From a virus (lineage: Duplodnaviria > Heunggongvirae > Uroviricota > Caudoviricetes), in IMG/VR virus record IMGVR_UViG_2910903598_000005, positions 69,058-133,057 of that record: a stretch of DNA of 64,000 bases; one strand, written 5' to 3'. The translations under genes were made by a program, and so were the position numbers. How positions within the stretch are numbered: position 1 is the first letter of the stretch; the number at the start of each line of letters is the position of its first letter. This document shows, in pieces, positions 1 through 64,000 of the stretch. The notes under the pieces are model-generated. The model had not been told where the DNA came from and ran no database searches. It saw only the letters and a program-made list of their open reading frames with translations.

Positions 1-35
1 CTTTCTTTCTTCATTTTCTTTTTAAGCATATTGGT

Positions 36-73
36 ATTTTAACATACTTTTTGCACCTTGTCAACGGGTGCAA
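36..73 (-). promoter_or_regulatory. Leftward sigma70-like promoter embedded in palindromic operator TTGCACC-N9-GGTGCAA
   Basis: Minus strand reads TTGACA (rc of 59-64), a 17-nt spacer, then TAAAAT (rc of 36-41). The element is flanked by the inverted repeat TTGCACC (51-57) / GGTGCAA (67-73). It is nearly identical to the operator-promoter at 22794-22831. It transcribes out of the window start. Confidence 0.45.
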
Positions 74-119
74 TGAGGGAAGTTAGTCATATTTTTATCT
101 GGGTAGAATGTAATTTTCT

Positions 120-800
120 TTATACTGGATTCTGTACATTTAGAAGAGCTTTTCGTGGGGGAATTTCCATTCTATTGGTAAATTGGTATTGTTGGTAGTG
201 GAAAGGTATAAAATTGATTTATGATCTCTCAGGTGTATTTTTTCATAGGAAATACCATTGTACTTTTTCACGTACAATATATGCTGGCGCAGATAATGGT
301 CTTTTCAATGTAAAGTGTACCCCCTATGCGGTATGAGTGTGTGATATAGGTCATGTGTGCAATTACTTAGTGTACATTTTCAATGTTTAGATGAGAAATC
401 TGGTACTAATTTCCATTTTATATGTTTTGGCGATAACTTGTTAGGGTACGATAGTAGAATTAAAATTTGCTCTCTCAGAGTACATTTTTTAAGGGTATAA
501 TGAAGAGATATTTTTGTCTTAGATCTAAGATGTGTTGTGGCAGATATCTGATTTGGGAATCTGCTGCATGATGGTAGGTGTTGATTATATGTGATTCTCA
601 ATGTTTAGAAGAGTATATCCGTCAAATATGGATTTTGTGGTATGTTATGGAGAGTTGTTAAGGTAGACAGGTAAAATGGATTTATGATTTGTAGAGTGCG
701 ATTTTTTATAGGGTTGAATGAGAGATAAATTTTTGCATAAAAATAATCCCTGCTTACAAGGCTGAGTGTCTGATTGATAGATTGCTTGTGTTCACTATCT
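120..800. repeat. Three degenerate direct repeats of about 220-230 bp (approx 120-340, 375-600, 598-800)
   Basis: Blocks recur: aatgtttagA(a/t)GAG..., then ggta(t/a)aaa(t)tgatttatgat.t.t.agagtg..tttttt.atAGGg, then atgaagagata. The region has no ORF with a ribosome-binding site. Confidence 0.45.
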
Positions 801-1601
801 GTCACAAATCTGGTTGATAGCTCAAGGGATTCCATCTTATAAAATGTTTTGCCTTGCGAGGGATTGTTTTTATTGATACATGGAATACATTGAATGTTCT
901 TGTTCAATGCCATATATATGATTATATCATGTAAGATATTTTATTGCAATGAGAGATTGTTAGTTGTAAAAAATATGCCCAGAGAAATTTCCCTGAGTAT
1001 AAATTCTAATAATGCATTTGCCGATACATTATCTGGGAGTGTCAACTTGAACCCATTAATATCTTTTGTTGTGTCTGTTTTGGCATAGATGCCGAGGGTT
1101 GCCTAATCTCTCAATGGAAGTATAACATGATCTGCTAAGAAATGGAAGCGTGTAAGTGATATTACCTGCGGTAGCAATGTCGAGAAGGAACGCTGACGCT
1201 TATCCTGTCTCTCCTAAACTGCGCAATAAATTGCTTGTTTACTTGGGATAAGAGAGAAGAGGTAATTGTTGTTTTCTTTAGTGTTTATATGTGGTTTCTT
1301 GTAATTTATATATTTTTGTGCATGTCTTTGTTGAGAACCTTCGATATAGGGTGTCACCAATTTCGTAGGCAAAATGGTTAAAGGTATAGTGATTATAAAG
1401 AAAAAGTGACGATTATTTTGTGCGATTGATTGTGGAGATAAAATCGGTTTCGGGCATGATTGATTGAATTTATACATTTTTCTGGGAGTAATTTTGTGCA
1501 AAGGTTGAGATGTGATTTGTGTAGGGATTTACTGGGATTTGTGAGGGTATTAATTGTCAAAATCGTGCTTCGAGAAGAGCCAAAAATCATGTTTCGATAA
1601 A

Positions 1602-1636
1602 TTGTGTAAAACTGTGTAAAATCTGATGTGAAAAAT
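1602..1636. promoter_or_regulatory. Tandem TGTGTAAAA motif (ttgtgtaaaactgtgtaaaat plus a degenerate third copy), a putative regulator site
   Basis: The same twin motif, ttgtgtaaaaagtgtgtaaaat, recurs at 12565-12586 immediately upstream of the hicA promoter. Confidence 0.3.
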
Positions 1637-2049
1637 ATAAGGAATTACTTAGGTTTTTGAGGGCAAAACTTGCATGAAATGGCGCAAAACAAAAACGTGT
1701 CGTCGAGAGAATTGGGGAAAATAAAGGGGAAAATGGGGCTGATTTTTTGAAAAAGTGCGATTTTTGAAAGAAGGGGTTCTGAGAGCGTTGAAAAAAGAGT
1801 AGTAAAATAAACGATTCGCTCGACGACGCCTCCGAAGACATGTTTTCAATTAGCAGAAAGTGTTTATCTAGGAAAGTGTAGGAAATTGCTTGGGAAAGTG
1901 ATGATTTTGTGACAGTGGGTCGAAAAATTTTAGTTGACACGGTGATTGAACACGTCTGTCTAAAATGACAGTTATTTCCAATTATGTAAATGTAAACCTA
2001 CCCCCGCTTTTTGATCTGGTGGTATAAAAATTACATGGTTAAAATTGTA

Positions 2050-2090
2050 AAAATCTATTTGAAATACTATAATTTTATCAAATAGATTTT
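2050..2090. repeat. Perfect 13-bp inverted repeat AAAATCTATTTGA / TCAAATAGATTTT with a 15-nt spacer
   Basis: Read directly: arms at 2050-2062 and 2078-2090. Confidence 0.6.
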
Positions 2091-2259
2091 GTAAATGATT
2101 GTAAATAATTTATAGACAGATCAGGATCAGGAGTGCAAATAATTTCCAACTATTTCCATATAGTATTCAAAACTACATGATAGTGTATCAGATGCTGTAT
2201 AATGTAATATGGTTTACGACGTGTCGTAGTATTCCAAAATAGGACTACTACTTTGCGAC

Positions 2260-2940
2260 TATTTACACAACAGTTGTTGTTTATCATACACTTGTCTATT
2301 ATCCAACACTTTTACATAATGTGTTGGATAGTCTATCCACGCCATCAATACAAAATAAAACTTCACACCACACCACACTAGCAAAACAATATTTTCTTTA
2401 TCACTCACAACAAACCTATAACTTAACTCTATACCAAACCATCCACCCATAGCTTTTATCTATACCACTTGACAGCACAGCCAAACCATGCTACACTACT
2501 AAGCAAACAAGTGTTCGATGTTTGGCAGACTTCCAGCACTTGCAACAAATACACAAATTAAAATATAAACTAAACAAATTAATATATAGCAATCATACAA
2601 GATCAAGCTATCATACATAAATAAATACATATACAAACATAACACGATAGTATATCTTATACTACCACATTAAACTAGATCCAAACTACTATAACTATAC
2701 AAGTGCATATAATAGCATAACATATAACTATACACCATATACACCTATGACATAATATAGATATAGTACATATACATAATACTATATAAGTACACCTACG
2801 GCATAGACAATCATTATATACCAAACTATATCACATATACTCATATATTATATTAATAATACTGTTATATACGTGTTCCTTCTATATAATACAAATAATC
2901 TTTGCATACTTATATTCTAAAGCATTTAAACGACTGTATA
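2260..2940. other. G-depleted, C+A+T-rich tract of about 650 bp with strong strand skew, rich in ATAC/ACATA repeats. Candidate replication origin, terminal region or non-coding RNA locus.
   Basis: The top strand is almost free of G over several hundred bases (for example ccacaccacactagcaaaacaatattttctttatcactcacaacaaacc). Only short spurious ORFs occur. Confidence 0.4.
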
Positions 2941-2975
2941 AGTGTTTATAGGTGCATACGGCAGAGTAAACAGCA

Positions 2976-3227
2976 TTATTGATCTTTGCTGGTGTTATCT
3001 GTATTATCTTTTTGTTTTGGTATAATGTCTAATACTATCTGACCATCAACAGCATTTACATAGTTTAAAAGGGTATTTATAGTCATACTGTTTTTTCCTT
3101 TTAATGTACGACTTACTCCGCTATCTTTTAAATTTAATGCTTTACAAATATCTACTTGTGTATGCTTAGTATTTTTCATATACATTTTAAATAGTGTTAA
3201 GATATCATCTTGTGTATTAATAATCAT
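2976..3227 (-). CDS. XRE-family helix-turn-helix transcriptional regulator (CI/Cro-like repressor)
   Basis: 83 aa. Classic HTH stretch QVDICKALNLKDSGVSRTLKG. Minus-strand ribosome-binding site AAAGGAAG 9 nt upstream. Divergent from operator-bearing promoters. Confidence 0.7.
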   Translation of the reverse strand: MIINTQDDILTLFKMYMKNTKHTQVDICKALNLKDSGVSRTLKGKNSMTINTLLNYVNAVDGQIVLDIIPKQKDNTDNTSKDQ

Positions 3228-3246
3228 ATATTTTTACTTCCTTTTC

Positions 3247-3277
3247 TATATAATAAGTAGCTAACAAAAATGTTAAG
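3247..3277 (-). promoter_or_regulatory. Promoter of the repressor gene (minus strand: TTAACA, 18 nt, TATATA), overlapped by operator copy O1 ctAACAaaaaTGTTaag
   Basis: The -10 is the rc of 3247-3252 and the -35 is the rc of 3271-3276. The operator at 3261-3277 shares the CTAACA-N4/5-TGTTAA half-sites with O2 and O3. Confidence 0.45.
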
Positions 3278-3284
3278 ATTTTTC

Positions 3285-3313
3285 TTGACTTATCCTAACA
3301 AATATGTTAATAT
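3285..3313 (+). promoter_or_regulatory. Rightward promoter P1 (TTGACT, 17 nt, TAATAT) with operator O2 cCTAACAaataTGTTAAt in its spacer
   Basis: TTGACT at 3285-3290, TAATAT at 3308-3313. The imperfect palindrome CTAACA-N4-TGTTAA lies at 3294-3311. Confidence 0.55.
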
Positions 3314-3402
3314 AATAACTGTGATAAGGATATCACATAAATAAATATTGATTATATCTTAACACAAGATATAAAAGGTTTCAAGATAAAACAAAAAAGT
3401 TC

Positions 3403-3431
3403 TTGACAAAACCTAACAAATATGTTAAGAT
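3403..3431 (+). promoter_or_regulatory. Rightward promoter P2 (TTGACA, 17 nt, TAAGAT) with operator O3 cCTAACAaataTGTTAAg in its spacer
   Basis: TTGACA at 3403-3408, TAAGAT at 3426-3431. The flanking sequence ttcttgac...cctaacaaatatgttaa is a near-exact duplicate of P1. Confidence 0.55.
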
Positions 3432-3439
3432 ATAAACAA

Positions 3440-4239
3440 GTTAAGAGATAAGCCACTAAGGGCAAGGATAACAACCGATACTTGAAACCTTGACTTAACC
3501 GCTAATCAATTAACAAGTAACTTATAATCAGACTTTCAAAGGAGTTGAAAAAAATCTATACAATTTAATACATCACTCATTAAGATATGAGTTACTTAAG
3601 TAAAGAAAAAAGAAGATTGCTACAGTCGTGATGATTGCAACAACCTTCATAAGATATTGATATACCTTTACTTCGCAACTAAAGTATATCAAAAATCATT
3701 CTTTGGTGTCAAGTTTCTTTTGGCACATTTCCCAAACGGCTATACACAATTTCAAAGGCTGGTTACGCAAGAAGTAACCAGGGTTGGTTGCATCACCCTA
3801 AAGAGTGAAGCGAAATACGTGTGAACCCTATGATTAATTAGTTGGATCTAAGCCAAAGTATTAACGGCATTCATAGTTCGTTTGAGAAAATCACGCCACG
3901 TTGAAAAAGTAGACACTTATTAGAAGCAACATAGACTTAACATTGTACGGAATGACTAAGCACATAATAACAAGACTTTATACACCTTGTATGTGCTGAT
4001 TAAATCTTTTTTGAATAAAACATCATAGCCAAAGATTAACAATGAATCAACCAGTTATAAAGCTGGTTAAGATATCATAATTCTTTTATAGGTCGATGAT
4101 GGGGTACAAATTAACGCCTTGCATGGTATGCACTCGAAAGACAAGCCACTGTCCATGACACTGTTATTTGTATCCATTCATGAACTTATAAAAAATCCAG
4201 CCTTGAAAAGCTGGTCGTAGTGATAGGAGGTAAACAACT
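3440..4239 (+). ncRNA. Long leader or candidate non-coding RNA region downstream of P1/P2, carrying three ACCAG/CTGGT stem-loops
   Basis: No ORF of 60 aa or more with a ribosome-binding site. Hairpins: CTGGTTACgcaagaaGTAACCAG (3749-3773), AACCAGttataaagCTGGTT (4049-4070), CCAGCcttgaaaaGCTGG (4196-4215). Confidence 0.25.
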
Positions 4240-4422
4240 ATGAAAAGAATGAAATACTATATTGATTATGTCGATAAAAAAACAAATGTGGAACATTCGA
4301 CTAGTTTTGAAACAAAAATTGAATGTTGGGCTTTTATTCGAAAGAATGAAAAGGATATTCATTTAACTAAAAAACCATATACAAGTGAGTTTCTTGATTG
4401 GTTTTTTAGTGAAGGAATATAG
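4240..4422 (+). CDS. hypothetical protein (60 aa)
   Basis: ATG with ribosome-binding site GGAGGT 8 nt upstream. Confidence 0.5.
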   Translation: MKRMKYYIDYVDKKTNVEHSTSFETKIECWAFIRKNEKDIHLTKKPYTSEFLDWFFSEGI

Positions 4423-4527
4423 CGTAAACCACAAAGGCACGATCTAAAAAGATTGTGTCTTTTTTATTTGTAACTATTTAAAATCCCGCTTTTATGTAGG
4501 GTAACTTAAGAAAGAAGGTATATTATT

Positions 4528-4890
4528 ATGAAAAAACTAACAATCGCAGAAAGAAGAGAAAAAGAACTAGATATATTAATTAGTTATAAAACTAGCAACC
4601 CAACACCAGCGGATTATAAAGAAGCACGTAAAATAATGAATTCTTATTATCGTTTGTGTGGATTAGCCAATAGGAATTTAATGCTTACAAACAATGAAAA
4701 TACTTATAATCGAGTAAGCACTCATAAGAGTGAAGAACGAGAAAGTAAATGGTTTAAACGATTACAAAAAACTTTCAAAGAAATCTATGGACTAGATCTT
4801 TTTTATGTGTCATGGTATCCATTAATTGGTGCAAAAGATACAACAAATGGAGGCATACAAGAATTAGTTCATGCTATTTTCTATAATTAG
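4528..4890 (+). CDS. hypothetical protein (120 aa)
   Basis: Ribosome-binding site AGAAAGAAGG. Gene packing with neighbours. Confidence 0.55.
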   Translation: MKKLTIAERREKELDILISYKTSNPTPADYKEARKIMNSYYRLCGLANRNLMLTNNENTYNRVSTHKSEERESKWFKRLQKTFKEIYGLDLFYVSWYPLIGAKDTTNGGIQELVHAIFYN

Positions 4891-4910
4891 ATTTAGAAAG
4901 AAGGTATATT

Positions 4911-5309
4911 ATGAGTATTACATATAACAAAGAAATCAACAAAAAAATCAGAATCTATTTAACGGAATCAATCAAAGATTGGTTAGAAGCACACGAGTAT
5001 GATAAAAAGGACTGTGAAAACAGTCCTTTTCTTACTTACTGGAATATCATAACAGATGAAATCAACGGCGGTATTTATGATAAATACACCAACTTTGAAA
5101 AGTGGAAACATTTCCACATGGGGTTGCGTGGTTTTGGTGCTGATATTTATTGTCTATACAAAGATGATGAAAGAGTATCAAGTATTATCATGAAAGACTG
5201 GACTGGAAGAGAAGTTGTTGACGTGGAAGAAACGGCAAACTTAATGGATTATCTTTGCTTTAGGGAGTTTAGAAAGCTACTTAAAAAAGAAAGTAATATT
5301 ATTATTTAG
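4911..5309 (+). CDS. hypothetical protein (132 aa)
   Basis: Ribosome-binding site AGAAAGAAGG. Confidence 0.55.
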   Translation: MSITYNKEINKKIRIYLTESIKDWLEAHEYDKKDCENSPFLTYWNIITDEINGGIYDKYTNFEKWKHFHMGLRGFGADIYCLYKDDERVSSIIMKDWTGREVVDVEETANLMDYLCFREFRKLLKKESNIII

Positions 5310-5322
5310 GAGGTTATTAATC

Positions 5323-5538
5323 ATGAAAATAATACATACAAACAACGATAGTTTATTTACAATCAAAGAAACGCCAAACGGGATTTTTGTTAAAGGGTTT
5401 GGTAATGACGATAATGAAATGTGTATACCCGATCATGAAATAGTAATGTTGTTAAATTATTACCATAATTGTAAAGAAGGGTTAGAATCACAAGATTATA
5501 TTAACGATAAACCATATACACTAAACGATATTAAATAA
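5323..5538 (+). CDS. hypothetical protein (71 aa)
   Basis: Ribosome-binding site AGGAGG. Confidence 0.5.
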   Translation: MKIIHTNNDSLFTIKETPNGIFVKGFGNDDNEMCIPDHEIVMLLNYYHNCKEGLESQDYINDKPYTLNDIK

Positions 5539-5554
5539 AAGGAGTGTTTGAACG

Positions 5555-5917
5555 ATGGAACAATACTTATATGCTGATGAATACGACGACAATGAGATTA
5601 AAATTCTAACGGTTGGACAACTGTTGGAATTTTTTAATAAATCGGATGATAAAAAGAACGGTTCAAGTTTGGAAAGTTATATTCAAGATAACATAAGAAT
5701 GGATCTTATTGAACCGTTTTGCCCACATAAAGAAGCAGAAACGGTTGTTTGTGATTTACAGCCTTTAGCAAAACAGTATATCTTACAAGAAGCCGAAAAG
5801 GTTTTCAATGGTATATCGTGGGTTGACACTCAAGAAGAACTTGATAACGTGTATCATGAGAAAATCAAGAACTTATATGATACGGTTGATTTTTCAGAGT
5901 TTGTGGCGTATTTATAG
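5555..5917 (+). CDS. hypothetical acidic protein (120 aa)
   Basis: Ribosome-binding site AAAGGAG. Confidence 0.55.
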   Translation: MEQYLYADEYDDNEIKILTVGQLLEFFNKSDDKKNGSSLESYIQDNIRMDLIEPFCPHKEAETVVCDLQPLAKQYILQEAEKVFNGISWVDTQEELDNVYHEKIKNLYDTVDFSEFVAYL

Positions 5918-6012
5918 ATTGAATATTATAGACAAGTCAAAACACGGCTTGTCTATTTTGTTGAACTTATAAATAGAAAGAAAGTCCCGTAAAGGGCAGA
6001 AAGAAGGAAATT

Positions 6013-6264
6013 ATGACGAAATACAGAGTGATTTTTGGTTATTTCAGCGAACTTGTAACAGTTGACGAACCTACAACGGACTACGGCACAATTTTAGATC
6101 TTGCAATCGATCAACTAGAATCTGATGGAAATATGGGTGTATTTGTTTCAGATGAAGATATAGAACGTGATGGGATCACTGATGATATGTACATTACTGG
6201 TGGAAATCACGGACTCAATTTATATCATGGTGGTAATTTTATGATAGAAAGAGTTGACGAGTAG
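6013..6264 (+). CDS. hypothetical protein (83 aa)
   Basis: Ribosome-binding site AGAAGGAA. Confidence 0.5.
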   Translation: MTKYRVIFGYFSELVTVDEPTTDYGTILDLAIDQLESDGNMGVFVSDEDIERDGITDDMYITGGNHGLNLYHGGNFMIERVDE

Positions 6265-6279
6265 GAGGAGGAAAGAACA

Positions 6280-6471
6280 ATGGAAAAAATACAATTACAT
6301 AAACCACAACCGATAGATATAGCCGTTGCGATTGTAGGAATTGCAACGGCTATTATTGCGTTTATAAAGATCCCGCAAGCCTTTATATTAGAAGCGTTGT
6401 TGGTAATGATTACCGCTGTCTATATGCTTGCTTGCGTTGGATTTTTTGATGATGATACAGATACAGAATAA
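6280..6471 (+). CDS. small membrane protein (63 aa, two predicted transmembrane helices)
   Basis: Ribosome-binding site AGGAGGAGG. Hydrophobic core IDIAVAIVGIATAIIAF...LLVMITAVYMLACVGFF. Confidence 0.5.
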   Translation: MEKIQLHKPQPIDIAVAIVGIATAIIAFIKIPQAFILEALLVMITAVYMLACVGFFDDDTDTE

Positions 6472-6490
6472 GAAAGAAGGTAAAAACACA

Positions 6491-7105
6491 ATGAGAACAA
6501 AACAGAACAAAACAATCAAGATCTTATTAGCCGTAGCACTCATGTTTACAGCTTTTTTAATGCTGGGAAATACAGTACACGCAAAGACAAAAAAGAAACA
6601 CGTCACGTACAGAACTATAAACGGCATTTATAACAGTGACGGTACAATTGATACGGCAGATGGTTATTGCTGGAAAGTTCGCAAGGAATCATATGCCTAT
6701 CCAGGGACAACGCCCGTAACTGTAAAATTCAATACTCATAGAACAAAAGATAAGCTCGATGATAGCATTATAAAGATCGTAGCAAAGAATAGAAATATCC
6801 AGCTTGTAAACGATTATATACGCAGAAATTACGATCTAAACGCCTATAAGGTAAAGTATATCAACACTAGAAAATTAACGGATAAAATGATCCGTGAACG
6901 TGCTGTAAAGCATACTATTTACGTGGAAATTATCAAAAGTGTTTCTGCTGGTGGTAGACATGGAACGTATGGAAAAAACTACTACATTGCCTATAACAAA
7001 CGTGTACGCAAAGGAAAGCACGTAACAAGCTATTGTGTATGGAATCCTTGCAATAGTTACTGCGATGACGTAGAAGCCGTGGCAGATAATGGAAAAATCA
7101 GATAA
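6491..7105 (+). CDS. secreted protein with N-terminal signal peptide and Cys-rich C-terminus (204 aa)
   Basis: Start MRTKQNKTIKILLAVALMFTAFLMLGNTVHA. Ribosome-binding site AGAAGG. The longer ORF in the track begins inside the upstream gene. Confidence 0.55.
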   Translation: MRTKQNKTIKILLAVALMFTAFLMLGNTVHAKTKKKHVTYRTINGIYNSDGTIDTADGYCWKVRKESYAYPGTTPVTVKFNTHRTKDKLDDSIIKIVAKNRNIQLVNDYIRRNYDLNAYKVKYINTRKLTDKMIRERAVKHTIYVEIIKSVSAGGRHGTYGKNYYIAYNKRVRKGKHVTSYCVWNPCNSYCDDVEAVADNGKIR

Positions 7106-7123
7106 GAAGGAAGGTTGGAAATC

Positions 7124-7435
7124 ATGAAAGATTATAGAACGATTATTGATAATGATACACTAGAAATGTTTTGCACGATCTTAGATGATTACTTAGAAGA
7201 TAGTTTTGAAGGCTGTATGTTAGATAACTATTTCTTTGATATTGGAAATAATAACATGAGATGGGGCAGAATCAAGCTAAGAAAGTATGTCATGATCTTA
7301 GAAAAGGGCTTGAATGAATGGTCTAGTGTCAACGAATTGTATATGACAGATAGCTATGAAAAATATAAAGAACTCTATGATGCTTACTATAAGGATCGTG
7401 AAGAGTATGAGAAAGAAGAATTAGAAACGGCATAG
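7124..7435 (+). CDS. hypothetical protein
   Basis: ATG after ribosome-binding site AAGGAAGG. The TTG at 7115 is an alternative start. Confidence 0.5.
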   Translation: MKDYRTIIDNDTLEMFCTILDDYLEDSFEGCMLDNYFFDIGNNNMRWGRIKLRKYVMILEKGLNEWSSVNELYMTDSYEKYKELYDAYYKDREEYEKEELETA

Positions 7436-7452
7436 AATAGGAGTGTTGGAAA

Positions 7453-7791
7453 ATGAAAGAAAGAGAATTAAGAACTGCAAAGAAGTTTGGCATTTTAGAT
7501 AAATGTAAATCGTTGGAAAAAGATCTTTTACAAATTAATAGAGTTGAAGCGATAGAATTTGATCTTAACGGATTTTACAGCGATATATATCAAGTAATTA
7601 TCTTAGCAAGATATGATATTCCAATAACTTTAGAAAACTATTTTGAAACACGAAAAGAAGTTGTGAAAAATATTATCAAGGTTGCTGGGAATTATGGATT
7701 AACAAGAACAGAAGATTCTATAGAGGACTACGGAACGACATTTTATTTTGTGTTTCGTTGTTCTAAAGAATGGAAAAATAAAGAAAACTAA
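7453..7791 (+). CDS. hypothetical protein (112 aa)
   Basis: Ribosome-binding site TAGGAGTG. Confidence 0.5.
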   Translation: MKERELRTAKKFGILDKCKSLEKDLLQINRVEAIEFDLNGFYSDIYQVIILARYDIPITLENYFETRKEVVKNIIKVAGNYGLTRTEDSIEDYGTTFYFVFRCSKEWKNKEN

Positions 7792-7812
7792 GAAAAAAGG
7801 AAGGTACACAAA

Positions 7813-8049
7813 ATGGAAATTTCAAAGAAACAAACTTATGAACAGTATCAGTTACAATGGATGATTGATCACGGTTTTTCATTAAAAGATTTAATGGAAT
7901 CTATGGACAGATATTTTATGAACGATGGAGATTCTATCCAGGAATTGTTTGAGGATTGGGAGTGTAACTGTGGATTTGGCGGTATATTGTATGCTTGTAA
8001 AGATGAAGCAATAGATTGTGGCGAATGTATAGAAGATGAGGAAGAATAG
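7813..8049 (+). CDS. hypothetical acidic Cys-containing protein (78 aa)
   Basis: Ribosome-binding site AAGGAAGG. Confidence 0.5.
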   Translation: MEISKKQTYEQYQLQWMIDHGFSLKDLMESMDRYFMNDGDSIQELFEDWECNCGFGGILYACKDEAIDCGECIEDEEE

Positions 8050-8059
8050 GAGAATAATT

Positions 8060-8332
8060 ATGGAAATTTTAAAGATGACAAGAACAAACATGGTAGTGAT
8101 TCAGACAGTGGAAAAGGAAGAACGTAACACTTTTGACATTGGAAAAATCAGAGTCGCAGCCTTGCCACCGATCGCAAAGAAAGATCTTATCGCAGAACTT
8201 AAAAGCAAGGGCTTCTGCGATGGAATGATCCATACGGTATTACAATGCAAGCTGGAAGATCTAAACGGATATGTGAACGTATGGAAGTATGTAGCGTATA
8301 TCTTAGCCGTAGAACTGATGGAAAGATTATAG
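8060..8332 (+). CDS. hypothetical protein
   Basis: ATG after ribosome-binding site TAGGAGAA. The upstream ATG at 8036 overlaps the preceding gene. Confidence 0.45.
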   Translation: MEILKMTRTNMVVIQTVEKEERNTFDIGKIRVAALPPIAKKDLIAELKSKGFCDGMIHTVLQCKLEDLNGYVNVWKYVAYILAVELMERL

Positions 8333-8347
8333 AAGGGAGCTGGAAAT

Positions 8348-8467
8348 ATGGGAACTTCTTTTAAATTTGTAGATAGTGTAGGCAATATTTATTGGTATAA
8401 ATTTAATTCAGTTGACAAAGCTCGTCATTTTGCATATGTTCATGGTTTATGTTTCTTAGGTAGTTAG
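8348..8467 (+). CDS. small hypothetical protein (39 aa)
   Basis: Ribosome-binding site GAAGGGAG. Below the ORF-track cutoff. Confidence 0.3.
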   Translation: MGTSFKFVDSVGNIYWYKFNSVDKARHFAYVHGLCFLGS

Positions 8468-8494
8468 CAATGGCATAGAAGGAAGGTGGAAATT

Positions 8495-8683
8495 ATGATA
8501 ACAAGAAATACATATCCCGATGGTAGAACGGAAATTTTCTGTACAAATCCAGATGAATACTGGGATCTTAGTATTGAGTACGATCTTGAAGATTGCGGGA
8601 TGAGTGGAAAATATTATGGGTGGGGCTGGAGTCGTGATAACAAACGTAATGTTGATGTTTATTCTAAAAATTTAGAAGAATAG
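8495..8683 (+). CDS. hypothetical protein
   Basis: ATG in the recurring context AAGGTGGAAATTATG. Confidence 0.5.
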   Translation: MITRNTYPDGRTEIFCTNPDEYWDLSIEYDLEDCGMSGKYYGWGWSRDNKRNVDVYSKNLEE

Positions 8684-8699
8684 AAAGTAGGTGGAAAGA

Positions 8700-8954
8700 A
8701 TGAGTCGTAGAACGACAATGACAGCATTAGCGTGCCACGTAGAACGAAAGTATAATACTTTATACTTCACAGAAAATCCTCCGAACGCTGGAATTGATGA
8801 TAGCTTGCATGGATATAGATATTTCTTATTATATAAGAATACGTTCGGAATTTTTCGGAAATATAGAACGCAAGAAGAAGCAATTAACGGCATGACGGAA
8901 ATTTTAAGAGAAGATCCAACTAATCTATTCAATTTCTCTATGTGTCGTGCATAG
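8700..8954 (+). CDS. hypothetical protein
   Basis: ATG after AGGTGGAAAGA. Confidence 0.5.
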   Translation: MSRRTTMTALACHVERKYNTLYFTENPPNAGIDDSLHGYRYFLLYKNTFGIFRKYRTQEEAINGMTEILREDPTNLFNFSMCRA

Positions 8955-9250
8955 CTTATTACATAGCCAATTAAAGGCTTTTACTGTCTGTAATGAAGCA
9001 GACTACACCTTAACGGAAAGACTCGACTATTGAAGCTAATAGTTACGTTAAACGAACGGAATGACTGTACTATTGATTGCTAGTAGTGACGTATTGGAAC
9101 GGAAAAACGGTGGCGTATGGTAGATAAAAGAGTGCTTTTATCGGTGGGTTCAATTTCCACTCCGCCACTTCACACGATGGAAATTATCGTGTATAATATA
9201 AGAGAACAGTTAACTTAAAATCTGACCGCAAGGCAGTCAGTTCCTAAAAA
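8955..9250 (+). ncRNA. Structured intergenic region or possible small RNA, with an extended -10 promoter for the next gene
   Basis: Several stem-loops: CTATTgaagctAATAG, GATAAAAGagtgCTTTTATC (9123-9142), CTGACcgcaaggcaGTCAG. A TGTATAAT extended -10 at about 9191-9199. Confidence 0.25.
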
Positions 9251-9264
9251 GGATGGTGGAAATT

Positions 9265-10017
9265 ATGAAGTACAAAGAACTTATTATGACAGAACAATCT
9301 ACTGGAAAGAAAACGGTGCTTTATGAGAATGAAGAGTTCAAGAACTTTGATTATCTAAGTAATCTTATGATGAAGTATGGGTATAGCGAGAATGATTATG
9401 AAAACCTTAATGATGATATTATGAGTGGAATTGATCACTTTGATGTTATGGAATATGGAAACACAATCGAAACACTTTTATTTGAATATATTAAATATCC
9501 TGAGTGCTTTGAGATCCATAAGATTCCTGAAATGCCTGATGGATTTACAAAAATCACTTATCATGGTTATACAATCAAATTAAATCAATATAACTGTGAT
9601 TGGTACTACGGGAAGAGTTCTGACGGAAGTTTATGTGTGACAAGCACTAAGTACGATTGGAAAAAATACGACAAGATCAAGATACTAGTACAACGTGATT
9701 ATTACGGAAAATTTGAAGAAGAATGGTGGAATATTGTTGACGACAACGGAAATCTTATAGTAAAAATCATGGATGATGATATGGAAAAAGCTGTCGCAGA
9801 TATTAAAGATAATCGTGATCATGCAATGGATTTTGAAGATTGGCTATTATCAACCGATGCAGAAAAGTGGGACGTTGAATGGACTCAAGAAAATTATGAT
9901 AAAGATAGGGCAGATGAGATTATCAGAAATGCTTATAATGACTACCTTAATATGCACTGGAAATATTCATGGTTGGTTAGAATAGTAGCGGAAAATATGA
10001 TCAAGAAGGGAATGTAG
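9265..10017 (+). CDS. hypothetical protein (about 250 aa)
   Basis: ATG in context GGATGGTGGAAATTATG. Long ORF. Confidence 0.6.
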   Translation: MKYKELIMTEQSTGKKTVLYENEEFKNFDYLSNLMMKYGYSENDYENLNDDIMSGIDHFDVMEYGNTIETLLFEYIKYPECFEIHKIPEMPDGFTKITYHGYTIKLNQYNCDWYYGKSSDGSLCVTSTKYDWKKYDKIKILVQRDYYGKFEEEWWNIVDDNGNLIVKIMDDDMEKAVADIKDNRDHAMDFEDWLLSTDAEKWDVEWTQENYDKDRADEIIRNAYNDYLNMHWKYSWLVRIVAENMIKKGM

Positions 10018-10027
10018 GTGGTAAATT

Positions 10028-10306
10028 ATGTTTGATTATGAAAGAAAAGAATTTGAAAAGAATGTGGAAATTTTAATGGAAGATCGTTGTACACGAAAAG
10101 AAGCGGAACGATTGTTAAAAAATAGCACAGTAGTATATGAATTGAAAGATTTTACAGAACATTTTGGTCAGTTTATGGAAGATTGGCAAGAAGACAAGGA
10201 AGGAATTGAAGCATATAAGAAGATGCTTGAAACTAAAAAACCGATGAGTGGATATAGTTTTGTAGAATATAATGGAAAAGAATATTTGATTAATTATTGT
10301 TTATAG
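10028..10306 (+). CDS. hypothetical protein (92 aa)
   Basis: Ribosome-binding site GTAGGTGG. Confidence 0.5.
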   Translation: MFDYERKEFEKNVEILMEDRCTRKEAERLLKNSTVVYELKDFTEHFGQFMEDWQEDKEGIEAYKKMLETKKPMSGYSFVEYNGKEYLINYCL

Positions 10307-10341
10307 ACTAACGGAAAATTAAATAAAAACAAAGTAATCTA

Positions 10342-10371
10342 GGAAGATGCAGAAATGTATCTTCCTTTTTT
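10342..10371 (+). terminator. rho-independent terminator
   Basis: GGAAGATgcagaaatgtATCTTCC followed by TTTTTT. Confidence 0.7.
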
Positions 10372-10397
10372 GATGGAAAGAAACGAGGTAAGAACGA

Positions 10398-10685
10398 ATG
10401 AAAGTTAGTAAAGAAGAGTACGAAAGATTAGATTTTGAGGACTTTGTGGAAAAATTAAAACCACAATATGACACATTATGTAGCTTAGAAGATATGAAGA
10501 ACGCTTGCGTTGATGCAGTTAACGTGATGGAAGTTAGCCTTGCAATTCATATACTGGAACCGATTGAAGAGTACGGAGTGTGGTATTACGACTATGATCG
10601 AGAAAAGGGTATGCAGTATGTACCGCAACCACTATCACAAAAAGAAGATCTTGTGAAAGCTGGATACTTAGAACTGGTCGGATAA
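10398..10685 (+). CDS. hypothetical protein (95 aa)
   Basis: Ribosome-binding site AACGAGGTAAG. Confidence 0.5.
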   Translation: MKVSKEEYERLDFEDFVEKLKPQYDTLCSLEDMKNACVDAVNVMEVSLAIHILEPIEEYGVWYYDYDREKGMQYVPQPLSQKEDLVKAGYLELVG

Positions 10686-10727
10686 TAAAATGCAGATTTA
10701 ATTACTTTAAAATAATTAAAAAAGTTA

Positions 10728-10756
10728 TTGACGAGCAATTAAAAAAGTGATATTAT
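10728..10756 (+). promoter_or_regulatory. sigma70-like promoter (TTGACG, 17 nt, TATTAT)
   Basis: Read directly upstream of the RHH gene. Confidence 0.45.
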
Positions 10757-10778
10757 ATCATTGTAAGGAGTGAGAGAA

Positions 10779-10961
10779 ATGGCAAGAAAACCAATGTCGA
10801 TCCAAATCGAAGAAACCTTACAAGAAAGTTTTAAGCTGAAATGCAAGTGTAATTCATTAAAATATAGTGATGTTGCAGAAGCATTATTGCAGTCGTATGT
10901 TGATGGAAAAATTGACGTTCGAGTAGAAATGAAATACACTGTAACGCCTAAAACCTTGTAA
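10779..10961 (+). CDS. ribbon-helix-helix (CopG/Arc-like) DNA-binding protein
   Basis: MARKPMSIQIEETLQESFKLKCKCNSLKYSDVAEALLQSYVDG fits a beta-strand then two-helix RHH pattern. Ribosome-binding site AAGGAGTGAGAG. Confidence 0.5.
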   Translation: MARKPMSIQIEETLQESFKLKCKCNSLKYSDVAEALLQSYVDGKIDVRVEMKYTVTPKTL

Positions 10962-11258
10962 AACAAAAAAGGTGGCAAGCTGGAACTTACCACCAAAGAA
11001 TGTGTAAGATATCTTCCACGAATGGAAAGATATATACCCAATCCGAACAAATTGAGTATATATCAAATTATCAATTCTTTCAAGTGGAAATATTCATTTT
11101 CACATATTCCAATTTGTTTTAATAGCACATTGAGAATTGAATATCTTGTATTTAGTAGGTACCTGAGAACGGAAGCTACGAAAAGCCGAAACATCTAAAA
11201 GCTGTGAAGTATACAAGAGTGATGGAAATTATATTTTTACAGAAAGGACTTAGATAAG

Positions 11259-11972
11259 ATGGAAACAAACAGTATTAAGATCGGAGAAAATGATTTACAA
11301 GTCAAAGAATGGAATGGGCAGAGAGTTGTTACATTCAAAGATATTGACAGAGTTCATCAAAGACCTGACGGAACGGCAGGGAGAAACTTTAGAAAGAATA
11401 GAAATCATTTAATTGAGAACGAGGATTACTTTAAAGTTTGTCCCGACGAAATTCGTCGACACAACATCATGTATGTGTCAGAAAGATTACATCAAGATAT
11501 TGTGCTTTTAACAGAAAGTGGTTATCTGTTAATCGTGAAATCATTTACGGATGATCTTGCATGGGATGTGCAACGGAAATTAGTTAATACATATTTTAAG
11601 TTCAAAGAAACAATGGAAAACTTACAGCCTGTTGAGAATGGAATGGTTTTATCAACTGGAAAATTTGAAGAAGCTGTAGAGAGTATTGTATCTTGTGCAG
11701 ACACATTCAAATCTATGATTGATTATTCAACGATCAATTATAAGCAACAGCAGATTTTGCTTAAGACAGCCAGAATGAGAGTTGCGGATCTTTTAGGTGG
11801 TGCTAAATCACCTGAGTATAAGGAAAAGAGCCGAACATATTTTAAAAACTTATGGCAGAACTTTTGTTATAAGTTTGGATGTGGTTCTTATAAAGACCTT
11901 AATCCGCAATATATGGTTGGTGGAATTGCAGAGTTATGGATTTTACAATGGGAATATAAAGAACATAAGTAG
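11259..11972 (+). CDS. KilA-N/ORF6N-domain protein (Bro-like DNA-binding)
   Basis: WNGQRVVTFKDIDRVHQRPDGTAGRNFRKNRNHLIENEDYFKV matches the ORF6N/KilA-N N-terminal pattern. Confidence 0.55.
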   Translation: METNSIKIGENDLQVKEWNGQRVVTFKDIDRVHQRPDGTAGRNFRKNRNHLIENEDYFKVCPDEIRRHNIMYVSERLHQDIVLLTESGYLLIVKSFTDDLAWDVQRKLVNTYFKFKETMENLQPVENGMVLSTGKFEEAVESIVSCADTFKSMIDYSTINYKQQQILLKTARMRVADLLGGAKSPEYKEKSRTYFKNLWQNFCYKFGCGSYKDLNPQYMVGGIAELWILQWEYKEHK

Positions 11973-12002
11973 AATCGGAAACAATTAAATAAAAATACTT
12001 AG

Positions 12003-12034
12003 AAAGCGATATCTATTATAGGTATCGCTTTTTG
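12003..12034 (+). terminator. rho-independent terminator
   Basis: AAAGCGATAtctattataggTATCGCTTT followed by TTG. Confidence 0.6.
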
Positions 12035-12076
12035 AGTTAAAAGAAAAGTTTTATCACAGAACAGGAGTGAGAGATT

Positions 12077-12271
12077 ATGAATACAGAAACAAAACAGGAA
12101 ATTATCGGAATCGTTATGTGTCACGGAGAGAATGATTATGGATACTGGGGAGGATTTTCTCTAACAGAGGAAGAAGAAGAACAGATTTACGAGATCCTGA
12201 TGCGACATGATACAGAAGGATGCTCTATTAGAGGCACAAGAAATGACATTGCAAACGAGATTAGGGAATAG
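12077..12271 (+). CDS. hypothetical protein (64 aa)
   Basis: Ribosome-binding site CAGGAGTGAGAG. Confidence 0.5.
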   Translation: MNTETKQEIIGIVMCHGENDYGYWGGFSLTEEEEEQIYEILMRHDTEGCSIRGTRNDIANEIRE

Positions 12272-12285
12272 GAGATTGATTAGTT

Positions 12286-12537
12286 ATGGAAAATAACGAA
12301 GTAAAAAGAATTGCAAACATCTTATTCAATATGTCTTTGGGAATGGACTATGACACGTTCGTAGATGATTGTAAAGAAGATATGAAAATGTTAACTGAAA
12401 GCATTGGAAATTTATCTAAGGCAATCGGAAAATTGTCTAAAGCGGATGATTCTCTGTTTTATGTATTGCAGAATATTGCAGATAACAACGCAGATATGGA
12501 AAATAGATTGGTCAATGCAGATGGATCTATTAATTAA
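12286..12537 (+). CDS. hypothetical protein (83 aa)
   Basis: Ribosome-binding site TAGGAGATTG. Confidence 0.5.
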   Translation: MENNEVKRIANILFNMSLGMDYDTFVDDCKEDMKMLTESIGNLSKAIGKLSKADDSLFYVLQNIADNNADMENRLVNADGSIN

Positions 12538-12590
12538 TAGAATGTCAATTTTATTAAAATAATATTGTGTAAAAAGTGTGTAAAATATTA

Positions 12591-12618
12591 TTGACAGTGT
12601 GTAGATATTGTGTATAAT
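12591..12618 (+). promoter_or_regulatory. Near-consensus sigma70 promoter for hicAB (TTGACA, 16 nt, TATAAT), preceded by the tandem TGTGTAAAA motif at 12565-12586
   Basis: TTGACA at 12591-12596, TATAAT at 12613-12618. Confidence 0.6.
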
Positions 12619-12643
12619 ATAAGTAAGTAAAGGAGACAATACA

Positions 12644-12817
12644 ATGAAGCAGAAAGATTTAATCAAGAAGCTCAAAGCAGGCGGATTTGTCTTTGACAGA
12701 CATGGCGGTAACCATGATATCTACATCAAAGGAAACAAAGTTGAATCAGTTCCACGGCACAAGGAAGTTGATGAAAGACTTGCTAAAGAGATTCTAAGAA
12801 GGAACGGGCTGTTATAA
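12644..12817 (+). CDS. hicA: HicA-family toxin (mRNA interferase)
   Basis: 57 aa: MKQKDLIKKLKAGGFVFDRHGGNHDIYIKGNKVESVPRHKEVDERLAKEILRRNGLL, with the HicA motif G.H....G....VP.H. Ribosome-binding site AAAGGAGA. Missing from the ORF track because it is shorter than 60 aa. Confidence 0.75.
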   Translation: MKQKDLIKKLKAGGFVFDRHGGNHDIYIKGNKVESVPRHKEVDERLAKEILRRNGLL

Positions 12818-12875
12818 TACAGCCTGCCCTTGGAAAATCTTGTTTGCAATCATATATAAGAATAGAGGTGAAAAT

Positions 12876-13310
12876 ATGAAAGCAGTATATCCTGTACTAT
12901 TTACAAAAACCGATGACGGAAAATATTTAATTGAGGCACCAGATTTAAATGTATTAACGGAAGGAAAAGATATGTCGGATGCTATTAAAATGGCACGAGA
13001 CGCAATGGAATTAACTTGTGTTTCTATGGAAGATAGAGAGGTGGAAATTCCTAAACCAACAAATATTACAGATATCGATATTGCGAAAAGCACATTTTTT
13101 GATGAAGGAGAAACTATTATTTCATTGGTTGATATTGATTCAACAGAATATCGAAGAAAAATTGATACAAAATCTGTAAGAAGAAATGTTGCATTACCTA
13201 GTTGGTTAAATTATGAAGCAGAACATTCTGGAATTAATGTTTCTAAAGTGTTACAAGATGCACTTATTCAAGTATTGAATGTTACTGATAGACCAAATTA
13301 TAATAAATAA
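12876..13310 (+). CDS. hicB: HicB-family antitoxin (N-terminal HicB/UPF0150 fold plus C-terminal RHH-like DNA-binding tail)
   Basis: MKAVYPVLFTKTDDGKYLIEAPDLNVLTEGKDMSDAIKMARDAMEL, plus C-terminal RRNVALPSWLNYEAEHSGINVSKVLQDAL. Ribosome-binding site AGAGGTG. Confidence 0.75.
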   Translation: MKAVYPVLFTKTDDGKYLIEAPDLNVLTEGKDMSDAIKMARDAMELTCVSMEDREVEIPKPTNITDIDIAKSTFFDEGETIISLVDIDSTEYRRKIDTKSVRRNVALPSWLNYEAEHSGINVSKVLQDALIQVLNVTDRPNYNK

Positions 13311-13338
13311 TATATATAAAAACGATTAATTTATTGTC

Positions 13339-13368
13339 AATAGGCACTTTTAATAGTGCCTATTTTTT
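13339..13368 (+). terminator. rho-independent terminator after hicB
   Basis: AATAGGCACTtttaatAGTGCCTATT followed by TTTT. Confidence 0.7.
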
Positions 13369-13387
13369 AGCAAAGGAGAGTAAAATT

Positions 13388-13558
13388 ATGCCATTGGTTT
13401 TATTATTAATAATTATATTTATCGTTCCAGAGGATAGTTTGGAATATATGTTAGGAGCTATCTTAGGTGGTGGCTATGGAATTTTAATGGTTATAGCATT
13501 TGTTGCTATTCTGTATGGAATTTATAAGTTCTTTTCCGATCTTTGGAACGGAAGATAG
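13388..13558 (+). CDS. small membrane protein (56 aa)
   Basis: Ribosome-binding site AAAGGAGAG. Hydrophobic protein MPLVLLLIIIFIV...GILMVIAFVAILYGI. Confidence 0.45.
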   Translation: MPLVLLLIIIFIVPEDSLEYMLGAILGGGYGILMVIAFVAILYGIYKFFSDLWNGR

Positions 13559-13719
13559 AATGGAAAATATCATTTGATATGAATCATTCTGACACACCAG
13601 AAATTGACGAACTAGAATTAGAGTGAATACAAATTAATATAGGTAACTAGGACACTTATGGAAAATTCCAGAGTGTCTTTTTTAATACAAATTTTTACAT
13701 AAGAAAGGTGGAATTGATT

Positions 13720-15072
13720 ATGAATTTAAACGAAATGGAAATTCCTTGCGATCCAATTTTGGATAAAGCAAAGAGAGATGAACTGGTACAGAACACAGAA
13801 CTTTTGAAACAGGTTACAATCAAGCCGATCCCGTGGCTTCCTGGACGAGATTATATTACTACAGAACAGGTAGCACGATTTTTTGATGGAGATGTTGACG
13901 AGGTTAAGAGATTGTGTACGAAGTATCGCAAAGAGTTTTTAGACGATGGAATGGAAGTTAAGACAATACAAGAAATCATTGACGGTCAGGACGCAACAAC
14001 GGAAAAACAGAAGGGAAGAATCATTGTAACGTATCCGAACGGATTGAATATCTCATTCGGCTATAAGGGTGCTAAGGTGTTTACTCTTAAATGTTTGATC
14101 AGATTGTCTTTACTGATGGAAACTTCAAGCCTTGCTGAGAACGTAAGACATTATGTTTTTATTAATGAGTACATCACGATGGAAGAGCAGAGAGAACAAG
14201 AGCAGGTAGAGGCAGGTGTGCAGCTTGTAGACACAACGGAAATTTTAGGTAGAAGAATTGACTTATACAGAAGCATTGAAGATCCGTTATTCTTGGCAAG
14301 AGATGTTGCAGAATGGATTGATTATAGTAAACGTCCTGATGGAAGTTATAAAACAGATATGATGTTACAGGCGATTGATTCAGAGGAAAAATATAAGACC
14401 AAAATCTTAACCGCCAATAATGTTGGCGGGTCAAATTTAGGTCAGATTGATTCTACGGGAAAGACTATTAATCCATTTTGGTTTCTGACAGAAGATGGAC
14501 TCTATGAAGTATGTATGCAGTCACGCAAACCGATTGCAAAGCAGATGAAGAAACAGATTAAAGAATATCTTAGAAACATTCGTAAGACAGGCGGTGCGGT
14601 TGACTTTGGAAAAGAGTCACAGTTCATTGAACACTACTTCCCGTCATTTTCTGAGGATGTCAAGCTTGCTATGGTAACCGATCTGCGAACACAAAACAAA
14701 GAACTCAAAGAAGAGAATCAGAAGTTACAGAATGATAATAAGCTATTAGCAGCGGAAATTTTGACGTGGGATGATCGCAATAAGATGAACGCTGGAATTA
14801 GGAAGTTGGCTGCCGTTACAGGAACACAATTCTCTGTTATGTGGAACGAGCTTTATAAGAACTTGCAATACAAATATCAGATTGATGTTAAGAAACGTGG
14901 TAAGAAACCATTTCTTCAGTGGATTCAAGAACATGAATGGGATAAGGTAATGAAAGTCTTTTGTGCAATGTGTGAAGCTAGAAACCTATCTCCAACAGAT
15001 ATGTTCCAACAGACAGCACCAGTGGAAAATTTATATGATAATGAAGATGAGGATGATGAAGTATGGAATTAA
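13720..15072 (+). CDS. Bro-N/KilA-N-domain protein (antirepressor-like), about 450 aa
   Basis: Contains ARDVAEWIDYS...EDGLYEVCMQSRKPIAKQMKKQIKEYLRNIRKTGG (Bro-N pattern) and an N-terminal ORF6N-like segment. ATG in context AAAGGTGGAATTGATTATG. Confidence 0.55.
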   Translation: MNLNEMEIPCDPILDKAKRDELVQNTELLKQVTIKPIPWLPGRDYITTEQVARFFDGDVDEVKRLCTKYRKEFLDDGMEVKTIQEIIDGQDATTEKQKGRIIVTYPNGLNISFGYKGAKVFTLKCLIRLSLLMETSSLAENVRHYVFINEYITMEEQREQEQVEAGVQLVDTTEILGRRIDLYRSIEDPLFLARDVAEWIDYSKRPDGSYKTDMMLQAIDSEEKYKTKILTANNVGGSNLGQIDSTGKTINPFWFLTEDGLYEVCMQSRKPIAKQMKKQIKEYLRNIRKTGGAVDFGKESQFIEHYFPSFSEDVKLAMVTDLRTQNKELKEENQKLQNDNKLLAAEILTWDDRNKMNAGIRKLAAVTGTQFSVMWNELYKNLQYKYQIDVKKRGKKPFLQWIQEHEWDKVMKVFCAMCEARNLSPTDMFQQTAPVENLYDNEDEDDEVWN

Positions 15073-15308
15073 AACAGATTATTCATTTCTTTGAACAGTT
15101 CTGCGGAATATCTTTTGTGTTATATGTGATTGTTTTCCTAGCTTGGTTATCGCTAAGAAAAATTGATCGTGAACATAATAAGGTATATTTAAGCAAATAT
15201 ATAGACGTATTAGAGGAAATATTAGAAGCTATTATGAAGCCTATGAAAGCAATTACGACATTATGGGTTATCGTAGCTTTCGGAATGCTTATTTATCAGC
15301 TGATTTAA
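15063..15308 (+). CDS. small membrane protein (81 aa)
   Basis: Two hydrophobic segments. Overlaps the upstream gene end. Confidence 0.4.
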   Translation: MELKQIIHFFEQFCGISFVLYVIVFLAWLSLRKIDREHNKVYLSKYIDVLEEILEAIMKPMKAITTLWVIVAFGMLIYQLI

Positions 15309-15328
15309 TTCCATATAATAATTTTGGC

Positions 15329-15359
15329 AAAGAACCGAACGGAAGGTTCTTTTTATTTT
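15329..15359 (+). terminator. rho-independent terminator
   Basis: AAAGAACCgaacggaaGGTTCTTT followed by TTATTTT. Confidence 0.65.
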
Positions 15360-15368
15360 ACGGAAATA

Positions 15369-15412
15369 TTTGACAGGAACCGATTTGGCAGGTCGGTTCT
15401 TTGTCAAATTTA
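15369..15412 (+). terminator. Second long imperfect inverted repeat (TTTGACAGGAACCGA / TCGGTTCTTTGTCAAA), forming a tandem terminator or regulatory hairpin
   Basis: Read directly. Followed by an A/T-rich stretch. Confidence 0.4.
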
Positions 15413-15630
15413 TTATACACAAACTAATGATTAACTAAACATAGAATTGTTAATAGGTAAGGTGTTGATTACATAGAGAGCTAATAGGAATAGAATAGGT
15501 TTCTATTAGGATTGGCACACTAATAGTTGGAATTAAATGTTGATTTTATTTCTATTGGTTTACGGAATACAGTTATACAAAAATAATGAGTGTAGAGAAA
15601 AATAAGACAGTTTAGAAAGGAAGATGAAGA

Positions 15631-16725
15631 ATGAACCTACAGTTAGTAAAAACGGAAAATTTTAACGATATATCGTGTGATTTTTATAGTGCTGAGGACG
15701 ATATTTGGATGACAAGAAAGCAGATCGGAGAGGCACTGGAATATGGAGATCCACAGAAAGCAATTGATAATTTGCACAATAGATATAGAGATAGACTGGA
15801 TAAATATTCAGTTACCCTCAAACTGGGGGCTACTGATAACAAGAAGTATGACACTACACTCTATAATGAACGTGGCGTGATGGAAATTTGTAGATGGAGC
15901 AGACAGCCAAAGGCAAACGCCTTCATGGATTGGGTTTGGGACGTGATTTCCTCTTATCGTCATGGAAATTTAAAAACAGGAACTCCTGTAACAACAGTAG
16001 AACAGTTTCTTACAGAACAGACAGAACTTATGAAGCAGATGGAAAAGAATAATGAACGTCTGTATAAAGTTACTATTAAGGGTTTCAATCAGTTAGCAGA
16101 CATTGTGAAAGAGATGAAAGCCGAACGGAAAGAATTGTATAAGCAGATCAGCAAACCAACAAAAGATATTCCAGTAGTAGATACTGAAAGTGTTATCGCA
16201 GAATATAAGCTCAATGAATGGAAGTCCAATGTCTATTCAATCATTGATGATATTCTAAAAGAATCTGATGAATTAGGGACTACTACAAGAGATATTCTCA
16301 GAGAAGCATACAGGTATCTTACTAACACATATGGAATTGTGTGGGAGCAGGATCGGAAAGAATACAAAGAGAAATATAATATCGGGGAAAGAGGTAATGT
16401 ACCAACGATTGATCTTTGCTATGACAAGTATCCTGATCTGCTAGTCAATTCATTGGAAAAACTTCTGCGACAGTTCAGGAAAGAAAATGCACAGCCTGAT
16501 TGGGAAGAAATGAAGATCAAAATTACCAATTATGCCAATCATATTGGAAATAAATCTAAAGGTGGAACGTCTGTTTATCGGAAAATCTACACTAAGATGA
16601 CAGAGAATGGAGTTAACTGGGATGAATATGCTCATGGCTTGTCTAAATCTCAGCTTATTAAAACTAATGCAACTTTGTACAACAGATTTTACGAAGCAGC
16701 GGTGGAAATTATTTCAGAAGAATAG
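15631..16725 (+). CDS. Bro-N/AntA-like antirepressor-family protein (364 aa)
   Basis: N-terminus NFNDISCDFYSAEDDIWMTRKQIGEALEYGDPQKAI...NERGVMEICRWSRQPKANAFMDWVWDVI matches the Bro-N pattern. Ribosome-binding site AAAGGAAG. Confidence 0.6.
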   Translation: MNLQLVKTENFNDISCDFYSAEDDIWMTRKQIGEALEYGDPQKAIDNLHNRYRDRLDKYSVTLKLGATDNKKYDTTLYNERGVMEICRWSRQPKANAFMDWVWDVISSYRHGNLKTGTPVTTVEQFLTEQTELMKQMEKNNERLYKVTIKGFNQLADIVKEMKAERKELYKQISKPTKDIPVVDTESVIAEYKLNEWKSNVYSIIDDILKESDELGTTTRDILREAYRYLTNTYGIVWEQDRKEYKEKYNIGERGNVPTIDLCYDKYPDLLVNSLEKLLRQFRKENAQPDWEEMKIKITNYANHIGNKSKGGTSVYRKIYTKMTENGVNWDEYAHGLSKSQLIKTNATLYNRFYEAAVEIISEE

Positions 16726-16742
16726 AGAGGTATGATATAATT

Positions 16743-17045
16743 ATGACACAAAACGAAAAAGGAGTTGTCTCAAAAATGAATAAATTGGAAAACCGAAAAG
16801 AAGAAGCTAAAGAATATAGGAAATTAGTTGATAAATGTTTAGCTTTAATGGATAAATACGTTGGAGTAACATTTGGAATTCCTGTATGGGTAGATCGTGG
16901 CTCTCATACACTAGAGTTTAAAAAGAATGGAACTGATGAATGGAGACTCCTAACAAAAGAAGAAGTGTCTAATATTATTGAAAAATATGAGATGTTAGAT
17001 TCTGTAGCAGCAAAGATTACAAAAGAAACTAATATGGGATATTGA
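16743..17045 (+). CDS. hypothetical protein (100 aa)
   Basis: Ribosome-binding site GAGAGGTATG. Confidence 0.5.
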   Translation: MTQNEKGVVSKMNKLENRKEEAKEYRKLVDKCLALMDKYVGVTFGIPVWVDRGSHTLEFKKNGTDEWRLLTKEEVSNIIEKYEMLDSVAAKITKETNMGY

Positions 17046-17083
17046 AATGAAACAAATATTCGATCAGAAGGAGTGATGGAAAA

Positions 17084-17440
17084 ATGAATATATTAACATT
17101 AAAAGGGAACGGAAAATCTAAATTTCTCAGTGATTTTATTGATAGTTCTCGATCAGAAAAATGTTTTGTAATCATATTTGAAGATGAAAATATTTCTCGC
17201 AGTCTGTTTTCAAGATGTGATAATTTTATTTTAGATGATTCGCAGAGCATTAAAGAGGAAATGGAAAAATATTTAGGAATTGTTGAGAATTGGAGTGACA
17301 AACTGGAATATTTAATAATATATAGTATAGATAAATCCGAAAAAGATATGATCAATTTGGATGTATATTATTTATTAAATCAGGTTAAAGATCAACCGTT
17401 CTTTAAAGAGCTAACTTGCATTGTAGCTTGTAAGAAATAA
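17084..17440 (+). CDS. hypothetical protein (118 aa)
   Basis: Ribosome-binding site GAAGGAGTG. Confidence 0.5.
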   Translation: MNILTLKGNGKSKFLSDFIDSSRSEKCFVIIFEDENISRSLFSRCDNFILDDSQSIKEEMEKYLGIVENWSDKLEYLIIYSIDKSEKDMINLDVYYLLNQVKDQPFFKELTCIVACKK

Positions 17441-17464
17441 AGGAATTAAAAAGGAGTGTTTAAA

Positions 17465-17959
17465 ATGGAAAAATCTAAAGCATATACATCAGAAAAACCA
17501 TATATGTGTGTTTATGAAACAAAAGAGGATGGAATTGGTTATGCGACATTTGACAACGAAGAGGCTTTAATGGAATTGTTAAATGAGTGCAGAGAAAACG
17601 GAGATAAGATTTTAGATGCCTGCAAGGTTGAGGATCGTTATGAATTCAAAGATGGAAAATTTGAGTCTAAATATCAAAGAATGTATGAATATGCAGTCAT
17701 TAAAGCGATCAAAGATAAGCATAAGGAATTATGTAATAAATTAAGAAAAGTAATTAATGAAAGGATCGCTATAGAAGAAAAACTAGCAGATACAAACATG
17801 CCGTATCAAAAATATATGCATTTATTGCGTGAGAAAGAGGATATTGAAAAAAAAGAAGAAAAGTTAAGTCAGAGGAAACAAATCGTAAGAGATATGTTAG
17901 ATGTCTGCTATGAAGCGGTATGGGAATGTGATGATCATATAGATAAAATGAAACTTTGA
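17465..17959 (+). CDS. hypothetical coiled-coil protein
   Basis: ATG after AAAAGGAGTG. The GTG at 17456 is an alternative start. Confidence 0.5.
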   Translation: MEKSKAYTSEKPYMCVYETKEDGIGYATFDNEEALMELLNECRENGDKILDACKVEDRYEFKDGKFESKYQRMYEYAVIKAIKDKHKELCNKLRKVINERIAIEEKLADTNMPYQKYMHLLREKEDIEKKEEKLSQRKQIVRDMLDVCYEAVWECDDHIDKMKL

Positions 17960-17979
17960 TAGAAAGGAAGAGGAAATAA

Positions 17980-18708
17980 ATGGAAAAAAATATTAGAAAA
18001 GAAGGAGATTATGAAATCTCAGAAAATGCACTTGGGACATCATATAAACACCCATCATTTGGTATGTTGTCATTTAGCCGTACTCATGGTGGACATAGTA
18101 ATTTATTTGGTAGTAGTATTCAGCATAATGATACAATTCATATGGTGTTGAGAGAAGGAAAGGTCACTAGAGGATTAAATGATGATTGGTATGTTGGAGA
18201 AGATGAGATTCTGGAAGTAGAAATGTCGCAATCACAATTTGCGGAATTAATTACTTCTATGAATGTTGGAACAGGTACTCCATGTACTATTAAATATTTA
18301 CGTGGTAAAGGACGTATTAACGAAGCGGATTTTATCAATAAAAGACAGCAGATAACAAATGAATTTAAAGAGTCTATGAACGAGCGTATGAGCGATGCAA
18401 AAGAATTTTATGATGAAGTCAAGGAGCTTTTTACTACGAAGAAATCTATTGGAAAAGGCGATCGAGAAATGATTCTGAGAAGACTTGCCAACGTGACTCA
18501 AGGTATGGAATCTAGTTCAAAATTTATCTTTGATCAATTCCAAAATCAGATAGACAAAACAATTACAGAAGCTAAAGGAGAAATCGAGGCTTTTGCACAG
18601 AATAAAATTAATGCAATAGCTCAACAGGCTCTTGTAGAACAGAAAGAAGATATTTTAAAATTAGAGAATCCTGTTGATGTAAATCATATGGAACTTGATG
18701 AAGAATAA
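17980..18708 (+). CDS. hypothetical protein (242 aa)
   Basis: Ribosome-binding site GAAAGGAAGAGG. Confidence 0.55.
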   Translation: MEKNIRKEGDYEISENALGTSYKHPSFGMLSFSRTHGGHSNLFGSSIQHNDTIHMVLREGKVTRGLNDDWYVGEDEILEVEMSQSQFAELITSMNVGTGTPCTIKYLRGKGRINEADFINKRQQITNEFKESMNERMSDAKEFYDEVKELFTTKKSIGKGDREMILRRLANVTQGMESSSKFIFDQFQNQIDKTITEAKGEIEAFAQNKINAIAQQALVEQKEDILKLENPVDVNHMELDEE

Positions 18709-18735
18709 AACGAAAATTTGATAGGTGGTTAATAT

Positions 18736-18951
18736 ATGCGAAAAAAAATCAAATGTCCTCATTGTGGAAGTGAGTCAGGTTTAGAGCACAGAATTTATAT
18801 GAAAGGATACGATTTATATACAGGCAATGGAGAGCTGGAAGAAGAAGGTGTTACAGAGTACAACTATAGAAAGACTATGACTTGTAGAAACTGTGGGAAA
18901 CGTGTTATGACTTATGAAGAGTTTAAACGTGATTATTATGTTGACGAATAA
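18736..18951 (+). CDS. zinc-ribbon protein (CPHCG...CRNCG)
   Basis: Two CxxC pairs. Ribosome-binding site TAGGTGG. Confidence 0.5.
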   Translation: MRKKIKCPHCGSESGLEHRIYMKGYDLYTGNGELEEEGVTEYNYRKTMTCRNCGKRVMTYEEFKRDYYVDE

Positions 18952-19010
18952 TAAATATATGTAGGTATTAAAGGAGAATTTTATCTCCATATATAGAGGG
19001 GAGTGATGCC

Positions 19011-19733
19011 ATGAGTAACACAGGATGGATCAAACTCCATCGGAAAATTACAGATCATTGGCTATGGGAAGACAAACCATTTGCCAGAGGACAAGCAATG
19101 ATTGACTTACTTATTCTCGCAGGTTATAATAATCAACCTAAGTATATTGATGGAAACTTAGAAACAGTCGAGCGAGGATCGATGGTTACTTCGATCAGAA
19201 GATTGTGTGATCGATGGGGGTGGAGTAATTCAAAGGTTATCAAATTTTTAAAGACACTGGGAAACGACAGTATCATACATGTAAAAAGCGACACTAAAAA
19301 GACGGTCATAACCATAGTAAATTACAGTGTTTATCAAGGTTTTGTAGACGAACAAGCTACACAGAAACGACACCAAAACGACGCAGAAGCGACACATAAA
19401 AAGAAAGTAAAGAATAATAATAAATATAATAATAATAATATAAAGCGATTCACACCGCCTGATTGCGAGCAAGTCTCCAGATATTGTCAACAAAGAAACA
19501 ATGGGATTGATCCAGAAGAGTTTGTGGATTATTACACAGCCAAAGATTGGATGATGGGCAATAGCAAGATGCAAGACTGGAAGGCAGCAGTACGAAACTG
19601 GGAACGAAATCAGGCTAAGAAGAACGCTAAACAAAAGCCAAAGGTAACGAACCTTGCACACTTGGAATGTGATCGTGATTATGATTTTGGTGCGTTGGAA
19701 AGACAGTTGTTTGAGAAGCAGATGACAGGATAA
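19011..19733 (+). CDS. phage replisome-organiser / replication-initiator-like protein (winged-helix N-terminus, conserved phage C-terminal domain)
   Basis: N-terminus GWIKLHRKITDHWLWEDKPFARGQAMIDLLILA resembles the Phage_rep_org_N pattern. The C-terminus (FVDYYTAKDWMMGNSKMQDWKAAVRNWERNQ) resembles the conserved DnaD-like phage C-terminus. Confidence 0.55.
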   Translation: MSNTGWIKLHRKITDHWLWEDKPFARGQAMIDLLILAGYNNQPKYIDGNLETVERGSMVTSIRRLCDRWGWSNSKVIKFLKTLGNDSIIHVKSDTKKTVITIVNYSVYQGFVDEQATQKRHQNDAEATHKKKVKNNNKYNNNNIKRFTPPDCEQVSRYCQQRNNGIDPEEFVDYYTAKDWMMGNSKMQDWKAAVRNWERNQAKKNAKQKPKVTNLAHLECDRDYDFGALERQLFEKQMTG

Positions 19734-19754
19734 GTTTGACGAAAGGATGGAAAA

Positions 19755-20219
19755 ATGTCAGAAAATATTTATATTCACTACGGAAGTGATAAGTTTGAGA
19801 AAGAGTTGTTTATGTCAATTGTGAACAGAAACATGATTAACAAACCATTTGGAGGTTTATGGGCATCGGATATAAAGGCGGATCAGCCGTGGGAGAAATG
19901 GTGTATTGATAATGATTTTAGAATTGATAAACTAGACAAAAACTTTAAATTTACATTGGATGATTCGGCAAATATTGTTGAATGGACAGCGAAAGCCGAT
20001 TTAAAGCAGGTTCCAACGCAAGATCTATCGGGATATCTCCCAGAATATTTATTTGATACAATGGGCGTTGTGCCAGATTTTGAGAAGATGGTCGAAGATG
20101 GAGTTGATGCAATTAAGCTTAATTTATCCAAAGGTGATTATGAGTTATATTATGAGCTTTACGGTTGGGATTGTGATAGTATTCTGATCATGAATCCTGA
20201 TATTATTAGACCATTGTAG
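19755..20219 (+). CDS. hypothetical protein (154 aa)
   Basis: Ribosome-binding site AAAGGATGG. Confidence 0.5.
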   Translation: MSENIYIHYGSDKFEKELFMSIVNRNMINKPFGGLWASDIKADQPWEKWCIDNDFRIDKLDKNFKFTLDDSANIVEWTAKADLKQVPTQDLSGYLPEYLFDTMGVVPDFEKMVEDGVDAIKLNLSKGDYELYYELYGWDCDSILIMNPDIIRPL

Positions 20220-20372
20220 AAATTGAATAACAGAATGAGATTGAGAAGCTTATGGCTTCTTTTTATTTTGCCTAAATTTAGAGAATAGGAGTAAGAATTA
20301 TGGAATTAATCGAAGTAGAAATTAGACCAGAAGTACGTGAACAGTGCAATAATTAGAGAGGAGATTGGAACA

Positions 20373-20669
20373 ATGAAATTATACGGAACAGTGAATACAG
20401 AGGTTGATGTGAGTAAATATAATATATTAATAGCTGCGGCTCAAATACTATACGATGGACATCTATATGATAGTTGGGGAATTCATACAGAGTTATTGGA
20501 GTCAGATCATAGAGAAAATAACACTGGTAAAAGAGCATTATTTAAGGTTGAAGATATATCATATCATGGTTCCCCAGTATGGAAATATACATTGATTACT
20601 GACGATGAAAATGCAATAAATGATTTTCTGTTGGCACAGGAAATAGAAAAAGTAATTAAGAGAGTGTAA
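20373..20669 (+). CDS. hypothetical protein (98 aa)
   Basis: ATG after AGAGGAGATTGG. The track ORF begins at an upstream ATG without a ribosome-binding site. Confidence 0.45.
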   Translation: MKLYGTVNTEVDVSKYNILIAAAQILYDGHLYDSWGIHTELLESDHRENNTGKRALFKVEDISYHGSPVWKYTLITDDENAINDFLLAQEIEKVIKRV

Positions 20670-20695
20670 GAATAATTAAGAGAGGAGAGATTATC

Positions 20696-21646
20696 ATGGC
20701 AGCAACACAGTTTGAAGTTATTAAAACAGCAAACAATAATAACGCAGAAGAACCTGAAGCAAAGATCAAAAGACGTAAGGACGGAAATCCTAAATGGACT
20801 CGATCTAATAAACAAAAAGGCGTATCATCTTTAGTGTATCCAATTAAGAACAAAGAAAAATTTGCAGCCTTTAATGCATATTTTAGAGACCAGATTGATA
20901 AATCGTACACAGAGTACAAACGATATGTAGCTGCCAGAAACAATCTTTTGGTTGCAGTTGGAAACAATACAGCATATCGTATCTCTGATATCGTCAGACT
21001 CAAATGGGGCGATTTATTAGACGATAAGACTCGTAAGCAGGAAAAGAAAACAAAGAAATTCAGAACTGTATACTTTAACGATTTGGTAACTGAAGCAGTG
21101 GATATTTTCTTTGAAGCTGTTGCAGGAACTAAATATGATGTCAAGATTGATGGCGAAGTGCCAATGGATGATTATGTTTTTGGAACATGTAAGTCTGGAT
21201 CAGGACACATGACTGAAGCAAATGCTTTGGATTTTGTTAAAAAAGGTGCTAAAGCAGTTGGAATTGAGGACAATATTGGTACGCATACATTACGAAAGAA
21301 CTTTGTGTATTGGACACTTGTCGATCATAAAGATGATCAGAACGTATTGTATACACTTATGAGATTATTGAATCATAGTAGCCCTGCAATGACGTTTTTA
21401 TATGCTACAATTACAGAAGAGGAAACTCATGTGTTATTTGATGATATTGCTCAGACGTACAAGGATATTATCAGCGGAGCATTTAACGGATTAAAGGAAA
21501 ATGTTATTAATGTGAGTTATGATAGAGTTATGGAGATTATCAAGTGTGCTTATGAGACTGGTAAGGATGATGCAGATCAAAATGATAGGGTACATGAGGA
21601 CAATATGCAGGCACTAAAAGAGCTGCTGGAAGGAGTTATTTTATGA
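20696..21646 (+). CDS. tyrosine site-specific recombinase (XerC/D-like phage integrase family)
   Basis: Catalytic-domain motifs present: Arg in YRISDIVRLKWGDL, HxxR in GTHTLRKNF, and LLNHSSPAMTFLY with the Tyr nucleophile. Ribosome-binding site GAGAGGAGAG. Confidence 0.7.
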   Translation: MAATQFEVIKTANNNNAEEPEAKIKRRKDGNPKWTRSNKQKGVSSLVYPIKNKEKFAAFNAYFRDQIDKSYTEYKRYVAARNNLLVAVGNNTAYRISDIVRLKWGDLLDDKTRKQEKKTKKFRTVYFNDLVTEAVDIFFEAVAGTKYDVKIDGEVPMDDYVFGTCKSGSGHMTEANALDFVKKGAKAVGIEDNIGTHTLRKNFVYWTLVDHKDDQNVLYTLMRLLNHSSPAMTFLYATITEEETHVLFDDIAQTYKDIISGAFNGLKENVINVSYDRVMEIIKCAYETGKDDADQNDRVHEDNMQALKELLEGVIL

Positions 21647-22389
21647 TATTTGTAACAGGAGATACGCATGGGGATTGGATGACTCGATTAAACAGTCATT
21701 CTTTCCCAGAAGGAGTAGAGTTGACTAAAGATGATTACGTGATCATTTGCGGAGATTTTGGATTGTGGCATGACACAAAAGAAGAACGACATAATCTGGA
21801 ATGGTTGGACAACAAACCATTTACTACTTTGTTTGTATGTGGGAACCATGAAAATTATGATCGGCTGTACGAATATCCTGTAGAAGAATGGAATGGAGGA
21901 AAGATTCATAAGATTCGTGATTCTACCTTCCATCTCATGCGAGGACAGGTATTTGATATTCAAGGCAAGAAATTCTTTACGTTTGGCGGAGCAAGTTCCC
22001 ATGATGTTCAGGATGGAATTTTAAAACAAGACGATCCAAGAATTAATGAATGGTACAGAGATTACGACAAAATGTTTAGGATCAATCATACGTCATGGTG
22101 GAAAGAAGAGCTTCCTTCAGAGGAGGAAATGACAGAAGGTATGATGAATCTGAAGCAGAATGGATTGCAAGTGGATTATATAATTACACATAGTCCATAC
22201 GCATCTGTATTATGTCAAATGGATCAAGGATCAGGAGTGTATAAAACAGATATATTGACGGATTATTTGCAAGAGATTAAAGAATCTGTTGAATATAAAA
22301 AGTGGTTCTTTGGACATATGCATGTGAACCAGAACTTTCCAGGAGATAATGCGATTGCAATTTACGAACAAATTATTAGGATTTTATAG
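21643..22389 (+). CDS. calcineurin-like metallophosphoesterase (phage Ser/Thr phosphatase-like)
   Basis: Motifs VTGDTHG, ICGDFG and CGNHEN. Start overlaps the recombinase stop (ATGA). Confidence 0.7.
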   Translation: MIFVTGDTHGDWMTRLNSHSFPEGVELTKDDYVIICGDFGLWHDTKEERHNLEWLDNKPFTTLFVCGNHENYDRLYEYPVEEWNGGKIHKIRDSTFHLMRGQVFDIQGKKFFTFGGASSHDVQDGILKQDDPRINEWYRDYDKMFRINHTSWWKEELPSEEEMTEGMMNLKQNGLQVDYIITHSPYASVLCQMDQGSGVYKTDILTDYLQEIKESVEYKKWFFGHMHVNQNFPGDNAIAIYEQIIRIL

Positions 22390-22400
22390 GAGAATTTTGT

Positions 22401-22721
22401 ATGAAGATAAATACGATTAGACAAAATAAGGAAGAAAAGAAAGCAAACCAGAATCTTATGTGGATTTCAGCAGAGATTCCACCACTAAAACCAGATAACG
22501 CATCACGTTATATGAGATATAAAACATATCCTGTAATCGTGGATTACAAATATAATGATGGATGTGTAGACGAAGTGCTTGATTTCTGTGACTATGATTT
22601 TGAAGAAAAGAAATGGAAACTGGATAATTCTCATAAAGTTAGACAGTATTTCCCACTTCCAAGTAAGCACAAAGTAAAGTGTTCGAACAAAAAGAGAACA
22701 TTTGTTCGAAAAATATCTTGA
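22401..22721 (+). CDS. hypothetical basic protein (106 aa)
   Basis: Ribosome-binding site TAGGAGAA. Confidence 0.45.
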   Translation: MKINTIRQNKEEKKANQNLMWISAEIPPLKPDNASRYMRYKTYPVIVDYKYNDGCVDEVLDFCDYDFEEKKWKLDNSHKVRQYFPLPSKHKVKCSNKKRTFVRKIS

Positions 22722-22793
22722 TTTTGTTCTATGGTAGCATTATAATAAGAAATGTAGAGATTCTTTGTTCACAATAAAAATTAACTTTCTTTC

Positions 22794-22831
22794 TTGCACC
22801 TATTGACAGGGTGCAAACAGTATGGTATATT
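22794..22831 (+). promoter_or_regulatory. Promoter (TTGACA, 16 nt, TATATT) inside palindromic operator TTGCACC-N9-GGTGCAA. Second copy of the cassette seen at 36-73.
   Basis: ttgcacctattgacagggtgcaaacagtatggtatatt, compared with the rc of 36-73: ttgcacccgttgacaaggtgcaaaaagtatgttaaaat. Confidence 0.55.
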
Positions 22832-22881
22832 TAATTCATGAAAATAAAAAATGCAACTGGGGAAAGTTGAGGGACGTAAAA

Positions 22882-23331
22882 ATGAACGGATATACTAACA
22901 AAGAAAGAAAAGGAAACGATAACAGAAAAAGAAAAGACTATGTATATGGCAAATATCAAAATCCTCAAGTTTGGGGAATATATTTTGCAGATTTGCCGAA
23001 AATTGAAGGTAGTCACATCTTGCATGGAAAAAGACCAGTTATTGTATATTCTAATAATATTTGTAACAATACGAGTACAGAGATTAACGTGTATCCAATT
23101 ACAAAAAAATTAAGGAACTGGATACCGACACATGTAACCATTTATCCAAATACCAGTAATGGATTAAAAATGGTATCACAGGTGTATTTAGAGCAAGGAA
23201 GAACAATTCCAAAGAATAATCTTTTAGAGTATTGGGGAAGAATATCTGATCTATCTTTAATGTTAAAAATAGGACATGGCATTTTAATACAAAACGGCAT
23301 GTTATCGTACATGAATGCAATGGCATCCTAG
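22882..23331 (+). CDS. MazF/PemK-like endoribonuclease toxin with a 50-aa basic N-terminal extension. No adjacent MazE-like antitoxin was detected.
   Basis: GIYFADLPKIEGSHILHGKRPVIVYSNN...INVYPITKK...GLKMVSQVYLEQGRTI matches the PemK/MazF core pattern (G.i..v.l.p..G.E..k.RPvvVls...........vvPiTs). Ribosome-binding site GAGGGACG. Confidence 0.6.
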   Translation: MNGYTNKERKGNDNRKRKDYVYGKYQNPQVWGIYFADLPKIEGSHILHGKRPVIVYSNNICNNTSTEINVYPITKKLRNWIPTHVTIYPNTSNGLKMVSQVYLEQGRTIPKNNLLEYWGRISDLSLMLKIGHGILIQNGMLSYMNAMAS

Positions 23332-23333
23332 AA

Positions 23334-24362
23334 ATGGAGAATATTATGAATAATAAAGAATTGATACAAAATTATATAGATTCTCACGTATCAGAATCAC
23401 GTCGCCCAACATGGAATTGGTTATTAGATTCTGATATTGCGGACGACAATGAATCTGGGTTAACGTATGCACCAGGTACAATCCAAGAGGCTATATTATC
23501 AGATACTAGAGGTAAAAAAACCAAAAGTATGAATTCTATTAAAAAAAGATATGACCAGCTCGTTAAACTATATACTTATGCATATGAACAAAATTACATT
23601 AAATATAATCCATTTGTTAATGATAAATTTATAAACTTGCAATTAGCAGTTGATATATATTTTTCAAATAGAGTTAATGTTAATTATGTTACACCAGATA
23701 AAATAAATGCGTTTATTTCGAATCTGATGTCGTGCAATGCATCAGCCGATACCAAATTGAATACTAGATTTCACATTGTGAGTTTATATAATGGGATAAA
23801 TGGAAAGGAGTTAAGAAATCTAAAATTCTCAGATATTAATCAAAATGATTTAACAATTTTTGGGAAACCAGTCTCCAAAGATTTTATCGAGACATTGAAT
23901 GAATATAAATTGAAAATGGGAGATACGAATATATATGATGATTTTGTATTAATACCACGAAAAAAATGTAATAATATAGAAGAATATCAAGCAGAGCAAA
24001 AGAGGATATATAATAATGTGCAGTCTCAATTAGAATTAACTGGTAACACTTTATCTTATGAAAAATTGACAACCATTGATGTTATTAATTCTGGTTTTAT
24101 ACAATATTTAAAATCTAAAATGGATATCAAGGCAATTGCAGATTTATATTATATTAAATCAAAAGAAGGAATCGCACGATCTGTAATCGCACGTCAATTT
24201 AGTGATATTGCAATTGATTTTTATTATAATTATTATATATCATATAGAATAAAAAAGAAACAATTTAGCGATCGTCAAACGGTAATCGGTAAAAGTATTG
24301 GTTACCTATATAAAGACGAGGACTATAAGAATTATCGTGCACATCAAATAATGGCAGAATAA
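23334..24362 (+). CDS. hypothetical 342-aa protein. The N-terminus weakly resembles an integrase core-binding (SAM-like) domain, but no catalytic RHRY residues are evident.
   Basis: Starts 3 nt after the MazF-like stop (operon). KRYDQLVKLYTYAYEQNYIKYNPFVND resembles the recombinase N-domain pattern. Confidence 0.5.
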   Translation: MENIMNNKELIQNYIDSHVSESRRPTWNWLLDSDIADDNESGLTYAPGTIQEAILSDTRGKKTKSMNSIKKRYDQLVKLYTYAYEQNYIKYNPFVNDKFINLQLAVDIYFSNRVNVNYVTPDKINAFISNLMSCNASADTKLNTRFHIVSLYNGINGKELRNLKFSDINQNDLTIFGKPVSKDFIETLNEYKLKMGDTNIYDDFVLIPRKKCNNIEEYQAEQKRIYNNVQSQLELTGNTLSYEKLTTIDVINSGFIQYLKSKMDIKAIADLYYIKSKEGIARSVIARQFSDIAIDFYYNYYISYRIKKKQFSDRQTVIGKSIGYLYKDEDYKNYRAHQIMAE

Positions 24363-24376
24363 AGGAAGGTATATGT

Positions 24377-24742
24377 ATGGACAATCAAATATTAGAAATG
24401 TTAGCAGCGAATCAATCAAATCAAATGCATATTGATGTACTTGATTTACACTCATCAGAAATGTCATCGTGGTTTCTGAGCGAATATAAGATTCGAGCAG
24501 ATGATAGAAAGATGAAGATCTATGGCAAAGATAAAGATCTTTCATATCATTGGATCGAATTTATTCAAGATGAGAATTTGTTCTCTCATATTAGGCAGGA
24601 CGACATATTTGACATAATCAAATGCCTGCAATTTACATACAAAGAGAGATACAATGTTGGCATAAAAATACAGACAATAAAAAAGAAAGCAGAAGTCTTT
24701 GGTAAAACTTCTACTTTCACACAAACTAAAAATTTCAACTAA
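24377..24742 (+). CDS. hypothetical protein (121 aa)
   Basis: Ribosome-binding site AAGGAAGG. Confidence 0.5.
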   Translation: MDNQILEMLAANQSNQMHIDVLDLHSSEMSSWFLSEYKIRADDRKMKIYGKDKDLSYHWIEFIQDENLFSHIRQDDIFDIIKCLQFTYKERYNVGIKIQTIKKKAEVFGKTSTFTQTKNFN

Positions 24743-24818
24743 ACAAATCATAGATAACAAAAAAAGATTTTTTGAATCTACCGTGTTGGCAGCACGATAG
24801 AAAATCGAATTTGATATT

Positions 24819-24876
24819 TAGAATTGTTTAATCTGAAAGGATAATAATATCCTTTAAATCATTATAACAATTCTAA
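24819..24876. repeat. Nested inverted repeats (TAGAATTGTT...AACAATTCTA around AAAGGATAataaTATCCTTT) forming a long hairpin or cruciform
   Basis: Read directly in the 190-bp intergenic region. Confidence 0.5.
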
Positions 24877-24934
24877 ACATGTTCGTCAACATGAAATTTT
24901 TTCCAAAAAATACAACTAAATATAGGAGTGATGT

Positions 24935-25585
24935 ATGAAATACATAATTACGAATGAAGAGTTCTATGTGAAAAGAGATCATGCAAGAAATAAATACGTT
25001 CGTGATAATCGTAAGTCTGAAGCTACTCAGTTTACCTCCAAGCAAGCAAAGCACATTTTAGGTTTGAAGCATAAATATACGTGGATGAAAGACGGATTTT
25101 ATGCCAGAGAAATTGAACTAGGTAAAGTTGGAAAACCTATGGAATCTAGTGAAATAATGCGTAAAGGTAATGGAAATTGCTTTATGGATTGGGAATGCGA
25201 TAATACATTGATCGACAATATAGAGACTGAGGAAAGAGCTATAGTAGGACTTCTAGCATATGACTCAGATCAATTAGGAGAAAAGAAGTTTGAATTAGAG
25301 CAGGCATTATCATATGCCGATTCTGCCAGAAGTGATATTCTTCATGCGATTGAGTTTAAAAAGATTGATGCTGCGAAACGTGCAGTGATTATTGGGTATC
25401 TTAAAACCTTACAAGAATTACACAGAAAAATCAAGAATTGTATTCGATACATAGAAGTGATGCAGAATTGCATGGATAATCAGAAAGATATATGTACTTT
25501 GAAGAAAGAATTAAAAGATGCAGAACATAAGTCGTATGTCGGCAGGACAAAGTATTATGAGCTGATCCAGAATATAATTGGGTAG
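24935..25585 (+). CDS. hypothetical protein (216 aa)
   Basis: Ribosome-binding site TAGGAGTG. Confidence 0.5.
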   Translation: MKYIITNEEFYVKRDHARNKYVRDNRKSEATQFTSKQAKHILGLKHKYTWMKDGFYAREIELGKVGKPMESSEIMRKGNGNCFMDWECDNTLIDNIETEERAIVGLLAYDSDQLGEKKFELEQALSYADSARSDILHAIEFKKIDAAKRAVIIGYLKTLQELHRKIKNCIRYIEVMQNCMDNQKDICTLKKELKDAEHKSYVGRTKYYELIQNIIG

Positions 25586-25668
25586 AGTTTCTTCCTTATT
25601 ATATATGATGACTCGCACAGGAATTTGTGCAAAATTAAAATGTAAAATTATAACTTAGGAGGTATTTA

Positions 25669-26493
25669 ATGACAGAAGAAAAGAATGGTGTAAATGAAGC
25701 ATTGAATACGTTAGTGTTTAATAATGATGAGTTTGGAAATATTCGCACAGTGATTTTAGATAATAATCCGTGGTTTGTAGGGAAAGACGTAGCCAGTTGC
25801 CTTGGGTATGTAGATACGGTAAATGCATTAAAGAAACATATTGATGCCGAAGATAAGCGATTATTTCTAAGGTGTCAAATCGCCACCTTAGAAAATGTAC
25901 CAAACAGAGGACTTACATTTATTAATGAATCTGGTCTATATGCTTTAATTTTTGGAAGCAAGCTTGATAGTGCGAAAGAATTTAAACATTGGGTGACATC
26001 CGAAGTTCTTCCACAGATCCGTAAGACAGGTGGTTATATCCCAATTGATAAAGAAGATGATGATTTAACTATCATGGCGAAAGCATTGAATATTATGCAA
26101 AACACTTTGGTACAAAAGGATGAACTATTAGCCCAAAAAGAAGAAGTTATCAATCAGCAGAAACCACTTGTTGATTTTGCCAATACAGTCAGTGCCACAG
26201 AAACAATGGTTGACATGAAAACAATGGCAAAGCTTCTTGAGAAAGAAAATCAAGATATTCATATGGGCAGAAACAAATTATTTGCGTGGTTAAGAAAAGA
26301 AGGGTATCTCATGTCAGATAATACCCCATATGAAAGATATGTTAAGCAGGGCATTTTCAAATTAACAGAAAGTGAAGTTGAAACTAAGAATGGAAACAAG
26401 TTGATCACCAAAACATATGTGACTGGCAAAGGGCAATTATACTTGGCAAAGAAATTAGCACAATACTTTGCCTCACAGAGTGCATCAGCTTAG
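25669..26493 (+). CDS. Bro-N / KilAC-domain phage antirepressor
   Basis: IRTVILDNNPWFVGKDVASCLGY...NESGLYALIFGSKLDSAKEFKHWVTSEVLPQIRKTGGY is a canonical Bro-N domain. Ribosome-binding site TAGGAGG. Confidence 0.75.
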   Translation: MTEEKNGVNEALNTLVFNNDEFGNIRTVILDNNPWFVGKDVASCLGYVDTVNALKKHIDAEDKRLFLRCQIATLENVPNRGLTFINESGLYALIFGSKLDSAKEFKHWVTSEVLPQIRKTGGYIPIDKEDDDLTIMAKALNIMQNTLVQKDELLAQKEEVINQQKPLVDFANTVSATETMVDMKTMAKLLEKENQDIHMGRNKLFAWLRKEGYLMSDNTPYERYVKQGIFKLTESEVETKNGNKLITKTYVTGKGQLYLAKKLAQYFASQSASA

Positions 26494-26507
26494 AGAGGAG
26501 ACAAAGA

Positions 26508-27833
26508 ATGGAAGAAAATAAAACGGGCGTTTGGATACGGACTAAAAATGGACAAGAACTTAAATATAATTCACGTATGATGAAATTATTTGATGTAGGA
26601 GATATTGTCGAAGTAGATAATGATGATGTATATGCAAAATTTAAAATTGAGATTGTTGAATTAAAAAATGCTTCACGAATTGTTGCTACTTACACAATAA
26701 AACCTCAAGGTAAGATTATTAGAACAACACATCCTTGGCGATATGTTGCACTTCATGATGCTGAATCAATCGAAATGGATGTGTACATCAATGATAAGAT
26801 ATTGGTTATTGTTCCACCATGGTATAAAAAAGAACAGTATAGAAATCAGTGCATACGATCAACAGAAGCGAGCATTACTATAACAAGAAAGGAATCAGTA
26901 AGAACAATGAATGAGGATCTTGAGATTCATACAGGTACGATTTTAGCTGACGAAATAAAAATTGGAACATTAGCCCCACCACCACTTTCAGAAAGAAGAG
27001 TGTCTGTTCTGCCACACTATCAGCAAAAACCAATTACCGCAACGTCAGAAGCAGAAAAGAATTGGTGGAAAGAATGTTGTGGAGGATCCGAAACTGAACG
27101 TGGATTACGAGCAGACGCACCAACACTTGATGATTGGAATGGTGAAATGAGTGCAACTTTAACATTTGCGTCAGAAAAATTGGATGAAATCATGAGTGAA
27201 CTTACAGGAAACGAAGAGGAGAAAGATATGAATATAAAAAATCTAAAAGAAATGATTAAGAGACCGATTTATGTTGATAAAGAAATTACAGTAAAAGAAC
27301 CAATGTTAGACAATAACGGTAAACAGATTGAAAAAGATGGCGAACCAGTGTTTAAAGTAAAACATTATCATGGAATGGTTAAAATCTTATGGACTTCTGG
27401 AGCGGAAACTGTTGCGTATGTAGAAGGAAATGATGTGTATGACAGAGAAAATGGCTTCAAAACCTGTGTATTAAAATACCTTTGCGGCAACGCAGGGGCT
27501 TATGATGCAGTTGATTTCTGGACAAACAAATATGTGAAATATCCAAGCAGCTGTATTGAAGTGACAGAAAACTTATGTAAATTGGAAAAGATTCTGGAGA
27601 AAGATAAGTATAGAAAAGATGATCAGAAAGGTTTACCTCATGCGAAGTTCTTAAGAAGAATAGGTTTGCTTTCAGGTGGTTCTGTTGCTGGTAAACTGAT
27701 TTACAAAAACTGTGATATGAAGTATGTTAATGAATTCAAAAAACTTGCCAAGAAATATTTTCCAGAACTTCAGGGTAAAGAAATTTATGTGAATGGTAAC
27801 AAGAACGATGAAATTTTTGTAGCAATTAAATAA
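26508..27833 (+). CDS. hypothetical protein (441 aa)
   Basis: Ribosome-binding site AGAGGAGA. Long ORF. Confidence 0.6.
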   Translation: MEENKTGVWIRTKNGQELKYNSRMMKLFDVGDIVEVDNDDVYAKFKIEIVELKNASRIVATYTIKPQGKIIRTTHPWRYVALHDAESIEMDVYINDKILVIVPPWYKKEQYRNQCIRSTEASITITRKESVRTMNEDLEIHTGTILADEIKIGTLAPPPLSERRVSVLPHYQQKPITATSEAEKNWWKECCGGSETERGLRADAPTLDDWNGEMSATLTFASEKLDEIMSELTGNEEEKDMNIKNLKEMIKRPIYVDKEITVKEPMLDNNGKQIEKDGEPVFKVKHYHGMVKILWTSGAETVAYVEGNDVYDRENGFKTCVLKYLCGNAGAYDAVDFWTNKYVKYPSSCIEVTENLCKLEKILEKDKYRKDDQKGLPHAKFLRRIGLLSGGSVAGKLIYKNCDMKYVNEFKKLAKKYFPELQGKEIYVNGNKNDEIFVAIK

Positions 27834-27854
27834 TACATAAAAAGGAGATAAAGT

Positions 27855-29924
27855 ATGTGTACACCAATGAATGAAAGCTGGAGTAACTTTTTAAGCAAAT
27901 TGTCAGAGCGTTTAAATAAAATGCTCGACTATGTAGAGAAAAACAATTCTACATTGTATGAAACCGATATTGATAAGGATGAACTTTGGGAAGTATATCT
28001 GAGTAGTTTCCCTGAAGGAACTAACAAAATGTATCGCAAGCGAAGAGAATATGACTGTGGTCATTGTCGAAATTTTATTAAAACAATCGGTGGAGCTGTG
28101 ACAATTGTTGACGGTAAGATTCATACGATCTGGGAGATTGACACTGAGGATGTCGTATTTCAGCCAGTAGTTGATGCTCTGAGAACATATGTAGAATCTA
28201 AACCAATCAAAGATATTTGGAGACATTTTACAAATACAGTTGGTACAAAAACCACAAATGAGTATACAGAAGATAAGCAGATTATCAAATGGACTCATAT
28301 GTATACACCGATTCCAGAGAGATTACTAGAAAGAAAATCCGATATTCCTACAGCAAAAGCAAAAGTTAGAGATCGAAAGAGCGTGTTCAAAAGATCGCTT
28401 GATGAAATCACAGAAGAAGCTGTTGATACGGTATTAGAACTGATCGCTTCAAATACTCTTTATAGAGGACAGGAATGGGAAAGAATCTTAAAGGACTTTA
28501 GAAAATATCAGCGAGAATACAATAGTTTATCCGATGAAGAGAAAGATACATACACATGGGCAAAAGCCATGACGATCGGAGATGTAATTGGTCGTATTAG
28601 AAACCATAGTATTGGTACATTGCTTGTAAATATCAGTGAGGATATGGACTTAGATAATGCGGTTAAGGCTTATGAAAATGTTGTAGCTCCTGCGAATTAC
28701 AAACGACCAAAGGCAATTTTTACAAAGAAAATGCTTGAGGATGCAAAGAAAACTGTGACTGATTTAGGATATATGGATTCATTACAGCGTAGATTTGCGA
28801 AACTTGATGATATTACAGTCAACAATATCCTGTTTTGTAATCGTGATGCAGCACCACGTATTCAGGGCGGTTTAGATATTTTCGATGAGATGAGTAAGGA
28901 AGTTGCTGTAAATCCTAAGAAGTTCTCTAAAGTCGAAGAAATCAGTGCAGAGAAATTCGTATCAGATGTACTTCCAACGGCAAAAGAATTAGAAGTTCTG
29001 TTTGAAAATCGTCACAAGAAGAATATGGTTTCACTGATCGCACCTGTAAATAAAGATGCTAAGAACATGATGAAGTGGAGTAATCCTTTCAGTTGGGCAT
29101 ACACAGGAAATATGACAGATAGCGAAATGAAAGAAAGAGTTAAGAACGCAGGTGGAGCAGTCGATGGAGTCTTAAGATTTTCAATTCAGTGGAATGCAGG
29201 AAAAGATTGGAATAGGGATGATTTTGATGCACATTGTAAAACACCTTGTCAGCATATTTTCTTTAGCCATATGGTTGATCACGTGACACGAGGCAGACTT
29301 GATGTTGATGTAATCAATCCAGAAAAAGGAAAACCTGCTGTAGAAAATATTACATGGGCGGATAAATCTGAAATGGTTGATGGAGATTATGAATTTTTCG
29401 TACATAATTATTGCCATAGCAACGGTACATCAGGATTTACAGCAGAGATTGAATTTGATGGTCAGATTTACGAATTTGAATATGATAAACCTTTAAGACA
29501 GGGACAGAACGTACCAGTGGCTACAGTTACATTAAAAGATGGAGTATTCACAATCAAAGAGAAACTTCCATCAACAACATCTTCAAGAGAAATCTGGGGA
29601 ATCAATACAAATCAGTTTGTGCCAGTAACAGTAATGTGTTATTCACCTAACTATTGGGACGAGCAGACAGGTATTGGACATAAACATTATCTGTTTATGT
29701 TAAACGGATGTGTAAATGAAGATACTCCAAATGGATTCTTCAATGAGTTTTTGAAGCAGGAATTAGTACAGCACAAGAGAGTATTCGAGGCTTTAGGAAG
29801 CAAGATGCATGTCGCAGATGATCCAAACCAGTTATCAGGAATTGGCTTCAGTTCTACAAAACGAGATGATGTGATCGTTAAAGTCAAGGGTGCAACAGAA
29901 AGAGTTCTTAAAATTAAATTTTAA
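27855..29924 (+). CDS. large hypothetical protein (689 aa), Cys/His-containing (YDCGHCRNF), no recognisable catalytic motif by eye
   Basis: Ribosome-binding site AAAAGGAGA. Longest ORF in the accessory block. Confidence 0.6.
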   Translation: MCTPMNESWSNFLSKLSERLNKMLDYVEKNNSTLYETDIDKDELWEVYLSSFPEGTNKMYRKRREYDCGHCRNFIKTIGGAVTIVDGKIHTIWEIDTEDVVFQPVVDALRTYVESKPIKDIWRHFTNTVGTKTTNEYTEDKQIIKWTHMYTPIPERLLERKSDIPTAKAKVRDRKSVFKRSLDEITEEAVDTVLELIASNTLYRGQEWERILKDFRKYQREYNSLSDEEKDTYTWAKAMTIGDVIGRIRNHSIGTLLVNISEDMDLDNAVKAYENVVAPANYKRPKAIFTKKMLEDAKKTVTDLGYMDSLQRRFAKLDDITVNNILFCNRDAAPRIQGGLDIFDEMSKEVAVNPKKFSKVEEISAEKFVSDVLPTAKELEVLFENRHKKNMVSLIAPVNKDAKNMMKWSNPFSWAYTGNMTDSEMKERVKNAGGAVDGVLRFSIQWNAGKDWNRDDFDAHCKTPCQHIFFSHMVDHVTRGRLDVDVINPEKGKPAVENITWADKSEMVDGDYEFFVHNYCHSNGTSGFTAEIEFDGQIYEFEYDKPLRQGQNVPVATVTLKDGVFTIKEKLPSTTSSREIWGINTNQFVPVTVMCYSPNYWDEQTGIGHKHYLFMLNGCVNEDTPNGFFNEFLKQELVQHKRVFEALGSKMHVADDPNQLSGIGFSSTKRDDVIVKVKGATERVLKIKF

Positions 29925-29944
29925 TATAAAAAGGAGATTAAATT

Positions 29945-30334
29945 ATGACAACAGAAAAGTTATTCGAAATGGCAACAAGAAGCAAATTGAGATTCCCATC
30001 AACAAAGGGAGAATTATCCGTAGAAGATTTATGGGATTTATCTGATAAAGATTTAGACGTGGTTTATAAAAATCTGAAAGATCAGGAAGTTAAATCTTCA
30101 GAAGAAAGTCTGTTGGATGATGCAAATGTTGATCCAAAATTAACGGCTGCGATTGGTATTGTGAAGTATATCTTTACAACAAAACGTAATGAGAGACTTG
30201 CTGAAAAGGAACGTATTAATAAGAAACTGACACAGAGAAAATATATTGATGCTCTTTCCAAGAAACAGGATGAGGCTATTGAGAAGATGTCAGAAGCAGA
30301 ATTACGTGCAATGATTGATTCGTTAGAAGATTAA
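29945..30334 (+). CDS. hypothetical protein (129 aa)
   Basis: Ribosome-binding site AAAAGGAGA. Confidence 0.55.
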   Translation: MTTEKLFEMATRSKLRFPSTKGELSVEDLWDLSDKDLDVVYKNLKDQEVKSSEESLLDDANVDPKLTAAIGIVKYIFTTKRNERLAEKERINKKLTQRKYIDALSKKQDEAIEKMSEAELRAMIDSLED

Positions 30335-30391
30335 GATAATACACCTTCCCGTCAAATTTGACGGGTGGGTGCTTAAAGAAAGGAGACTGGA

Positions 30392-30859
30392 ATGATTTAT
30401 AAATTAGAATTAGGCGACTGGTCGGAAGATGGGCATAAAATATCAGAAAGTTTTTTATTTGATTGTAACTATGATATTCATAAAATTCGACAAGCGTATA
30501 AAGACAGTTGTAAAAAGCTAGGAGTAGCTTTTAATTACAATGAAGATTATACGGGTCTAGGTCTTGGTTATAGAAGTGAGAGACTGATTTGGACAGAGTA
30601 TCAAGAATCAGAAATGAGCGAAACAGCATTTGAAATTTTAAATAATTCTGGGTGTTTTAAAGAGGTTGATTTCTATAAAGAAGATGGCGTGTATTATATT
30701 GAAGAAAGGAAAGATTGTGCAAAACTTATTATGAATTTTATCGCACTGTCTATGCCTGAAGATTTTCGATATAAGCTTGTCCAAGAGCCAAAAGTTGAAT
30801 CGATTAATAGTTGGAATGATGAACTGAGACAGCACTTTGGGTATGGATTATTTGATTAA
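30392..30859 (+). CDS. hypothetical protein (155 aa)
   Basis: Ribosome-binding site AAAGGAGA. Confidence 0.55.
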   Translation: MIYKLELGDWSEDGHKISESFLFDCNYDIHKIRQAYKDSCKKLGVAFNYNEDYTGLGLGYRSERLIWTEYQESEMSETAFEILNNSGCFKEVDFYKEDGVYYIEERKDCAKLIMNFIALSMPEDFRYKLVQEPKVESINSWNDELRQHFGYGLFD

Positions 30860-30887
30860 TAAAACAGTAATTTAAAGGAAGAGAAAT

Positions 30888-31220
30888 ATGGAAGTTAAAG
30901 CAAAATGGACAGGTCGTGGTTTTGCACTCTGTATTGGAGAATGGAAGCTTTATGTTGATGGTAAAGATGTTACCGATAAGATTCCAGAAGACTTACGCAC
31001 AGAACCTATGAATACATATAAAAGATATGAGCGATGGTATTTTAAGGACTGGGTTGAAGAATGGGAATCATATTATGACGGACTGAAACAAGATGAGTGG
31101 ATTGAGTCTAATAAATATTGGTTAGATGAAATTACAACAGATATTGATGTTCAGCGCCAGATTTTCAAGGCAATCAACGAAGAGGATTTTCGCACTAATT
31201 CTTGTGGCGGATGTATTTAG
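30888..31220 (+). CDS. hypothetical protein (110 aa)
   Basis: Ribosome-binding site AAAGGAAGAG. Confidence 0.5.
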   Translation: MEVKAKWTGRGFALCIGEWKLYVDGKDVTDKIPEDLRTEPMNTYKRYERWYFKDWVEEWESYYDGLKQDEWIESNKYWLDEITTDIDVQRQIFKAINEEDFRTNSCGGCI

Positions 31221-31285
31221 TAACTAGATTATGACATCTGTATATGGTGTTGTGATAAATAAATTTTATAACAAAGGAGATATTT

Positions 31286-32746
31286 ATGATTGAAGTAATT
31301 GGAACAGTGGTACCAGTGGTTGTTGCGGTAGGTGGCGTAGGAGCTATTATCGGTAGCGGCTATGTCAAAGCAAGTCCAGATAAAGCTTATATTATTTCTG
31401 GACTTAGAAAGACACCTAAGACATTAATTGGTAAGGCAGGGTTAAAAATCCCATTCTTTGAAAAAGCAGATCATCTTAATCTTGAGTTAATTCCAATTGA
31501 TGTTAAGACATCAAGTTCTGTGCCTACAGCAGATTATATCAATATCAATGTAGATGCAGCGGTCAATGTAAAGGTTAGCAGTAATCCAGAAAGATTAAAA
31601 CTTGCAGCAGAAAACTTCTTAAATAAGCCAGTAGGCGATATTGGACAGGTCGCAAGAGAAGTCCTTGAAGGTAATATGCGAGAGATCGTTGGAAAGATGA
31701 GCCTCGAAGAAATGGTTTCTGATCGTCAGAAATTTGCACAGCTTGTTACAGAAAATGCGAAGCCAGACCTTGCTGCAATGGGATTAGATATCATCAGTTT
31801 TAATGTGCAGAATTTTATGGATGATAATGATGTTATTGAAAATCTTGGTGTAGATAATGTTGTTAAAATTCAGAAGAAGGCTGCAATTTCCAGAGCTGAA
31901 AGCGAAAGAGATATTGAAAAAGCAAAAGCAATGGCTGAAAAAGAAGCGAATGATGCAAGGGTTGAGTCAGAAACAGCGATCGCAGAAAAGAATAACAATC
32001 TGGAAATTAAAAAATCTGAACTTGAGAAGATTTCAAAAGCAAAGAAGGCTGAGGCAGATGCAGCATACAAGATTCAGGAAGAAAAATCACGTAAAGAAAT
32101 TGAAGTTGTAACTGCGGATGCTAATATTATGCGTCAGGAAAAGGAAATTGAACTGAAGCGTAAAGACGTTGAGGTAACAGAGCAGACATTAGATGCGCAG
32201 ATTAAGAAACAAGCAGAAGCTGAAAAATATGCTTCTCAGCAGAGAGCAGATGCAGACTTATACAAGAGACAGAAAGAATCTGAAGCTAATAAATATGCTA
32301 AAGAAAAAGAAGCTGAATCTACAAAATATGCTATGGAACAGGAAGCTGAAGGTATTCGTGCAAAGGGTGTAGCAGAAGCCGAGGCAATCAAAGCTAAAGG
32401 TATTGCTGAAGCAGAAGCAATCGAAAAGAAAGCAGAAGCTATGAAACAGATGGGTAAAGCTTCTATTGTAGAAATGATGTGCCAGATGTTCCCAGAAGCA
32501 GTTAAAAATGCAGCCGCACCATTAGGAAATGTAGGAAGTATCACTATGTATGGAGAAGGAAACACAACAAAATTAACAAAAGATATTATGAATGTTGTGA
32601 ATCAGGTATCAGATGGTGTTAAAGGATCTACAGGTGTTGATCTTGCAAAGATGCTAAAAGATTTTGTTTCTGAAGATAAAGAAGTAGAATCTACAGATAA
32701 TGAAAATCTTGGAACACCAGAGCCAGCAGATTACCGTGAGTTCTAA
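31286..32746 (+). CDS. flotillin-like SPFH/Band-7 membrane protein (FloT/YqiK-like)
   Basis: N-terminal transmembrane helix, an SPFH core (LIGKAGLKIPFFEKADHLNLELIPIDVKT...), and a long Ala/Glu/Lys-rich coiled coil with EA repeats (AEAEAIKAKGIAEAEAIEKKAEA). Ribosome-binding site AAAGGAGA. Confidence 0.8.
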   Translation: MIEVIGTVVPVVVAVGGVGAIIGSGYVKASPDKAYIISGLRKTPKTLIGKAGLKIPFFEKADHLNLELIPIDVKTSSSVPTADYININVDAAVNVKVSSNPERLKLAAENFLNKPVGDIGQVAREVLEGNMREIVGKMSLEEMVSDRQKFAQLVTENAKPDLAAMGLDIISFNVQNFMDDNDVIENLGVDNVVKIQKKAAISRAESERDIEKAKAMAEKEANDARVESETAIAEKNNNLEIKKSELEKISKAKKAEADAAYKIQEEKSRKEIEVVTADANIMRQEKEIELKRKDVEVTEQTLDAQIKKQAEAEKYASQQRADADLYKRQKESEANKYAKEKEAESTKYAMEQEAEGIRAKGVAEAEAIKAKGIAEAEAIEKKAEAMKQMGKASIVEMMCQMFPEAVKNAAAPLGNVGSITMYGEGNTTKLTKDIMNVVNQVSDGVKGSTGVDLAKMLKDFVSEDKEVESTDNENLGTPEPADYREF

Positions 32747-32760
32747 TAGGAGAAATTATT

Positions 32761-33495
32761 ATGACAATTATTATTATTTGTGTAATTGTAGCGATTATCG
32801 CATATTTACAATTTACTAAAAACGGAAAGCAGATTAAAAATGTGGCATCTGGAACAGTTACAGAAAAGATCAAAGAAAATGCAATGACTCCAGAGGGAGC
32901 AAGAGCCAGATATAATACTGCAATTAAAGAGAAACAAGACTTTTATAAGAAAACAATGGGTACATACACAACGGTAGCTGGTAGATTGGCAACAATGGAA
33001 GATGATCTCAAAGAAACAAAAGAAGAAATTTCTAAAACCGAGGCAATGATCAACCAGTACATTGATAATCATGATGATAAAAAAGCAATGTATTATGCTC
33101 AAAAATTAGCCACGCTAAAGGCACAGAAATCAGTGTACGAAAAGAAAATCCCAGAGTTGCAAACCACAAAGGATAAACAGGAAGAAATTAAAAACCAGGC
33201 ATATGATCAGCTCATTAAGTTAAAAGGCGAAAAAGATACTGTAGTTCTCCAGATGGAGGCAGATCAGCAGATTGCAGAATTACAGAAAAATTTAGATCAA
33301 TATAATAGTTCAAATGTTGCTCAGGAAGGTTTGGAAGAGGTTCGAGAAGGAGCAAAGAAACTTAGCGAACAAGCCAAAGGCGTTGCTATTGCGTATGAAT
33401 CTAGTGCAGAAACATTAGATTATCGTATGGAGCAGGATGAACGACAGCAGGAAGCTCAGGCTATCTTAGATCAGATGAAAAACGCTCGTAAATAG
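32761..33495 (+). CDS. membrane-anchored coiled-coil protein, PspA/IM30-like helical-hairpin candidate
   Basis: Single N-terminal transmembrane helix MTIIIICVIVAIIAYLQF, then about 200 aa of heptad-like coiled coil loosely alignable to PspA. Ribosome-binding site TAGGAGAA, 14 nt after the flotillin stop. Confidence 0.45.
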   Translation: MTIIIICVIVAIIAYLQFTKNGKQIKNVASGTVTEKIKENAMTPEGARARYNTAIKEKQDFYKKTMGTYTTVAGRLATMEDDLKETKEEISKTEAMINQYIDNHDDKKAMYYAQKLATLKAQKSVYEKKIPELQTTKDKQEEIKNQAYDQLIKLKGEKDTVVLQMEADQQIAELQKNLDQYNSSNVAQEGLEEVREGAKKLSEQAKGVAIAYESSAETLDYRMEQDERQQEAQAILDQMKNARK

Positions 33496-33536
33496 CAGAT
33501 AAATTCATCTACAAAAATTAATTTCACAAACATAAA

Positions 33537-33622
33537 ACTGGCATTTTATGACTCTATAAAACACAATATATAGTGATTATCCAATTATTGAACCACTATA
33601 TATAGTTGTATAAAGTGCCAGT
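33537..33622 (+). other. Long imperfect hairpin (ACTGGCA...TGCCAGT with inner ATATATAGTG / CACTATATAT) ending 4 nt before the tRNA 5' end
   Basis: Read directly. A possible precursor or leader structure, or a small RNA. Confidence 0.35.
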
Positions 33623-33625
33623 CAT

Positions 33626-33763
33626 GGAAACATAGCTCAGTTGGTAGAGCAGGCAATACATAAACATTCATTTTTCTACCTCCATATAAGTATTTTTATT
33701 TATTTACATTTAATTTTCATCACATATAAATTGCCGACACAGGTTCGATTCCTGTTGTTTCCA
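33626..33763 (+). tRNA. tRNA-like gene interrupted by an insertion of about 75 nt in the anticodon loop (identity undetermined)
   Basis: Perfect 7-bp acceptor stem GGAAACA/TGTTTCC. D-arm GCTC-AGTTGGTA-GAGC. Anticodon stem GGCAA ... TTGCC separated by about 74 nt. T-arm ACAGG-TTCGATT-CCTGT. Discriminator A. Terminator immediately downstream. Confidence 0.55.
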
Positions 33764-33765
33764 CT

Positions 33766-33805
33766 AAAAAAGACCTCAACCTAAATGGTTAAAGTCTTTT
33801 TGGTT
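33766..33805. terminator. bidirectional rho-independent terminator between the tRNA (+) and the HTH gene (-)
   Basis: AAAAAGACC...GGTtaAAGTCTTTTT, with A-run and T-run on both sides. Confidence 0.6.
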
Positions 33806-34007
33806 AATCGTTTGGTATGACCTCGATAACATCTTCAACTTTGCAATCAAGATATAAGCAAATTTTGTCAATGTTTTCGAGACTGATATACTGATTCTTT
33901 GCCATCTTGGCAATTGTACCAGACCCCATATTTAAAGCGGTTCGTAAATCAGATTTTGTCATACCCTTTTTCGCTAAAGTTACGAAAAGCGGTTTATAAC
34001 TTATCAT
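33804..34007 (-). CDS. small XRE/Cro-like helix-turn-helix DNA-binding protein (67 aa)
   Basis: MISYKPLFVTLAKKGMTKSDLRTALNMGSGTIAKMAKNQ... has an HTH pattern. Minus-strand ribosome-binding site GGAGGT 6 nt upstream. The longer track ORF lacks a ribosome-binding site. Confidence 0.6.
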   Translation of the reverse strand: MISYKPLFVTLAKKGMTKSDLRTALNMGSGTIAKMAKNQYISLENIDKICLYLDCKVEDVIEVIPND

Positions 34008-34088
34008 ATGATATACCTCCACATCTATATTGTAACATATTATATACAGGATGTAAAATAAAATATTCAAGAAGTTGAAGATTTTGTA

Positions 34089-34117
34089 TTGACACTATGT
34101 GCAAGAAGTGGTATATT
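34089..34117 (+). promoter_or_regulatory. sigma70-like promoter (TTGACA, 17 nt, TATATT) divergent from the HTH gene
   Basis: TTGACA at 34089-34094, TATATT at 34112-34117. A minus-strand TTGAAT/TATATA pair also lies in this intergenic region. Confidence 0.5.
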
Positions 34118-34173
34118 ATATTCAACAAATGAAAGGTAAACTTCAAGAAAATGAAATATGAAGGAGTGAGAAA

Positions 34174-34581
34174 ATGTCAAATAAAATTTACAGATATTAT
34201 CAACCAAACGATAAAGATACAAAAGACAATCATTCAGATTGCGTGATCAGAGCATTAACAAAAGTGCTTGATAAAGAATGGTTAACAACATTTGATGATT
34301 TGTTACCATACGCAAGGGATATGCAGTGTATGCCATCAGAGCGAAAATGTTACGAAGAATATTTATTCGATAATGGGTTTGCTTATCAAGGTATTAGCAA
34401 CCGAAAAGGATCTAAACGACCAACAGTTGAAAGTTTTGCAAAAGATCATAAACAAGGCAATTACTTGGTAAATGTTGCGAATCATGTAGTTGCAATTTCA
34501 GACGGTTGTTATTACGACACATGGGATTCTGGAGATTGTTGCTTGTATGGATATTACTATAAGGAAGAAGGAGAGAAATAA
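34174..34581 (+). CDS. hypothetical Cys-rich protein (135 aa)
   Basis: Ribosome-binding site GAAGGAGTGAG. Confidence 0.55.
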   Translation: MSNKIYRYYQPNDKDTKDNHSDCVIRALTKVLDKEWLTTFDDLLPYARDMQCMPSERKCYEEYLFDNGFAYQGISNRKGSKRPTVESFAKDHKQGNYLVNVANHVVAISDGCYYDTWDSGDCCLYGYYYKEEGEK

Positions 34582-34869
34582 ATGAGAAAGAAAATTTTGG
34601 CAACGGTTCTAGGAACAACGATTTGCTTAGGATCAATGACAGGATGTACCGCAGGATTCAAAAGAGGAGTTGTTGATATGAAAAGCAATTGGAATGGTGG
34701 TATGAATAGAGTCATTACAGTATACACGGCAGACGGTAAGAAGATTGCTGAATATAAAGGAAAAATTGATATTGATACAAATGATGGTGGATATGTCAAG
34801 TTTGACTACAAAGGTAAGAGATATATTTATTATAACTGTTTTGTAGAGAGTATCGCAGATATTGATTAG
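34582..34869 (+). CDS. small lipoprotein (signal peptide plus lipobox-like MTGC)
   Basis: MRKKILATVLGTTICLGSMTGCTAG. Ribosome-binding site GGAGAGAAATAAATG. Confidence 0.5.
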   Translation: MRKKILATVLGTTICLGSMTGCTAGFKRGVVDMKSNWNGGMNRVITVYTADGKKIAEYKGKIDIDTNDGGYVKFDYKGKRYIYYNCFVESIADID

Positions 34870-34884
34870 AGAGGAGAGAAACAA

Positions 34885-35277
34885 ATGAATTTAGAAGAAA
34901 CTATCAAATGCGCAAATGATATGACAACAAAGAAATACACAGAAGCCATGTTGTGTCATGCGAATCCAGACGATGAAGAACTTGATGGATTGATTGACTG
35001 TGCCTTAAATCATGAGCAACTTGCGAAGTGGCTGGGAGAATTGAAAGAGTTAAAAGAATATAAAGAAAAGTATAGATGGCATGACTTAAGAAAGAATCCT
35101 GATGATCTGCCAGAAGATATTAAGTACGTTTGGGTTTTTATAAAAGGTGAATGCACTCATAGGTCATGGCACGATTCTCATGGATGGAGAAGGCGTAACA
35201 GTAACATTTTATACTATAACGACGAAAGTGTTTTGGCGTGGAGAGAGATTGAAGAGTTTAAAAGTGAGGGGAAATAA
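34885..35277 (+). CDS. hypothetical protein (130 aa)
   Basis: Ribosome-binding site GAGAGGAGAG. Confidence 0.5.
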   Translation: MNLEETIKCANDMTTKKYTEAMLCHANPDDEELDGLIDCALNHEQLAKWLGELKELKEYKEKYRWHDLRKNPDDLPEDIKYVWVFIKGECTHRSWHDSHGWRRRNSNILYYNDESVLAWREIEEFKSEGK

Positions 35278-35790
35278 ATGAGTACAACAAAAACAATTGA
35301 TATTTCAGTGCTGCCAGAGGCAGAACAGGATCTAATAAAAGCATTATTTGATAAATGTTGTGAAAGAGCGAAACCAAAAGAAAAAACTAATTCAGGGTCT
35401 AAAGTTTGGAAACCAAAATACGGTGAAAGATATCATTACATTGATGGTAGCGGATCTATTTATAGTGCAATATGGTTTAATAGCATTGTCGATAACGGTA
35501 GATGGGTATTAGGCAACGTATTTAAAACACAAGAAGAAGCAGTATTTGCAAGAAAGAAAAGAAAAGTAGAAGTTGAACTTGAGCGGTATGCAAAGGAACA
35601 CAATGGCACAGAATTTGCCAATCGTTGTTATTGTATTCGATGTGAAGAAGACGGAAAAAGACTTCTTTGCGATACATGGGCTACAACAAAAATACAGGGT
35701 ACAGTTATGTTTACATCAAAAGATGTTTTAGTTGATGCAATTGAAGCAATCGGAAGAGACAGAATCATTAAATACATCTTTGGAGCATAA
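35278..35790 (+). CDS. hypothetical protein, paralog A of a tandem pair
   Basis: The N-terminus KTIDISVLPEAEQDLIKALFDKCCER matches the next ORF (KTIDISKLSEAQQNLFKSLFEQFCER). Both share LGNVFKT and RIIKYIFG/RIIKYLFD. Confidence 0.55.
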   Translation: MSTTKTIDISVLPEAEQDLIKALFDKCCERAKPKEKTNSGSKVWKPKYGERYHYIDGSGSIYSAIWFNSIVDNGRWVLGNVFKTQEEAVFARKKRKVEVELERYAKEHNGTEFANRCYCIRCEEDGKRLLCDTWATTKIQGTVMFTSKDVLVDAIEAIGRDRIIKYIFGA

Positions 35791-35806
35791 AGTGAGGTGA
35801 AAGAAA

Positions 35807-36340
35807 ATGGGTATAGCAAAGACAATTGATATTTCAAAATTATCTGAAGCACAACAGAATTTATTCAAATCATTATTTGAGCAATTTTGTGAAAGATCAG
35901 AAAAAGAAGAAAAAGCTAATTCATGTGGTTTAAAGAATGGGGATACGTATTATTTCATCACTGATGATGGGCATATCTGTATGGCAAAATGGCAAGGTAG
36001 AGCATCAGATTTTAGAAGATTAGCTTTAGGTAATGTATTTAAGACTGAAAAGGATACAGAGTTTGCTATTGAAAAGCAGAAGGTTAGGGTTGAATTGCAA
36101 ATATATGCTGATGAACATAATGATCCTGATCAAGAAGAATGGGATGGAGCGAATTTTCATTATTATATTGGATATGATGTGACTGAGGATGATTTGGCAA
36201 AAATCCCTGCCGTACAACTTAGACGCCTAAATGAGGTATATTTTTCTTCTAAAGAAATCGCTGAGGATGCCGCCAACAAGGTTGGAGCAAAACGCATCAT
36301 AAAATATCTATTTGATGTTGATTGTGAGGTGGATGAATAG
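35807..36340 (+). CDS. hypothetical protein, paralog B of the tandem pair
   Basis: See 35278. Ribosome-binding site AGTGAGGTG. Confidence 0.55.
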   Translation: MGIAKTIDISKLSEAQQNLFKSLFEQFCERSEKEEKANSCGLKNGDTYYFITDDGHICMAKWQGRASDFRRLALGNVFKTEKDTEFAIEKQKVRVELQIYADEHNDPDQEEWDGANFHYYIGYDVTEDDLAKIPAVQLRRLNEVYFSSKEIAEDAANKVGAKRIIKYLFDVDCEVDE

Positions 36341-36341
36341 T

Positions 36342-36545
36342 ATGAAAGTTTTATATAGAGGTAAGCCATACAAAGTGTATGGAACACATACAAAACATAC
36401 TGGGAGAGATCTTGCCAACGTAGAGGGGGAAGCAGTTGCATCGTTCTTAATATATATAGATGATAGATGGTTGTGGGTTTATGCTGGTGATTGTATACCA
36501 TACAAAAAGAAAAAACATAAGAAGGAAAAGGATAAACGATATTAG
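36342..36545 (+). CDS. hypothetical basic protein (67 aa)
   Basis: ATG after GAGGTGGATG. The track ORF starts at an upstream ATG. Confidence 0.4.
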   Translation: MKVLYRGKPYKVYGTHTKHTGRDLANVEGEAVASFLIYIDDRWLWVYAGDCIPYKKKKHKKEKDKRY

Positions 36546-36639
36546 ATACGCACTTAGAGATGTTTCGCTATTTGCACTTACAAATTGTGTTGATGATGAA
36601 GAAAAAATAATATTTACAATTCAAGGGAGCAAGGCTGAT

Positions 36640-36960
36640 ATGAATTACAATCTAACATTCCCTGTCGTAGTTCTGAAAGATGAAAATGACTCAGTTCCAT
36701 ATATGGCATATATCCCATATTTTGATGTGATGACGCAGGGATATGATGAAGAAGAATTGCAGATGATGATCAAAGATTTGTTGAATCTCTGCTTAGAAGA
36801 TAAGGAATCTTACACAATTCCAGGTTGGGCATATCATTATTTCAATGAAGACGATGTCAAAGAACGAGGCAGAAAATATTTTAAAGAACTTGATGACGGA
36901 GACGATACATATTTTCAAAAGAATTTTTACACAGTATGGTGGTTCGATTTCAGGCGATAG
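36640..36960 (+). CDS. HicB-like (UPF0150) domain protein with no adjacent HicA
   Basis: MNYNLTFPVVVLKDENDSVPYMAYIPYFDVMTQGYDEEELQMMIKDLLNLCLED matches the HicB N-domain pattern. Ribosome-binding site AAGGGAGCAAGG. Confidence 0.5.
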   Translation: MNYNLTFPVVVLKDENDSVPYMAYIPYFDVMTQGYDEEELQMMIKDLLNLCLEDKESYTIPGWAYHYFNEDDVKERGRKYFKELDDGDDTYFQKNFYTVWWFDFRR

Positions 36961-36987
36961 TAGTAGATAGAAAAGGAGAAAGATAAA

Positions 36988-37167
36988 ATGGACGTTTTGT
37001 TTTACATAATTTGGGTATTGGCGTTTATTGTAATCGTAGCAATTGGTGTTGGAGTACCATACATGACTTATTACAATTACAAAAGGATTAAGGCAATGGA
37101 TAAGAAACTTACGGGTATGTGCACAGGTCTTGGCATTATGTTAAGACCAGAAGAGGATGATGAATAA
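36988..37167 (+). CDS. small membrane protein (59 aa)
   Basis: Ribosome-binding site AAAAGGAGAAAG. Hydrophobic N-terminus. Stop overlaps the next start. Confidence 0.45.
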   Translation: MDVLFYIIWVLAFIVIVAIGVGVPYMTYYNYKRIKAMDKKLTGMCTGLGIMLRPEEDDE

Positions 37168-37829
37168 TGAGAGAGCTAAAAAACTATGAAGTTCTGATTA
37201 GTGGCGTTGTCACAGTTAGCGTTGTTGGTAGGACACAACCAGAAAAACGATATATTTTAGAGACTGTTTTAGATCATTTGCCAGAAATACGTGCTTCTTT
37301 TGGTGGTTGTATGAAAACCCATATCATTGAAAAAAATGGCATAACAGATCGTTCGTATCAAAATGAATTTGGACAGAATATCGATAAAAGCTATTCTACG
37401 CAAGATTCTTATATGATAGTTATTGAAGGAAAATATCGAGATGCACTGTATACCATTAATGAAGTCTACAGAGGTTTTCAAAAATGGATATGTAGATTGG
37501 CAAAAAGATTGTATGTTGAAGACACCTTAGTTAAGTTGACCCAATGCTGTGATAAATGGATTAAAAAAGAAAAAATTATCACAAATGCAAATAATCAATA
37601 TCAGAATATGTTTGAAGAATATTCATGGGTTGATTCAAGAAGTATGAATTGGACTGAATACTTATTATGGGATCGCACAGAGTTTCCACATATGCCAAAT
37701 GGCGTGAAAGAATATTATCAACACGGAAATGAATCTCATGAATGTACACATCATTGGCACAAGCTAATAGAAGAATCTCATCCACATGCTGTAACTCCGT
37801 ACATCAAAAAAAGGTTTATCGATGTTTAA
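37167..37829 (+). CDS. hypothetical protein (220 aa), His/Cys-rich C-terminus
   Basis: Long ORF. Translationally coupled to the upstream gene. Confidence 0.5.
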   Translation: MRELKNYEVLISGVVTVSVVGRTQPEKRYILETVLDHLPEIRASFGGCMKTHIIEKNGITDRSYQNEFGQNIDKSYSTQDSYMIVIEGKYRDALYTINEVYRGFQKWICRLAKRLYVEDTLVKLTQCCDKWIKKEKIITNANNQYQNMFEEYSWVDSRSMNWTEYLLWDRTEFPHMPNGVKEYYQHGNESHECTHHWHKLIEESHPHAVTPYIKKRFIDV

Positions 37830-37884
37830 AATGTCGGAATATGAAACAAATTAAGATATCTTTGAAAGATGGGAGAATAATTAA

Positions 37885-38052
37885 ATGAGAAGATTAATTT
37901 GGTATATCAGGTCTTGTTTCTGCAAACATGATTGGGAACAGATATTTGATTCAGATATATATTGGAGCAATAAATCAACTAAGCCTTATAAGTGTGAAAA
38001 AGTTTATCGCTGCAAGAAATGTGGTTGTGAGAAAAGATATGTAATAGAGTAA
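37885..38052 (+). CDS. small zinc-ribbon protein (55 aa)
   Basis: CxxC motifs (CFCKH ... CEKVYRCKKCGCEK). Ribosome-binding site GGGAGAA. Confidence 0.35.
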   Translation: MRRLIWYIRSCFCKHDWEQIFDSDIYWSNKSTKPYKCEKVYRCKKCGCEKRYVIE

Positions 38053-38085
38053 AATCTGAGTTTTATTTACGGGAGGTGATTAGAC

Positions 38086-38397
38086 ATGGGAGCAAATATT
38101 GAGTTTGTCATTGGCTATGCGATTGGATTTTGTATCGTTGGAGCGATTGTATTTCTGAGATACGAAAGAAAGTTAGATCGGATGAGGCAGGCAAATGTAA
38201 GTTTGATCTTAGATAAGATGTCGTTTATGGCTGATGCTAACAACAAAGAAAATGATACATATAATAAGGAAGAAACTCGTTCAGATGTTAAGGACGCAGT
38301 GAAGTATGCAATGAAGAAAAGTCATCCAGATAATGGTGGCAGTGCAGATGATTTTAGAAAATTTAGAGAGCTTTATGAAGAAATGGAAGGTAAGTAA
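38086..38397 (+). CDS. membrane-anchored J-domain protein (DnaJ-like co-chaperone fragment with HPD motif)
   Basis: N-terminal transmembrane helix IEFVIGYAIGFCIVGAIVFL. C-terminal DVKDAVKYAMKKSHPDNGGSADDFRKFRELYEEM matches J-domain helices II-III with the invariant HPD. Ribosome-binding site GGGAGGTG. Confidence 0.6.
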   Translation: MGANIEFVIGYAIGFCIVGAIVFLRYERKLDRMRQANVSLILDKMSFMADANNKENDTYNKEETRSDVKDAVKYAMKKSHPDNGGSADDFRKFRELYEEMEGK

Positions 38398-38679
38398 ATG
38401 CTAAAGGTCGGAGATAGAGTTTATATTTATAGAATGAAGCCAGCGGCTAAAGGAGGTTTGGTTAGAAATAACGACAAAGGTACAATTACTCGCATCGGAA
38501 CAGATGAGATTGGTCGCAGATATGGGTATAGATATATGACCGTTAAATTTGACAAACCAGTAAATACCTCTAATCGTGATATTTACTCTTTAGAATTTTT
38601 TGAAAACAAGGATGATCGTAAGATAGGTAGAATACGAGATATTGGATTCTTACTATATGGTAGAAAATGTGAGGAATAA
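38398..38679 (+). CDS. hypothetical protein (93 aa)
   Basis: Start overlaps the upstream stop (TAAATG). Confidence 0.5.
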   Translation: MLKVGDRVYIYRMKPAAKGGLVRNNDKGTITRIGTDEIGRRYGYRYMTVKFDKPVNTSNRDIYSLEFFENKDDRKIGRIRDIGFLLYGRKCEE

Positions 38680-38684
38680 GACTC

Positions 38685-38870
38685 ATGAGTAAACAAGAAT
38701 CATTGAAGTTTTTGCAAGGTTTGATTGACGAAGTAGAAAATTGGACAAAAGAAGATATTGAGCGAGGTCGGAAGTTGATGGAGAAAATATATAAAGAAGA
38801 ACCAAAAGAAGTTGAAAATAGTGATGGGTATTGGGAATTTATAATGCCAGATGGTAAGGTAGTGAAGTAG
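38685..38870 (+). CDS. hypothetical protein (61 aa)
   Basis: Ribosome-binding site GAGGAATAAG. Confidence 0.45.
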   Translation: MSKQESLKFLQGLIDEVENWTKEDIERGRKLMEKIYKEEPKEVENSDGYWEFIMPDGKVVK

Positions 38871-39079
38871 ATATGGCTAAGAAACAAAATAAAAATTTTA
38901 AAATATTTGGTGTGTTTTTGGAATATAAAAATATTCTGCTCAAATAGTTTTTGAGTACGCCAAAAGTGAGGTTTGTTATAGCACTCACTAAAATCTATGT
39001 TATTTTGTCGGATTTATGTTATTTGTGGGTTTGGCAACTATAAAAAATAACAGAACTAAAGGAATTTAAACAAAAAAAA

Positions 39080-39247
39080 ATGAAAACAAGACAAGAACGT
39101 AAACAGGAAATAAAACGATTCTTTGATCGGCTGAGTCCCAGTGAATTGGACAGGCTGTTAGAAAGAAATGGAATTAATGATAAAGAGTCTGATGAGGCTC
39201 TTGCATATAGAATTATTAAAGAAGAAATTGAGAAAGGAGAGATATAA
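39080..39247 (+). CDS. small hypothetical protein (55 aa)
   Basis: Weak ribosome-binding site. Stop overlaps the next start. Confidence 0.3.
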   Translation: MKTRQERKQEIKRFFDRLSPSELDRLLERNGINDKESDEALAYRIIKEEIEKGEI

Positions 39248-39552
39248 TGAACAACTTCTTATATATTGAATCACGGGAAGAAGAGAATACATCCCTCGAT
39301 TCTAAACGTGTTTTATTGAATGAAGAAAATTACAAACATATTATTTCATCATTAGATCATTATCCACCGACGGCAGACGAAGTTAAGAAAGCAATTTGTA
39401 TTTTGACTGGACGATTGATCTACAGAAGCGTTTGGAATATGGAATCTGATATTGATAGTTTAAATATGAGTTTATCACCGCCAAAAGAAATGACGGTTGC
39501 AGAAATTGAAAAGGAACTTGGTTATAAAGTTAAGATTGTAAAGGAGAAATAA
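39247..39552 (+). CDS. hypothetical protein (101 aa)
   Basis: Ribosome-binding site AAAGGAGAG. Confidence 0.5.
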   Translation: MNNFLYIESREEENTSLDSKRVLLNEENYKHIISSLDHYPPTADEVKKAICILTGRLIYRSVWNMESDIDSLNMSLSPPKEMTVAEIEKELGYKVKIVKEK

Positions 39553-39863
39553 TGCCAATGGCAAAAAAGAAACAAGGAATGTCGTTTGAAATGATGATGC
39601 AAAATATGGAAATTAATCCAAGGCAATTGTATCGTCGTAGTTCGTGGAAGAAGACACGAACAACTTATGATTATGTGTTTATGATGTGCGAAGAAGAATT
39701 AAATGAGATTATTCCATTTGATAAAAAATATAAAATGAAACCACTCTTATGTAGAGACCAAAATGGAGTTATAACATTGGGATGGTTGCCTACACAAGAG
39801 GATATTTTCGCAAATGATTGGGTTGAGCAAGGATGGGATTTTAACAGTAAAAGGAAGAGGTGA
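39552..39863 (+). CDS. hypothetical protein (103 aa)
   Basis: Ribosome-binding site AAGGAGAA. Confidence 0.5.
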   Translation: MPMAKKKQGMSFEMMMQNMEINPRQLYRRSSWKKTRTTYDYVFMMCEEELNEIIPFDKKYKMKPLLCRDQNGVITLGWLPTQEDIFANDWVEQGWDFNSKRKR

Positions 39864-39871
39864 ATAATTAA

Positions 39872-40171
39872 TTGAATTTTATAAAAGCAATGATCGCAAT
39901 AAAAAAAGACAAAACTACTATAAGAAGAGGCATTTGGGGAAAGGAAAAGTATTTGAAAATTTATTCGTCAGAATTAACTAATGTTTATTTTGAGTGTAAT
40001 GATATGGGTGAATATAAGCCAGATTCAATTATTTTTTTATTTGATAAAGAAAACGCAGAAGTTTGGATACCTCTTGCGGAAGATGTATATGCAGATGACT
40101 GGGAAATATATGTTGAATCGGTTAAAAAGCCAAATCAATCAAAAGCAAAGGTGAAGGAGAAAGAAGAATGA
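39872..40171 (+). CDS. hypothetical protein (TTG start)
   Basis: Ribosome-binding site AAGGAAGAGGTG upstream of TTG. Confidence 0.4.
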   Translation: MNFIKAMIAIKKDKTTIRRGIWGKEKYLKIYSSELTNVYFECNDMGEYKPDSIIFLFDKENAEVWIPLAEDVYADDWEIYVESVKKPNQSKAKVKEKEE

Positions 40172-40581
40172 AAGTGTTTTTAGGCGGAACATGCTCTGGA
40201 TGGAAGTGGAGAGACCAGCTACAGAAGATGTTGGATTGTGATTATTATAATCCAATCGTAAAAAATTGGAGTGAAGAAGACCGACTGCGGGAAGTCAAGG
40301 AAAGAGAAGAATCTGACTATGTTCTGTATGGCATTACGAATGGTATTAAAGGAGTATACAGTATTGCAGAAGTAGTTGATGATTCTCATAAGCGACCAGA
40401 TAAAGTGATCTTTCTTAATCTCTATCAGGAACAAAAGAATAAAGAATCTAAGCAGATGAGCCACAGTTTAAAAGCAGTCGAAAATTTATTGAAAGAAAAT
40501 CGTATTAAAGTATATTCTGGCGTACATGCTATGCAGGATGTTGCAGATTTTCTTAACTTAATGAATAAACGAAAGGGGTAA
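40168..40581 (+). CDS. nucleoside 2-deoxyribosyltransferase / DNPH1(Rcl)-like Rossmann protein, copy 1
   Basis: MKVFLGGTCSGWKWRDQL...YNPI resembles the N-terminal pattern (iYlAG...W) of PF05014-like proteins. Ribosome-binding site AAGGAGAAAG. Confidence 0.4.
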   Translation: MKVFLGGTCSGWKWRDQLQKMLDCDYYNPIVKNWSEEDRLREVKEREESDYVLYGITNGIKGVYSIAEVVDDSHKRPDKVIFLNLYQEQKNKESKQMSHSLKAVENLLKENRIKVYSGVHAMQDVADFLNLMNKRKG

Positions 40582-40587
40582 AGAAGA

Positions 40588-41541
40588 ATGAAATGTTTTT
40601 ATCATGTTGATCAGGACGGCATCGTATCTGGTTTCTATGTCAGAAAAGCTTGCGAACAGCGAGGTTTAGAGTTTAAACCAGAAGACTTCCGAAAAATTAA
40701 TTACGGCATGAAATTCCCGTTTCATGACATTAAACAGGATGAATTTGTATTCATTGTAGACTACAGCATTGAGCCAGAAGAAATGTGGCAGTTGCTTAGT
40801 ATTACAAAGAATGTATTTTGGATCGACCATCATCAGTCTACGATTGAAGCGTATAAAGATTTCAAGTGTGATGTAAAAGGAATCAGAATTACTGGAGCGG
40901 GTATTTCAGGAGCGAATTTGACATGGTTATATTTTAAATATATGTGTGATGAAAATTGGGAGCAAATTGAGAGGACGGATGAGAAAAATGTAAAAAGATT
41001 ACTCAATATATATAAATATAAAGCAGATTATCCAAAACTGGCAGAATATACAGCCATGTGGGATACATTTTATTTTGGTGAAACGTCAAAACAATTCGTA
41101 AAAGCATTTCACTATGCATTTGAATCGTATGATTTTGATGCGTTAAGTCCATTGCTAAACACGTTAAATAAAGATCAAGGAATTTATGAAGCAGCAAAAA
41201 TTATTGGTGATATGATAGCAGATGGCTTATCAATTATTGAGTATTTAGCAGCAAATGCAGAACAATATCTTAGAGCATATGGTTTTGAAACCATATTTGA
41301 GGGACATAAAGTCTATGCAATCAACAGAGCGTTAATCAATTCTGATTTCTTCGAATCTATTGATGCTTCAAAATATGATATGTTTATTGGTTTCTCATTC
41401 AATGGTAGTATGTGGGAATATCAGTTACGATCAGCAGAACAGGATAAAGTAAATGTATATGAACTTGCTGTGAAATATGGTGGTGGCGGTCATCCGAATG
41501 CAGCTGGATTTAGAAGTGAGAAATATGTGTTAGGAGTGTGA
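40588..41541 (+). CDS. DHH-DHHA1 family phosphoesterase (NrnA-like nanoRNase / pAp phosphatase)
   Basis: Motifs HVDQDGIVSG, WIDHHQS and C-terminal GGGGHPNAAGF. Ribosome-binding site AAAGGGGTAAAG. Confidence 0.7.
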   Translation: MKCFYHVDQDGIVSGFYVRKACEQRGLEFKPEDFRKINYGMKFPFHDIKQDEFVFIVDYSIEPEEMWQLLSITKNVFWIDHHQSTIEAYKDFKCDVKGIRITGAGISGANLTWLYFKYMCDENWEQIERTDEKNVKRLLNIYKYKADYPKLAEYTAMWDTFYFGETSKQFVKAFHYAFESYDFDALSPLLNTLNKDQGIYEAAKIIGDMIADGLSIIEYLAANAEQYLRAYGFETIFEGHKVYAINRALINSDFFESIDASKYDMFIGFSFNGSMWEYQLRSAEQDKVNVYELAVKYGGGGHPNAAGFRSEKYVLGV

Positions 41542-41544
41542 TGT

Positions 41545-42330
41545 ATGTCAAAGAAAAATACAAGAGAAATTGAACGTGCTTTTAGTAAAAGCAGAGATCC
41601 AGATTGGGAAGCCGATGTAGAAATTTATGGAAAAAGGATTTTAAAAACAGTACGTGGTATTTGTCTTGGTGATGAATGGACAGAAATTAATTCATTGAGA
41701 AATAAGGATCGGATTGAGTTAGCGGAGATGTTTTGTAATTTTGACGATCATAATCCACATTTTAATCTTAGCCCTCAATATGTTTTATTGGATAAGTTTT
41801 CTATAACATCTCCTGCGATATTGTGTAGCAATGAAATAGTTATGAAAAATGGCAAAGTTTTGAGTGTTGATAATATATCAGCAAATCTATCAGGCGAAAA
41901 TGAGGTATACAAGATTTATTCAAATACGAAATATGATGATTATACATATTATGATGAATCAAAAAATTTAGTATTTGAATTAGCATCAAAAGATGTTGAT
42001 AAGATAATCCGATTTATGAGAGATTTTATGGATGTATTGCGTGACAGTAAGTTAACAAAGTATAGAAATAGTAGTTTTTTATGGAGACTATTTAACACTC
42101 TTGATATGCCATATTTTAAACAAACATATTCCATGAATGATTTGAAAAAATATACAAACACATTTAGATCTGAGGTTTGTGGTCAACTAGAAGAAACTAT
42201 TCCTAATTTTAAATATACTGGAGTTCCAATGGGCGGGTATATTGAAAGATATTTTGAATTAAGTTATGTAGAGGAAGTACAAAAATTTATTAAAGAACAG
42301 GAGGCTAAGAAATGTGAAGAAACTAAATGA
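41545..42330 (+). CDS. hypothetical protein (261 aa)
   Basis: Coupled to the upstream gene. Confidence 0.5.
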   Translation: MSKKNTREIERAFSKSRDPDWEADVEIYGKRILKTVRGICLGDEWTEINSLRNKDRIELAEMFCNFDDHNPHFNLSPQYVLLDKFSITSPAILCSNEIVMKNGKVLSVDNISANLSGENEVYKIYSNTKYDDYTYYDESKNLVFELASKDVDKIIRFMRDFMDVLRDSKLTKYRNSSFLWRLFNTLDMPYFKQTYSMNDLKKYTNTFRSEVCGQLEETIPNFKYTGVPMGGYIERYFELSYVEEVQKFIKEQEAKKCEETK

Positions 42331-42865
42331 TGAACAGCGAAAGCTGATTGAAGATAATTATTCTTTGATTTGGCATTTGCATGAGAAGTATTTTACAAAA
42401 TTTAAAGATTTTGATACATATATGGATCTTGGTCGTATGGCAATTTGCAAAGCAGCATTAAAATGGGATGAGTCTAAAGGTAATTTTGGGACGTATTTTA
42501 GATGGGTATTACAGTCAGAAATTAATAAATATTATATAAAATGGCATAGCCCAACAGAGAAAATGAACAGAAATGCGGAATCATTGGATGCACCTGTTGA
42601 CGAAAGAGTTGACGCAGAAGAATTAACAATTGGTAGTTTGCTTGTGAGTAACGATGACATAGAGAGTCAAGCACTAACAACAGTATATTATCAAGGAGAA
42701 TTTAACAAATTATCAGACAAGCAGAAGAAAATTATATATATGTTACTTGATGATATTGAGCATAAATACATAGCCAAAGAATTTGGAAAGAGTATTCAAT
42801 GGGTAAGTTGGCAACTTGGTAATATTAAAAAAATAATGCATAGGGCAAAGGCGGTGAGATCATGA
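42314..42865 (+). CDS. sigma-70 family RNA polymerase sigma factor, copy 1
   Basis: Region 2-like YMDLGRMAICKAALKWDESKGNFGTYFRWVLQSEINKY and region 4 HTH LSDKQKKIIYMLLDD...YIAKEFGKSIQWVSWQ. GTG start after GGAGG. Confidence 0.65.
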   Translation: MKKLNDEQRKLIEDNYSLIWHLHEKYFTKFKDFDTYMDLGRMAICKAALKWDESKGNFGTYFRWVLQSEINKYYIKWHSPTEKMNRNAESLDAPVDERVDAEELTIGSLLVSNDDIESQALTTVYYQGEFNKLSDKQKKIIYMLLDDIEHKYIAKEFGKSIQWVSWQLGNIKKIMHRAKAVRS

Positions 42866-43695
42866 CAATTGAAGAAGTGAAAGATTACATAAACTCGTCT
42901 ACAGAGTATGATTTTTTGCGAGATTATCCTCATAAAATCGCTTTTCTCACACTAGGTGGAAGTTATGCTTACGGAACAAATACAGAGGATTCTGACATTG
43001 ATTTACGTGGTGTTTTCCTTAGTGATAAAAGAGAGATTTTGTTGAATAATAATCCAAATAATCTTGAAAAGACAGACGATCATAAAGATGTTGATACTGT
43101 GTTACATTCGCATATTAAGATGATCAATATGCTTGCAAAGGGTAATCCTACGTTTTTAGAGCTGTTATATTTTGCACCAGACCGCTATTTATATATATCT
43201 GATATTGGTATGGAACTGATCAAAAATAGAGATATGTTTTTATCTAAGAGAGTTTATCATGCATATAAAGGATATATATGTGATTGCCTGACTCGAACGA
43301 GTTTTAAGTATTATAAAAATAAAGATTCAGAGAAAGAAAAGCAAAAGGCGGAACGATACGCTAATAAATCAATGATGCACGCAGTTCGATTATTGTTACA
43401 GGGCATTGAATTATTGCATAACGGAACAATGTTAGGATCTATGGATGACATAGGAAAAGATCTTGTAAAGATCAAAGAAGGATATAATAGTACGCATAAA
43501 ACATATAGATTTAGCAAACACAATGAGCATACAGAATATTTCCCAAATCAGTCATACGATGTTTTTATTGAAGGATTACTTTATCAATTTGATTATGATT
43601 ATATGAATACTGATTTGCCAGACGAACCAGACTGGGATCGTATCAATAACTTCTTGATGACAACAAATGAACGAATTGTGAGAGGAATGGTGTAA
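42862..43695 (+). CDS. Pol-beta-superfamily nucleotidyltransferase (RlaP-like)
   Basis: GGSYAYGTNTEDSDIDLRGVF (G-S...SD.D) and a helical region KSMMHAVRLLLQGIELLHNGTM. Confidence 0.55.
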   Translation: MTIEEVKDYINSSTEYDFLRDYPHKIAFLTLGGSYAYGTNTEDSDIDLRGVFLSDKREILLNNNPNNLEKTDDHKDVDTVLHSHIKMINMLAKGNPTFLELLYFAPDRYLYISDIGMELIKNRDMFLSKRVYHAYKGYICDCLTRTSFKYYKNKDSEKEKQKAERYANKSMMHAVRLLLQGIELLHNGTMLGSMDDIGKDLVKIKEGYNSTHKTYRFSKHNEHTEYFPNQSYDVFIEGLLYQFDYDYMNTDLPDEPDWDRINNFLMTTNERIVRGMV

Positions 43696-43697
43696 AA

Positions 43698-43967
43698 ATG
43701 TATGTAAAGATTGGAGACGAAATTGCTTTTCATCCTGGCGAATGCTTAGAAGAATTTGTTGAATCTTGCAGGATGACTCCTTATCAGCTTGCGAGTCAAA
43801 TCGGCATGGATGTTGATTATGTGCAAGGGCTGATTAACGGATCACAAAGTGTTACAAAAGAATTTGCGAAAACAATGGCAGACCATTATGGGTTTGCTGA
43901 TGATGGACAGTTCTGGTTAAATTTACAAGAAACATTTAATAAGAAAGTGGGTGGTAGAGATGTTTAA
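43698..43967 (+). CDS. HigA-family antitoxin-like helix-turn-helix protein (orphan)
   Basis: HPGECLEEFVESCRMTPYQLASQIGMDVDYVQGLINGSQSVTKEFAKTMADHYGF...WLNLQ matches the HigA/VapI pattern. No HigB-like ORF upstream. Confidence 0.6.
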   Translation: MYVKIGDEIAFHPGECLEEFVESCRMTPYQLASQIGMDVDYVQGLINGSQSVTKEFAKTMADHYGFADDGQFWLNLQETFNKKVGGRDV

Positions 43968-44493
43968 ATTAATAAAACGCCCACGTTCTGATAACGATAA
44001 ATGTACTAAATATGATGTTGTGCTTGATAAAGAGTATACTGTAGAAGAATTTATTGATGCGATTGCAGATGGAAGAAATGGAACGCATGGTCAAATCACA
44101 ATAAAAAATGATAAAGAAGCCATTGAATCACTTGTCTATAATATCGAGAGTATTGATTATAGACATTGTATACTTCAAAATGCTGAAGAAAAAATTAAAC
44201 AAGTATGGGCAGATGGTAGCTGGTTAAAAATCAATTATACTATCTTGCTTGAAAACAAAAAGGAAACACAAAAAGGTGCGCTCAGATTCATTGTTAAGAA
44301 ACCAAATGGAGAAGAATCAGTGGTTGTTATTTTTAAGAACAAGTCAGATGGCACATATTCATTTGTTAATTTGACCAAAGAGCATATTTGTTCATGTAAA
44401 TTTAAAACAATCGAGGAAGCGATTCAGGATATGAATGATCGACTAAGGAAAGGATTGATTGAGTCATATGTTATGAAAGGAGAAAGAAAATAA
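43951..44493 (+). CDS. hypothetical protein (180 aa)
   Basis: Overlapping start. Long ORF. Confidence 0.5.
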   Translation: MVEMFKLIKRPRSDNDKCTKYDVVLDKEYTVEEFIDAIADGRNGTHGQITIKNDKEAIESLVYNIESIDYRHCILQNAEEKIKQVWADGSWLKINYTILLENKKETQKGALRFIVKKPNGEESVVVIFKNKSDGTYSFVNLTKEHICSCKFKTIEEAIQDMNDRLRKGLIESYVMKGERK

Positions 44494-44831
44494 TGGATGT
44501 ACATATTGGAGATTTTTGGCAGAGTAAATGTAATCCAAAAGTAATTCAACATGTGGTTAATTTTTCATTTAGAATGGGTGGATTTCCAAGTAGTAAAGAT
44601 ATGCTACTGATCTGTGAAGAATTTCATTATACAAAGATAGGTGAGAATCCTGCCTCTGTCAAAGAAGATTCCAGATTCTTTTCACATATTACAGTGGATA
44701 ATTTTAAAAAGATGAATCAATGTATTCTAAGTGCTGAGAGGATTATGAAAGATACTCAGGCATTTAAAACAGATAAAGATATTTTGGATTATTTAACAAA
44801 GAAAGTGGAGGAGAAATTAAATGCAAAATAA
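44493..44831 (+). CDS. hypothetical protein (112 aa)
   Basis: Ribosome-binding site AAAGGAGAAAG. Confidence 0.5.
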   Translation: MDVHIGDFWQSKCNPKVIQHVVNFSFRMGGFPSSKDMLLICEEFHYTKIGENPASVKEDSRFFSHITVDNFKKMNQCILSAERIMKDTQAFKTDKDILDYLTKKVEEKLNAK

Positions 44832-45294
44832 TGTATTTCAGATTTATCTTGCAGGCGGTATGCAGGATTTATCATTTGAAGAGCAGAATACTTGGAGAGA
44901 AAGAATTTGCAATCAAATTATTGCTATGCGTAGAATACTTAATGTTAATATGAAAGAAGTCAACATTATTAACCCCGTTGATTATTACAATTTTCAAACA
45001 GAGTTACATGATACAGAAAAAGAAGTAATGAGATTTGATACAAATTTTGTTAGAAATAGTGATCTTGTTGTGGTAAATGCGAATGATCCGAAGAGCATTG
45101 GTACATCTATGGAGATTGCAATTGCATATGAACGTCATATTCCTGTACTGATTTTGAATACAGAAAAGAAAAGATTGCATGCTTGGTGGGTGCAAATGTC
45201 TGACAAGATATTTGACGATGAGAAAAAATTATGTACATATATATATGACTTTTATCTCAGGATGAATCATAGTAGTATTCGAGCATGGGTGTAA
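44821..45294 (+). CDS. nucleoside 2-deoxyribosyltransferase / DNPH1-like protein, copy 2
   Basis: IYLAGGMQ...W...NPVDY...SDLVVVNANDPKSIGTSMEIAIAYERHIPVLIL matches the PF05014 pattern. Ribosome-binding site GGAGGAG. Confidence 0.6.
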   Translation: MQNNVFQIYLAGGMQDLSFEEQNTWRERICNQIIAMRRILNVNMKEVNIINPVDYYNFQTELHDTEKEVMRFDTNFVRNSDLVVVNANDPKSIGTSMEIAIAYERHIPVLILNTEKKRLHAWWVQMSDKIFDDEKKLCTYIYDFYLRMNHSSIRAWV

Positions 45295-45332
45295 ATGCAA
45301 TGATATAAAATAGGAATTTGATGTTAAAAATA

Positions 45333-45381
45333 ACCACAATATATAGTATGTCTATAAATATTATATACTATATATTGTGGT
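45333..45381. repeat. perfect 17-bp inverted repeat ACCACAATATATAGTAT / ATACTATATATTGTGGT with a 15-nt loop
   Basis: Read directly. Not followed by a T-run on the + strand. Confidence 0.55.
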
Positions 45382-45509
45382 AGAAAAGGAGTTGAAACAC
45401 TATTACAGCAGAAAAACAAGGCAAGTTTATTATTTTCCATCTGGATGATGATAAAACTTGCAAATATGATTTATCAAATGGTGATTGCTATGGCAAGAGC
45501 GGCAAGAAA

Positions 45510-46544
45510 GTGAAAGCTTTGAACAATATTCTGTCTGGACATTCAGCTGATGAATTGGATAAATTGTTTGTGTCCGATCCACATTATGCAGAGTTTCTAA
45601 AATATGTAAATTGGCGAAGAAATTGTGAAATGGGAAGAACTACATGGGGCTTCATTGATTATAATTTAGGAACTTTGTTTGAATATGCAAGTAAGTATTC
45701 TATGTGCGAGCAGTTCTTTGCTATAGGTTTTACACACAAACAAGTCACAGAAGATTTTAAATATTCAATTAATGAAGTACCAAAATGGTTGAGAAATTAT
45801 TGTCTTGGTGTGAAGAATAGACGATTGTTAAGTAATGATTTTGTTGATTTTTATAAGATGTATCCAGATTATGTACAAACGATTTTACAGACAGAGTATA
45901 TGACATTAACTAAAGAATATTTAATAAATTTCTTTGAGGATAATCATAGATATCGTTTTACGAAAATTTTGGAGGCTTTAAATCAGGATTATGGCTATAA
46001 TCTTGCAGATGTGTTTGTTTATATAGATAGAATAATTACATTTGAAGCTGTTACCAATAGTATAAATTGGTTACTCGGAGAATTGCGTGATTATGCCCGT
46101 ATGATGGACGCAATCAGTCATAAATTTGATAGATATCCAAGACATTTCAAAACAACAATGGATATTGTCACAAGAAATTACAAAAGATTACAAAAAGAAT
46201 TTTCGGAAGAAGTCTTTAAGAGCCGTATTAATAAAGAATACGAATTTACATATAAAGGACTGAGATTCTTTTATCCAGACTCCACTCAAGACATTAAAGA
46301 CGAAGCGGTGCAGCAAAATAATTGTGTGGCAAGTTACATAGATCGAGTCATTGATGGCGAATGCCATATCATGTTTTTGAGAAACGCAAAAGAACCAAAC
46401 AAATCCTTAGTGACGATTGAAATACAAAATGGACGAATCGTACAAGCACTGCAAAGATTCAATGATCCTCTAACTGCCGATCAACAAGAAGCGGTCGATG
46501 CATGGAATGAACATTTTAGTAAGAAAGGTAAGGTGGCAGCATGA
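45510..46544 (+). CDS. hypothetical protein (344 aa or longer). The reading frame is open and protein-like from 45396 with ribosome-binding site AAAAGGAG at 45383-45390 but no ATG, so it may start at ATT 45402.
   Basis: The track start is GTG 45510. Upstream in-frame text ...TITAEKQGKFIIFHLDDDKTCKYDLSNGDCYGKSGKK looks coding. Confidence 0.5.
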   Translation: MKALNNILSGHSADELDKLFVSDPHYAEFLKYVNWRRNCEMGRTTWGFIDYNLGTLFEYASKYSMCEQFFAIGFTHKQVTEDFKYSINEVPKWLRNYCLGVKNRRLLSNDFVDFYKMYPDYVQTILQTEYMTLTKEYLINFFEDNHRYRFTKILEALNQDYGYNLADVFVYIDRIITFEAVTNSINWLLGELRDYARMMDAISHKFDRYPRHFKTTMDIVTRNYKRLQKEFSEEVFKSRINKEYEFTYKGLRFFYPDSTQDIKDEAVQQNNCVASYIDRVIDGECHIMFLRNAKEPNKSLVTIEIQNGRIVQALQRFNDPLTADQQEAVDAWNEHFSKKGKVAA

Positions 46545-47086
46545 TTAATATTAATGAATTGACTATAGATCATAAGATTAAATTAAAGAAGCCAATGGGA
46601 TGCTTTGATAATCTTGGAGAGGTATGCGAGATTGTTAAGATTGATACAGATGAAAATGTTATCAATTTTAGATTTGATGTAGATGGAGTGCATCTTGGTG
46701 TGATGTCTGGAGATGAATTAGAAAAATATTTTGATGTTATTGAACCTGCTGTTGTACCAGATGATTATGAGTGGCATCCGTATGGGTTTATTGACGGATA
46801 TCAGGTTGAATATCAGGCGCTTAAGAATGGTGGTATTTTGATGGAGACTGCATACGATAGAGATGATGGAACAATTTCTGTGGAGTATTGTCATCCTGAA
46901 AATCCTTATCGGCAAATTAAAAATGGGCAAAGAGGTAAGTTTTATGAAGATGATTTAAAAATGGCATTTTTCAAATTAAAGAAAATGTATTATGGCACAT
47001 TATACGAAGGTATGCAAAAAGAAGTCATGTTAGATTTTGTTAAAAATAAAGACAAATTAGAGCCAGTTGAAGCAGATGAATGGTAG
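46541..47086 (+). CDS. hypothetical protein (181 aa)
   Basis: Overlapping start (ATGA). Confidence 0.5.
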   Translation: MININELTIDHKIKLKKPMGCFDNLGEVCEIVKIDTDENVINFRFDVDGVHLGVMSGDELEKYFDVIEPAVVPDDYEWHPYGFIDGYQVEYQALKNGGILMETAYDRDDGTISVEYCHPENPYRQIKNGQRGKFYEDDLKMAFFKLKKMYYGTLYEGMQKEVMLDFVKNKDKLEPVEADEW

Positions 47087-47092
47087 GATGCG

Positions 47093-47296
47093 ATGATAGA
47101 TAATGTCAAACTAGCAATTAGAATATTTTCAATTACTATGTGCGTATTGGTATATGTAATTGTTTGGGTTTGGTTCATAGTTACTGGTTGTGATGATTCA
47201 TATAATTGGGATTTAACTGAATATAGGATATTTTTCTTATGGGTTATGCTCCATGTATCATGCTTAATTGGAGTAATTTTGTGGGCTTGGTGTTAG
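47093..47296 (+). CDS. small membrane protein (two predicted transmembrane helices)
   Basis: Hydrophobic: ITMCVLVYVIVWVWFIV ... VMLHVSCLIGVILWAWC. Confidence 0.45.
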   Translation: MIDNVKLAIRIFSITMCVLVYVIVWVWFIVTGCDDSYNWDLTEYRIFFLWVMLHVSCLIGVILWAWC

Positions 47297-47311
47297 AAAG
47301 AGGTGATAAAG

Positions 47312-47698
47312 ATGGGCAATGTCAAAGTTGGAGACGAAGTGTATTTTGCTTGGTACGATGAACCATATACTGTTAAGTCTGGAATTATTACCGAGATTAA
47401 ATGTCTTGGCGATCTAACATATATAATGATACAAGATAGTATAACGCATGGTTTATATATGGTTCTTTTAGAAGAGATATATCGCACTGAATCAGAAATA
47501 AAAGCGGTTCTAAAACGAGAGTTTTATGCCAAGGTAAATGAAGTCAAAAAAGATATTCATACCTTAGAAGAGTTACTAAAATTCATGTACAATAATGATC
47601 TTACAATTGATGAAGATGATGGATATTGTGTTTGTGAAGAACGTGTTGCGGTAAGAGAACTGGCGAAAGAAATTTGTGGGATTGAGTTAGGAGAGTAA
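47312..47698 (+). CDS. hypothetical protein
   Basis: ATG after GAAAGAGGTG. The GTG at 47303 is an alternative start. Confidence 0.5.
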   Translation: MGNVKVGDEVYFAWYDEPYTVKSGIITEIKCLGDLTYIMIQDSITHGLYMVLLEEIYRTESEIKAVLKREFYAKVNEVKKDIHTLEELLKFMYNNDLTIDEDDGYCVCEERVAVRELAKEICGIELGE

Positions 47699-47703
47699 TG
47701 TAG

Positions 47704-48345
47704 ATGGAGAAGAAACTTTTGTGCGCATATTGTCGAAAGCTAGTTGATTATGAACTTGAAACAAGGTTTACAATTGTTCCAATGATAGGTGAAAGAATTT
47801 CGTTTGCAGAGACATATGGTATTTGTAAGATTTGTGGAAGGGAAATTTTTATTCCAGAGGTACATGATCATAACATGGAAGCTATGGACAGAGTATATCG
47901 GATTACAAAAGAGCGAAAGGGGAATTTAGCAATGAATCAAACCTATCAAAATTGTGGTATATACTGCAAGGCACAGAATTATGATACTAATAAGTGGATT
48001 ACTGGGACATACATCGGTAAAGGATGGTTATTATTCCCAAGATGTGAACCAGCAGACCATAGTGGTATGTATGGGTGTCAAGTAAAAGAAGATACCATTT
48101 GTCAATCAACTGGCAGAGAAAATGAATTTGAATATGATGTTGTACAATTGGTTGATGATGACGAAGACGTATATTTGATTATTTATAATGATGAAGATTT
48201 GGCGTGGCAGATGTTATCTGTTTATGGTTCTGATATGATTGATTTAGGAGAAATTAAACCAGATCAATATGTGAAACTTGGCAATATCAAAGAAGATGAT
48301 TATTGGAGAAAGGAATGGGAAAGACAGAGTGAAAAAAGAAAATAA
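47704..48345 (+). CDS. hypothetical zinc-ribbon protein (213 aa)
   Basis: CAYCRK...CKICGR pairs. Confidence 0.5.
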   Translation: MEKKLLCAYCRKLVDYELETRFTIVPMIGERISFAETYGICKICGREIFIPEVHDHNMEAMDRVYRITKERKGNLAMNQTYQNCGIYCKAQNYDTNKWITGTYIGKGWLLFPRCEPADHSGMYGCQVKEDTICQSTGRENEFEYDVVQLVDDDEDVYLIIYNDEDLAWQMLSVYGSDMIDLGEIKPDQYVKLGNIKEDDYWRKEWERQSEKRK

Positions 48346-48787
48346 TAAAGTATTTACATACGGGCAGTTAGAAGAATTAAGAAATAGTTTAGCACTTTCA
48401 ATAGGCGAGGTTGAATCATCAAATAAGCAAGATCATATACTTCGAAAATATTATAATATATGTAGTTTTCTTGATACGTTTCAACTGACGAAACCGCTAG
48501 TTGATGAACTAAAACGTCATCCGATTGCAGCGAGATATTTTGTTTTGTCGTTATGGAACGAATTGGTGGATTCGTGTCTTAATGCGTGCGATACATTGAC
48601 TGTGAATGATATAGAGAATCGAGATTCCGAAAAGCTACTATCTACTAAAACCAATGCGGCACAGTACATCCATGTATTAAATGATATGATTTCCATAAAT
48701 GATTATACAACAATTCAAGATGAGGCGTTGCAGTTTGCAATTGATACAATTAAGGAGAAATATAATGGAGAAAGAAAAGAAAAGTAA
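48296..48787 (+). CDS. hypothetical protein (start uncertain: TTG 48278, ATG 48296 or GTG 48326)
   Basis: The ORF overlaps the upstream gene end and has a weak ribosome-binding site. Confidence 0.35.
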   Translation: MIIGERNGKDRVKKENNKVFTYGQLEELRNSLALSIGEVESSNKQDHILRKYYNICSFLDTFQLTKPLVDELKRHPIAARYFVLSLWNELVDSCLNACDTLTVNDIENRDSEKLLSTKTNAAQYIHVLNDMISINDYTTIQDEALQFAIDTIKEKYNGERKEK

Positions 48788-48998
48788 ATTACATACGCCA
48801 AAAGAAATTTTAAATGCACTGCATGTGATTCAGGATACGTGCGAATACCATCTTGATGGAGCAGACGAAGATTGTAAAGCCTGTCCTTTATGCACGATGA
48901 TGGGCGAAGCCCCGACTTGTACACCTAGAGACCTTGACCCTTGTAATTGGGAAATTGATGATGATCCAGATACTATATGGCGAGCATTCAAGAAGTAG
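48765..48998 (+). CDS. small Cys-rich protein, paralog 1
   Basis: Ribosome-binding site TAAGGAGAA. TPKEILNALHVIQDTCE...C..C matches the next ORF. Confidence 0.5.
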   Translation: MEKEKKSKLHTPKEILNALHVIQDTCEYHLDGADEDCKACPLCTMMGEAPTCTPRDLDPCNWEIDDDPDTIWRAFKK

Positions 48999-49009
48999 GA
49001 GGTGATATT

Positions 49010-49252
49010 GTGAGCGAGAAAAATTATAAAGAGTATACACCTGATGAGATATATGATGCTTTAAGCGTAGTTCAAAATATCTGTAAGGCAAACAGAGTTC
49101 ATGATATGGGAAGTAGAAGTGTCGATTATGAGAATTGCTTAAATTGTGATTTTTATAATGTAGTTAGAGGTTGCAGGGTAAGAGTTTCATTACCGAAATA
49201 TTGGAAGCTAAATGCTCCACCCAGAGAATGGGAACCATTTGTTCATGATTAA
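49010..49252 (+). CDS. small Cys-rich protein, paralog 2 (GTG start)
   Basis: Ribosome-binding site AGGAGG 7 nt before GTG. TPDEIYDALSVVQNICK...C..C. Confidence 0.45.
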   Translation: MSEKNYKEYTPDEIYDALSVVQNICKANRVHDMGSRSVDYENCLNCDFYNVVRGCRVRVSLPKYWKLNAPPREWEPFVHD

Positions 49253-49281
49253 CACATAAACACAAGTAAATAAAGGAGAAA

Positions 49282-49824
49282 ATGTCGTTGAAATTAAATG
49301 ACGAACAGAGAAAATTGGTAGAACAAAATCATAATTTGATTTACTCTGCTATGACAAAATGCGGTATCCGCAGACAAGATTTTGATGACTATTATGGATT
49401 CGCTGCTATTGGGTTGTGTAAGGCAGCAATTGATTATGATGAAACACGATCTAAATCATTTTCGACATATGCGTATTTATGTATACAAAATGAAATAACG
49501 GTATATAACAAATACAGATTTCGGCAGAGAAGAAAGGGCGATATGAATACTATTTCATATAATCATATGTTAGATGATTGGGATGAAGACAAAAATGAAA
49601 ATTCATTTCTTTTAAAGGATGAAGAAAATTTTGAAAAAAATATTATTTTCAAGTTGAATTTTCAAGATAAATGTTACACACTAAATAATAAGGACAGAAT
49701 GATTGTTGATTTAAAATCAAAAGGTTATACATATCAAGAAATCGCAAAAATGTTTGGTACATCATTTCAAGCGATACAACAAAAGATTAAAAGAATGCGA
49801 TCAACAACATTTTCCAGATTATAA
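49282..49824 (+). CDS. sigma-70 family sigma factor, copy 2
   Basis: LNDEQRKLVEQNHNLIY...GFAAIGLCKAAIDYDETRSKSFSTYAYLCIQNEI, and C-terminal HTH MIVDLKSKGYTYQEIAKMFGTSFQAIQQKIKRMR. Paralogous to 42314. Confidence 0.65.
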   Translation: MSLKLNDEQRKLVEQNHNLIYSAMTKCGIRRQDFDDYYGFAAIGLCKAAIDYDETRSKSFSTYAYLCIQNEITVYNKYRFRQRRKGDMNTISYNHMLDDWDEDKNENSFLLKDEENFEKNIIFKLNFQDKCYTLNNKDRMIVDLKSKGYTYQEIAKMFGTSFQAIQQKIKRMRSTTFSRL

Positions 49825-49861
49825 AAGTTGAATAACGCAAACAACTTTTATTATTTTTTTT
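49823..49861 (+). terminator. rho-independent terminator
   Basis: AAAAGTTGaataacgcaaaCAACTTTT followed by ATTATTTTTTTT. Confidence 0.7.
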
Positions 49862-50036
49862 GACGCATTTGTTATAAACGTAATAGAACGATTATAACAA
49901 TATAAGCCGATCAGATAAAATTATTTTTTGTTCCTGTTGGCTTTGGCAGAGTTGACAGTGGATATAAATTGATGACTTATTTACAAACTAAAAACTAACT
50001 AAACAAATTTAATAACAAGAGGAGGAATTCTATTTA

Positions 50037-51281
50037 ATGAATTTTGAAATGACAGGAAAGCTCAGCATTAGCAAGGACACAGAAAAATTTCACCCTTACA
50101 GTGAGACAAAATATGAAAAGTCAGGCTGGGTACGAAGAAGACTGTTATTTAATGTGACATGCGGTGACAGTAGACATATGTTAACTGTTGACGCAGGAAG
50201 TTTCGAAGATGGACACGGTGATGTCTATACATATTCCAAACCAGAATACGACCCAAGTGGTAAGAAAATCAAAGATGGAGAAAAAATTCAGATTCCTTTT
50301 AAAGACAGATTAACATCTCCAAAACTGGAAGAAGTATCAGATTTCAGAAAATTTGTTTTTGACCTAGAAAAACCAGGAAGAAGATACAAATTAAAAAATG
50401 ACTTAGAAAAAATTAAAGAAGGTAAAGATGTTACGGATAAAGATCTTGCCGAAGTTGGATTAACGTCCGTAGATGAGCTTGAAAAAGAGTACGAAAAGAG
50501 CAAAAAGAGACATCATGAGTTTATCTCTGAATGGGATTACGCAGAATTTATCAAAAAAGTCATTGATAGTGGCAAATATGATGATTGCAATTTTCATATC
50601 AGGGGGCGTGGAGATTATTCATATTCTGATGACAAAGAAAGATTTTATGAGAATCTAATTCCTAACAGAATTTATCTCGCAGCAGATGATGATGAACCAT
50701 ATTCTACAGCAACAATGAGTTTTGTATTTGGAGCTGAGAGCTTAGACGAAACAAGTGTTGAGGAAGACGGTAAATATTACGTTAATGGATTTGTCTTTGA
50801 ATACATCCAGAGCAGAAAGAAAAAATTAGCCGTTCCAACAACAGTTGTTATTCCAGTTCCTGATAAAGAAAAAGACGAAAGCGGATACAAGAAGGCTAAT
50901 GGCTTAAAGAGAAAATTCATTGTCGACGATGAAGACAAATACATGGAATACGGCATTGTCGTAGATATGATCAATGGTTCTCAGCGTGTAGAACTTACAG
51001 AGGACATGCTCTCAGAAGAACAGAGAGATGATCTTGAATGTGGAATCATTACTATGGAAGAGATTCAAAAGGCGATTGGCGGAAGTGCTTATGGAGATAA
51101 AGTCAAAGAGTATCAGTTAATTAAACCATCACGCAACGGTATTAAAGAGGGCGTTCAGGACACGGTTTATACAGCAGAAGATATGGAAATACCTGCATTA
51201 GAGATTGACGAGAACGAAGATTTATTCTCAGAAGAATCAATCGATAACGATAATGATGACGACGATGACTTATTCGATTAG
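50037..51281 (+). CDS. SSB-like OB-fold protein with an acidic C-terminal tail (414 aa)
   Basis: N-terminus NFEMTGKLSISKDTEKFHPYSETKYEKSGWVRRRLLFNV follows the SSB OB pattern. The C-terminus ...DNDNDDDDDLFD resembles the SSB acidic tip. Ribosome-binding site AAGAGGAGG. Confidence 0.5.
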   Translation: MNFEMTGKLSISKDTEKFHPYSETKYEKSGWVRRRLLFNVTCGDSRHMLTVDAGSFEDGHGDVYTYSKPEYDPSGKKIKDGEKIQIPFKDRLTSPKLEEVSDFRKFVFDLEKPGRRYKLKNDLEKIKEGKDVTDKDLAEVGLTSVDELEKEYEKSKKRHHEFISEWDYAEFIKKVIDSGKYDDCNFHIRGRGDYSYSDDKERFYENLIPNRIYLAADDDEPYSTATMSFVFGAESLDETSVEEDGKYYVNGFVFEYIQSRKKKLAVPTTVVIPVPDKEKDESGYKKANGLKRKFIVDDEDKYMEYGIVVDMINGSQRVELTEDMLSEEQRDDLECGIITMEEIQKAIGGSAYGDKVKEYQLIKPSRNGIKEGVQDTVYTAEDMEIPALEIDENEDLFSEESIDNDNDDDDDLFD

Positions 51282-51286
51282 AGTTT

Positions 51287-51303
51287 AGAGCTTTTAGCTC
51301 TTT
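51287..51303 (+). terminator. weak hairpin terminator (AGAGCttttAGCTCTTT)
   Basis: Short stem with a short T-run. Confidence 0.3.
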
Positions 51304-51359
51304 ACTCGCTTGATGATTTATAAAACAAAATACTGTCTTTAAAAGGAGAAATTATACAT

Positions 51360-52568
51360 ATGGAATTACCAGTAATTAACGAAATTAAACCAGATATTAA
51401 AAACCTGTCAATCTATCTTAGATCAATTAAAAAGTTTGGAAAGACTACATTATTCAGAGATGTAATTATTGCAAAATATGGAGATCCGTCATGTGGACTT
51501 CTCGTACAGTGTGGATTTGAAAAAGGAACAAAGATGTTAGATAACATCAACACTCTGCGTATTACATCTTATGAAGATGCGATCGAACTTAAAGAATACT
51601 TAATTAACAAAAGGGTATTTAAAAGAGATAAATCTGGCAAGATTGTTCGCAATGAAAAGAGAAAACCAGAATACGTTCCAGTAAAACATAATATTCAGAT
51701 GGTCTGCTTTGATACAGTCGATGAAATTTGCCCACTGTTTGAGGAAGAAACAATCAGAATCAGCAATAAAGAAGGACAGAAAAAATGTAAAACTATCAAC
51801 GCTGCAATGGGTGGTTATCAGGCAGGACAGAGATACACAGCTGATATGATCAAAGCCTACATGGGTGATATTGAAGATGCTGGTATCGGTGTTTGGGGAA
51901 TTGCTCATACAAAATTCAAGACTATCAGAGAAAAAGGTGGCTTAGAAGAAGATGGATATCAGCAGTTAACATCTAATCTTGTAAGTGCTTATGAATCTGC
52001 TTTTGGTGATATCTTTGATGTAACTTTCACTGGTGTAATTGACAGAAATGTTGAAGTCAGAGGTGAAGGTGATAAAGCTAAGAGATATGCTACAGATGAA
52101 ATTAGAAAACTTTATTTCCGTGGAACAACATTAATTGATGCTGGTGGTAGATTTGCTTCCGATGCAGTTCCTGAATATATGGTATTTGACAAAGGAAATA
52201 TGGGAGAAGATTTCATTGAAGTGGTAGAAGACGGAATGGAGAAATCTAAAACAGTTCTTTCTAAAAAAACTAAAAAGCCAACTCCTCAGCCAGAGCCAGA
52301 AGATGAGATCGAGGAAGACATCGATGATATTATTGAAGACGATATTACAGAAGCTGACGAAGATTTAATGGAAGATGTTATTGATGATATTGATGAAGAT
52401 ATATCAGACGACTATCCAGAAGATTTAAGAGAACATGTAAAAGAGTTGTGTAAAACTTGTGAAGACGCAGAATTAAAAACAAAAGTCAAAGGAATCATTA
52501 AGCAGTATGGAAAACTTAGTGAAGTCGACGATGATGGATTAAAAGAAATGTATGATCTGCTGAAATAG
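51360..52568 (+). CDS. putative RecA-fold ATPase or recombination mediator (Sak4/AAA_24-like?) with a long poly-acidic C-terminus
   Basis: Degenerate P-loop SIKKFGKTTLF, a DTVDE-type Walker B candidate (VCFDTVDEI), and a C-terminal E/D-rich tail of about 90 aa. Ribosome-binding site AAAAGGAGAA. Confidence 0.35.
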   Translation: MELPVINEIKPDIKNLSIYLRSIKKFGKTTLFRDVIIAKYGDPSCGLLVQCGFEKGTKMLDNINTLRITSYEDAIELKEYLINKRVFKRDKSGKIVRNEKRKPEYVPVKHNIQMVCFDTVDEICPLFEEETIRISNKEGQKKCKTINAAMGGYQAGQRYTADMIKAYMGDIEDAGIGVWGIAHTKFKTIREKGGLEEDGYQQLTSNLVSAYESAFGDIFDVTFTGVIDRNVEVRGEGDKAKRYATDEIRKLYFRGTTLIDAGGRFASDAVPEYMVFDKGNMGEDFIEVVEDGMEKSKTVLSKKTKKPTPQPEPEDEIEEDIDDIIEDDITEADEDLMEDVIDDIDEDISDDYPEDLREHVKELCKTCEDAELKTKVKGIIKQYGKLSEVDDDGLKEMYDLLK

Positions 52569-52579
52569 GAGTCTGAGCA

Positions 52580-53116
52580 ATGCTTGTAAAATGTAGAATT
52601 TGCGGCAAAAAAGTAGACAGAAACGAAGCTTTTAAAGTAGCAGTAGAAGGTAAACCAAATGCCTACTACTGCTCAGAAGCTGAGTATAACAAAATGATGG
52701 AAAACCGCAAAAATAGGAATGATACATATTATTGTATTTATGATATTTTCGGATATACGGTGACGAATACTGTATTAAATAAGGAAGTAAATGCCCTCGG
52801 CAAAATCTACGGATTTAAATTGATATTAGAATACTTGCATGACAATCAAGAATATTTAACAAGAATTGTTGGGAGAGAATACAATAGCGAATTTGCTAAG
52901 ATTAAATATTTTTCAGCAATTTTAAAAAATAGTCTGGTTGATTATAGGGACTCAGACGATGGAGTTCCACAGAGACAACAGGCTATTGTTAAACATCATG
53001 TTGTAAGCAAGCAGATCAATGAAAATATCGGAGCTGAAAAAACTAAATACAAGAAGAAAAAGAAATCTCGTAGATGTATTAACGATATTTTGACGGAAGT
53101 TGGTGAGAAAGAATAG
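52580..53116 (+). CDS. hypothetical zinc-finger protein (178 aa)
   Basis: CRICGKK...YYCSE. Ribosome-binding site TAGGAGTCTG. Confidence 0.5.
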   Translation: MLVKCRICGKKVDRNEAFKVAVEGKPNAYYCSEAEYNKMMENRKNRNDTYYCIYDIFGYTVTNTVLNKEVNALGKIYGFKLILEYLHDNQEYLTRIVGREYNSEFAKIKYFSAILKNSLVDYRDSDDGVPQRQQAIVKHHVVSKQINENIGAEKTKYKKKKKSRRCINDILTEVGEKE

Positions 53117-53172
53117 CAGATTTTGTTGCAGGAGTTAAAGACAAATATCCGTCAAAATTATTAAAAGGTCGT

Positions 53173-54663
53173 ATGGAGGCAGAGGGAAATGTAATCAGTT
53201 GTTTCTTTAAAGATATGTTGCTTTTGGATGACACTACATTCGAACAACACGATTTCATTACAAAAGATGGGCTTTTTTACTTTTCTATGCTCAAAAAATT
53301 ACGTGAACAGGGCTTCTATTCTCTGGATGAAATCACGATTTTATCCAACCTGTCTGAGAACGCTATAAAAAGATACACTGACATGGGAGGATGGGATTCT
53401 ATTCAACATCAGATAGATATTATCAACACACAGAATTTTGATGTGTATATCGACATTCTGTATAGAGAAAACACTATGCTGAAGATGTATGATGATGGAT
53501 TTAACCTGTTCAAAGAGATAGACATTGACGGCAAGAAAATCGTACCAGTAACACTTTTCAGAAGAATGACCGCCGAGGAAGTTACGGATTGGTATGATGC
53601 AAGACTAAGTACATATGGTACGGGATATTCCAGTAAGATTCTGGAAGAAGAAGAAATTGATTTTGATGATGATTTTATTGATTCCTGCGTGGAAGGTGAA
53701 GAAAATGGAGTTCCATTTGATGTGGCAGGGATTGATATTAATGGCGAAGAAATGAACTGCTTTCCGTTCTTATCCAGACAGATCATGGGTATTCTTGAGG
53801 GAACACTTACTATGATGGGTGGATTCAGTAGTGCAGGTAAATCAACATGGTTTATCACTTTGCTTATGGCATTGCTGAATTATGATAGGAAAGTATTGAT
53901 CATTTCAAACGAAGAAAAAGTAAAGAAATTTAAAGTCAAGTTTATGATTTGGCTTTTGGCGAAGCATAATCGTTATTTTAAGTTGACAAAAAAGAAAATG
54001 ATGTCTGGACAGATTGATGATGCAAGCCGAAGAGAACTAAAAGACGTGCAACAGTTATGGCGAGAACGGTATAAGGGTAGAGTGAAATTCTTACTTATCA
54101 ACGATGCTGATATGACTGTTGTCAAGAAGAAAATTAGAGAACATGTACTTCGCTACGGATATGACACAGTGTTGTATGACACTTTTAAGATTCAAGAAGG
54201 AGATTTTAAAGGTAATCGTACTGATTTATCTTTGGTTCATGACAGTCGAGAGTTAGATAAACTTGCAAAAAAATACAACATTATCATGCTGGCATCTGTG
54301 CAGTTAGCAGAGTATATGAGAGGAAGGCTATTTCTTGATAGCTCTGTTCTTTCAAACTCTAAACAGATCAAAGAAGTATTAGAGAATCTTTTCTTGATGA
54401 GGACTGTATATGACGAAGAACTTGATGAAAAGAGTAAATTCTATTGTCGTCCATTTAGGCTAAAAAAAGTTAATGATAAATGGATTGAGGAAGAATATCA
54501 TCCTGATCGTACTGCGGTGTGGAGAGCTTTATTTGTTGAGAAATGTCGAAGCGGTTCAAACTCATCAGATACAGGAGTTGGTTATCTACTTAAATTCGAT
54601 GGTGATCATTGTATCTTTAGAGAGGTTGCGCAGGCAAGATTTAAACATGGAGAAATCAAATAA
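53173..54663 (+). CDS. DnaB-like replicative DNA helicase
   Basis: Walker A GGFSSAGKST. LLINDADMTV... and MLASVQLAEYMRGR match the DnaB C-terminal RecA-like domain. Confidence 0.7.
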   Translation: MEAEGNVISCFFKDMLLLDDTTFEQHDFITKDGLFYFSMLKKLREQGFYSLDEITILSNLSENAIKRYTDMGGWDSIQHQIDIINTQNFDVYIDILYRENTMLKMYDDGFNLFKEIDIDGKKIVPVTLFRRMTAEEVTDWYDARLSTYGTGYSSKILEEEEIDFDDDFIDSCVEGEENGVPFDVAGIDINGEEMNCFPFLSRQIMGILEGTLTMMGGFSSAGKSTWFITLLMALLNYDRKVLIISNEEKVKKFKVKFMIWLLAKHNRYFKLTKKKMMSGQIDDASRRELKDVQQLWRERYKGRVKFLLINDADMTVVKKKIREHVLRYGYDTVLYDTFKIQEGDFKGNRTDLSLVHDSRELDKLAKKYNIIMLASVQLAEYMRGRLFLDSSVLSNSKQIKEVLENLFLMRTVYDEELDEKSKFYCRPFRLKKVNDKWIEEEYHPDRTAVWRALFVEKCRSGSNSSDTGVGYLLKFDGDHCIFREVAQARFKHGEIK

Positions 54664-54684
54664 TTAAAATGTGCGGTGTGATAT

Positions 54685-55713
54685 ATGTTAGACAATATAA
54701 AAAAAGAACTATTGTCTAATCCTGAAAAAATAAGAGAAGTCTTGGAGCATTTTGATTATTGTCATGTAGTGATCAGAAACACATATATGTCATTTGGTCG
54801 AGATGAGGTCTCTTCAAAGAAGTCCATAGTAATCAATCTGAAAAATAACAAAGCGTTGTTTGTGCATGATTATGCTAGAGCAATCCAAAAAGATTTGTTC
54901 TCATATATTATGCAGCAACGTGGAGTTGATTTTGCAGAGGTTTTAGGAGTTGTTAAAAACATCTTAGGGATTACTGATTACTATGATTTCTTTGATAGAC
55001 AAGGTATTTTTGGCGGATTTTATGAAAGGATTAGAAATCACAATGTAGTTCGAATCCAAACTTATGATGAATCTATATTAGATAAATACAATAATGTAGG
55101 GAATTTAAGATTCCTTAAAGATAATATATCACTTGAAGCACAAAGAACTTTTGGCATTCGGTTTGATACATCATCTCAAGGGATCGCAATTCCGATTAGA
55201 AATCAATTAGGACAACTAATTGGTGTAAAAGAAAGATTTAACTATGATGTTGAAGATGGTGAAATGAAATATTTCTACGATGTTCCGTGTCAAATGTCTC
55301 AAACATTATATGGATATTCTCAGAATTATCAGTATTTAGCCAACGGTGTTGTGTTGATATTTGAGGCAGAGAAATCTGTAATGCAGTGTTTTACATATGG
55401 AATTAGAAACTGTGTGGCACTTGGCAGTGGAACAATCAGCAAGAAACAGGTGCAATTATTATTGGAATTAAATCCTAAAAAAGTAATATTTATGCATGAT
55501 GTTGGCTATGATATTGAGAATATTATGAGAAATATTGACATGGTAAAAGGATACTCAAGATTTGCTGAGATTGAGTTAGGATACTGGGACTTTAATTTAA
55601 GTGAGTATTCCAATAAGGTATCACCGTCCGATATGGGAAAAGAAAAGTTAAATTACATATTAGAAAACGAAATAAAAATGATAGGGGATGAAGACGTCGA
55701 AGAAGAAATATAA
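54685..55713 (+). CDS. DNA primase (DnaG-like, Toprim domain)
   Basis: Toprim region FEAEKSVMQCFTYGIRNCVALGSGTIS...VIFMHDVGYD (E ... DxD). Confidence 0.6.
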   Translation: MLDNIKKELLSNPEKIREVLEHFDYCHVVIRNTYMSFGRDEVSSKKSIVINLKNNKALFVHDYARAIQKDLFSYIMQQRGVDFAEVLGVVKNILGITDYYDFFDRQGIFGGFYERIRNHNVVRIQTYDESILDKYNNVGNLRFLKDNISLEAQRTFGIRFDTSSQGIAIPIRNQLGQLIGVKERFNYDVEDGEMKYFYDVPCQMSQTLYGYSQNYQYLANGVVLIFEAEKSVMQCFTYGIRNCVALGSGTISKKQVQLLLELNPKKVIFMHDVGYDIENIMRNIDMVKGYSRFAEIELGYWDFNLSEYSNKVSPSDMGKEKLNYILENEIKMIGDEDVEEEI

Positions 55714-57307
55714 CATTTTGAACGATTGCAGAGGACTTTTTGAAGATGAGGTGTTTGAAATTATCATGCAGGAGCGTGGTATTGACGATCCAGAGCATTT
55801 TCTAAATCCTACGGAAGATGATTTACTTTCTCTTGATGACTTAAAAAATATTGATAAAGCATATAAGCTTTTGGTAGATGCAGTATACAAAGATAAACGT
55901 ATTGCAGTACATTTTGACACAGATACTGACGGAGTTGCAGCGGGAACTATTATTACACGACATTTAAAAAACATGACAGAAAATCCAGTAGATGTATACA
56001 TTAACCGAGGCAAACAGCATGGATTAGCAAATCAGGACATTGCTAAGTTTTATGGGTATGATTTACTGATTGTCGTTGATAGTTTGGATAAAGACGAGAC
56101 TCAGTATAAGGATTTAAAAGAAACAGGAGTTGATGTGATTGTGTTAGACCACCATGCCATCGATCCAGATGTTCCTTATGACAACTATTGCACATTAGTT
56201 TCTTCTCAGAGAGAATATGAAAATCCACAGCTATCTGGCGCAGGTGTTGTTTGGAAGTTTTGCAAGTATATTGATGAGCAGAATGGTACAGATTATGCAG
56301 ATGATTTGGTCGATCTAGCAGGTGTTGGGCTGATTGCAGATATGATGGATATGAGAGTAATGGAGAATCGTTACATTGTATCCGAAGCTTTGAAAGAAAT
56401 TAGAAATCCTGCGATTAAGAAGATTATTGGTGGATTTGAATTCAACAGCACAGCAGTTGCTTTTAGTATTGCACCGTTGGTTAATGCTGCAAACAGAATG
56501 GATCAGAATGAAATTGCCCTAAATGCTTTCCTTGAAGACGACAATAAAAAGTTACGAGGATATATTAAACAGTTAAAGCAATGCAAAGAAGACCAAAATG
56601 AAGAGGTCGCACAGCTGATGCCAATGATTGTGGAACAGTGTGAAGCTCAGAGTTATAAAAAGATGATCACAACTTTTATCGACACTGATTATGGTATTTC
56701 TGGGTTAATTGGAAACAAATTGCTTGAAAAATACCAGAAGCCGATTCTTGTGCTAAAGAAAAATGAAGATACATATGCAGGATCTATGCGAGCAGTTGGT
56801 GTAAAAGACTTCCGACAGATGTGTAATAACAGTCAGTTGGCTGAAGCAAATGGACATGAACTTGCCAGTGGTATTGAAATTCCTAGAAAGAACTTCGCTG
56901 AGTTCACCTCTTATATAGAAGAAACTCTTTCAGATAAGCCAGAAGATACAACAGTTGATGTCGATATTATGCTTGATATTTCAGACATCACAAGAAAAAT
57001 GGTTGACATGATTAAGAAAATTGATCGTATTTCTGGACAAGGATTTAAACCTGTAAGAGTTTATATTGAAGAGATTGACGACTATGACATTGGTCAGATG
57101 AGCAATTATAAACATCTTGTCCTGAAACCATGTAACAATGATAAATTGTGGATCATTAAATGGAACTACGATGGATCATTTGAGGATATGGAAGACCACT
57201 CTATGATGAATGATGAATTTTGTGCTGTAACTACTCTTGATTGTGGATTCTTTGGCAGAAAGTTTGTGCTGAAAGCAGTGTGTGATTCACTTGAAGAGGT
57301 GGGATGA
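55688..57307 (+). CDS. RecJ-like single-strand DNA exonuclease (DHH/DHHA1)
   Basis: Motifs IAVHFDTDTDGVAAG, VIVLDHH and distal GSMRAVGV/ANGHELASG. Confidence 0.7.
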   Translation: MKTSKKKYNILNDCRGLFEDEVFEIIMQERGIDDPEHFLNPTEDDLLSLDDLKNIDKAYKLLVDAVYKDKRIAVHFDTDTDGVAAGTIITRHLKNMTENPVDVYINRGKQHGLANQDIAKFYGYDLLIVVDSLDKDETQYKDLKETGVDVIVLDHHAIDPDVPYDNYCTLVSSQREYENPQLSGAGVVWKFCKYIDEQNGTDYADDLVDLAGVGLIADMMDMRVMENRYIVSEALKEIRNPAIKKIIGGFEFNSTAVAFSIAPLVNAANRMDQNEIALNAFLEDDNKKLRGYIKQLKQCKEDQNEEVAQLMPMIVEQCEAQSYKKMITTFIDTDYGISGLIGNKLLEKYQKPILVLKKNEDTYAGSMRAVGVKDFRQMCNNSQLAEANGHELASGIEIPRKNFAEFTSYIEETLSDKPEDTTVDVDIMLDISDITRKMVDMIKKIDRISGQGFKPVRVYIEEIDDYDIGQMSNYKHLVLKPCNNDKLWIIKWNYDGSFEDMEDHSMMNDEFCAVTTLDCGFFGRKFVLKAVCDSLEEVG

Positions 57308-58575
57308 TTATGTATGAAGATTTAATTGCAAAAATTATCCCAACATTAAAATTTAAATTTCCATATTCTGTTGAAGATTATGGAAGAAATCTATATCTTG
57401 AAAACTACCATTGTCATAAAGATTTTAGTAATACATCAACTCCAGATTGTGCAGAATCAATTGAAAATTATGCAAAACGTATTCATGAATTTGGTGCAAA
57501 ATGTCTTTATTCAGGGGAGCATGGGTCACAAGGAAACCAGTTTGAAGTATATAAAGTGGCTGAAAAGGAGCATTTGAAATATATTCATTCTGCTGAAGCC
57601 TACTGGGTGAAAGATAGAAAAGAAAAAGACAAAGCAAACTGTCATATGATGATACTTGCGAAAAATGCTGAAGGGAGAGAAGATATTAACTTCGCCCTTT
57701 CTATGGCAAATATTGATGGATATTATTACAAACCAAGAATTGACTTAGAATTACTTTTTAATATTCCAAAAGAGAATGTAATTGTTACATCAGCTTGCTT
57801 ATCTGGTTGGCATTATAAAGATGCAGAGGACATTTGGTTAAAAATACATGACTATTTTGGCGATAATTTCTTTTTAGAAGTGCAGGCTCATAATACTGAT
57901 CCACAAAAAAGACTTAACAGAAAAATCTTAAAACTTGCAAAAGAACACAATATTCAGATCATTTGTGGGCTTGATAGTCATTACATTGATGATAAGACGG
58001 CAGTAAAAAGGGATCAGATTTTAAAGTACAAGCATATTGAATATCCAGAAGAATTTGGATGGTATATGGATTATCCAGACACAACAACGGTTATAGAGCG
58101 ATTTCAAGAGCAAGGAGTTCTTTCTGATGAAGAAGTCTTAACTGCTATTATGAACACAAACGTGTTCATGTCAGAATGCGAAGAAATTGTTTTTGACAGA
58201 AAATTTAAAATTCCAAGCGTTCATAAAGATAAAACATATGAAGGCAAATGTGCTATTTATAAGAAAATATTAAACAAAGCCTATGCTAAAGAAAAAGAAA
58301 AATCAAAAGAAAAAGCAGATGGAATTAGGTATGAAGCAAAACAAGTCATGGATTCAGGAGTTGTAGATTACTTTTTAACAAGTAAAGCAATTGTAGATGA
58401 TGCAGTAAATTGCGAAGGTGGAATATTAACTACTACGTCAAGAGGTAGCGCTGCATCATTCATTACAAATAAGTTGCTAGGATTAACAACGGTAGATAGA
58501 TTCAATGCAGATATTCCTATTTATCCAGAACGCTTTTTAACAAAAGACCGTGTTTTAGCAGGTCAGATGCCCGAT
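57304..58575 (+). CDS. DNA polymerase III alpha subunit, exon 1 (PHP domain), ending at the conserved MPD of the MPDxDxDF motif
   Basis: ENYHCHKDFSNTSTPDCAESIENYAKRIHEFGAKCLYSGEHGSQGNQFEVYKVAEKEHLKYIHSAEAYW is a PHP domain. The last residues are ...ERFLTKDRVLAGQMPD, then an in-frame stop. Confidence 0.65.
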
Positions 58576-59717
58576 TAAAACAATAGTGCATATAAACCAG
58601 TAAAGGAGGAATTTTTATTACAGGTATTTACTGTATTGAAAATATTGTAAATCATAAAAAATATGTTGGACAAAGTGTAGATATAAATGATCGATGGAAA
58701 CATCATCTAAATAGTTTAAGAAGAAACGATCATGCAAATTGTTATTTGCAACGTAGTTTTAATAAATATGGTGAAGAAAGTTTTAAACATTATATTTTAG
58801 AAGAGTGTAAAAGAGAAGATCTTGATGAGAAAGAGAAGAGTTGGATTAAAAAATTAAACACATATAAAAATGGCTACAATATGAATGGTGGTGGATCTGG
58901 ATGTTATATCCCAAATCCTACAGATGAATATAGAGAAAAAATGCGAAGAATGGTTATGGGGACGAATAACCCAAATTATGGGCATAAATGGACTGAAGAA
59001 ATGAAAAGAAATTTATCTCAAAAAAAGATTGGGAAAAATTTAAATGAAAATAACCCAAATGCCAAGTCTGTAATATGTGTTGAAACTCTAAAAATATATA
59101 AGACACAAAAGGATGCTGCAAAAGAATTACATATTAAAAATACATCATCAATATCAAGGTGCTTATTAAATAAACAAAATTTAGCTTATGGTTATCATTT
59201 TGTTTTATATACAAAAGAAATGTATGAATATTTATTAAACAATCAATTTGAGTATTTGTGCGAATGTAATGTCGGACGAAAAATCTATGCAGATATGACT
59301 AATAAAAGATTTTATTTGTTGAAAGATATGATGAAAAAATTGTATCCACTACTAAATTGCACTCAACGAGAACTAAAACAATTTCTTAAACAAGAAAAGT
59401 TCAATGTAAATAACGTAGAATATGTACTGTTATAATAGTCGCTATATGTAGTGATATATATAGAAAACCCAGAATATCAGGGGAAGTCCTAAAACCTTGT
59501 CCACCAAGCATTAGAGAAATCAAAATGTGGCATTGTTAACTGCAATGATATGGTAACAGCGGCAAGGATTGGATAATCCTGAGAGATAGCCCTAAGTTGT
59601 TTAAATATACAATATGGGAAGCTCGCAACGACTACCAATGGGAATCCGAGATAATATCGACGATTATGGTATAGTCTACTCCCCTATTAAAATATCGGGA
59701 AACCGAGGGTATCAAGG
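58576..59717 (+). mobile_element. Putative group I intron carrying a GIY-YIG homing-endonuclease ORF, inserted in the Pol III alpha gene
   Basis: Lies between conserved polymerase segments. The 3' ~280 nt has group-I-like core elements: R-like GCAACGACTACC (59625-59636) pairing with S-like TATAGTCTAC (59672-59681) through GACTA/TAGTC, and a P4-like AGGATT/AATCCT (59565-59580). Boundaries are approximate, not confirmed. Confidence 0.5.
58617..59435 (+). CDS. GIY-YIG homing endonuclease (I-TevI-like), probable non-AUG (ATT) start
   Basis: GIYCIENIVNHKKYVGQSVDINDRWKHH is a GIY-YIG motif. The frame is open from 58596. Ribosome-binding site AAAGGAGGA at 58602-58610. There is no ATG, GTG or TTG before the GIY motif; ATT at 58617 has 7-nt spacing. 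Confidence 0.55.
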   Translation: MTGIYCIENIVNHKKYVGQSVDINDRWKHHLNSLRRNDHANCYLQRSFNKYGEESFKHYILEECKREDLDEKEKSWIKKLNTYKNGYNMNGGGSGCYIPNPTDEYREKMRRMVMGTNNPNYGHKWTEEMKRNLSQKKIGKNLNENNPNAKSVICVETLKIYKTQKDAAKELHIKNTSSISRCLLNKQNLAYGYHFVLYTKEMYEYLLNNQFEYLCECNVGRKIYADMTNKRFYLLKDMMKKLYPLLNCTQRELKQFLKQEKFNVNNVEYVLL

Positions 59718-61745
59718 ATTGACCTAAATGTAGCTACTCAGGAGCCATTTGTGAAAGCTGCAAAAAAACTTCTTGGAGAGCATGGATGTTATCCGTTAAT
59801 GGCTATAGAAAAGTTAAAAGAGAAAGCAGCATGGCAATTATATGCTGGAGCTAATGATGTTAGTTCAGAAGATGCAAATAGAATTTCAAAATATCTTGAT
59901 GATTATAATAAAGCATTGAAATATGCTGATGAAGAAGATAAAGATTTTATTCATGTTGAAGACTACATTCCAGAAGAATATGTTGATTTATTTAAACAAA
60001 GCAATGAGTACCAAGGAATCACTATCAATCTAAAAGTACATGCTTGTGGACATTTTATATTCGACGGAGATATTCGTAGAGAAGTAGGATTAATTAGTGC
60101 TGTTTCAGAAACGACTGGGAAAAGAACAATTTGTGCCGCCATTGAAGGTGGCTATCTTGATGAATTTGGATATGTAAAAGAAGATTTTCTTATTGTAGAT
60201 AGTGTTTATCTTACATATAAATTTTTTCACAGTATAGGAATGGAGGTTCCTACATCTGAAGAACTGAGAGAGATGATAGAAGGAGATCATAAAACATGGG
60301 ATATTTATGCAAAAGGAATTACTTGTTGTGTTAACCAATGTGAAAAAGAAGCGACAACAAATAGAGCAAAGAAATATAAGCCACAAAATTTAGCAGAATT
60401 AAGTAGTTTCATTGCTGCAATTAGACCAGGATTTGCATCTTTATTAAATACTTTTTTAAATCGTGAACCATATTCAACAGGCGAAAAGAAAATTGATGAG
60501 TTGTTACAAGATACAGCACATTTTATGATTTATCAAGAGTCAATTATGAAGGTATTATCTTTCCTGCAATTGAAGATGGGCGAAACGTATGGAGTTATTA
60601 AAAATATCTCGAAAAAAAAATATAAAGCTCATCCTGAAAAGTTAAAAGAACTGAAAGAAAGATTAAAAGATGGTTGGCAAATTGAAATTGGAGAACTTAA
60701 TAATTTCAATAATATATGGGAAGTTATAGACTCATCAGCTTCGTACGCCTTCAACTCTCCGCATGCTTGGTCGATGGCTGAGGATTCTGCCTATCAGGCA
60801 TGGTTTAAAGCTCATTATACGAAAATGTTCTATGAAGTAGCAATTAATCATTACCAAGAAAAAAATAAGAAAGATAAAATTGATGCTCTAGTAAAAGAAG
60901 CCATTAAATTTTGGGGATATAAATTGGGAGATTATCGGTTTGGAGCAGACAATAGAAAAGTCACGATTGATGAAGAACATAAAATTATATATCCCAATTT
61001 ATCAAGCATTAAAGGATTTGGAGAAGGTGTCGCCAATTCACTATATGATTTAGGACAGGCTAAATACAGCTCATTCATAGAAGTAATCAATGTATTAAAG
61101 CAGAATCATCTCAATAAAACAGTGATAGACAAATTAATTAAAATTAATTATTTTGTAGAGTTCGGAGATGCGAATACCTTATTAGAAACAGTTAAATATT
61201 ATGAATTATTAAATGGGAAAAAGCAATTGTCCAAAGAAAAGGCGATAGAATATCACATTTCTTCTGATTTACTTTTGAAGTATGGTCATGAGACAAAAAC
61301 ACTTTATAATCAATTAGATTCAGAACAATTACTTATTGAATCTATAAAAAATATTCCATACAGAGAATTGTCTTTGAAAGAAAAATTAGACAATCAGAGA
61401 AATGTTCTCGGAATTGTAAGCTATGCTAACGTAAAAGTTAATAAACGATTATATTATGTTTCAGATCTTGATGTTAAAAAATCCATCGTTAACATTCAGT
61501 TATATGAAATTTACTCTGGAAAAACACAGAAAGTAAAAATGTGGACAAACCAATATAAGAAGAACCCATTCGATGAAGGAGATATTCTATATCTGAAATC
61601 AGTTGAGAAGAAACATAAAAAAGAACCAACTGGGGAGATCAATACAAAAACAGGAAAGAAAATCTACAAAGATGTGCCAGATAAATTTGAGTTTTGGCTT
61701 AAGAATTTCACTATTAAAAATGACGTAGAGGAGGAATTAGTATAA
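59718..61745 (+). CDS. DNA polymerase III alpha subunit, exon 2 (palm/fingers core); the 5' boundary is a hypothesis
   Basis: ASYAFNSPHAWSMAEDSAYQAWFKAHYTKMF matches the Pol III alpha FNKSHAAAY...LKAHYP motif. The frame is open from 59691 (IDLNVATQ... could continue MPD-IDL). The track start is GTG 59751. Confidence 0.6.
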   Translation: MDLNVATQEPFVKAAKKLLGEHGCYPLMAIEKLKEKAAWQLYAGANDVSSEDANRISKYLDDYNKALKYADEEDKDFIHVEDYIPEEYVDLFKQSNEYQGITINLKVHACGHFIFDGDIRREVGLISAVSETTGKRTICAAIEGGYLDEFGYVKEDFLIVDSVYLTYKFFHSIGMEVPTSEELREMIEGDHKTWDIYAKGITCCVNQCEKEATTNRAKKYKPQNLAELSSFIAAIRPGFASLLNTFLNREPYSTGEKKIDELLQDTAHFMIYQESIMKVLSFLQLKMGETYGVIKNISKKKYKAHPEKLKELKERLKDGWQIEIGELNNFNNIWEVIDSSASYAFNSPHAWSMAEDSAYQAWFKAHYTKMFYEVAINHYQEKNKKDKIDALVKEAIKFWGYKLGDYRFGADNRKVTIDEEHKIIYPNLSSIKGFGEGVANSLYDLGQAKYSSFIEVINVLKQNHLNKTVIDKLIKINYFVEFGDANTLLETVKYYELLNGKKQLSKEKAIEYHISSDLLLKYGHETKTLYNQLDSEQLLIESIKNIPYRELSLKEKLDNQRNVLGIVSYANVKVNKRLYYVSDLDVKKSIVNIQLYEIYSGKTQKVKMWTNQYKKNPFDEGDILYLKSVEKKHKKEPTGEINTKTGKKIYKDVPDKFEFWLKNFTIKNDVEEELV

Positions 61746-61795
61746 TTCAATTTTACAAATATACCGACAAGGAAATCAAAGAACTCATCAGCTCG

Positions 61796-62278
61796 ATGAC
61801 AATCCTGGTCGACACAAGGGAGCAAAAGGCTGATCATATCATAGGTTACTTCGATAGAAAAAGCGTAAATCATAAAAAGAAAGCATTGAATTATGGAGAC
61901 TACAGTTTCATGATTCCTGCAAATGAGAAGCTTGGTATTCAGAGAGATATTTATTTTGACAGCAAAGTATGTATTGAACGCAAAGGAAGTCTTGAAGAAA
62001 TCAGTGGCAATTTATCAAAAGATCGTGCCAGATTCGAAAAAGAGCTAAGTCTTGCACCAGAGACAAAAGTTATTCTGCTTGAAAACGCCAATTACTCAGA
62101 TATTGCAGATGGCAATTATAACACGCAGTATAACAAGAAATCATTCATTGGATCATTGCACAGCTTTTGGTTTAAATACAATGTGCCGATATTCTTCATG
62201 CCAGATAATAAATATTCTGGGCTGTTTATTCGATTGTATTTTGAATATTACTTTAAAAATTATTTAAAAGGGAAATGA
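61796..62278 (+). CDS. ERCC4-type (XPF/Mus81/Hef-like) nuclease-domain protein
   Basis: ILVDTREQK ... NYGDYSF ... IERKGSLEE match the ERCC4 motifs (VDxRE, GDY, ERKx3E). The upstream frame is open from 61724 with GAGGAGGA at 61727-61734, so the start may lie earlier. Confidence 0.5.
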   Translation: MTILVDTREQKADHIIGYFDRKSVNHKKKALNYGDYSFMIPANEKLGIQRDIYFDSKVCIERKGSLEEISGNLSKDRARFEKELSLAPETKVILLENANYSDIADGNYNTQYNKKSFIGSLHSFWFKYNVPIFFMPDNKYSGLFIRLYFEYYFKNYLKGK

Positions 62279-62294
62279 GGTGCTGCCTAAATAA

Positions 62295-64000
62295 TGGAGA
62301 GTCAGACATGCGGAAAGGTATGCGAGTTTGAAATGATTCCTACATATCAGATATTTTATAATGAAGAATCAATGTTTGGTATCTATGCGTTTTGTACAAA
62401 AGACCAGATACCACAATTCAGTCCATACAATGATAATAAATTTGATGACTCAGGAGATAAAGAATATGTTGCAAGTAAACTTGTTGGAGAAGTTCAACAG
62501 TTATATATTGGGACAAAGTATAATGTAAAAGCGACATGTATTTATTCTCAAAAATATCACGAATATCAATATAAGCCGATTTCGGTTGTTGCAGATGTTC
62601 CAAAAACACAGACCGATCAGCTAATGTTTTTAAAAACACAAGCGAAAGAATCAATTGCTGAAAGCTTGCTTGCTGAATATCCAAATATCATTGAGGATGT
62701 TATGGCAGGAAAATGCAAGACTATCGATACATCTATGATTAAAGGACTTGGCAACAAGACATGGGCGAAGCTCAGAGAGAAGATCATTAATAATTATGTG
62801 ATTTCCGAGGTTGTAATTATGCTACAGCCTCATGGGATTACTTTTAATATGATTAAGAAATTGGTAGAAGCTGAGCCAGATTCAGAAAAGTTAAAGTATA
62901 AAATCAACACAAATCCTTACATTTTAACTAAGATCAGAGGTCTTGGATTTAAGAAAGTTGATGATATTGCTTTAAAGATCCGTCCAGAATTGAGAGATTC
63001 CAAGTATCGACTTGATTATTTTATGACGTATTATTTAACGAATCTTGGCGAAAGTGACGGACATACATATATGGCGATTGCCACATTGCGATCAGAAGTT
63101 AGTACAACAGTTGGAGAGTGTCTGCATATATTTGACGATTATGTTGAAAATGATTTTCCTCCAGACATCTATGTTAGTGGCGAACTAATTGGTTTGAAAA
63201 AGTACCATGACACAGAAATGAATATACTGGCATTGTTGCAAGAACGCAGAGATACTAATTCTACCAAGAAGAAAGAGATAATCACTGTAAACGAAATTGG
63301 ACAAGTTATTGCCGAAGTTGAAAAAGAAGAAGGATTTACTTTTAGTGAAGAACAAAACAAAGGTATTTATACTGCATTACAAACAAATGTCGTCTTGATT
63401 AGTGGTGAAGCTGGAACTGGTAAAACTACCTTATTAAAGCCGATCATCAGATGTTATAAGAAAAGAAATTACAGCATTGCTGCATGTGCATTATCTGCGA
63501 AAGCAGCACAGAGAATCCAAGAAGCAACAGGATTAGAAGCAAAAACTATTCATAGATTGCTTGAGGCACAAGGCGTAGATTCATTTATGCACGATGCCAA
63601 CAATCCGTTGCCAATAGATGTAGTTCTTTTAGATGAGGCAAGTATGGTTAATGCAGGGTTGTTCTATCAATTACTTTTGGCAATTCGTCCAGGTACAAAG
63701 ATTATTATTAGCGGAGATCATATGCAGTTACCACCAATTGGCTATGGCAATATTTTTTCTGATCTGCTCAAAATGGATGAGTTGGCTTCTGTGAAATTAA
63801 CGAAGCCAATGAGACAAGCAGAAAAGTCTGGTATTCTTAGTGATGCTAGAAAAGTGCGTAGAGCGATTTCACCAATTGAGGATTTTAGTGCTAAACAAGT
63901 TCATGGAGAACTGCATGATATGTTTTACATCTTCAGAAATAATCGTGAGAATATTTTTAATTTGGTTGTAAAGCAGTTCATGACGTGTGTTAAACAAGAC
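62295..64000 (+). CDS. RecD2/Dda-like SF1 DNA helicase (partial, runs off the window end)
   Basis: Open frame to 64000. HhH-like LTKIRGLGFKKVDDIALKI, Walker A GEAGTGKTT, Walker B VVLLDEASMV, motif III ISGDHMQLPPIG. Not in the ORF track because it has no stop. Confidence 0.7.

What the first reader, a model, noticed from the sequence alone, without database searches (positions are those of the whole stretch)
2260..2940. Extreme strand-asymmetric G-depleted tract (~650 bp) adjacent to the repressor/operator region
What the sequence shows: the top strand is C/A/T-rich with almost no G over hundreds of bases. It is packed with ACATA/ATACA-type short repeats and has no ribosome-binding-site-bearing ORFs. 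It is flanked by palindromes at 2218-2229 (ACGACGTGTCGT) and 2292-2322 (CCAACAC...GTGTTGG).

Inference, candidate functions:
- origin of replication or iteron region;
- packaging (pac/cos) neighbourhood or genome terminus;
- template for a purine-poor non-coding RNA.

Such a clean skew is unlikely to be neutral.
Basis: seen in the sequence. Interest (0 to 1): 0.55.

Follow-up and report, generated by a model that had tools for sequence, protein, structure and literature searches.

The report
Strand-skewed spacer beside a phage genome end
The G-poor stretch is real and is most likely the non-coding spacer just inside one physical end of a large SPbeta-like phage genome, paired with a mirror-image stretch on the other side of the end/packaging site, a layout also present in three phages whose ends have been mapped experimentally.

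Summary
Window 2260-2940 has 7.2% G on the top strand, against 20.8% window-wide. It is the only 600-nt stretch below 8% G, it is non-coding, and 41 related genomes keep it at 6.3-9.6% G.

It is one half of a mirror pair. Positions 60-1960 are non-coding and C-poor on the same strand. A skew-neutral, conserved core (about 2040-2289) lies between the two.

Related contigs show a YonO-type RNA polymerase and an HU gene just left of the window, which is SPbeta-like synteny. SPBc2, Goe12 and Perkons have the same layout: G-rich tract, then a roughly 250-bp neutral core, then a G-poor tract. In those phages the core is the mapped genome opening/pac block or a PhageTerm-defined 264-bp terminal repeat. 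Five metagenomic contig ends fall at window 2148-2289.

So the tract is most likely a sub-terminal spacer. It also holds a strongly conserved sigma-A-type promoter (2469-2497) that reads inward.

- The origin/iteron reading is not supported.
- The ACATA-type repeats are explained by dinucleotide composition.
- The cause of the skew is not settled. I favour a link to single-stranded 3' tails at the genome ends.
- The mirrored flanks are not mentioned in the SPbeta and Perkons papers I read.

The parts
36..64 (-). Promoter-like site (TTGACA-N17-TAAAAT with TG) in front of the first leftward gene. That gene's ATG is at window 29-27 and it leads the operon that contains the YonO-like RNA polymerase.
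   Evidence: 11 of 12 match; the reverse complement of window 1-29 encodes MLKKKMKKER, the start of the L001 132-aa ORF.
60..1960 (+). Mirror partner of the tract: 1.9 kb of non-coding DNA that is C-poor and G+T-rich on the top strand (A .295, C .114, G .237, T .355). Proposed right-end sub-terminal spacer.
   Evidence: It is non-coding: variable sites are spread evenly over codon positions and there are frame-breaking indels.
2040..2289 (.). Skew-neutral, AT-rich core, conserved mainly over 2040-2160. Proposed packaging/terminal-repeat core; its boundaries are approximate. It contains the 13+13 palindrome at 2050-2090 and the small inverted repeat at 2216-2227.
   Evidence: Skew is about 0. 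Conservation is 0.89-0.99 over 2040-2160 and falls to 0.71-0.87 over 2180-2289. Contig ends fall at 2148, 2231, 2258, 2289 and 2289. It occupies the same position as the SPbeta pac block and the Perkons DTR.
2300..2330 (.). Hairpin palindrome TATCCAACAC-N11-GTGTTGGATA at the core/tract boundary.
   Evidence: Conservation is 0.90-0.92.
2290..2940 (+). The G-depleted tract. Proposed left-end sub-terminal spacer.
2340..2465 (+). Hypervariable C/A-rich sub-tract (G 2.4%, C 31.7%). Its sequence and length vary between genomes, but the G poverty is kept.
2469..2497 (+). Sigma-A-type promoter with extended -10: TTGACA-N17-(TGn)TACACT.
   Evidence: The hexamers, the TG and the 17-nt spacing are invariant in 43 sequences (22 haplotypes); all variation is in the spacer and at the n position.
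2498..2700 (+). Conserved start of the predicted G-poor transcript, with a 5' hairpin at 2508-2542.
   Evidence: Conservation is 0.91-0.99. Fold z is -2.2. The G-to-A change at 2536 in 8 genomes turns a U.G pair into U-A.
2976..3227 (-). 83-aa helix-turn-helix regulator gene. It sits in the yonR-like position but points toward the terminus.
   Evidence: Variable sites by codon position are 1/1/24.
3261..3431 (+). Three operator-like repeats, CTAACAAATATGTTAAGAT. The two at 3295-3313 and 3413-3431 overlap the two rightward promoters (3285-3313, 3403-3431); the one at 3261-3279 lies just upstream.
   Evidence: Identity across genomes is 99.8%.

Best explanation
The tract is the non-coding spacer that lies just inside the left physical end of the virion DNA of a roughly 160-kb phage. 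This phage's packaging and late-transcription module is SPbeta-like.

Proposed layout on the circular map:
- the operon containing the YonO RNA polymerase, transcribed leftward;
- 1.9 kb of C-poor spacer (60-1960);
- a neutral core of about 250 bp (about 2040-2289), which is cut by terminase and probably duplicated as a short direct terminal repeat;
- the G-poor spacer (2290-2940);
- the HTH regulator and its operators, then the early genes, transcribed rightward.

In linear DNA this layout means that the strand ending 3' at either terminus is C-poor and G+T-rich for several hundred nucleotides inside the repeat.

Most likely mechanism (inferred). These are the stretches left single-stranded as 3' tails. 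The tails would arise when the ends are resected, or left unreplicated, so that the terminal repeats can anneal to circularise the genome or form concatemers. The phage encodes a RecJ-like 5'-3' exonuclease that could do the resection. Single-strand exposure of only one strand on each side would then create the bias (C-to-T and A-to-G deamination), select for it, or both. The repeat itself is exposed on opposite strands at the two ends, so it stays unskewed.

A second function sits on top of this. The tract carries the terminus-proximal early promoter (2469-2497). By analogy with the SPbeta packaging direction, this is the end packaged last and therefore ejected first.

Shown: the composition, the non-coding status, the conservation, the synteny, the shared layout in mapped phages, and the promoter's conservation pattern. 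Inferred: the exact ends in this phage, the single-strand mechanism, and the order of DNA entry.
For: Synteny.
- Related loci show a YonO-like RNA polymerase 3-6 kb left of window position 1 (43% identity to SPbeta YonO, 48% to phage D-1873), followed by an ORF I read as HU-like from its sequence and its position after YonO (no Pfam hit).
- This matches yonP-yonO-yonN in Goe12 and SPBc2.

Shared layout in mapped phages.
- SPBc2: G-rich tract at 3150-3531 (skew up to +0.74), neutral block at 3532-3782, G-poor tract at 3783-4000.
- Goe12 is the same. Its neutral block is exactly the ~250-bp fragment that Kohm et al. mapped from virion reads as the genome opening point/pac (bioRxiv 10.1101/2021.11.22.469490, sections 18 and 24 and supplement section 11).
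- Perkons has PhageTerm-defined 264-bp terminal repeats (PMC13245101; record features). Skew is +0.4 to +0.67 just before the right repeat, -0.3 to -0.65 after the left repeat, and neutral in the repeats.
- The start and end motifs of the Perkons repeat resemble those of the SPbeta block.
- All six tracts have 5.5-11% C on the 3'-ending strand.

This phage.
- Five contig ends, from at least two samples, fall at window 2148-2289. Two independent ends are at exactly 2289.
- The RecJ-like exonuclease is at 55688-57307.

Weak support for a strand-specific pressure.
- GC3 skew of the + strand genes is lower in the 5.5 kb next to the tract.
- Polymorphic sites per base are higher for top-strand T-to-C than for A-to-G (0.43 against 0.28).

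Promoter.
Against: - No virion read data exist for this phage. The ends are inferred, and contig ends can cluster for assembly reasons.
- The core shares no alignable sequence with the SPbeta or Perkons repeats beyond a TACCCCC word.
- The strong mirrored skew is not general to short-repeat phages. T7 shows it only at the left end. SP6 does not show it, and phiKMV shows it only faintly. A universal mutational process therefore cannot be the whole story.
- Compared with four-fold sites (C .09, G .125), the main anomaly is enrichment of G on the 3'-ending strand. Cytosine deamination alone does not produce that.
- In Perkons only the 550 nt nearest the repeat, out of a 1.38-kb non-coding region, are skewed.
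- The least-structured single strand is the G-poor 5'-ending strand, not the 3' tail.
- The polymorphism test for selection against mutation was inconclusive.
Confidence: 0.5

Rival explanations
1. The skew serves RNA. The tract is mainly the template of a G-poor, C-rich, unstructured early leader or non-coding RNA started at the conserved promoter (2469-2497). Such RNA is a good loading site for Rho. It could attenuate, or insulate against, transcription that runs inward from the terminus region and antisense through the HTH gene. The mirror tract would do the same for transcripts heading to the YonO operon.
For: - The promoter hexamers, the TG and the spacing are invariant in 43 genomes while the spacer varies.
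- Positions 2498-2700 are 91-99% conserved, with a structure-preserving change in the 5' hairpin.
- The G-poor strand is among the least structured 1.4-3.3% of 300-nt windows.
- C/G is about 3.
- No + strand terminator was found between 1971 and 4433.
- A small RNA, ncr1052, on the same strand as yonP, was detected in the SPbeta yonR-yonP gap (PMC2965217).
- Thomasclavelia phage TR-TP1 has 1 kb of sense-strand G-poor non-coding DNA upstream of its YonO operon.
Against: - About 180 nt of the tract, including its most G-depleted part (2340-2465), lie upstream of the promoter.
- In SPBc2 and Goe12 the skewed tracts lie between the repeat and the sigma-70-like promoter matches I read just upstream of yonR and yonP. 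Those promoters would not transcribe them (my reading of the sequence).
- In Perkons the skew tracks the repeat boundary, not the gene start.
- There is no Rfam match.
- I could not place ncr1052 relative to the tracts.
Confidence: 0.22
2. The two skewed tracts are recognition arms for the packaging machinery. They would be binding arrays for the small terminase subunit, like pacL and pacR of SPP1, and would set the cut positions and the direction of packaging.
For: - The tracts abut the mapped block or repeat boundaries in SPBc2, Goe12 and Perkons.
- T7 has sub-terminal short-repeat arrays next to its repeat, with a G-poor left array.
- The core and parts of the tract are conserved.
Against: - No repeated binding word is enriched in the tract, and no k-mer is shared across the six tracts beyond AT-rich words.
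- The part next to the core (2340-2465) is the most variable in sequence and length.
- Packaging is unidirectional, so a dyad-symmetric compositional pattern is not what it would predict.
Confidence: 0.12
3. The region is a replication origin. Transcripts reading toward the core would be G-rich and would form R-loops that prime DNA synthesis, or iterons would bind an initiator.
For: - Outward-reading RNA on both sides would have GC skew of about +0.5, which favours R-loops.
- The core is AT-rich (27-31% GC) and carries palindromes.
- A 285-aa protein with a weak winged-helix hit is encoded nearby.
Against: - There are no iterons.
- The skew switches from + to -, which is the polarity of converging forks, not diverging ones.
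- Skew in the rest of the window follows gene direction.
- No initiator homology was found.
- The homologous core in relatives is mapped as a DNA end, not an origin.
Confidence: 0.06
4. The tract has no function. It would be decayed remnants of old genes in opposite orientations, or a chance composition carried along by close relatedness.
For: - The 44 genomes are closely related (88-95% identity).
- The non-coding spacers vary in length.
Against: - The same polarity and layout recur in Bacillus and Psychrobacillus phages with no detectable nucleotide similarity.
- Coding strands in this phage are A-rich and G-rich. The tracts are T-rich and G-rich on the corresponding strand, so they do not look like decayed genes.
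- The composition is kept through indels and sequence replacement.
Confidence: 0.05

Closest known systems
Genome opening point / pac block of SPbeta-like Bacillus phages (yonR-yonP intergenic region; Fink and Zahler 1982 as cited, Kohm et al. bioRxiv 10.1101/2021.11.22.469490)
   Same: - The map position is the same: between an HTH/early-gene side and the yonP-yonO-yonN operon.
- The layout is the same: G-rich tract, a skew-neutral core of about 250 bp, then a G-poor tract, in the same polarity.
   Different: - No alignable sequence is shared with the window.
- The spacers here are much longer: 1.9 kb and 0.65 kb, against about 0.4 kb and 0.25 kb.
- The HTH gene points toward the terminus, whereas yonR points away.
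- The skewed flanks are not mentioned in the parts of that paper I read.
Short direct terminal repeats of Psychrobacillus phage Perkons (264 bp, PhageTerm; PMC13245101, MT325768.1)
   Same: - It is a YonO-plus-HU phage.
- The repeats are unskewed and flanked by mirror-skewed non-coding DNA.
- The repeat end motifs resemble those of the SPbeta block.
   Different: - The ends of the window's phage are not mapped.
- In Perkons the skewed stretches are shorter (about 370-550 nt), and the left one starts about 130 nt inside the repeat.
T7 sub-terminal short-repeat arrays (SRL/SRR) next to the 160-bp terminal repeat (names recalled from Dunn and Studier 1983, not checked here)
   Same: - Non-coding DNA directly inside the left repeat is A/C-rich and G-poor (skew -0.5 at 151-300).
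- It lies ahead of the first early promoters.
   Different: - T7 has a tandem heptamer-like word (CCTAAAG); the window tract has no enriched word.
- The T7 right end is not mirrored.
Strand asymmetry of vertebrate mitochondrial DNA (G+T-rich heavy strand and A+C-rich light strand, attributed to deamination while single-stranded; from general knowledge)
   Same: The type of composition is the same: one strand A+C-rich with very low G, the other G+T-rich. The proposed cause is also the same: exposure of one strand as single-stranded DNA.
   Different: - Here the bias is local (0.3-2 kb), mirrored around a DNA end, and found in a phage.
- No measurement of single-strand exposure exists for this phage.

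Membership tests
SPbeta-like terminus / packaging region | Lies in the non-coding gap between the early/HTH side and the yonP-yonO-yonN (RNA polymerase and HU) operon | tested here: met
   - A YonO homologue (43-48% identity) followed by an ORF I read as HU-like from its sequence and position (no Pfam hit) lie in L001 just left of the window.
- The order is the same in Goe12, SPBc2 and Perkons.
SPbeta-like terminus / packaging region | A defined DNA end or short direct terminal repeat (about 250-264 bp), seen as a coverage step or read starts in virion DNA | not testable with these tools
   No reads are available. The only indirect evidence is five contig ends at window 2148-2289, two of them at exactly 2289.
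SPbeta-like terminus / packaging region | Sequence motifs of the block/repeat: GCTnnGGGT at the start, TATACCCCC about 50 nt in, and GGGAAT..AAG at the end | tested here: not met
   Goe12 and Perkons share these motifs. The window has only TACCCCC at 2001-2007, and the alignment is unconvincing.
SPbeta-like terminus / packaging region | An unskewed core flanked by G-rich and then G-poor non-coding tracts (a feature defined here) | tested here: met
   Window. SPBc2. Goe12. Perkons.
Iteron-type replication origin | Three or more direct repeats of a 17-22-bp word, and an adjacent initiator gene | tested here: not met
   - Only weak 2-3-copy matches were found.
- No k-mer is enriched over the Markov expectation.
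- No initiator homology was found.
Replication origin (skew criterion) | Top-strand GC skew switches from negative to positive at the site | tested here: not met
   The switch near 2230 goes from positive to negative.
T7-type sub-terminal short-repeat arrays | A tandem array of a short conserved word next to the terminal repeat | tested here: not met
   The T7 CCTAAAG array is visible. No such word occurs in the window tract.
Known RNA family (Rfam) | A covariance-model match at or near the gathering score | tested here: not met
   There is no hit in 1-4300 except a chance MicF match (23 bits against a gathering score of 79) outside the tract.
Rho-loading (rut-like) leader | An untranslated, unstructured RNA with C well above G for 80 nt or more downstream of a promoter, with termination that depends on Rho | tested here: inconclusive
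   Composition and low structure are met downstream of the 2469-2497 promoter. Dependence on Rho cannot be tested here.

The most novel reading that the evidence does not exclude
The mirrored C-depletion of the 3'-ending strands is a selected end device of SPbeta-like phages and is loosely telomere-like. On this reading, G+T-rich, C-free 3' tails just inside the short terminal repeats are built to load a recombinase or annealing protein, and to resist cytosine deamination. They would drive repeat annealing, and so circularisation or concatemer formation. A consequence is that physical genome ends of this phage group could be read from sequence alone, as an unskewed core between mirror-skewed spacers.
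Probability: 0.2. Interest if true: 0.8.

Novelty: new variant of a known kind. Interest (0 to 1): 0.55.

Why it matters
Phage genome ends and packaging sites are normally found only with virion read data, so they are unknown for almost all metagenomic phages.

If the signature holds (mirror-skewed spacers around an unskewed core of about 250 bp), it gives three things:
- a sequence-only marker for the physical ends of SPbeta-like, YonO-encoding phages, including uncultured gut phages of about 160 kb;
- support for the view that the SPbeta "250-bp block" is a short terminal repeat homologous to the one in Perkons;
- a testable idea about how short-repeat genomes process their ends.

It also identifies a strongly conserved candidate first early promoter and a regulator/operator module for this gut phage group.

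Tried and rejected
- **Hidden coding under a reassigned stop codon.** Rejected: all three stop types occur in all six frames.
- **The - strand ORFs at 380-1940 as genes.** Rejected: variable sites are spread evenly over codon positions and there are frame-breaking indels, against 1/1/24 for the HTH gene.
- **Simple mirror of the genome's neutral composition.** Rejected: four-fold sites are A .447, C .09, G .125, T .338.
- **Iterons or ACATA repeats.** Rejected.
- **MazF-decoy idea (UACAU).** Only 4 TACAT, no enrichment.
- **Chi-site array.** B. subtilis Chi (AGCGG, from memory) is absent from all six tracts, and a C-free strand cannot carry a motif that contains C.
- **G-quadruplex tails.** On my reading of the sequence there are too few G runs in the window tract.
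- **Nucleotide homology to known phages.** None for window 1-4200. The HTH protein and the 285-aa protein have no tblastn hits.
- **Structured RNA on the - strand.** Fold z is -0.07.
- **The same layout near YonO in other phages.** Absent in Clostridium phage D-1873. Enterocloster CB473P1 and Thomasclavelia TR-TP1 were uninformative or only one-sided.
- **Generality in short-repeat phages.** T7 shows it at the left end only; SP6 and phiKMV do not show it clearly.
- **Selection against mutation from the polymorphism spectrum.** Inconclusive: polarising by the majority allele is weak, and the control region shows a similar excess of AT-to-GC changes among rare variants.
- **Placing the SPbeta small RNA ncr1052 relative to the tracts.** Failed: the single genome-collection scan returned B. 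rugosus, not strain 168.
Full report
**1. The observation**

Window 2260-2940 is A281 C148 G49 T203, so G is 7.2%. The window-wide mean G in 600-nt windows is 20.8% (sd 2.7%). The only 600-nt windows below 8% G lie at 2227-2965. It is also the only 1-kb bin with strongly negative GC skew (-0.29).

All six reading frames carry TAA, TAG and TGA, so no stop reassignment would make the tract coding.

The bias is uneven:
- 2340-2465 has 2.4% G and 31.7% C.
- 2466-2545 has normal G.
- 2546-2880 has 5.7% G.

Repeat finders give only weak 2-3-copy matches. The palindromes are real but sit at 2216-2227 and 2300-2330. The tract is G-poor, not purine-poor, because A is 41%.

**2. The surroundings**

Every ORF of 150 aa or more between 6.4 and 64 kb is on the + strand, apart from one 162-aa - strand ORF (20656-21144) that overlaps a longer + strand ORF. 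That strand is G-rich and C-poor throughout.

Immediately right of the tract lies an 83-aa HTH gene on the - strand (2976-3227). It shows strong purifying selection: variable sites by codon position are 1/1/24. Next come three operator-like repeats. Two of them overlap the two rightward promoters (3285-3313, 3403-3431) and the third lies just upstream.

Left of the tract, positions 60-1960 are also non-coding. The - strand ORFs there show substitutions spread evenly over codon positions, and frame-breaking indels. This block is the mirror image of the tract: it is C-poor and G+T-rich on the top strand (C 11.4%, G 23.7%, T 35.5%).

The two blocks meet at a skew-neutral, AT-rich core. The part of the core at 2040-2160 is 89-99% conserved across about 40 genomes and holds a 13+13 perfect palindrome at 2050-2090.

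**3. What phage this is**

Replication proteins match DNA polymerase, RecJ-like exonuclease and DnaB-like helicase families. One large protein is about 56% identical to proteins of Bacillus Bastille-like phages and of Clostridioides phage pCD1602_4.

Forty-three or more IMG/VR contigs of up to 169 kb carry the same region at 88-95% identity.

These contigs show that a leftward operon starts at window position 29. It is preceded by a strong promoter-like site running from 64 to 36. The operon encodes a 1004-aa protein that is 43% identical to SPbeta YonO and 48% identical to its homologue in Clostridium phage D-1873. YonO is the single-subunit RNA polymerase that transcribes SPbeta late genes (PMC5467207). 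The next ORF I read as HU-like from its sequence and its position after YonO, although Pfam gave it no hit.

This is the yonP-yonO-yonN arrangement of SPbeta-like phages.

**4. The same layout in phages with mapped ends**

*SPBc2.* The 952-nt yonP-yonR gap consists of three parts:
- a G-rich tract at 3150-3531, with skew up to +0.74;
- an unskewed 251-bp block at 3532-3782;
- a G-poor tract at 3783-4000.

*Goe12.* The layout is the same.

*What the block is.* It is exactly the fragment that Kohm et al. identified from virion reads as the genome opening point and pac region. They describe it as "precise and equal in size" in all isolates, with packaging running toward yonP and yonO (bioRxiv 10.1101/2021.11.22.469490).

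*Perkons.* This Psychrobacillus phage is also a YonO-plus-HU phage. It has PhageTerm-defined 264-bp direct terminal repeats (PMC13245101). Skew is +0.4 to +0.67 in the 550 nt before the right repeat, -0.3 to -0.65 at 400-770 after the left repeat, and about 0 inside the repeats.

*Link between the two.* The Perkons repeat and the SPbeta block share start and end motifs. I infer from this that the SPbeta block is a homologous short terminal repeat.

*Summary.* In all six tracts from the three lineages (the SPbeta group represented by Goe12), the strand that ends 3' at the nearby terminus has 5.5-11% C.

**5. Evidence in the window's own phage group**

Among the fetched contigs, five ends fall within 142 bp of one another in the neutral core:
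- Coming from the YonO side: 2258 (L070), 2289 (L065) and 2289 (L066, from a different sample).
- Coming from the early-gene side: 2148 (L038) and 2231 (L053).

Contigs from the two sides overlap across the core. That is what a terminal repeat, or a hard physical end, would produce.

This is indirect evidence. One other nearby end is an adapter artefact, and a few ends lie elsewhere (2474, about 3190, about 3255).

The core has no alignable similarity to the SPbeta or Perkons repeats. I therefore file the region as working like, and syntenic with, the SPbeta-type terminus. Sequence membership is not shown.

**6. What else is inside the tract**

A sigma-A-type promoter, TTGACA-N17-(TGn)TACACT at 2469-2497, is invariant in its hexamers, TG and spacing across 43 sequences. 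All 22 haplotypes differ only in the spacer and at the n position. The next 200 nt are 91-99% conserved. They begin with a hairpin (2508-2542) whose only common variant, G-to-A at 2536, turns a U.G pair into U-A.

The transcript would be G-poor and nearly unstructured. It would run antisense into the HTH gene. No intrinsic terminator is predicted before 4433, and there is no Rfam match.

By analogy with the SPbeta packaging direction, the tract's end of the genome would be packaged last. Under the usual last-in-first-out rule, which is general knowledge and not tested here, it would be ejected first. That would make this the first promoter to enter the cell.

**7. Why the strands are skewed**

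Four-fold degenerate sites of + strand genes are A .447, C .09, G .125, T .338. The tract is therefore not simply neutral DNA in the reverse orientation.

Several features point to a process that acts from the two DNA ends on the 3'-ending strand:
- The pattern has dyad symmetry.
- The unskewed part coincides with the repeat in the mapped phages.
- The length scale is 0.3-2 kb.
- The composition (A+C-rich against G+T-rich) resembles that of mitochondrial DNA.

The process could be resection, for which the phage encodes a RecJ-like exonuclease. It could also be incomplete lagging-strand synthesis before repeat annealing. A repeat present at both ends would be exposed on both strands, so it would stay unskewed.

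I could not separate mutation from selection:
- GC3 skew of + strand genes is lower in the first 5.5 kb (+0.05 to +0.07) than at 9-45 kb (+0.24 to +0.32).
- Per-site T-to-C changes exceed A-to-G changes on the top strand.
- G-creating variants are common but rare in frequency; the control region shows a similar trend.

Three results argue against a universal mutational cause:
- T7 shows the bias only at its left end, and SP6 and phiKMV show it barely or not at all.
- G is enriched on the tail strand, not merely C depleted.
- The least-structured strand is the G-poor one.

The RNA and Rho reading explains the promoter and the conserved 200 nt. It does not explain the parts of the tracts that lie upstream of the promoters in this phage, or upstream of the sigma-70-like promoter matches I read in SPBc2 and Goe12. 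A terminase-arm reading lacks any repeated word. An origin reading fails on iterons and on skew polarity.

**8. Verdict**

- The genome-terminus/packaging reading is supported by comparison with mapped relatives.
- The non-coding-RNA reading is partly supported.
- The origin/iteron reading is not supported.

The terminus region of SPbeta-like phages is known. The mirror-skewed spacers flanking it, conserved across Bacillus, Psychrobacillus and uncultured phages recovered from metagenomes without sequence similarity, are not mentioned in the SPbeta and Perkons papers I read, and a keyword search showed nothing obviously relevant among the listed titles and abstracts.

I rate this a new variant of a known kind. 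Interest is moderate: the signature could locate phage ends from sequence alone, and it suggests a testable mechanism for end processing.

Noticed in passing
L001:16039-19053 (about 3-6 kb left of window position 1, window - strand): A 1004-aa YonO-like single-subunit two-barrel RNA polymerase with an FDVDGD motif. It is 43% identical to SPbeta YonO and 48% identical to the Clostridium phage D-1873 homologue. It is followed by an ORF I read as HU-like from its sequence (no Pfam hit) and a 3D-domain protein. This phage combines the module with replication and other proteins whose closest matches are in Bacillus Bastille-like phages and Clostridioides phage pCD1602_4.
   Followed up: partly
window 120-735: Three degenerate direct repeats of about 230 nt (120-249, 376-516, 585-735) inside the C-poor non-coding block. 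Each contains promoter-like and ...CTCTCAG..ATTTTTT motifs. Their function is unknown.
   Followed up: no
window 2050-2090: A perfect 13+13 palindrome (AAAATCTATTTGA-N15-TCAAATAGATTTT) that is about 99% conserved in 39 genomes. It overlaps promoter-like hexamers on both strands. It is a candidate recognition or regulatory site in the proposed terminus core.
   Followed up: partly
window 3261-3431: Three copies of CTAACAAATATGTTAAGAT (inverted half-sites TAACA/TGTTA). Two overlap the two rightward promoters and one lies just upstream. The region is 99.8% conserved. It is probably the operator set of the adjacent 83-aa HTH protein.
   Followed up: partly
window 33626-33763: An Rfam tRNA match (46 bits) spanning 138 nt that ARAGORN does not call. 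It may be an intron-containing or otherwise unusual tRNA gene.
   Followed up: no
window 59751-61745: This DNA polymerase ORF matches only profile positions 459-1055 of the phage polymerase family. The polymerase gene may be split or interrupted, as in several SPbeta-like and Herelleviridae phages.
   Followed up: no
window 9706-10503 and 17416-18028: These are the only 600-nt windows with C below 8% on the top strand. Both lie in the + strand gene region, not at a terminus.
   Followed up: no
SPBc2 L077:3532-3782; Perkons L057:1-264: The SPbeta ~250-bp pac block and the Perkons 264-bp terminal repeat share start motifs (GCTnnGGGT ... TATACCCCC) and end motifs (GGGAAT..AAG). This suggests the SPbeta block is itself a short direct terminal repeat rather than only a pac site.
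   Followed up: partly
L071 (contig IMGVR_UViG_3300045988_133024), last 8 nt: The contig ends in AGATCGGA, the start of the Illumina adapter. That contig end is therefore an artefact.
   Followed up: yes
L003 and L005 compared with window 1274-2023: Two related genomes lack or replace about 750 nt of the C-poor spacer. The spacer's length is flexible while its composition is kept.
   Followed up: partly

What the first reader, a model, noticed from the sequence alone, without database searches (positions are those of the whole stretch)
2976..3431. Repressor/operator switch: XRE-HTH gene with three copies of the half-palindrome CTAACA-N4/5-TGTTAA overlapping its own promoter and two duplicated rightward promoters
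What the sequence shows: operator copies lie at 3261-3277 (over the repressor promoter -35), 3294-3311 (in the spacer of TTGACT-17-TAATAT) and 3412-3429 (in the spacer of TTGACA-17-TAAGAT). The two rightward promoter regions are near-identical duplicates (ttcttgac...cctaacaaatatgttaa).

Inference: an autoregulated repressor gating early rightward transcription, which runs through an 800-nt structured leader into the gene block from 4240. Taken together with the tyrosine recombinase at 20696, the phage may be temperate, or may be a virulent derivative retaining a CI-like switch.
Basis: partly seen in the sequence, partly recalled or inferred. Interest (0 to 1): 0.5.

Follow-up and report, generated by a model that had tools for sequence, protein, structure and literature searches.

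The report
Swappable repressor–operator switch in large phage
A tiny DNA-binding protein of a ~160-kb uncultivated gut (probably clostridial) phage sits next to three copies of its likely binding site, placed inside two strong early promoters; related phages carry other versions of the protein with matching versions of the site, so this is a real but ordinary kind of genetic switch.

Summary
TAACA-N4-TGTTA occurs exactly three times in 64 kb, all within 170 bp (0.25 expected). Two copies lie in the 17-bp spacers of two near-consensus, duplicated rightward promoters. The 83-aa minus-strand ORF is a HipB-like XRE helix-turn-helix protein.

The decisive evidence is comparative. Phages with near-identical flanks carry HTH alleles only 27-51% identical. 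Each allele comes with its own palindrome, repeated in register in both promoters, and the recognition helix tracks the half-site. The HTH and its operators therefore form an exchangeable specificity cassette.

The repressor promoter it placed over O1 is weak, would clip the ribosome-binding site and is not conserved. A conserved leftward promoter at 3384->3356, face to face with P_R1, fits better. The protein is also not CI-like, since it has no cleavage domain.

The ~800-nt leader is structured (covarying hairpins, no Rfam match), modular, and contains a conserved antisense promoter and terminators.

Lifestyle stays open. No integrated copy was found, but the nearest cultured relatives are plasmid prophages. 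Verdict: new member of a known kind, moderate interest.

The parts
2976..3227 (-). Gene for an 83-aa HipB-like XRE helix-turn-helix protein, the putative repressor. It is the only minus-strand gene between about 60 and 64000.
   Evidence: ORF list. Weak Pfam HTH_37 match, 8e-4. PHROG 'HTH DNA binding protein' 9e-8. Family profile against PDB: 2a6c 2e-7, HipB 4e-7. AF2 model pLDDT 87 with four helices. Foldseek best match HipB, TM 0.7-0.8.
3237..3242 (-). Shine-Dalgarno sequence AGGAAG, 9 nt upstream of the HTH start codon.
   Evidence: Read from the sequence.
3261..3276 (.). Operator O1, CTAACA-AAAA-TGTTAA. It lies in the 5' UTR of the HTH gene, about +80 from the predicted P_L start. It is not inside a conserved promoter.
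   Evidence: In L033 the flanks differ but the palindrome is kept and becomes perfect (TTAACAAAAATGTTAA). O1 is absent from the L035-type module.
3285..3313 (+). Promoter P_R1, TTGACT-17-TGT-TAATAT. Predicted start near 3320.
   Evidence: Conserved in L033, L035 and L075, each with its own operator in the spacer.
3295..3310 (.). Operator O2, CTAACA-AATA-TGTTAA. It fills the P_R1 spacer and overlaps the extended -10.
3320..3337 (+). Perfect palindrome TGTGATA-AGGA-TATCACA at +1 of P_R1. Most likely a 5'-terminal RNA hairpin.
   Evidence: Unique in the window. Identical in L035 and L075. L033 has a 2-nt insertion in the loop. L045, L039 and L038 carry different hairpins (CTGTCAA...TTGACAG) at the same place.
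3356..3384 (-). Promoter P_L, TTGAAA-17-TGT-TAAGAT. It is the best candidate promoter for the HTH gene. Predicted start near 3349, face to face with P_R1 (starts about 29 bp apart) and back to back with P_R2.
   Evidence: It shares a 17-nt stretch with the -10 region of P_R2 (I15). Conserved in L033 with a variable spacer. Positional equivalent TTGATT-17-TGA-TACAAT in L035 and L075.
3403..3431 (+). Promoter P_R2, TTGACA-17-TGT-TAAGAT. Predicted start near 3438.
   Evidence: The same promoter frame occurs with 55 different spacers in IMG/VR.
3413..3428 (.). Operator O3, CTAACA-AATA-TGTTAA, in the P_R2 spacer and overlapping the extended -10.
3434..3450 (+). Conserved initial transcribed sequence AAACAAGTTAAGAGATA. 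It is also the right-hand joint of the exchangeable HTH/operator cassette.
   Evidence: 81 IMG/VR stretches carry promoter plus motif, with 68 different downstream sequences. In L040, identity to the window jumps to 93-100% exactly from 3434 on.
3438..4239 (+). About 800 nt of non-coding, structured, modular leader between P_R2 and the first rightward gene.
   Evidence: No conserved ORF: the 56-aa ORF called in relatives is stopped after 9 codons here. MFE z = -3.9. No Rfam match. Modules reassort among relatives.
3612..3648 (+). Leader hairpin with an invariant inner stem AGUC/GAUU and an invariant loop GUGAU.
   Evidence: 5 of 13 pairs show compensatory changes among 6 distinct sequences.
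3683..3712 (-). Leftward promoter inside the leader, TTGACA-18-TGA-TATACT (11 of 12 consensus positions). It would make an RNA antisense to the first ~240 nt of the leader, and could read on toward the HTH gene.
   Evidence: The -35 and -10 are invariant and the spacer variable in the window, L035, L033b and L005.
3959..4012 (+). Hairpin followed by a run of six T: a terminator or attenuator that separates the leader's 5' part from its conserved 3' element.
   Evidence: Read from the sequence. Relatives have different hairpins plus a T-run at the same place; the one in L035 is canonical (GGTATCA-TTTTT-TGATACT followed by T8).
4087..4190 (+). Long irregular hairpin, the 3' leader element.
   Evidence: RNAalifold gives 52 pairs, 5 with changes on both sides, drawn from two haplotypes. 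A covariance model finds it only in this phage lineage.
4433..4472 (+). Intrinsic terminator after the first small gene (4240-4422). In relatives that lack this gene, the terminator directly follows the leader.
2469..2497 (+). Conserved rightward promoter TTGACA-17-TGC-TACACT, downstream of the HTH gene and pointing into its 3' end. Its transcript would be antisense to the HTH mRNA.
   Evidence: The -35, the -10 and 45 nt downstream are invariant, with a variable spacer, in more than 15 loci carrying different HTH alleles.

Best explanation
The 83-aa protein is a dimeric XRE-type helix-turn-helix repressor. Its operators are the three TAACA-N4-TGTTA palindromes.

O2 and O3 occupy the 17-bp spacers, and overlap the TGn extended -10 elements, of two tandem, near-consensus host-sigma-A-type promoters, P_R1 and P_R2. 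A bound dimer would therefore keep RNA polymerase off both promoters. That would shut down rightward transcription of the structured leader and of the early gene block, which in relatives begins with anti-defence genes such as ardA.

The repressor's own promoter is most likely P_L (3384->3356). It lies between the two rightward promoters, face to face with P_R1. The proposed logic has three steps:
1. While P_R1 fires, it interferes with P_L.
2. Once the repressor silences P_R1, P_L is freed.
3. O2 and O1, which lie downstream of the P_L start, act as roadblocks that cap repressor synthesis (autoregulation).

The gene and its operators form one cassette. It is exchanged among otherwise near-identical ~160-kb phages, with breakpoints just past the stop codon on the left and at the conserved transcribed motif AAACAAGTTAAGAGA on the right. 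This gives each phage its own repressor/operator specificity, as in heteroimmune temperate phages.

What is shown:
- the sites, the promoters and the protein fold;
- the co-variation of HTH allele and operator;
- the cassette boundaries.

What is inferred:
- binding and repression;
- the transcription start points;
- interference and roadblock;
- that the biological role is immunity or maintenance of a carried (probably episomal) state.
For: Sites and statistics.

Protein.

Allele-specific operators, each duplicated in register in both promoters at spacings of 74-120 bp, or 380 bp where a gene is inserted:
- window and L033a: cTAACA-AATA-TGTTAa
- L035 and L071: CATAAC-ATAAAA-GTTATG
- L075, L077 and L085: CATAGC-ATAAAA-GATATG
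- L045, L060 and L072: GTAGCA-AATA-TGCTAC
- L033b: GATAGCA-AATA-TGTTATC
- L040, L043, L044, L050, L092 and L116: TATATCA-AATA-TGATATA
- L111: AAGCG-AAA-CGCTT

Recognition helix tracks half-site:
- RPQ[VI][ST][KR] goes with TAGCA
- SQPNIAR goes with TATCA
- [DQ]S[GA]VSR goes with TAACA

The cassette is exchanged as a unit:
- The L040 leader is 93-100% identical to the window from 3434 on, while its HTH is 27% identical.
- L008 has the same HTH (98%) but an unrelated leader.
- The left flank 2000-2900 is 80-99% identical in phages carrying other alleles.

P_L is conserved in three allele types.

The operators sit in optimal 17-bp spacers of strong promoters. By general knowledge, that geometry means repression, not MerR-type activation.

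Temperate-like context:
- tyrosine recombinase;
- two Ant-like Bro-N proteins;
- the DNA polymerase III alpha protein is closest among cultured phages to Clostridium phage c-st and phiCD211;
- a 689-aa protein is 57% identical to one on a 136-kb C. difficile plasmid;
- such big C. difficile phages are extrachromosomal circles (abstract of PMC5786514).
Against: - There is no binding or expression data. Start points and promoter activity are predictions in an AT-rich region where consensus matches are common.
- Allele/operator co-variation is partly confounded by physical linkage inside one cassette.
- The protein has no inducible cleavage domain. No cro/cox-like HTH was detected among the first ten rightward genes.
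- No integrated copy, and no copy in an isolate genome, was found. The leader pattern gave 0 hits. A phage-specific protein gave one hit, at 43% identity, on a 146-kb contig of a Clostridia MAG.
- All related contigs look like free 150-205-kb genomes.
- The recombinase lies 17 kb away inside the rightward operon, not next to the switch.
- Spacing between the two promoter operators is not kept in helical phase across alleles, so cooperative looping is not supported.
Confidence: 0.6

Rival explanations
1. The binding and repression are the same, but the phage is strictly lytic. In this reading the HTH is a timer or damper of very strong early promoters. Anti-CRISPR-associated (Aca) repressors and the C-proteins of restriction-modification systems work this way: transcription bursts on entry and is then shut off. 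Allele diversity would then reflect escape from decoy repressors made by hosts or competing elements, rather than prophage immunity.
For: The controlled operon in relatives starts with anti-defence genes: ArdA, AcrIC5 and DpnD-PcfM. The protein is small, with no sensor or cleavage domain. C.Esp1396I-type controller proteins are among the structural matches. No integrated or isolate-borne copy was found. The same promoter plus transcribed motif drives small acidic, ArdA-like or HTH first genes in many unrelated 30-60-kb elements.
Against: Known Aca genes lie downstream in the acr operon, not divergently upstream (general knowledge). No recognised anti-defence gene was detected in this window's own operon. 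Exchange of specificity cassettes on a constant backbone is the classic signature of immunity in temperate phages. A recombinase, Ant-like proteins and plasmid-prophage relatives are present.
Confidence: 0.3
2. The repeats are not protein operators. They would be copies of one duplicated promoter, or they act at the RNA or DNA level or bind a host factor. The neighbouring HTH would regulate something else.
For: P_R1 and P_R2 are plainly duplicates. The right half-site TGTTA coincides with the TGn extended -10. TGTTAAGAT also occurs at P_L and inside the HTH gene.
Against: O1 keeps the palindrome, and improves it, in L033 while losing the -10-like flank. The left half-site TAACA has no promoter role. 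Every other allele has a different palindrome in the same register at both promoters. The HTH is the only gene in the type-A cassette.
Confidence: 0.05
3. The HTH is a HipB- or HigA-type antitoxin of a toxin-antitoxin pair, and the palindromes are the operator of that pair.
For: The best sequence and structure matches are HipB and HigA antitoxins.
Against: No toxin gene is adjacent. Downstream of the gene lie 2.9 kb without an ORF, and upstream lies the switch. The operators sit in promoters that face away from the gene.
Confidence: 0.03

Closest known systems
Immunity regions of heteroimmune lambdoid phages (lambda, 434, P22, HK022): CI/Cro with O_R1-3
   Same: An HTH repressor lies next to multiple palindromic operators that overlap the early lytic promoter(s). 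The repressor gene is transcribed in the opposite direction. The repressor-plus-operator cassette is exchanged among phages with otherwise similar genomes, and recognition-helix changes match operator changes.
   Different: The protein is 83 aa, with no C-terminal oligomerisation or S24 autocleavage domain. No cro gene was detected. There are two tandem rightward promoters, each with one operator in its spacer, rather than three adjacent operators shared by divergent P_R and P_RM. The repressor promoter faces P_R1 instead of diverging from it.
Developmental switches of P2 and 186 (C/Cox; CI/Apl) with face-to-face promoters
   Same: The predicted lytic promoter (P_R1) and repressor promoter (P_L) converge, with starts about 29 bp apart, so transcriptional interference can form part of the switch. 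P2 C is likewise a small repressor (~99 aa) without a cleavage domain. (General knowledge.)
   Different: No Cox/Apl-like first gene is present. A second, non-convergent early promoter (P_R2) carries the main leader. The operators are inverted repeats, not the direct repeats of P2 C. There is no sequence relationship.
Anti-CRISPR-associated repressors (Aca1, Aca2 and others) and C-proteins of restriction-modification systems (e.g. C.Esp1396I)
   Same: These are roughly 70-90-aa XRE HTH dimers that bind inverted repeats in or next to a strong promoter and damp it after an initial burst. The controlled operon in relatives holds ArdA and AcrIC5. C.Esp1396I is among the Foldseek matches.
   Different: The gene is divergent and upstream, not inside the regulated operon. 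No acr or R-M gene was detected in this window. There are three sites spread over two promoters.
HipB antitoxin (PDB 5k98, 4yg1, 8ezt)
   Same: It is the best fold and profile match: a four-helix XRE domain followed by a short C-terminal segment aligned to the strand HipB uses for dimerisation.
   Different: There is no HipA or other toxin partner. The operators differ (HipB uses TATCC-N8-GGATA, from general knowledge). The setting is phage early-promoter control.
Large clostridial plasmid prophages (Clostridium phage c-st; phiCD211, phiCDIF1296T and phiCD5763 of C. difficile)
   Same: They are the nearest cultured relatives by DNA polymerase III alpha (33%) and a 689-aa protein (56-57%). They have large genomes and are carried as extrachromosomal circles (PMC5786514 abstract; c-st from general knowledge).
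   Different: The relationship is distant. No homologue of this HTH exists in the phage or plasmid collections, and there is no nucleotide similarity. A carried state for the present phage has not been shown.

Membership tests
XRE / Cro-CI-type helix-turn-helix proteins (HipB-like subgroup) | Four- to five-helix bundle with a helix-turn-helix, recognisable by profile and by fold. | tested here: met
   Family profile against PDB: 2a6c 2e-7, HipB 4e-7 to 4e-6, HigA2 5e-5. AF2 model pLDDT 87 with helices at 6-19, 24-31, 35-42 and 50-59. Foldseek match to HipB at TM 0.69-0.80. Pfam HTH_37 alone is below its cut-off (19.6 against 27 bits).
XRE / Cro-CI-type helix-turn-helix proteins (HipB-like subgroup) | Dimerisation through a C-terminal beta-strand, as in HipB. 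| tested here: inconclusive
   The segment GQIVLDIIP aligns to the HipB/2a6c C-terminal strand. The monomer model shows no regular structure after residue 60. No multimer prediction was available.
Lambda CI-type lysogeny repressors | C-terminal oligomerisation and S24 self-cleavage domain (RecA-inducible). | tested here: not met
   The protein is 83 aa. After the HTH domain there are only about 20 polar residues, and no peptidase family matches.
Lambda CI-type lysogeny repressors | Divergent P_RM/P_R sharing three adjacent operators, with cro as the first rightward gene. | tested here: not met
   The operators are 34 and 118 bp apart, and two lie in separate tandem promoters. The best repressor promoter converges on P_R1. 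The first ten rightward ORFs have no HTH family match.
Lambda CI-type lysogeny repressors | Maintains a prophage (integrated or episomal). | not testable with these tools
   No integrated copy was found in GTDB species genomes. Related contigs are 150-205 kb and phage-like throughout the flanks seen. An episomal state cannot be judged from the assemblies available here.
P2/186-type switch | Face-to-face lytic and repressor promoters with overlapping transcripts. | tested here: inconclusive
   Consensus promoters P_R1 (start ~3320) and P_L (start ~3349) converge. The arrangement is kept in the window, L033a, L035 and L075 allele types, but not in the L040 and L060 types. The start sites are predicted, not measured.
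P2/186-type switch | Cox/Apl-type small HTH as first lytic gene, repressing the repressor promoter. | tested here: not met
   No HTH was detected in ORFs 4240-10306. A relative (L033) has an HTH_3 gene further along the operon.
Aca (anti-CRISPR-associated) autorepressors | Small HTH encoded within or downstream of the acr operon that it represses. | tested here: not met
   The gene is upstream and on the opposite strand.
Aca (anti-CRISPR-associated) autorepressors | The controlled operon encodes anti-CRISPR or anti-defence proteins. | tested here: inconclusive
   None was recognised in this window. ArdA, AcrIC5 and DpnD-PcfM are present in the equivalent operons of relatives.
HipBA / HigBA toxin-antitoxin systems | Adjacent toxin gene co-transcribed with the antitoxin. 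| tested here: not met
   No ORF lies next to the HTH on its strand. The 2.9 kb downstream have no credible ORF.
Known RNA families (Rfam 15) for the leader | Covariance-model match at or near the gathering score. | tested here: not met
   No match in window 1-4600 at E <= 1, and none in four relatives at E <= 0.5.

The most novel reading that the evidence does not exclude
The repressor may gate more than a set of protein genes. Downstream of P_R2 lies a previously undescribed, modular set of structured RNAs. It comprises about 570 nt from P_R2 to a terminator, a covarying 3' hairpin element, a conserved internal antisense promoter, and a conserved 5' motif ACAAGUUAAGAGA shared by more than 50 different repressible promoters in gut phages and other mobile elements.

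These RNAs could be functional in their own right. Candidate roles are a put/nut-like processive antitermination device needed to read through the terminators of a gene block longer than 60 kb, an antisense-controlled attenuator as in the P1/N15 immunity systems, or an anti-defence RNA. The shared motif could also serve as the recombination joint that lets immunity cassettes move between phages.
Probability: 0.3. Interest if true: 0.65.

Novelty: new member of a known kind. Interest (0 to 1): 0.4.

Why it matters
The switch gives a concrete, testable regulatory handle on an uncultivated group of ~150-200-kb gut phages of probable Clostridia hosts. There are at least seven natural repressor/operator specificities on one backbone, which amounts to a ready-made set of orthogonal repressor-promoter pairs for Gram-positive anaerobes.

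If the repressor maintains a carried state, these large phages would join c-st and phiCD211 as plasmid-like prophages. That would change how their abundance in gut viromes is read.

The kind of system, a small HTH repressor with palindromic operators inside early promoters, is textbook. A specialist would not be surprised by the switch itself. The less expected parts are the unannotated structured leader and the widely shared transcribed motif.

Tried and rejected
- **Nucleotide search of 1-8000 against INPHARED phages:** no match. tblastn of the HTH against phages and plasmids: no match.
- **Word-indexed protein search:** found only 85-93% identical relatives. The exhaustive HMMER search was needed and gave just 11 representatives.
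- **Structure prediction with the full 13-row alignment:** It was repeated with 11 rows.
- **Leader DNA pattern in genome contigs:** 0 hits.
- **Palindrome 3320-3337 as a second protein operator:** considered, including a CRP-like TGTGA...TCACA site. Judged less likely than an RNA 5' hairpin, because L033 has a 2-nt loop insertion and other alleles have unrelated hairpins there.
- **The 55/56-aa ORFs in the leader:** rejected as genes. The frame called in relatives is stopped after 9 codons here.
- **K-turn or C/D-box reading of the GAUGA motifs in the leader:** could not be fitted to the consensus and was dropped.
- **boxA-like reading of the reverse complement of ACAAGTTAAGAGA:** noted but not supported by anything else.
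- **Covariance model of the 3' leader element:** found no copies outside this lineage.
- **Global pairwise identity profiles to the right of the switch:** uninformative for loci with other leader types because of indels.
- **Literature search for the motif:** 0 papers.
Full report
**1. Observation**

Read directly, the window has CTAACAAAAATGTTAA at 3261-3276 and CTAACAAATATGTTAA at 3295-3310 and 3413-3428. The symmetric core is TAACA-N4-TGTTA in all three copies. This core occurs exactly three times in 64 kb on both strands, against 0.25 expected, and no shuffle of 100 reaches three. With one mismatch allowed the count is at chance level (8 against 5.25). The sites are therefore confined to this 170-bp stretch.

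The two rightward promoters are as described. TTGACT-17-TAATAT lies at 3285-3313 and TTGACA-17-TAAGAT at 3403-3431, each with a TGn extended -10. They lie in a 38-nt duplication that is 84% identical. Promoter-like matches as a class are not enriched in this AT-rich DNA (21 against 15.8 +/- 4.7), so the case for these promoters rests on conservation, described below.

**2. The protein**

The ORF 2976-3227(-) encodes 83 aa and has an AGGAAG Shine-Dalgarno sequence 9 nt upstream of the ATG. It is the only minus-strand gene in a window where everything from 4240 to 64000 runs rightward.

Pfam alone is weak (HTH_37, 19.6 bits against a cut-off of 27). The family is very small:
- two close clusters in the word-indexed search;
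- 11 representatives in an exhaustive HMMER search of 1.8 billion proteins.

A profile of the family matches solved XRE proteins and HipB/HigA antitoxins (2a6c 2e-7, HipB 4e-7). An AlphaFold2 model (pLDDT 87) has four helices, and its best Foldseek matches are HipB chains at TM 0.7-0.8. R-M controller proteins are also listed.

The protein is therefore a HipB-like XRE helix-turn-helix domain with a short polar tail. It has no sensor or cleavage domain.

**3. Comparative evidence that the palindromes are its operators**

Nine IMG/VR contigs of 160-165 kb carry the same gene at 96-100% identity, with an invariant switch.

More distant relatives were reached in three ways: through the HMMER hits, through a conserved leader motif, and through a promoter-plus-transcribed-motif pattern. 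They show the same layout: a leftward HTH gene, two tandem rightward promoters and a long leader. The HTH alleles are only 27-51% identical, and each comes with its own palindrome:

| Loci | Palindrome |
|---|---|
| window, L033a | cTAACA-AATA-TGTTAa |
| L035, L071 | CATAAC-ATAAAA-GTTATG |
| L075, L077, L085 | CATAGC-ATAAAA-GATATG |
| L045, L060, L072 | GTAGCA-AATA-TGCTAC |
| L033b | GATAGCA-AATA-TGTTATC |
| L040, L043, L044, L050, L092, L116 | TATATCA-AATA-TGATATA |
| L111 | AAGCG-AAA-CGCTT |

In every case the palindrome in the P2 spacer is repeated, with 0-4 mismatches (0-1 in most alleles) and in the same register, in the upstream promoter. The spacing is 74-120 bp, or 380 bp where a small gene is inserted.

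The recognition helix follows the half-site:
- RPQ[VI][ST][KR] goes with TAGCA;
- SQPNIAR goes with TATCA;
- [DQ]S[GA]VSR goes with TAACA.

O1 is present only in the window/L033 type. In L033 its flanks have changed, but the palindrome is kept and becomes perfect.

**4. The cassette is exchanged as a unit**

- L040 has a leader 93-100% identical to the window from position 3434 onward, but an HTH only 27% identical.
- L008 has the same HTH (98%) but an unrelated leader up to about 4034.
- The left flank 2000-2900 is 80-99% identical in phages with other alleles, and identity falls at the HTH gene.

This is the pattern of heteroimmune phages. It is partly confounded by linkage, because operators and gene travel together. 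However, the HTH is the only gene in the type-A cassette, and similar recognition helices in otherwise divergent proteins go with similar half-sites.

**5. The repressor's own promoter**

That -10 lacks the invariant A2, or the invariant T6 if the spacer is read as 18. Its start would fall inside the Shine-Dalgarno sequence. In L033 the -10 reads TCTACA.

A better candidate is TTGAAA-17-TGT-TAAGAT at 3384->3356:
- It shares 17 nt with the -10 region of P_R2 (I15).
- It is conserved in L033 with a different spacer.
- It has positional equivalents (TTGATT-17-TGA-TACAAT) in the L035 and L075 alleles.

Its predicted start (~3349) faces that of P_R1 (~3320). A second group of alleles (L040, L060, L033b) instead has the HTH promoter back to back with P1.

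The perfect palindrome TGTGATA-AGGA-TATCACA at 3320-3337 lies at +1 of P_R1. L033 has a 2-nt insertion in its centre, and other alleles have unrelated hairpins at the same position. This fits a 5'-terminal RNA hairpin better than a second operator.

**6. Mechanism proposed**

A dimer on O2 and O3 occludes two strong promoters with optimal 17-bp spacers. While P_R1 is active it interferes with the convergent P_L. Once P_R1 is repressed, P_L is freed. O2 (+46) and O1 (+80), downstream of the P_L start, limit it at high repressor levels. All of this is inference from geometry.

Operator spacing is not kept in helical phase across alleles, so looping is not supported.

**7. The leader**

From 3438 to 4239 there is no conserved ORF. 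The region folds better than shuffles (z = -3.9) and contains:
- a hairpin at 3612-3648 with an invariant GUGAU loop, where 5 of 13 pairs are compensated;
- a hairpin plus T-run at 3959-4012, whose sequence differs but whose form is kept in relatives;
- a long hairpin at 4087-4190 with 5 compensated pairs, drawn from two haplotypes.

A leftward promoter at 3712->3683 matches 11 of 12 consensus positions. Its hexamers are invariant and its spacer variable across types.

Nothing matches Rfam. The modules reassort among relatives, and the 3' element is confined to this lineage. The function is unknown. Antitermination, attenuation or a free-standing RNA are all possible.

**8. A widely shared promoter frame**

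The pattern TTGACA-N17-TAnnnT-nnAn-ACAAGTTAARAGA matches 81 IMG/VR stretches, with 55 different spacers, many of them palindromic, and 68 different downstream sequences. These include 30-60-kb elements where a short A/C-rich 5' UTR leads straight into small acidic, ArdA-like or HTH genes.

Only 15 of these have an upstream HTH of this family. The motif marks the right-hand joint of the cassette. No paper contains it.

**9. Lifestyle**

For a temperate or carried state:
- cassette exchange;
- a tyrosine recombinase (Pfam 1e-13, PHROG integrase 1e-29);
- two Ant-like Bro-N proteins;
- nearest cultured relatives by DNA polymerase III alpha are c-st and phiCD211 (33%);
- a 689-aa protein is 56-57% identical to one in a C. 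difficile phage-plasmid;
- such phages are extrachromosomal circles (PMC5786514 abstract).

Against, or neutral:
- no integrated copy in 185,579 species genomes;
- all contigs look like free 150-205-kb genomes;
- no cleavage domain in the repressor;
- the recombinase lies far from the switch;
- relatives' early operons are anti-defence operons, which fits an Aca- or C-protein-like timer equally well.

I put the immunity reading slightly ahead of the lytic-timer reading. The core claim, that the HTH represses P_R1 and P_R2 through these sites, is much firmer than either.

**10. Verdict**

It is wrong on the repressor's promoter and on 'CI-like' as a family assignment, and it remains open on lysogeny.

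The system is a new member of a known kind. Two side products are more novel than the switch itself: an unannotated structured leader and a shared transcribed motif.

Noticed in passing
window 64-2975: About 2.9 kb has no credible ORF. The + strand is G/T-rich to ~2000 and then C/A-rich and almost G-free at 2400-2900. Degenerate repeats lie at 209-249, 455-495 and 672-712. The same gene-free gap exists in relatives. The next leftward genes include a 285-aa protein (L001 9958-10815) with weak PHROG matches to replication initiators (4.7e-5). This may be a replication origin, or a further set of RNAs.
   Followed up: partly
window 2469-2497 (+): The rightward promoter TTGACA-17-TGC-TACACT has invariant hexamers, 45 invariant downstream nucleotides and a variable spacer in more than 15 loci with different HTH alleles. 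It points through a G-poor 470-nt tract into the 3' end of the HTH gene, so it would make an antisense transcript.
   Followed up: partly
window 3683-3712 (-): A near-consensus leftward promoter lies inside the leader and is conserved across leader types. It would produce RNA antisense to the 5' part of the leader and could read into the switch.
   Followed up: partly
window 3434-3450; loci L049-L118: The transcribed motif ACAAGTTAAGAGA directly follows a consensus promoter in 81 IMG/VR stretches, from contigs of about 4 to 379 kb, with 55 different and often palindromic spacers. Its function is unknown. It could be a 5' stabiliser, a factor binding site or a recombination joint.
   Followed up: partly
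L033 3480-4015 (and window-type switch at L033 4622-5112): One relative carries two switch cassettes in tandem. A second HTH, 46% identical, has its own pair of operator-bearing promoters inserted into the leader.
   Followed up: partly
L045 3691-3861, L039, L038: In some alleles a conserved ~56-60-aa gene (MSYHSRQDIERDNYEREYYTL...) sits between P1 and P2, behind the 5' hairpin. It is absent from the window, where only the hairpin and P_L remain.
   Followed up: no
window 33626-33763 (+): Rfam reports a tRNA match of 46 bits spanning 138 nt, but ARAGORN finds no tRNA in the window. It may be an intron-containing or tRNA-like element.
   Followed up: partly
window 36-64 (-) and 1-25: The strong leftward promoter TTGACA-17-TGT-TAAAAT has a gene starting at about 23 and running off the left edge. 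This is the start of the leftward gene block.
   Followed up: no
window 13708-15072, 15631-16725, 20696-21646, 31286-32746: These regions encode two Bro-N / Ant-like proteins, a tyrosine recombinase in the middle of the rightward operon, and an SPFH/flotillin-like protein.
   Followed up: no
window 4197-4214 and 4047-4070: Hairpins preceded by A-runs on the + strand score as minus-strand intrinsic terminators. They may insulate the leader from antisense transcription, or they may simply be part of the + strand RNA structure.
   Followed up: no

Follow-up and report, generated by a model that had tools for sequence, protein, structure and literature searches.

Within the ESCRT-III superfamily of membrane-remodelling proteins, PspA and Vipp1 make up the bacterial branch; they polymerise on membranes, and bacteria deploy them to counter envelope stress, that caused by phages included. 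Bacterial genomes also contain modules in which SPFH and PspA partners are encoded together and for which joint action at the membrane has been proposed, or in the case of YdjI shown (PMC8581546; PMC11237479). The SPFH protein YdjI is required for PspA localisation in Bacillus subtilis (PMC8581546), and in gut jumbo phages terD lies beside a co-transcribed pspA-like gene, with Ca2+ P-type ATPases encoded as well (PMC12880540). Here we describe a locus of a large gut phage in which a flotillin gene directly precedes a gene for a membrane-anchored PspA-like protein. What is new is the context, an apparently host-derived flotillin beside a PspA-like gene of a phage family, with a partner that can be swapped, and the arrangement points to an exchangeable kit that would keep the membrane of the infected cell intact.

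The gene pair and its surroundings

The window, by which we mean the whole 64-kb stretch of DNA analysed, is phage DNA; its genes include those for a DnaB-like helicase, a primase, a RecJ-like exonuclease, a split DNA polymerase and several Bro/Ant proteins. The pair lies upstream of the replication genes, among Bro/Ant and accessory genes without an assigned role. Megablast of positions 30000–35000 against GenBank phages gave 0 matches, and a PDB sequence search with the neighbouring 689-aa protein returned nothing. Small membrane or lipoprotein-like genes occur nearby, for example at 34582–34869. Both open reading frames have the coordinates and lengths given in the initial annotation, on the plus strand: ORF1 (31286–32746, 486 aa) is preceded by a ribosome-binding site, AAGGAG (31274–31279), read from the sequence 6 nt 5' of its ATG, and ends with a TAA at 32744–32746; ORF2 (32761–33495, 244 aa) begins with an ATG at 32761 after a spacer of 14 nt (32747–32760) containing its own ribosome-binding site, AGGAG (32748–32752). 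A terminator scan found no plus-strand terminator-like site between the two genes, from which we infer that they are co-transcribed.

ORF1 combines an N-terminal anchor (residues ~4–22), an SPFH/Band_7 domain (50–207), an E/A/K-rich coiled coil and a Flotillin C-terminal domain (355–427). Band_7 (PF01145) was matched with an E-value of 8.1e-24 (85 bits, cut-off 23.6) and the Flotillin C-terminal domain (PF15975) marginally (E 3e-6; 27.8 bits, cut-off 27), the latter being matched also on nearly all ORF1 homologues in precomputed annotation. Of the 200 residues from 201 to 400, 107 are glutamate, alanine or lysine; the motif AEAEA occurs twice, and the single hydrophobic segment has a Kyte-Doolittle 19-residue mean of 2.46 (residues 4–22; all other windows ≤1.6). 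Human flotillin-1 (9bq2_B, 9l3g_A) aligned collinearly with residues 29–455 (E 1.1e-53) and human flotillin-2 also matched (E 1e-48). The Band_7 and flotillin domains and these alignments rule out a generic coiled coil lacking an SPFH core and, together with the N-terminal transmembrane (TM) helix and EA-rich coil, bear out the proposal that ORF1 is a true flotillin. The NCBIfam FloT model (NF058507) scored 296 bits, below its equivalog cut-off of 700; on these matches ORF1 is a flotillin-family protein and not a FloT equivalog.

ORF2 was assigned as a TM-anchored PspA/IM30-like protein from its family profile and predicted fold. Its AlphaFold (AF2) model (pLDDT 86.7, pTM 0.61) is nearly all helical with a long hairpin, comprising a TM helix (residues 2–18), a linker or alpha0-like segment (20–41), alpha1 (44–102), alpha2 plus alpha3 (106–182), alpha4 (190–214) and alpha5 (216–243). 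The predicted helix boundaries agree with alpha1–alpha5 of PspA, with alpha3 continuous with alpha2 in an ESCRT-III-type layout. The sole hydrophobic segment spans residues 1–19 (Kyte-Doolittle 19-residue mean 2.54; no other window >1.6). ORF2 itself did not match PF04012 at E ≤ 1 and reached no Pfam PspA threshold, hence its membership in PspA rests on family-level profiles. PF04012 was matched by 11 of 13 aligned homologues (best 7.8e-11) and by 54 of 93 in the deeper alignment (best 6.6e-13). Against the PDB, the top four matches of the family profile were Vipp1/PspA structures, collinear over ~160 residues (Vipp1 residues 27–186).

It could be argued from the missing Pfam match of the window's ORF2, and from the presence of tropomyosin, SMC arms and YscO among its profile and fold matches, that ORF2 is a generic coiled coil whose PspA resemblance is compositional, leaving the pair without a membrane-repair meaning. 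This reading is largely refuted and, in our judgement, highly improbable: the next-best Pfam family was matched by only 5 of the 93 members, the Vipp1/PspA E-value improved from 4e-4 with 13 sequences to 8e-7 with 93, the helices correspond to those of PspA, and the genomic contexts of the family agree with published ones of PspA homologues that bear a TM helix (PMC11237479). PspA and Vipp1 head the fold matches of the model, at an identity to the solved structures of just ~13–17% and in a list that includes other coiled coils. The PspA-like hairpin that had been aligned by eye is supported by the family profile and by the predicted helix layout, and as modelled ORF2 is a divergent PspA/IM30 protein of the ESCRT-III superfamily that has gained an N-terminal TM helix. 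The alpha0-like segment is not clearly amphipathic, with a hydrophobic moment of 0.05–0.24 (shuffle median 0.19, 95th percentile 0.39), and the TM helix probably takes over the role of alpha0. Net charges following the two TM segments are +3 and +4 (+4 in the flotillin) and those preceding them 0 and -1, which by the positive-inside rule places the predicted bulk of both proteins on the cytoplasmic side. Purifying selection acts on both genes in the phage: dN/dS was 0.03–0.18 among phage alleles of the flotillin and 0.05–0.16 for the PspA-like gene.

Downstream of the pair, the tRNA and terminator of the initial annotation call for correction. The tRNA is real by Rfam (RF00005, 46.4 bits, gathering score 29, 81 nt unaligned; 33626–33763, plus strand), but is interrupted: the acceptor, D and T arms are intact, the anticodon stem has 5–6 bp, and an AT-rich insertion of ~67–81 nt sits in the anticodon arm or loop. 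Default ARAGORN reported no tRNA anywhere in the window, detecting this one in intron mode only, with the non-canonical call 'tRNA-Tyr(ATA), intron at 32/33'. The interrupted gene is kept in 46 of 46 close relatives and folds as a cloverleaf (z -2.97), no uninterrupted copy was found in IMG/VR by exact pattern, and the tRNA body is just ~77% identical to phage tRNA-Ile and tRNA-Lys. A minus-strand mini-ORF behind an antisense GGAGG was rejected since its frame is not conserved among relatives, as was the reading of a ~60-nt intergenic length difference between relatives as presence or absence of the insertion. The supposed terminator is a hairpin with flanking A and T runs (~33763–33804) that is imperfect, has RNAfold energies of -12.0 kcal/mol on the plus strand and a stronger -18.5 kcal/mol on the minus strand, and was not called by a simple consensus terminator scan; it probably acts as a bidirectional terminator closing both the plus-strand block and a minus-strand HTH gene. 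The latter (33804–34070) encodes an HTH_26 (Cro/C1-type) regulator (Pfam HTH_26, 3e-14) which likely starts at the ATG at 34007 and would then have 67 aa, the length called in four relatives (L005–L008), and divergent promoter-like sites lie at 34029–34057 (minus) and 34089–34117 (plus), with 10–11 of 12 matches and a TG.

Gene origins and partner exchange

The flotillin looks host-derived because it shares ~70% identity with cellular flotillins of the gut Firmicutes Longibaculum, Coprobacillus and Lachnospiraceae, and was probably acquired from a gut Firmicute host. Its best matches in the phage collection were MT839823 (53%) and MT836322 ('Bacteriophage sp.', GenBank; 51%), the second of which was set aside as evidence for phage flotillins because its ORF neighbourhood reads as bacterial (lgt-, ybaK-, greA- and glycosidase-like). 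A reported link between Perkons phage and flotillin concerns integration into the host floA gene and is irrelevant here. The family of ORF2 is small (237 clusters) and looks largely phage-borne, its close clade not having been found in the 185,579 cellular genomes scanned. That result, and the surroundings of the Longibaculum flotillin, which is flanked by PadR/HAAS and radical-SAM genes and has no PspA-like neighbour, rule out capture of the pair as a bacterial operon. The two genes thus appear to have different origins.

Carriage of such genes by a phage had been considered unusual, which does not hold for either gene singly, as relatives of the flotillin were found in at least 146 viral stretches and those of ORF2 in at least 85; only their combination is lineage-specific. 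Among 80 viral loci with an ORF2 homologue, a flotillin lies upstream in 32, a Ca-type P-type ATPase with or without vWA/TerF plus TerD in 47, and no partner in 1. Conservation of the pair in related phages, a check suggested at the outset, is seen: the same arrangement with the same flanks recurs in relatives on contigs of up to ~215 kb and in 32 IMG/VR loci. The commoner partner of the ORF2 family is the Ca-ATPase/TerD module, which immediately precedes the PspA-like gene. Within the 64-kb window, no ATPase, vWA-TerF or TerD homologue was found by tblastn.

The partner changes within an otherwise conserved locus. To the left, a 110-aa gene (30888–31220, plus strand; phrog_20678, PM0253 family in precomputed annotation; PF27390 on its homologues in L005–L008) is 82–100% identical upstream of flotillin-type and ATPase/TerD-type cassettes alike, and to the right the HTH gene is 91–100% identical beside both types. 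The flanks of the window recur at 82–100% identity in 13 of the 47 ATPase/TerD loci, where the PspA-like gene is just 50–73% identical; the cassettes thus swap at a fixed locus. The divergent segment extends across the partner gene and most of the PspA-like gene, with identity to the relative L047 resuming only in the last ~100 nt of the latter. A mosaic allele, joining a window-type N-terminal ~100 aa to a TerD-type C-terminal ~140 aa, follows flotillin on at least 10 contigs, and the alpha2–alpha5 core is thus interchangeable between cassette types. One ORF2 homologue is a TerD::PspA-like fusion, and distant members occur in ABC-transporter/PBP-OmpA modules (phage G gp243–gp249, L003, L176–L178). 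At least three membrane/ion modules are thus interchangeable around the constant PspA-like gene: flotillin; ATPase with or without vWA/TerF plus TerD; and ABC transporter plus PBP-OmpA. Replacement or deletion of the pair in close relatives, along with its early/accessory location, rules out a virion or structural role.

The two genes are not obligatorily coupled. No PspA-like gene lies within 4 kb in about 60 of 78 other viral loci with a flotillin; in one lineage (L002) the flotillin sits beside homologues of the 689-aa protein and of a 129-aa protein and the PspA-like gene is absent; and a close relative (L038) retains an intact PspA-like gene from which the flotillin is cleanly missing. 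Added to the 47 loci with other partners, and to a nicotinamidase/NAPRTase/NAD-synthase module just upstream that is present or absent regardless of cassette type in this variable locus, these observations could mean that the genes are independent accessory genes ('morons') brought together by chance in a recombination hot-spot, the flotillin having its own role in scaffolding or membrane fluidity and the PspA-like protein acting alone. We consider this possible but unlikely, given the 14-nt spacing without an intervening terminator, a cassette-distinguishing divergent segment that covers the partner and most of the PspA-like gene together, the position of the PspA-like gene at the close of a membrane/transport module in every context, and experimental precedent for SPFH–PspA cooperation (PMC8581546).

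A proposed role at the host membrane

With moderate confidence, we propose that the two genes form a cassette expressed by the phage that maintains the host membrane. Following infection, the anchored PspA-like protein would polymerise, as PspA and Vipp1 do, on the inner side of the host membrane, and the polymer would preserve membrane potential by sealing or stiffening patches that are damaged or leaky; the oligomeric flotillin would organise the membrane patch and recruit or concentrate the polymer, much as YdjI does for PspA in B. subtilis. A large phage with a long cycle could gain an energised, intact host until programmed lysis, with protection against injection damage, envelope stress, premature holin action and membrane-attacking abortive-infection effectors. 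The Ca2+-export/Ca2+-binding module found at the position of the flotillin in sister phages suggests that the common theme is dealing with membrane leak and ion influx. Cooperation of SPFH and PspA proteins in bacteria, on which the initial annotation had drawn, is documented (PMC8581546; PMC11237479).

Since the genes lie in a non-structural part of the genome, expression before the late genes is plausible, and the pair could instead serve superinfection exclusion or lysis timing, an anchored coiled-coil lattice blocking DNA injection by competitors or delaying holin triggering. The membrane anchors and cytoplasmic bulk of both proteins would suit such a role, as would the other small membrane or lipoprotein-like genes in the neighbourhood. 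Yet the adjacent genes include no holin, endolysin or spanin, known exclusion proteins are small and unrelated to the flotillin or PspA families, and the Ca2+-ATPase/TerD replacement in sister phages fits ion/membrane homeostasis better than an injection block, making this reading improbable.

A dedicated counter-defence role, in which the pair would neutralise depolarising or perforating abortive-infection effectors or act as a decoy for PspA-wired host systems such as a PspA-tethered CBASS cyclase, appears slightly less improbable than exclusion. Phage NAD-reconstitution pathways counter NAD-depleting defences, and the accessory region of relatives also holds the NAD-salvage module described above; several Bro/Ant genes lie close by, and cassette swapping among near-identical phages is typical of arms-race loci. 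The decoy variant is further encouraged by a B. subtilis CBASS cyclase that is kept inactive by conjugation to PspA (PMC11153139). On the other hand, PADLOC models matched neither protein nor any of six neighbours (the library being one of defence, not anti-defence, proteins), no sequence tie to any particular defence system is present, and the same facts find a simpler explanation in general membrane maintenance. A further reading, which we offer as speculation and think rather doubtful, would treat flotillin and Ca2+-ATPase/vWA/TerD as interchangeable front ends of one phage-specific, self-anchoring ESCRT-III-like polymer, a viral and prokaryotic membrane-wound repair akin to eukaryotic Ca2+-triggered ESCRT-III plasma-membrane repair; it would act in counter-defence against membrane-perforating abortive-infection effectors or as a decoy for PspA-tethered CBASS cyclases, with arms-race selection keeping the alternatives at a fixed hot-spot.

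A phage with its own self-anchoring version of PspA, and a partner swappable between near-identical phages (flotillin or calcium-pump/TerD), amounts to a natural experiment. It raises the questions of what recruits ESCRT-III-like polymers to bacterial membranes, whether Ca2+ sensing or export is another answer to the problem that flotillin scaffolds solve, and whether host membranes are actively protected by large phages, and from what threat. Should counter-defence against membrane-targeting immunity prove true, anti-defence genes of a new class would be defined; otherwise the locus would still clearly exemplify how auxiliary membrane genes evolve by modules in phages abundant in the human gut.

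Comparison with known systems

ORF1 shares its architecture of anchor, SPFH/Band_7 domain, EA-rich coil and C-terminal domain with bacterial flotillins (FloT/YuaG, YqiK) and eukaryotic flotillin-1/2. It differs from the bacterial proteins in being phage-encoded and in having a PspA-like gene as partner; no NfeD/YuaF-type partner was present among the neighbours scanned. ORF2 resembles PspA, Vipp1 (IM30) and LiaH in the layout of its alpha1–alpha2 hairpin, alpha3, alpha4 and alpha5 and in the PF04012 matches of its family. Unlike PspA/Vipp1, it carries a true TM helix ahead of a weakly amphipathic alpha0-like segment and belongs to a separate small family, and none of the pspB/pspC/pspF or liaI/liaF/liaRS partners was found in ten neighbouring proteins scanned. 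In comparison with the YdjI-type modules, the SPFH partner here is a classical flotillin rather than the soluble YdjI type, there are no YdjG/H adaptors, CesT/Tir chaperones or AAA+ ATPases, a TM helix of its own anchors the PspA homologue, and the module is phage-borne.

TM-bearing PspA/Snf7 homologues have been described in ABC-transporter/PBPB-OmpA operons (PMC11237479), a context identical to that of the distant ORF2 members, whereas the gene in the window is partnered by a flotillin, with no transporter or OmpA-domain genes nearby. The gut 'Jug' jumbo phages (Sci Adv 2026, PMC12880540) may offer a further parallel, as in both cases a phage pspA-like gene closes a stress/ion module, and sister phages of the window have an ATPase–vWA/TerF–TerD–PspA-like module at the same locus. 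The phages here are of ~150–165 kb and probably infect Firmicutes, in contrast to the 360–400-kb Jug phages of Bacteroides; in the window, flotillin replaces the ATPase/TerD part of the module.

A flotillin and a PspA-like protein encoded in tandem

The window is phage DNA: its G+C content is 30–36%, its genes are nearly all plus-strand, and among their products are a DnaB-like helicase, a primase, a RecJ-like exonuclease, several Bro-N/KilAC antirepressor-like proteins and a DNA polymerase encoded as two pieces. The flotillin gene (ORF1; 31286–32746, plus strand, 486 aa) and the PspA-like gene (ORF2; 32761–33495, plus strand, 244 aa) have the positions and lengths proposed in the initial annotation. 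ORF1 is preceded by AAGGAG (31274–31279) and ends in TAA (32744–32746), and the 14-nt spacer that follows carries AGGAG (32748–32752) with the ATG of ORF2 8 nt beyond. Both proteins had been predicted to carry an N-terminal transmembrane helix, and Kyte-Doolittle analysis over 19 residues accordingly found a single strongly hydrophobic segment at each N terminus and none elsewhere (best means 2.46 for ORF1 and 2.54 for ORF2). Net charge is positive after this segment (+4 in ORF1, +3 in ORF2) and not before it, so the bulk of both proteins would be expected on the cytoplasmic side by the positive-inside rule.

ORF1 is a genuine flotillin, as first read, with Pfam matches to Band_7 (8e-24) and to the Flotillin domain (3e-6, barely over the cut-off), and its residues 29–455 align to human flotillin-1 (E 1e-53) and flotillin-2 (1e-48) in recent cryo-EM structures; the EA-rich coiled coil is borne out by composition. 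Its score against the NCBIfam FloT model is 296 bits, far below the equivalog cut-off of 700, indicating a flotillin-family protein rather than a FloT equivalog. Homologues number thousands. Identity within the phage clade is 81–99%. Outside it, cellular flotillins from Longibaculum muris, Coprobacillus cateniformis and Lachnospiraceae come closest among named homologues (64–72%), while flotillins of another large-phage lineage (L002 and relatives) are only ~40% identical. This is most simply read as a fairly recent acquisition from a Firmicute host in the gut, distinct from the flotillins that other phage lineages carry. A few GenBank phages are already annotated with a 'flotillin family protein'. 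The best flotillin matches in the phage collection are MT839823.1 (53%) and MT836322.1 (51%), the latter an 11-kb record named 'Bacteriophage sp.' that is probably bacterial DNA misfiled as viral; we take the ORFs flanking its flotillin to be lgt-, ybaK-, greA- and glycoside-hydrolase-like.

Searched alone, the ORF2 protein matched no Pfam family, and its sole match was an unannotated PHROG (phrog_33389). A word-indexed search recovered 17 homologues, two of which (73% and 61% identity) have precomputed PF04012 matches, and in a 13-sequence alignment 11 members matched PF04012 (best 7.8e-11), with Vipp1/PspA as the top four PDB matches of the profile (E 4e-4, collinear over query residues 28–207). 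When 1.84 billion representative proteins were searched exhaustively with an HMM, only 237 clusters reached E ≤ 1e-3, nearly all of 240–260 aa, by which measure the family is small and discrete. A 93-sequence profile matched Vipp1/PspA at E values down to 8e-7 (Synechocystis PspA, 2e-4), and 54 of the 93 members individually matched PF04012 (best 6.6e-13), the next-commonest Pfam family being matched by five. These family-level profiles uphold the proposed PspA/IM30 likeness and identify ORF2 as a divergent, membrane-anchored PspA/IM30 protein. No relative of the close ORF2 family turned up when 185,579 species genomes were scanned by pattern.

AlphaFold2 models of ORF2 reached a pLDDT of 77.9 with 11 sequences and 86.7 (pTM 0.61) with 93, with predicted helices at residues 2–18 (transmembrane), 20–41, 44–102, 106–182, 190–214 and 216–243, a modelled layout corresponding to alpha0 to alpha5 of PspA/ESCRT-III plus an additional transmembrane helix. 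Vipp1/PspA chains took 11 of the 12 top Foldseek places (TM 0.47–0.66), but at E values of 3e-3 to 5e-2, so the predicted fold is consistent with PspA yet not discriminating, and the argument rests on the sequence profiles. Canonical PspA has an amphipathic alpha0, whereas the alpha0-aligned segment of ORF2 is not clearly amphipathic; its transmembrane helix probably does the anchoring instead. PspA/Snf7 homologues bearing a transmembrane helix have been described previously (PMC11237479).

Among phage alleles dN/dS is 0.03–0.18 for the flotillin and 0.05–0.16 for the PspA-like gene, even across cassette types. Both ratios indicate that purifying selection maintains the two genes, which are therefore not decaying passenger DNA.

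Partners of the PspA-like gene across phages

The PspA-like gene has a modular association with membrane and ion-handling partners. Close relatives (contigs of 55–215 kb) carry the same pair among the same neighbours, with a 110-aa PM0253-family gene upstream and a reverse-strand HTH_26 gene and a 135-aa gene downstream. ORF2 homologues of 61% and 50% identity occupy this same position between the same flanking genes and are preceded by genes for a P-type cation ATPase, a vWA/TerF-like protein and TerD, and homologues of 36–41% identity come after a P-type ATPase with two or three TerD genes. One of the latter homologues, from a related phage (P0017; L016, 5001–6080), is a natural TerD::PspA-like fusion in which a TerD domain replaces the transmembrane helix, and it speaks for a direct link in function between TerD and this family.

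We scored the gene or genes immediately upstream of the ORF2 homologue in 80 IMG/VR loci. Flotillin precedes it in 32, where the PspA-like gene is 94–100% identical to ORF2, and a P-type ATPase with one to three TerD genes, with or without vWA/TerF, in 47 (32–73% identical). In the one remaining locus (L038) a 95% identical PspA-like gene, intact and with its ribosome-binding site retained, stands straight after the PM0253-family gene with no partner. Thirteen of the 47 ATPase/TerD loci have the window's flanks at 82–100% protein identity and a PspA-like gene of just 50–73%, so the cassettes replace each other at a fixed locus. The segment diverging from one compared locus (L047) has its right-hand boundary inside the last ~100 nt of the PspA-like gene. 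A mosaic allele (P0003), preceded by flotillin on at least 10 contigs, combines ~100 N-terminal residues of the window type with ~140 C-terminal residues of the TerD type; the alpha2–alpha5 core can thus be swapped from one cassette type to the other, an argument for the PspA-like protein having the same job in both. Two genes were each recovered in two overlapping tblastn segments, the flotillin of L032 (4536–5983) and the PspA-like gene of L056 (6001–6733), which could reflect frameshifts or assembly errors.

Distant family members occur in a third module comprising an ABC permease, an ABC ATPase, a ~180-aa protein, the PspA-like gene and a PBP-OmpA protein, as in Bacillus phage G (gp243–gp249) and loci L003 and L176–L178. 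This is the setting already published for transmembrane-bearing PspA/Snf7 homologues (PMC11237479).

In viral contigs flotillin commonly stands without a PspA-like partner: flotillin relatives are encoded in at least 146 viral stretches, and a PspA-like gene lies within 4 kb of flotillin in 18 of 78 sampled viral loci, all of the window's own lineage. The cellular Longibaculum flotillin has no PspA-like neighbour. The L002 flotillin adjoins homologues of the window's 689-aa (27855–29924, plus strand; phrog_1735; DUF8224 in precomputed Pfam) and 129-aa (29945–30334, plus strand; phrog_2018) genes, which are conserved as a pair and lie directly downstream of it (6539–8953 in L002). Neither protein had a PDB sequence match.

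Interrupted tRNA, possible regulatory switch and other features of the region

The tRNA noted downstream of the pair has an Rfam match (33626–33763, plus strand, 46.4 bits), although it is interrupted: where the anticodon arm would be, 81 nt are left unaligned. ARAGORN found it in intron mode only, reporting a tRNA of 72 nt into which 67 nt are inserted at 32/33, with an odd ATA anticodon. The acceptor, D and T arms are intact, and the AT-rich insertion in the anticodon loop, below the size of a group I intron, lies between near-direct repeats (ACATAAA / ACATATAAA) and includes a conserved CTACCTCC. All 46 close relatives, of either cassette type, keep the interrupted form, with nearly invariant halves and a more variable insertion, and no uninterrupted copy of this tRNA was found. 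The tRNA body shares only ~77% identity with phage tRNA-Ile and tRNA-Lys. As for the proposed terminator, a hairpin at ~33763–33804 is a plausible bidirectional one and is stronger for the minus-strand HTH gene.

This Cro/C1-type HTH_26 gene is the sole minus-strand gene of the region. Together with back-to-back promoter-like sites at 34029–34057 (minus) and 34089–34117 (plus; TTGACA-17-TATATT with TG), the gene has the look of a small regulatory switch (33804–34117) for the downstream plus-strand block. Two genes downstream of it stands a 95-aa ORF (34582–34869, plus strand) that begins with a lipoprotein-like signal peptide (MRKKILATVLGTTICLGSMTGC...) and matches DUF5052 weakly; superinfection exclusion is a frequent role of small phage lipoproteins. 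Adjacent paralogues at 35278–35790 and 35807–36340 (plus strand; 40% full-length identity, E 2e-34) represent, on this similarity, a tandem duplication in the accessory region.

Elsewhere in the window, three separate Bro-N/KilAC (Ant-like antirepressor) genes lie within 13 kb (13708–15072, 15631–16725 and 25669–26493, plus strand). The DNA polymerase (phrog_405) is split into N-terminal (57304–58578) and C-terminal (59751–61745, plus strand) ORFs ~1.2 kb apart, and a 229-aa ORF between them (58746–59435) with a NUMOD3 homing-endonuclease DNA-binding motif suggests an intron or mobile endonuclease insertion. Many close relatives carry a ~3.7-kb NAD-salvage module (1938–5600 in L005–L008), encoding an isochorismatase/nicotinamidase-like protein, a 278-aa protein, a NAPRTase/NAMPT-like protein and NAD synthase, where the window has 28 intergenic nucleotides (30860–30887). 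Whether a phage carries this module does not depend on its cassette type, and the module may serve as NAD-reconstitution counter-defence.

Proposed role of the cassettes and relation to known systems

Cooperation between SPFH and PspA proteins is already known (PMC8581546, PMC11237479), and terD adjoining a pspA-like gene, together with Ca2+ P-type ATPases, was reported from gut jumbo phages in 2026 (PMC12880540). We found no description in the literature of a phage-borne flotillin and PspA-like cassette, of its allelic alternation with ATPase/TerD cassettes, or of several phage membrane modules that share a PspA-like gene as their constant core.

We posit that the anchored PspA-like protein would polymerise on the cytoplasmic face of the host membrane and stabilise or reseal it, as PspA and Vipp1 do, while the flotillin scaffold would organise a membrane patch and concentrate the polymer there. 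A precedent is Bacillus subtilis, where PspA needs the SPFH protein YdjI for its localisation (PMC8581546). In sister phages a Ca2+-exporting ATPase, Ca2+-binding TerD and copine-like vWA proteins stand in flotillin's place, which suggests that the task common to both cassettes is coping with membrane leak and ion influx during infection. Candidate threats include general envelope stress, the phage's own injection or holins, and membrane-attacking abortive-infection effectors; superinfection exclusion is a further candidate role. A speculative lead comes from B. subtilis, in which a CBASS cyclase is held inactive through conjugation to PspA (PMC11153139). The arrangement of ATPase and TerD with a PspA-like protein recalls, by way of analogy, the Ca2+-triggered ESCRT-III repair of eukaryotes (e.g. 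PMC13486606).
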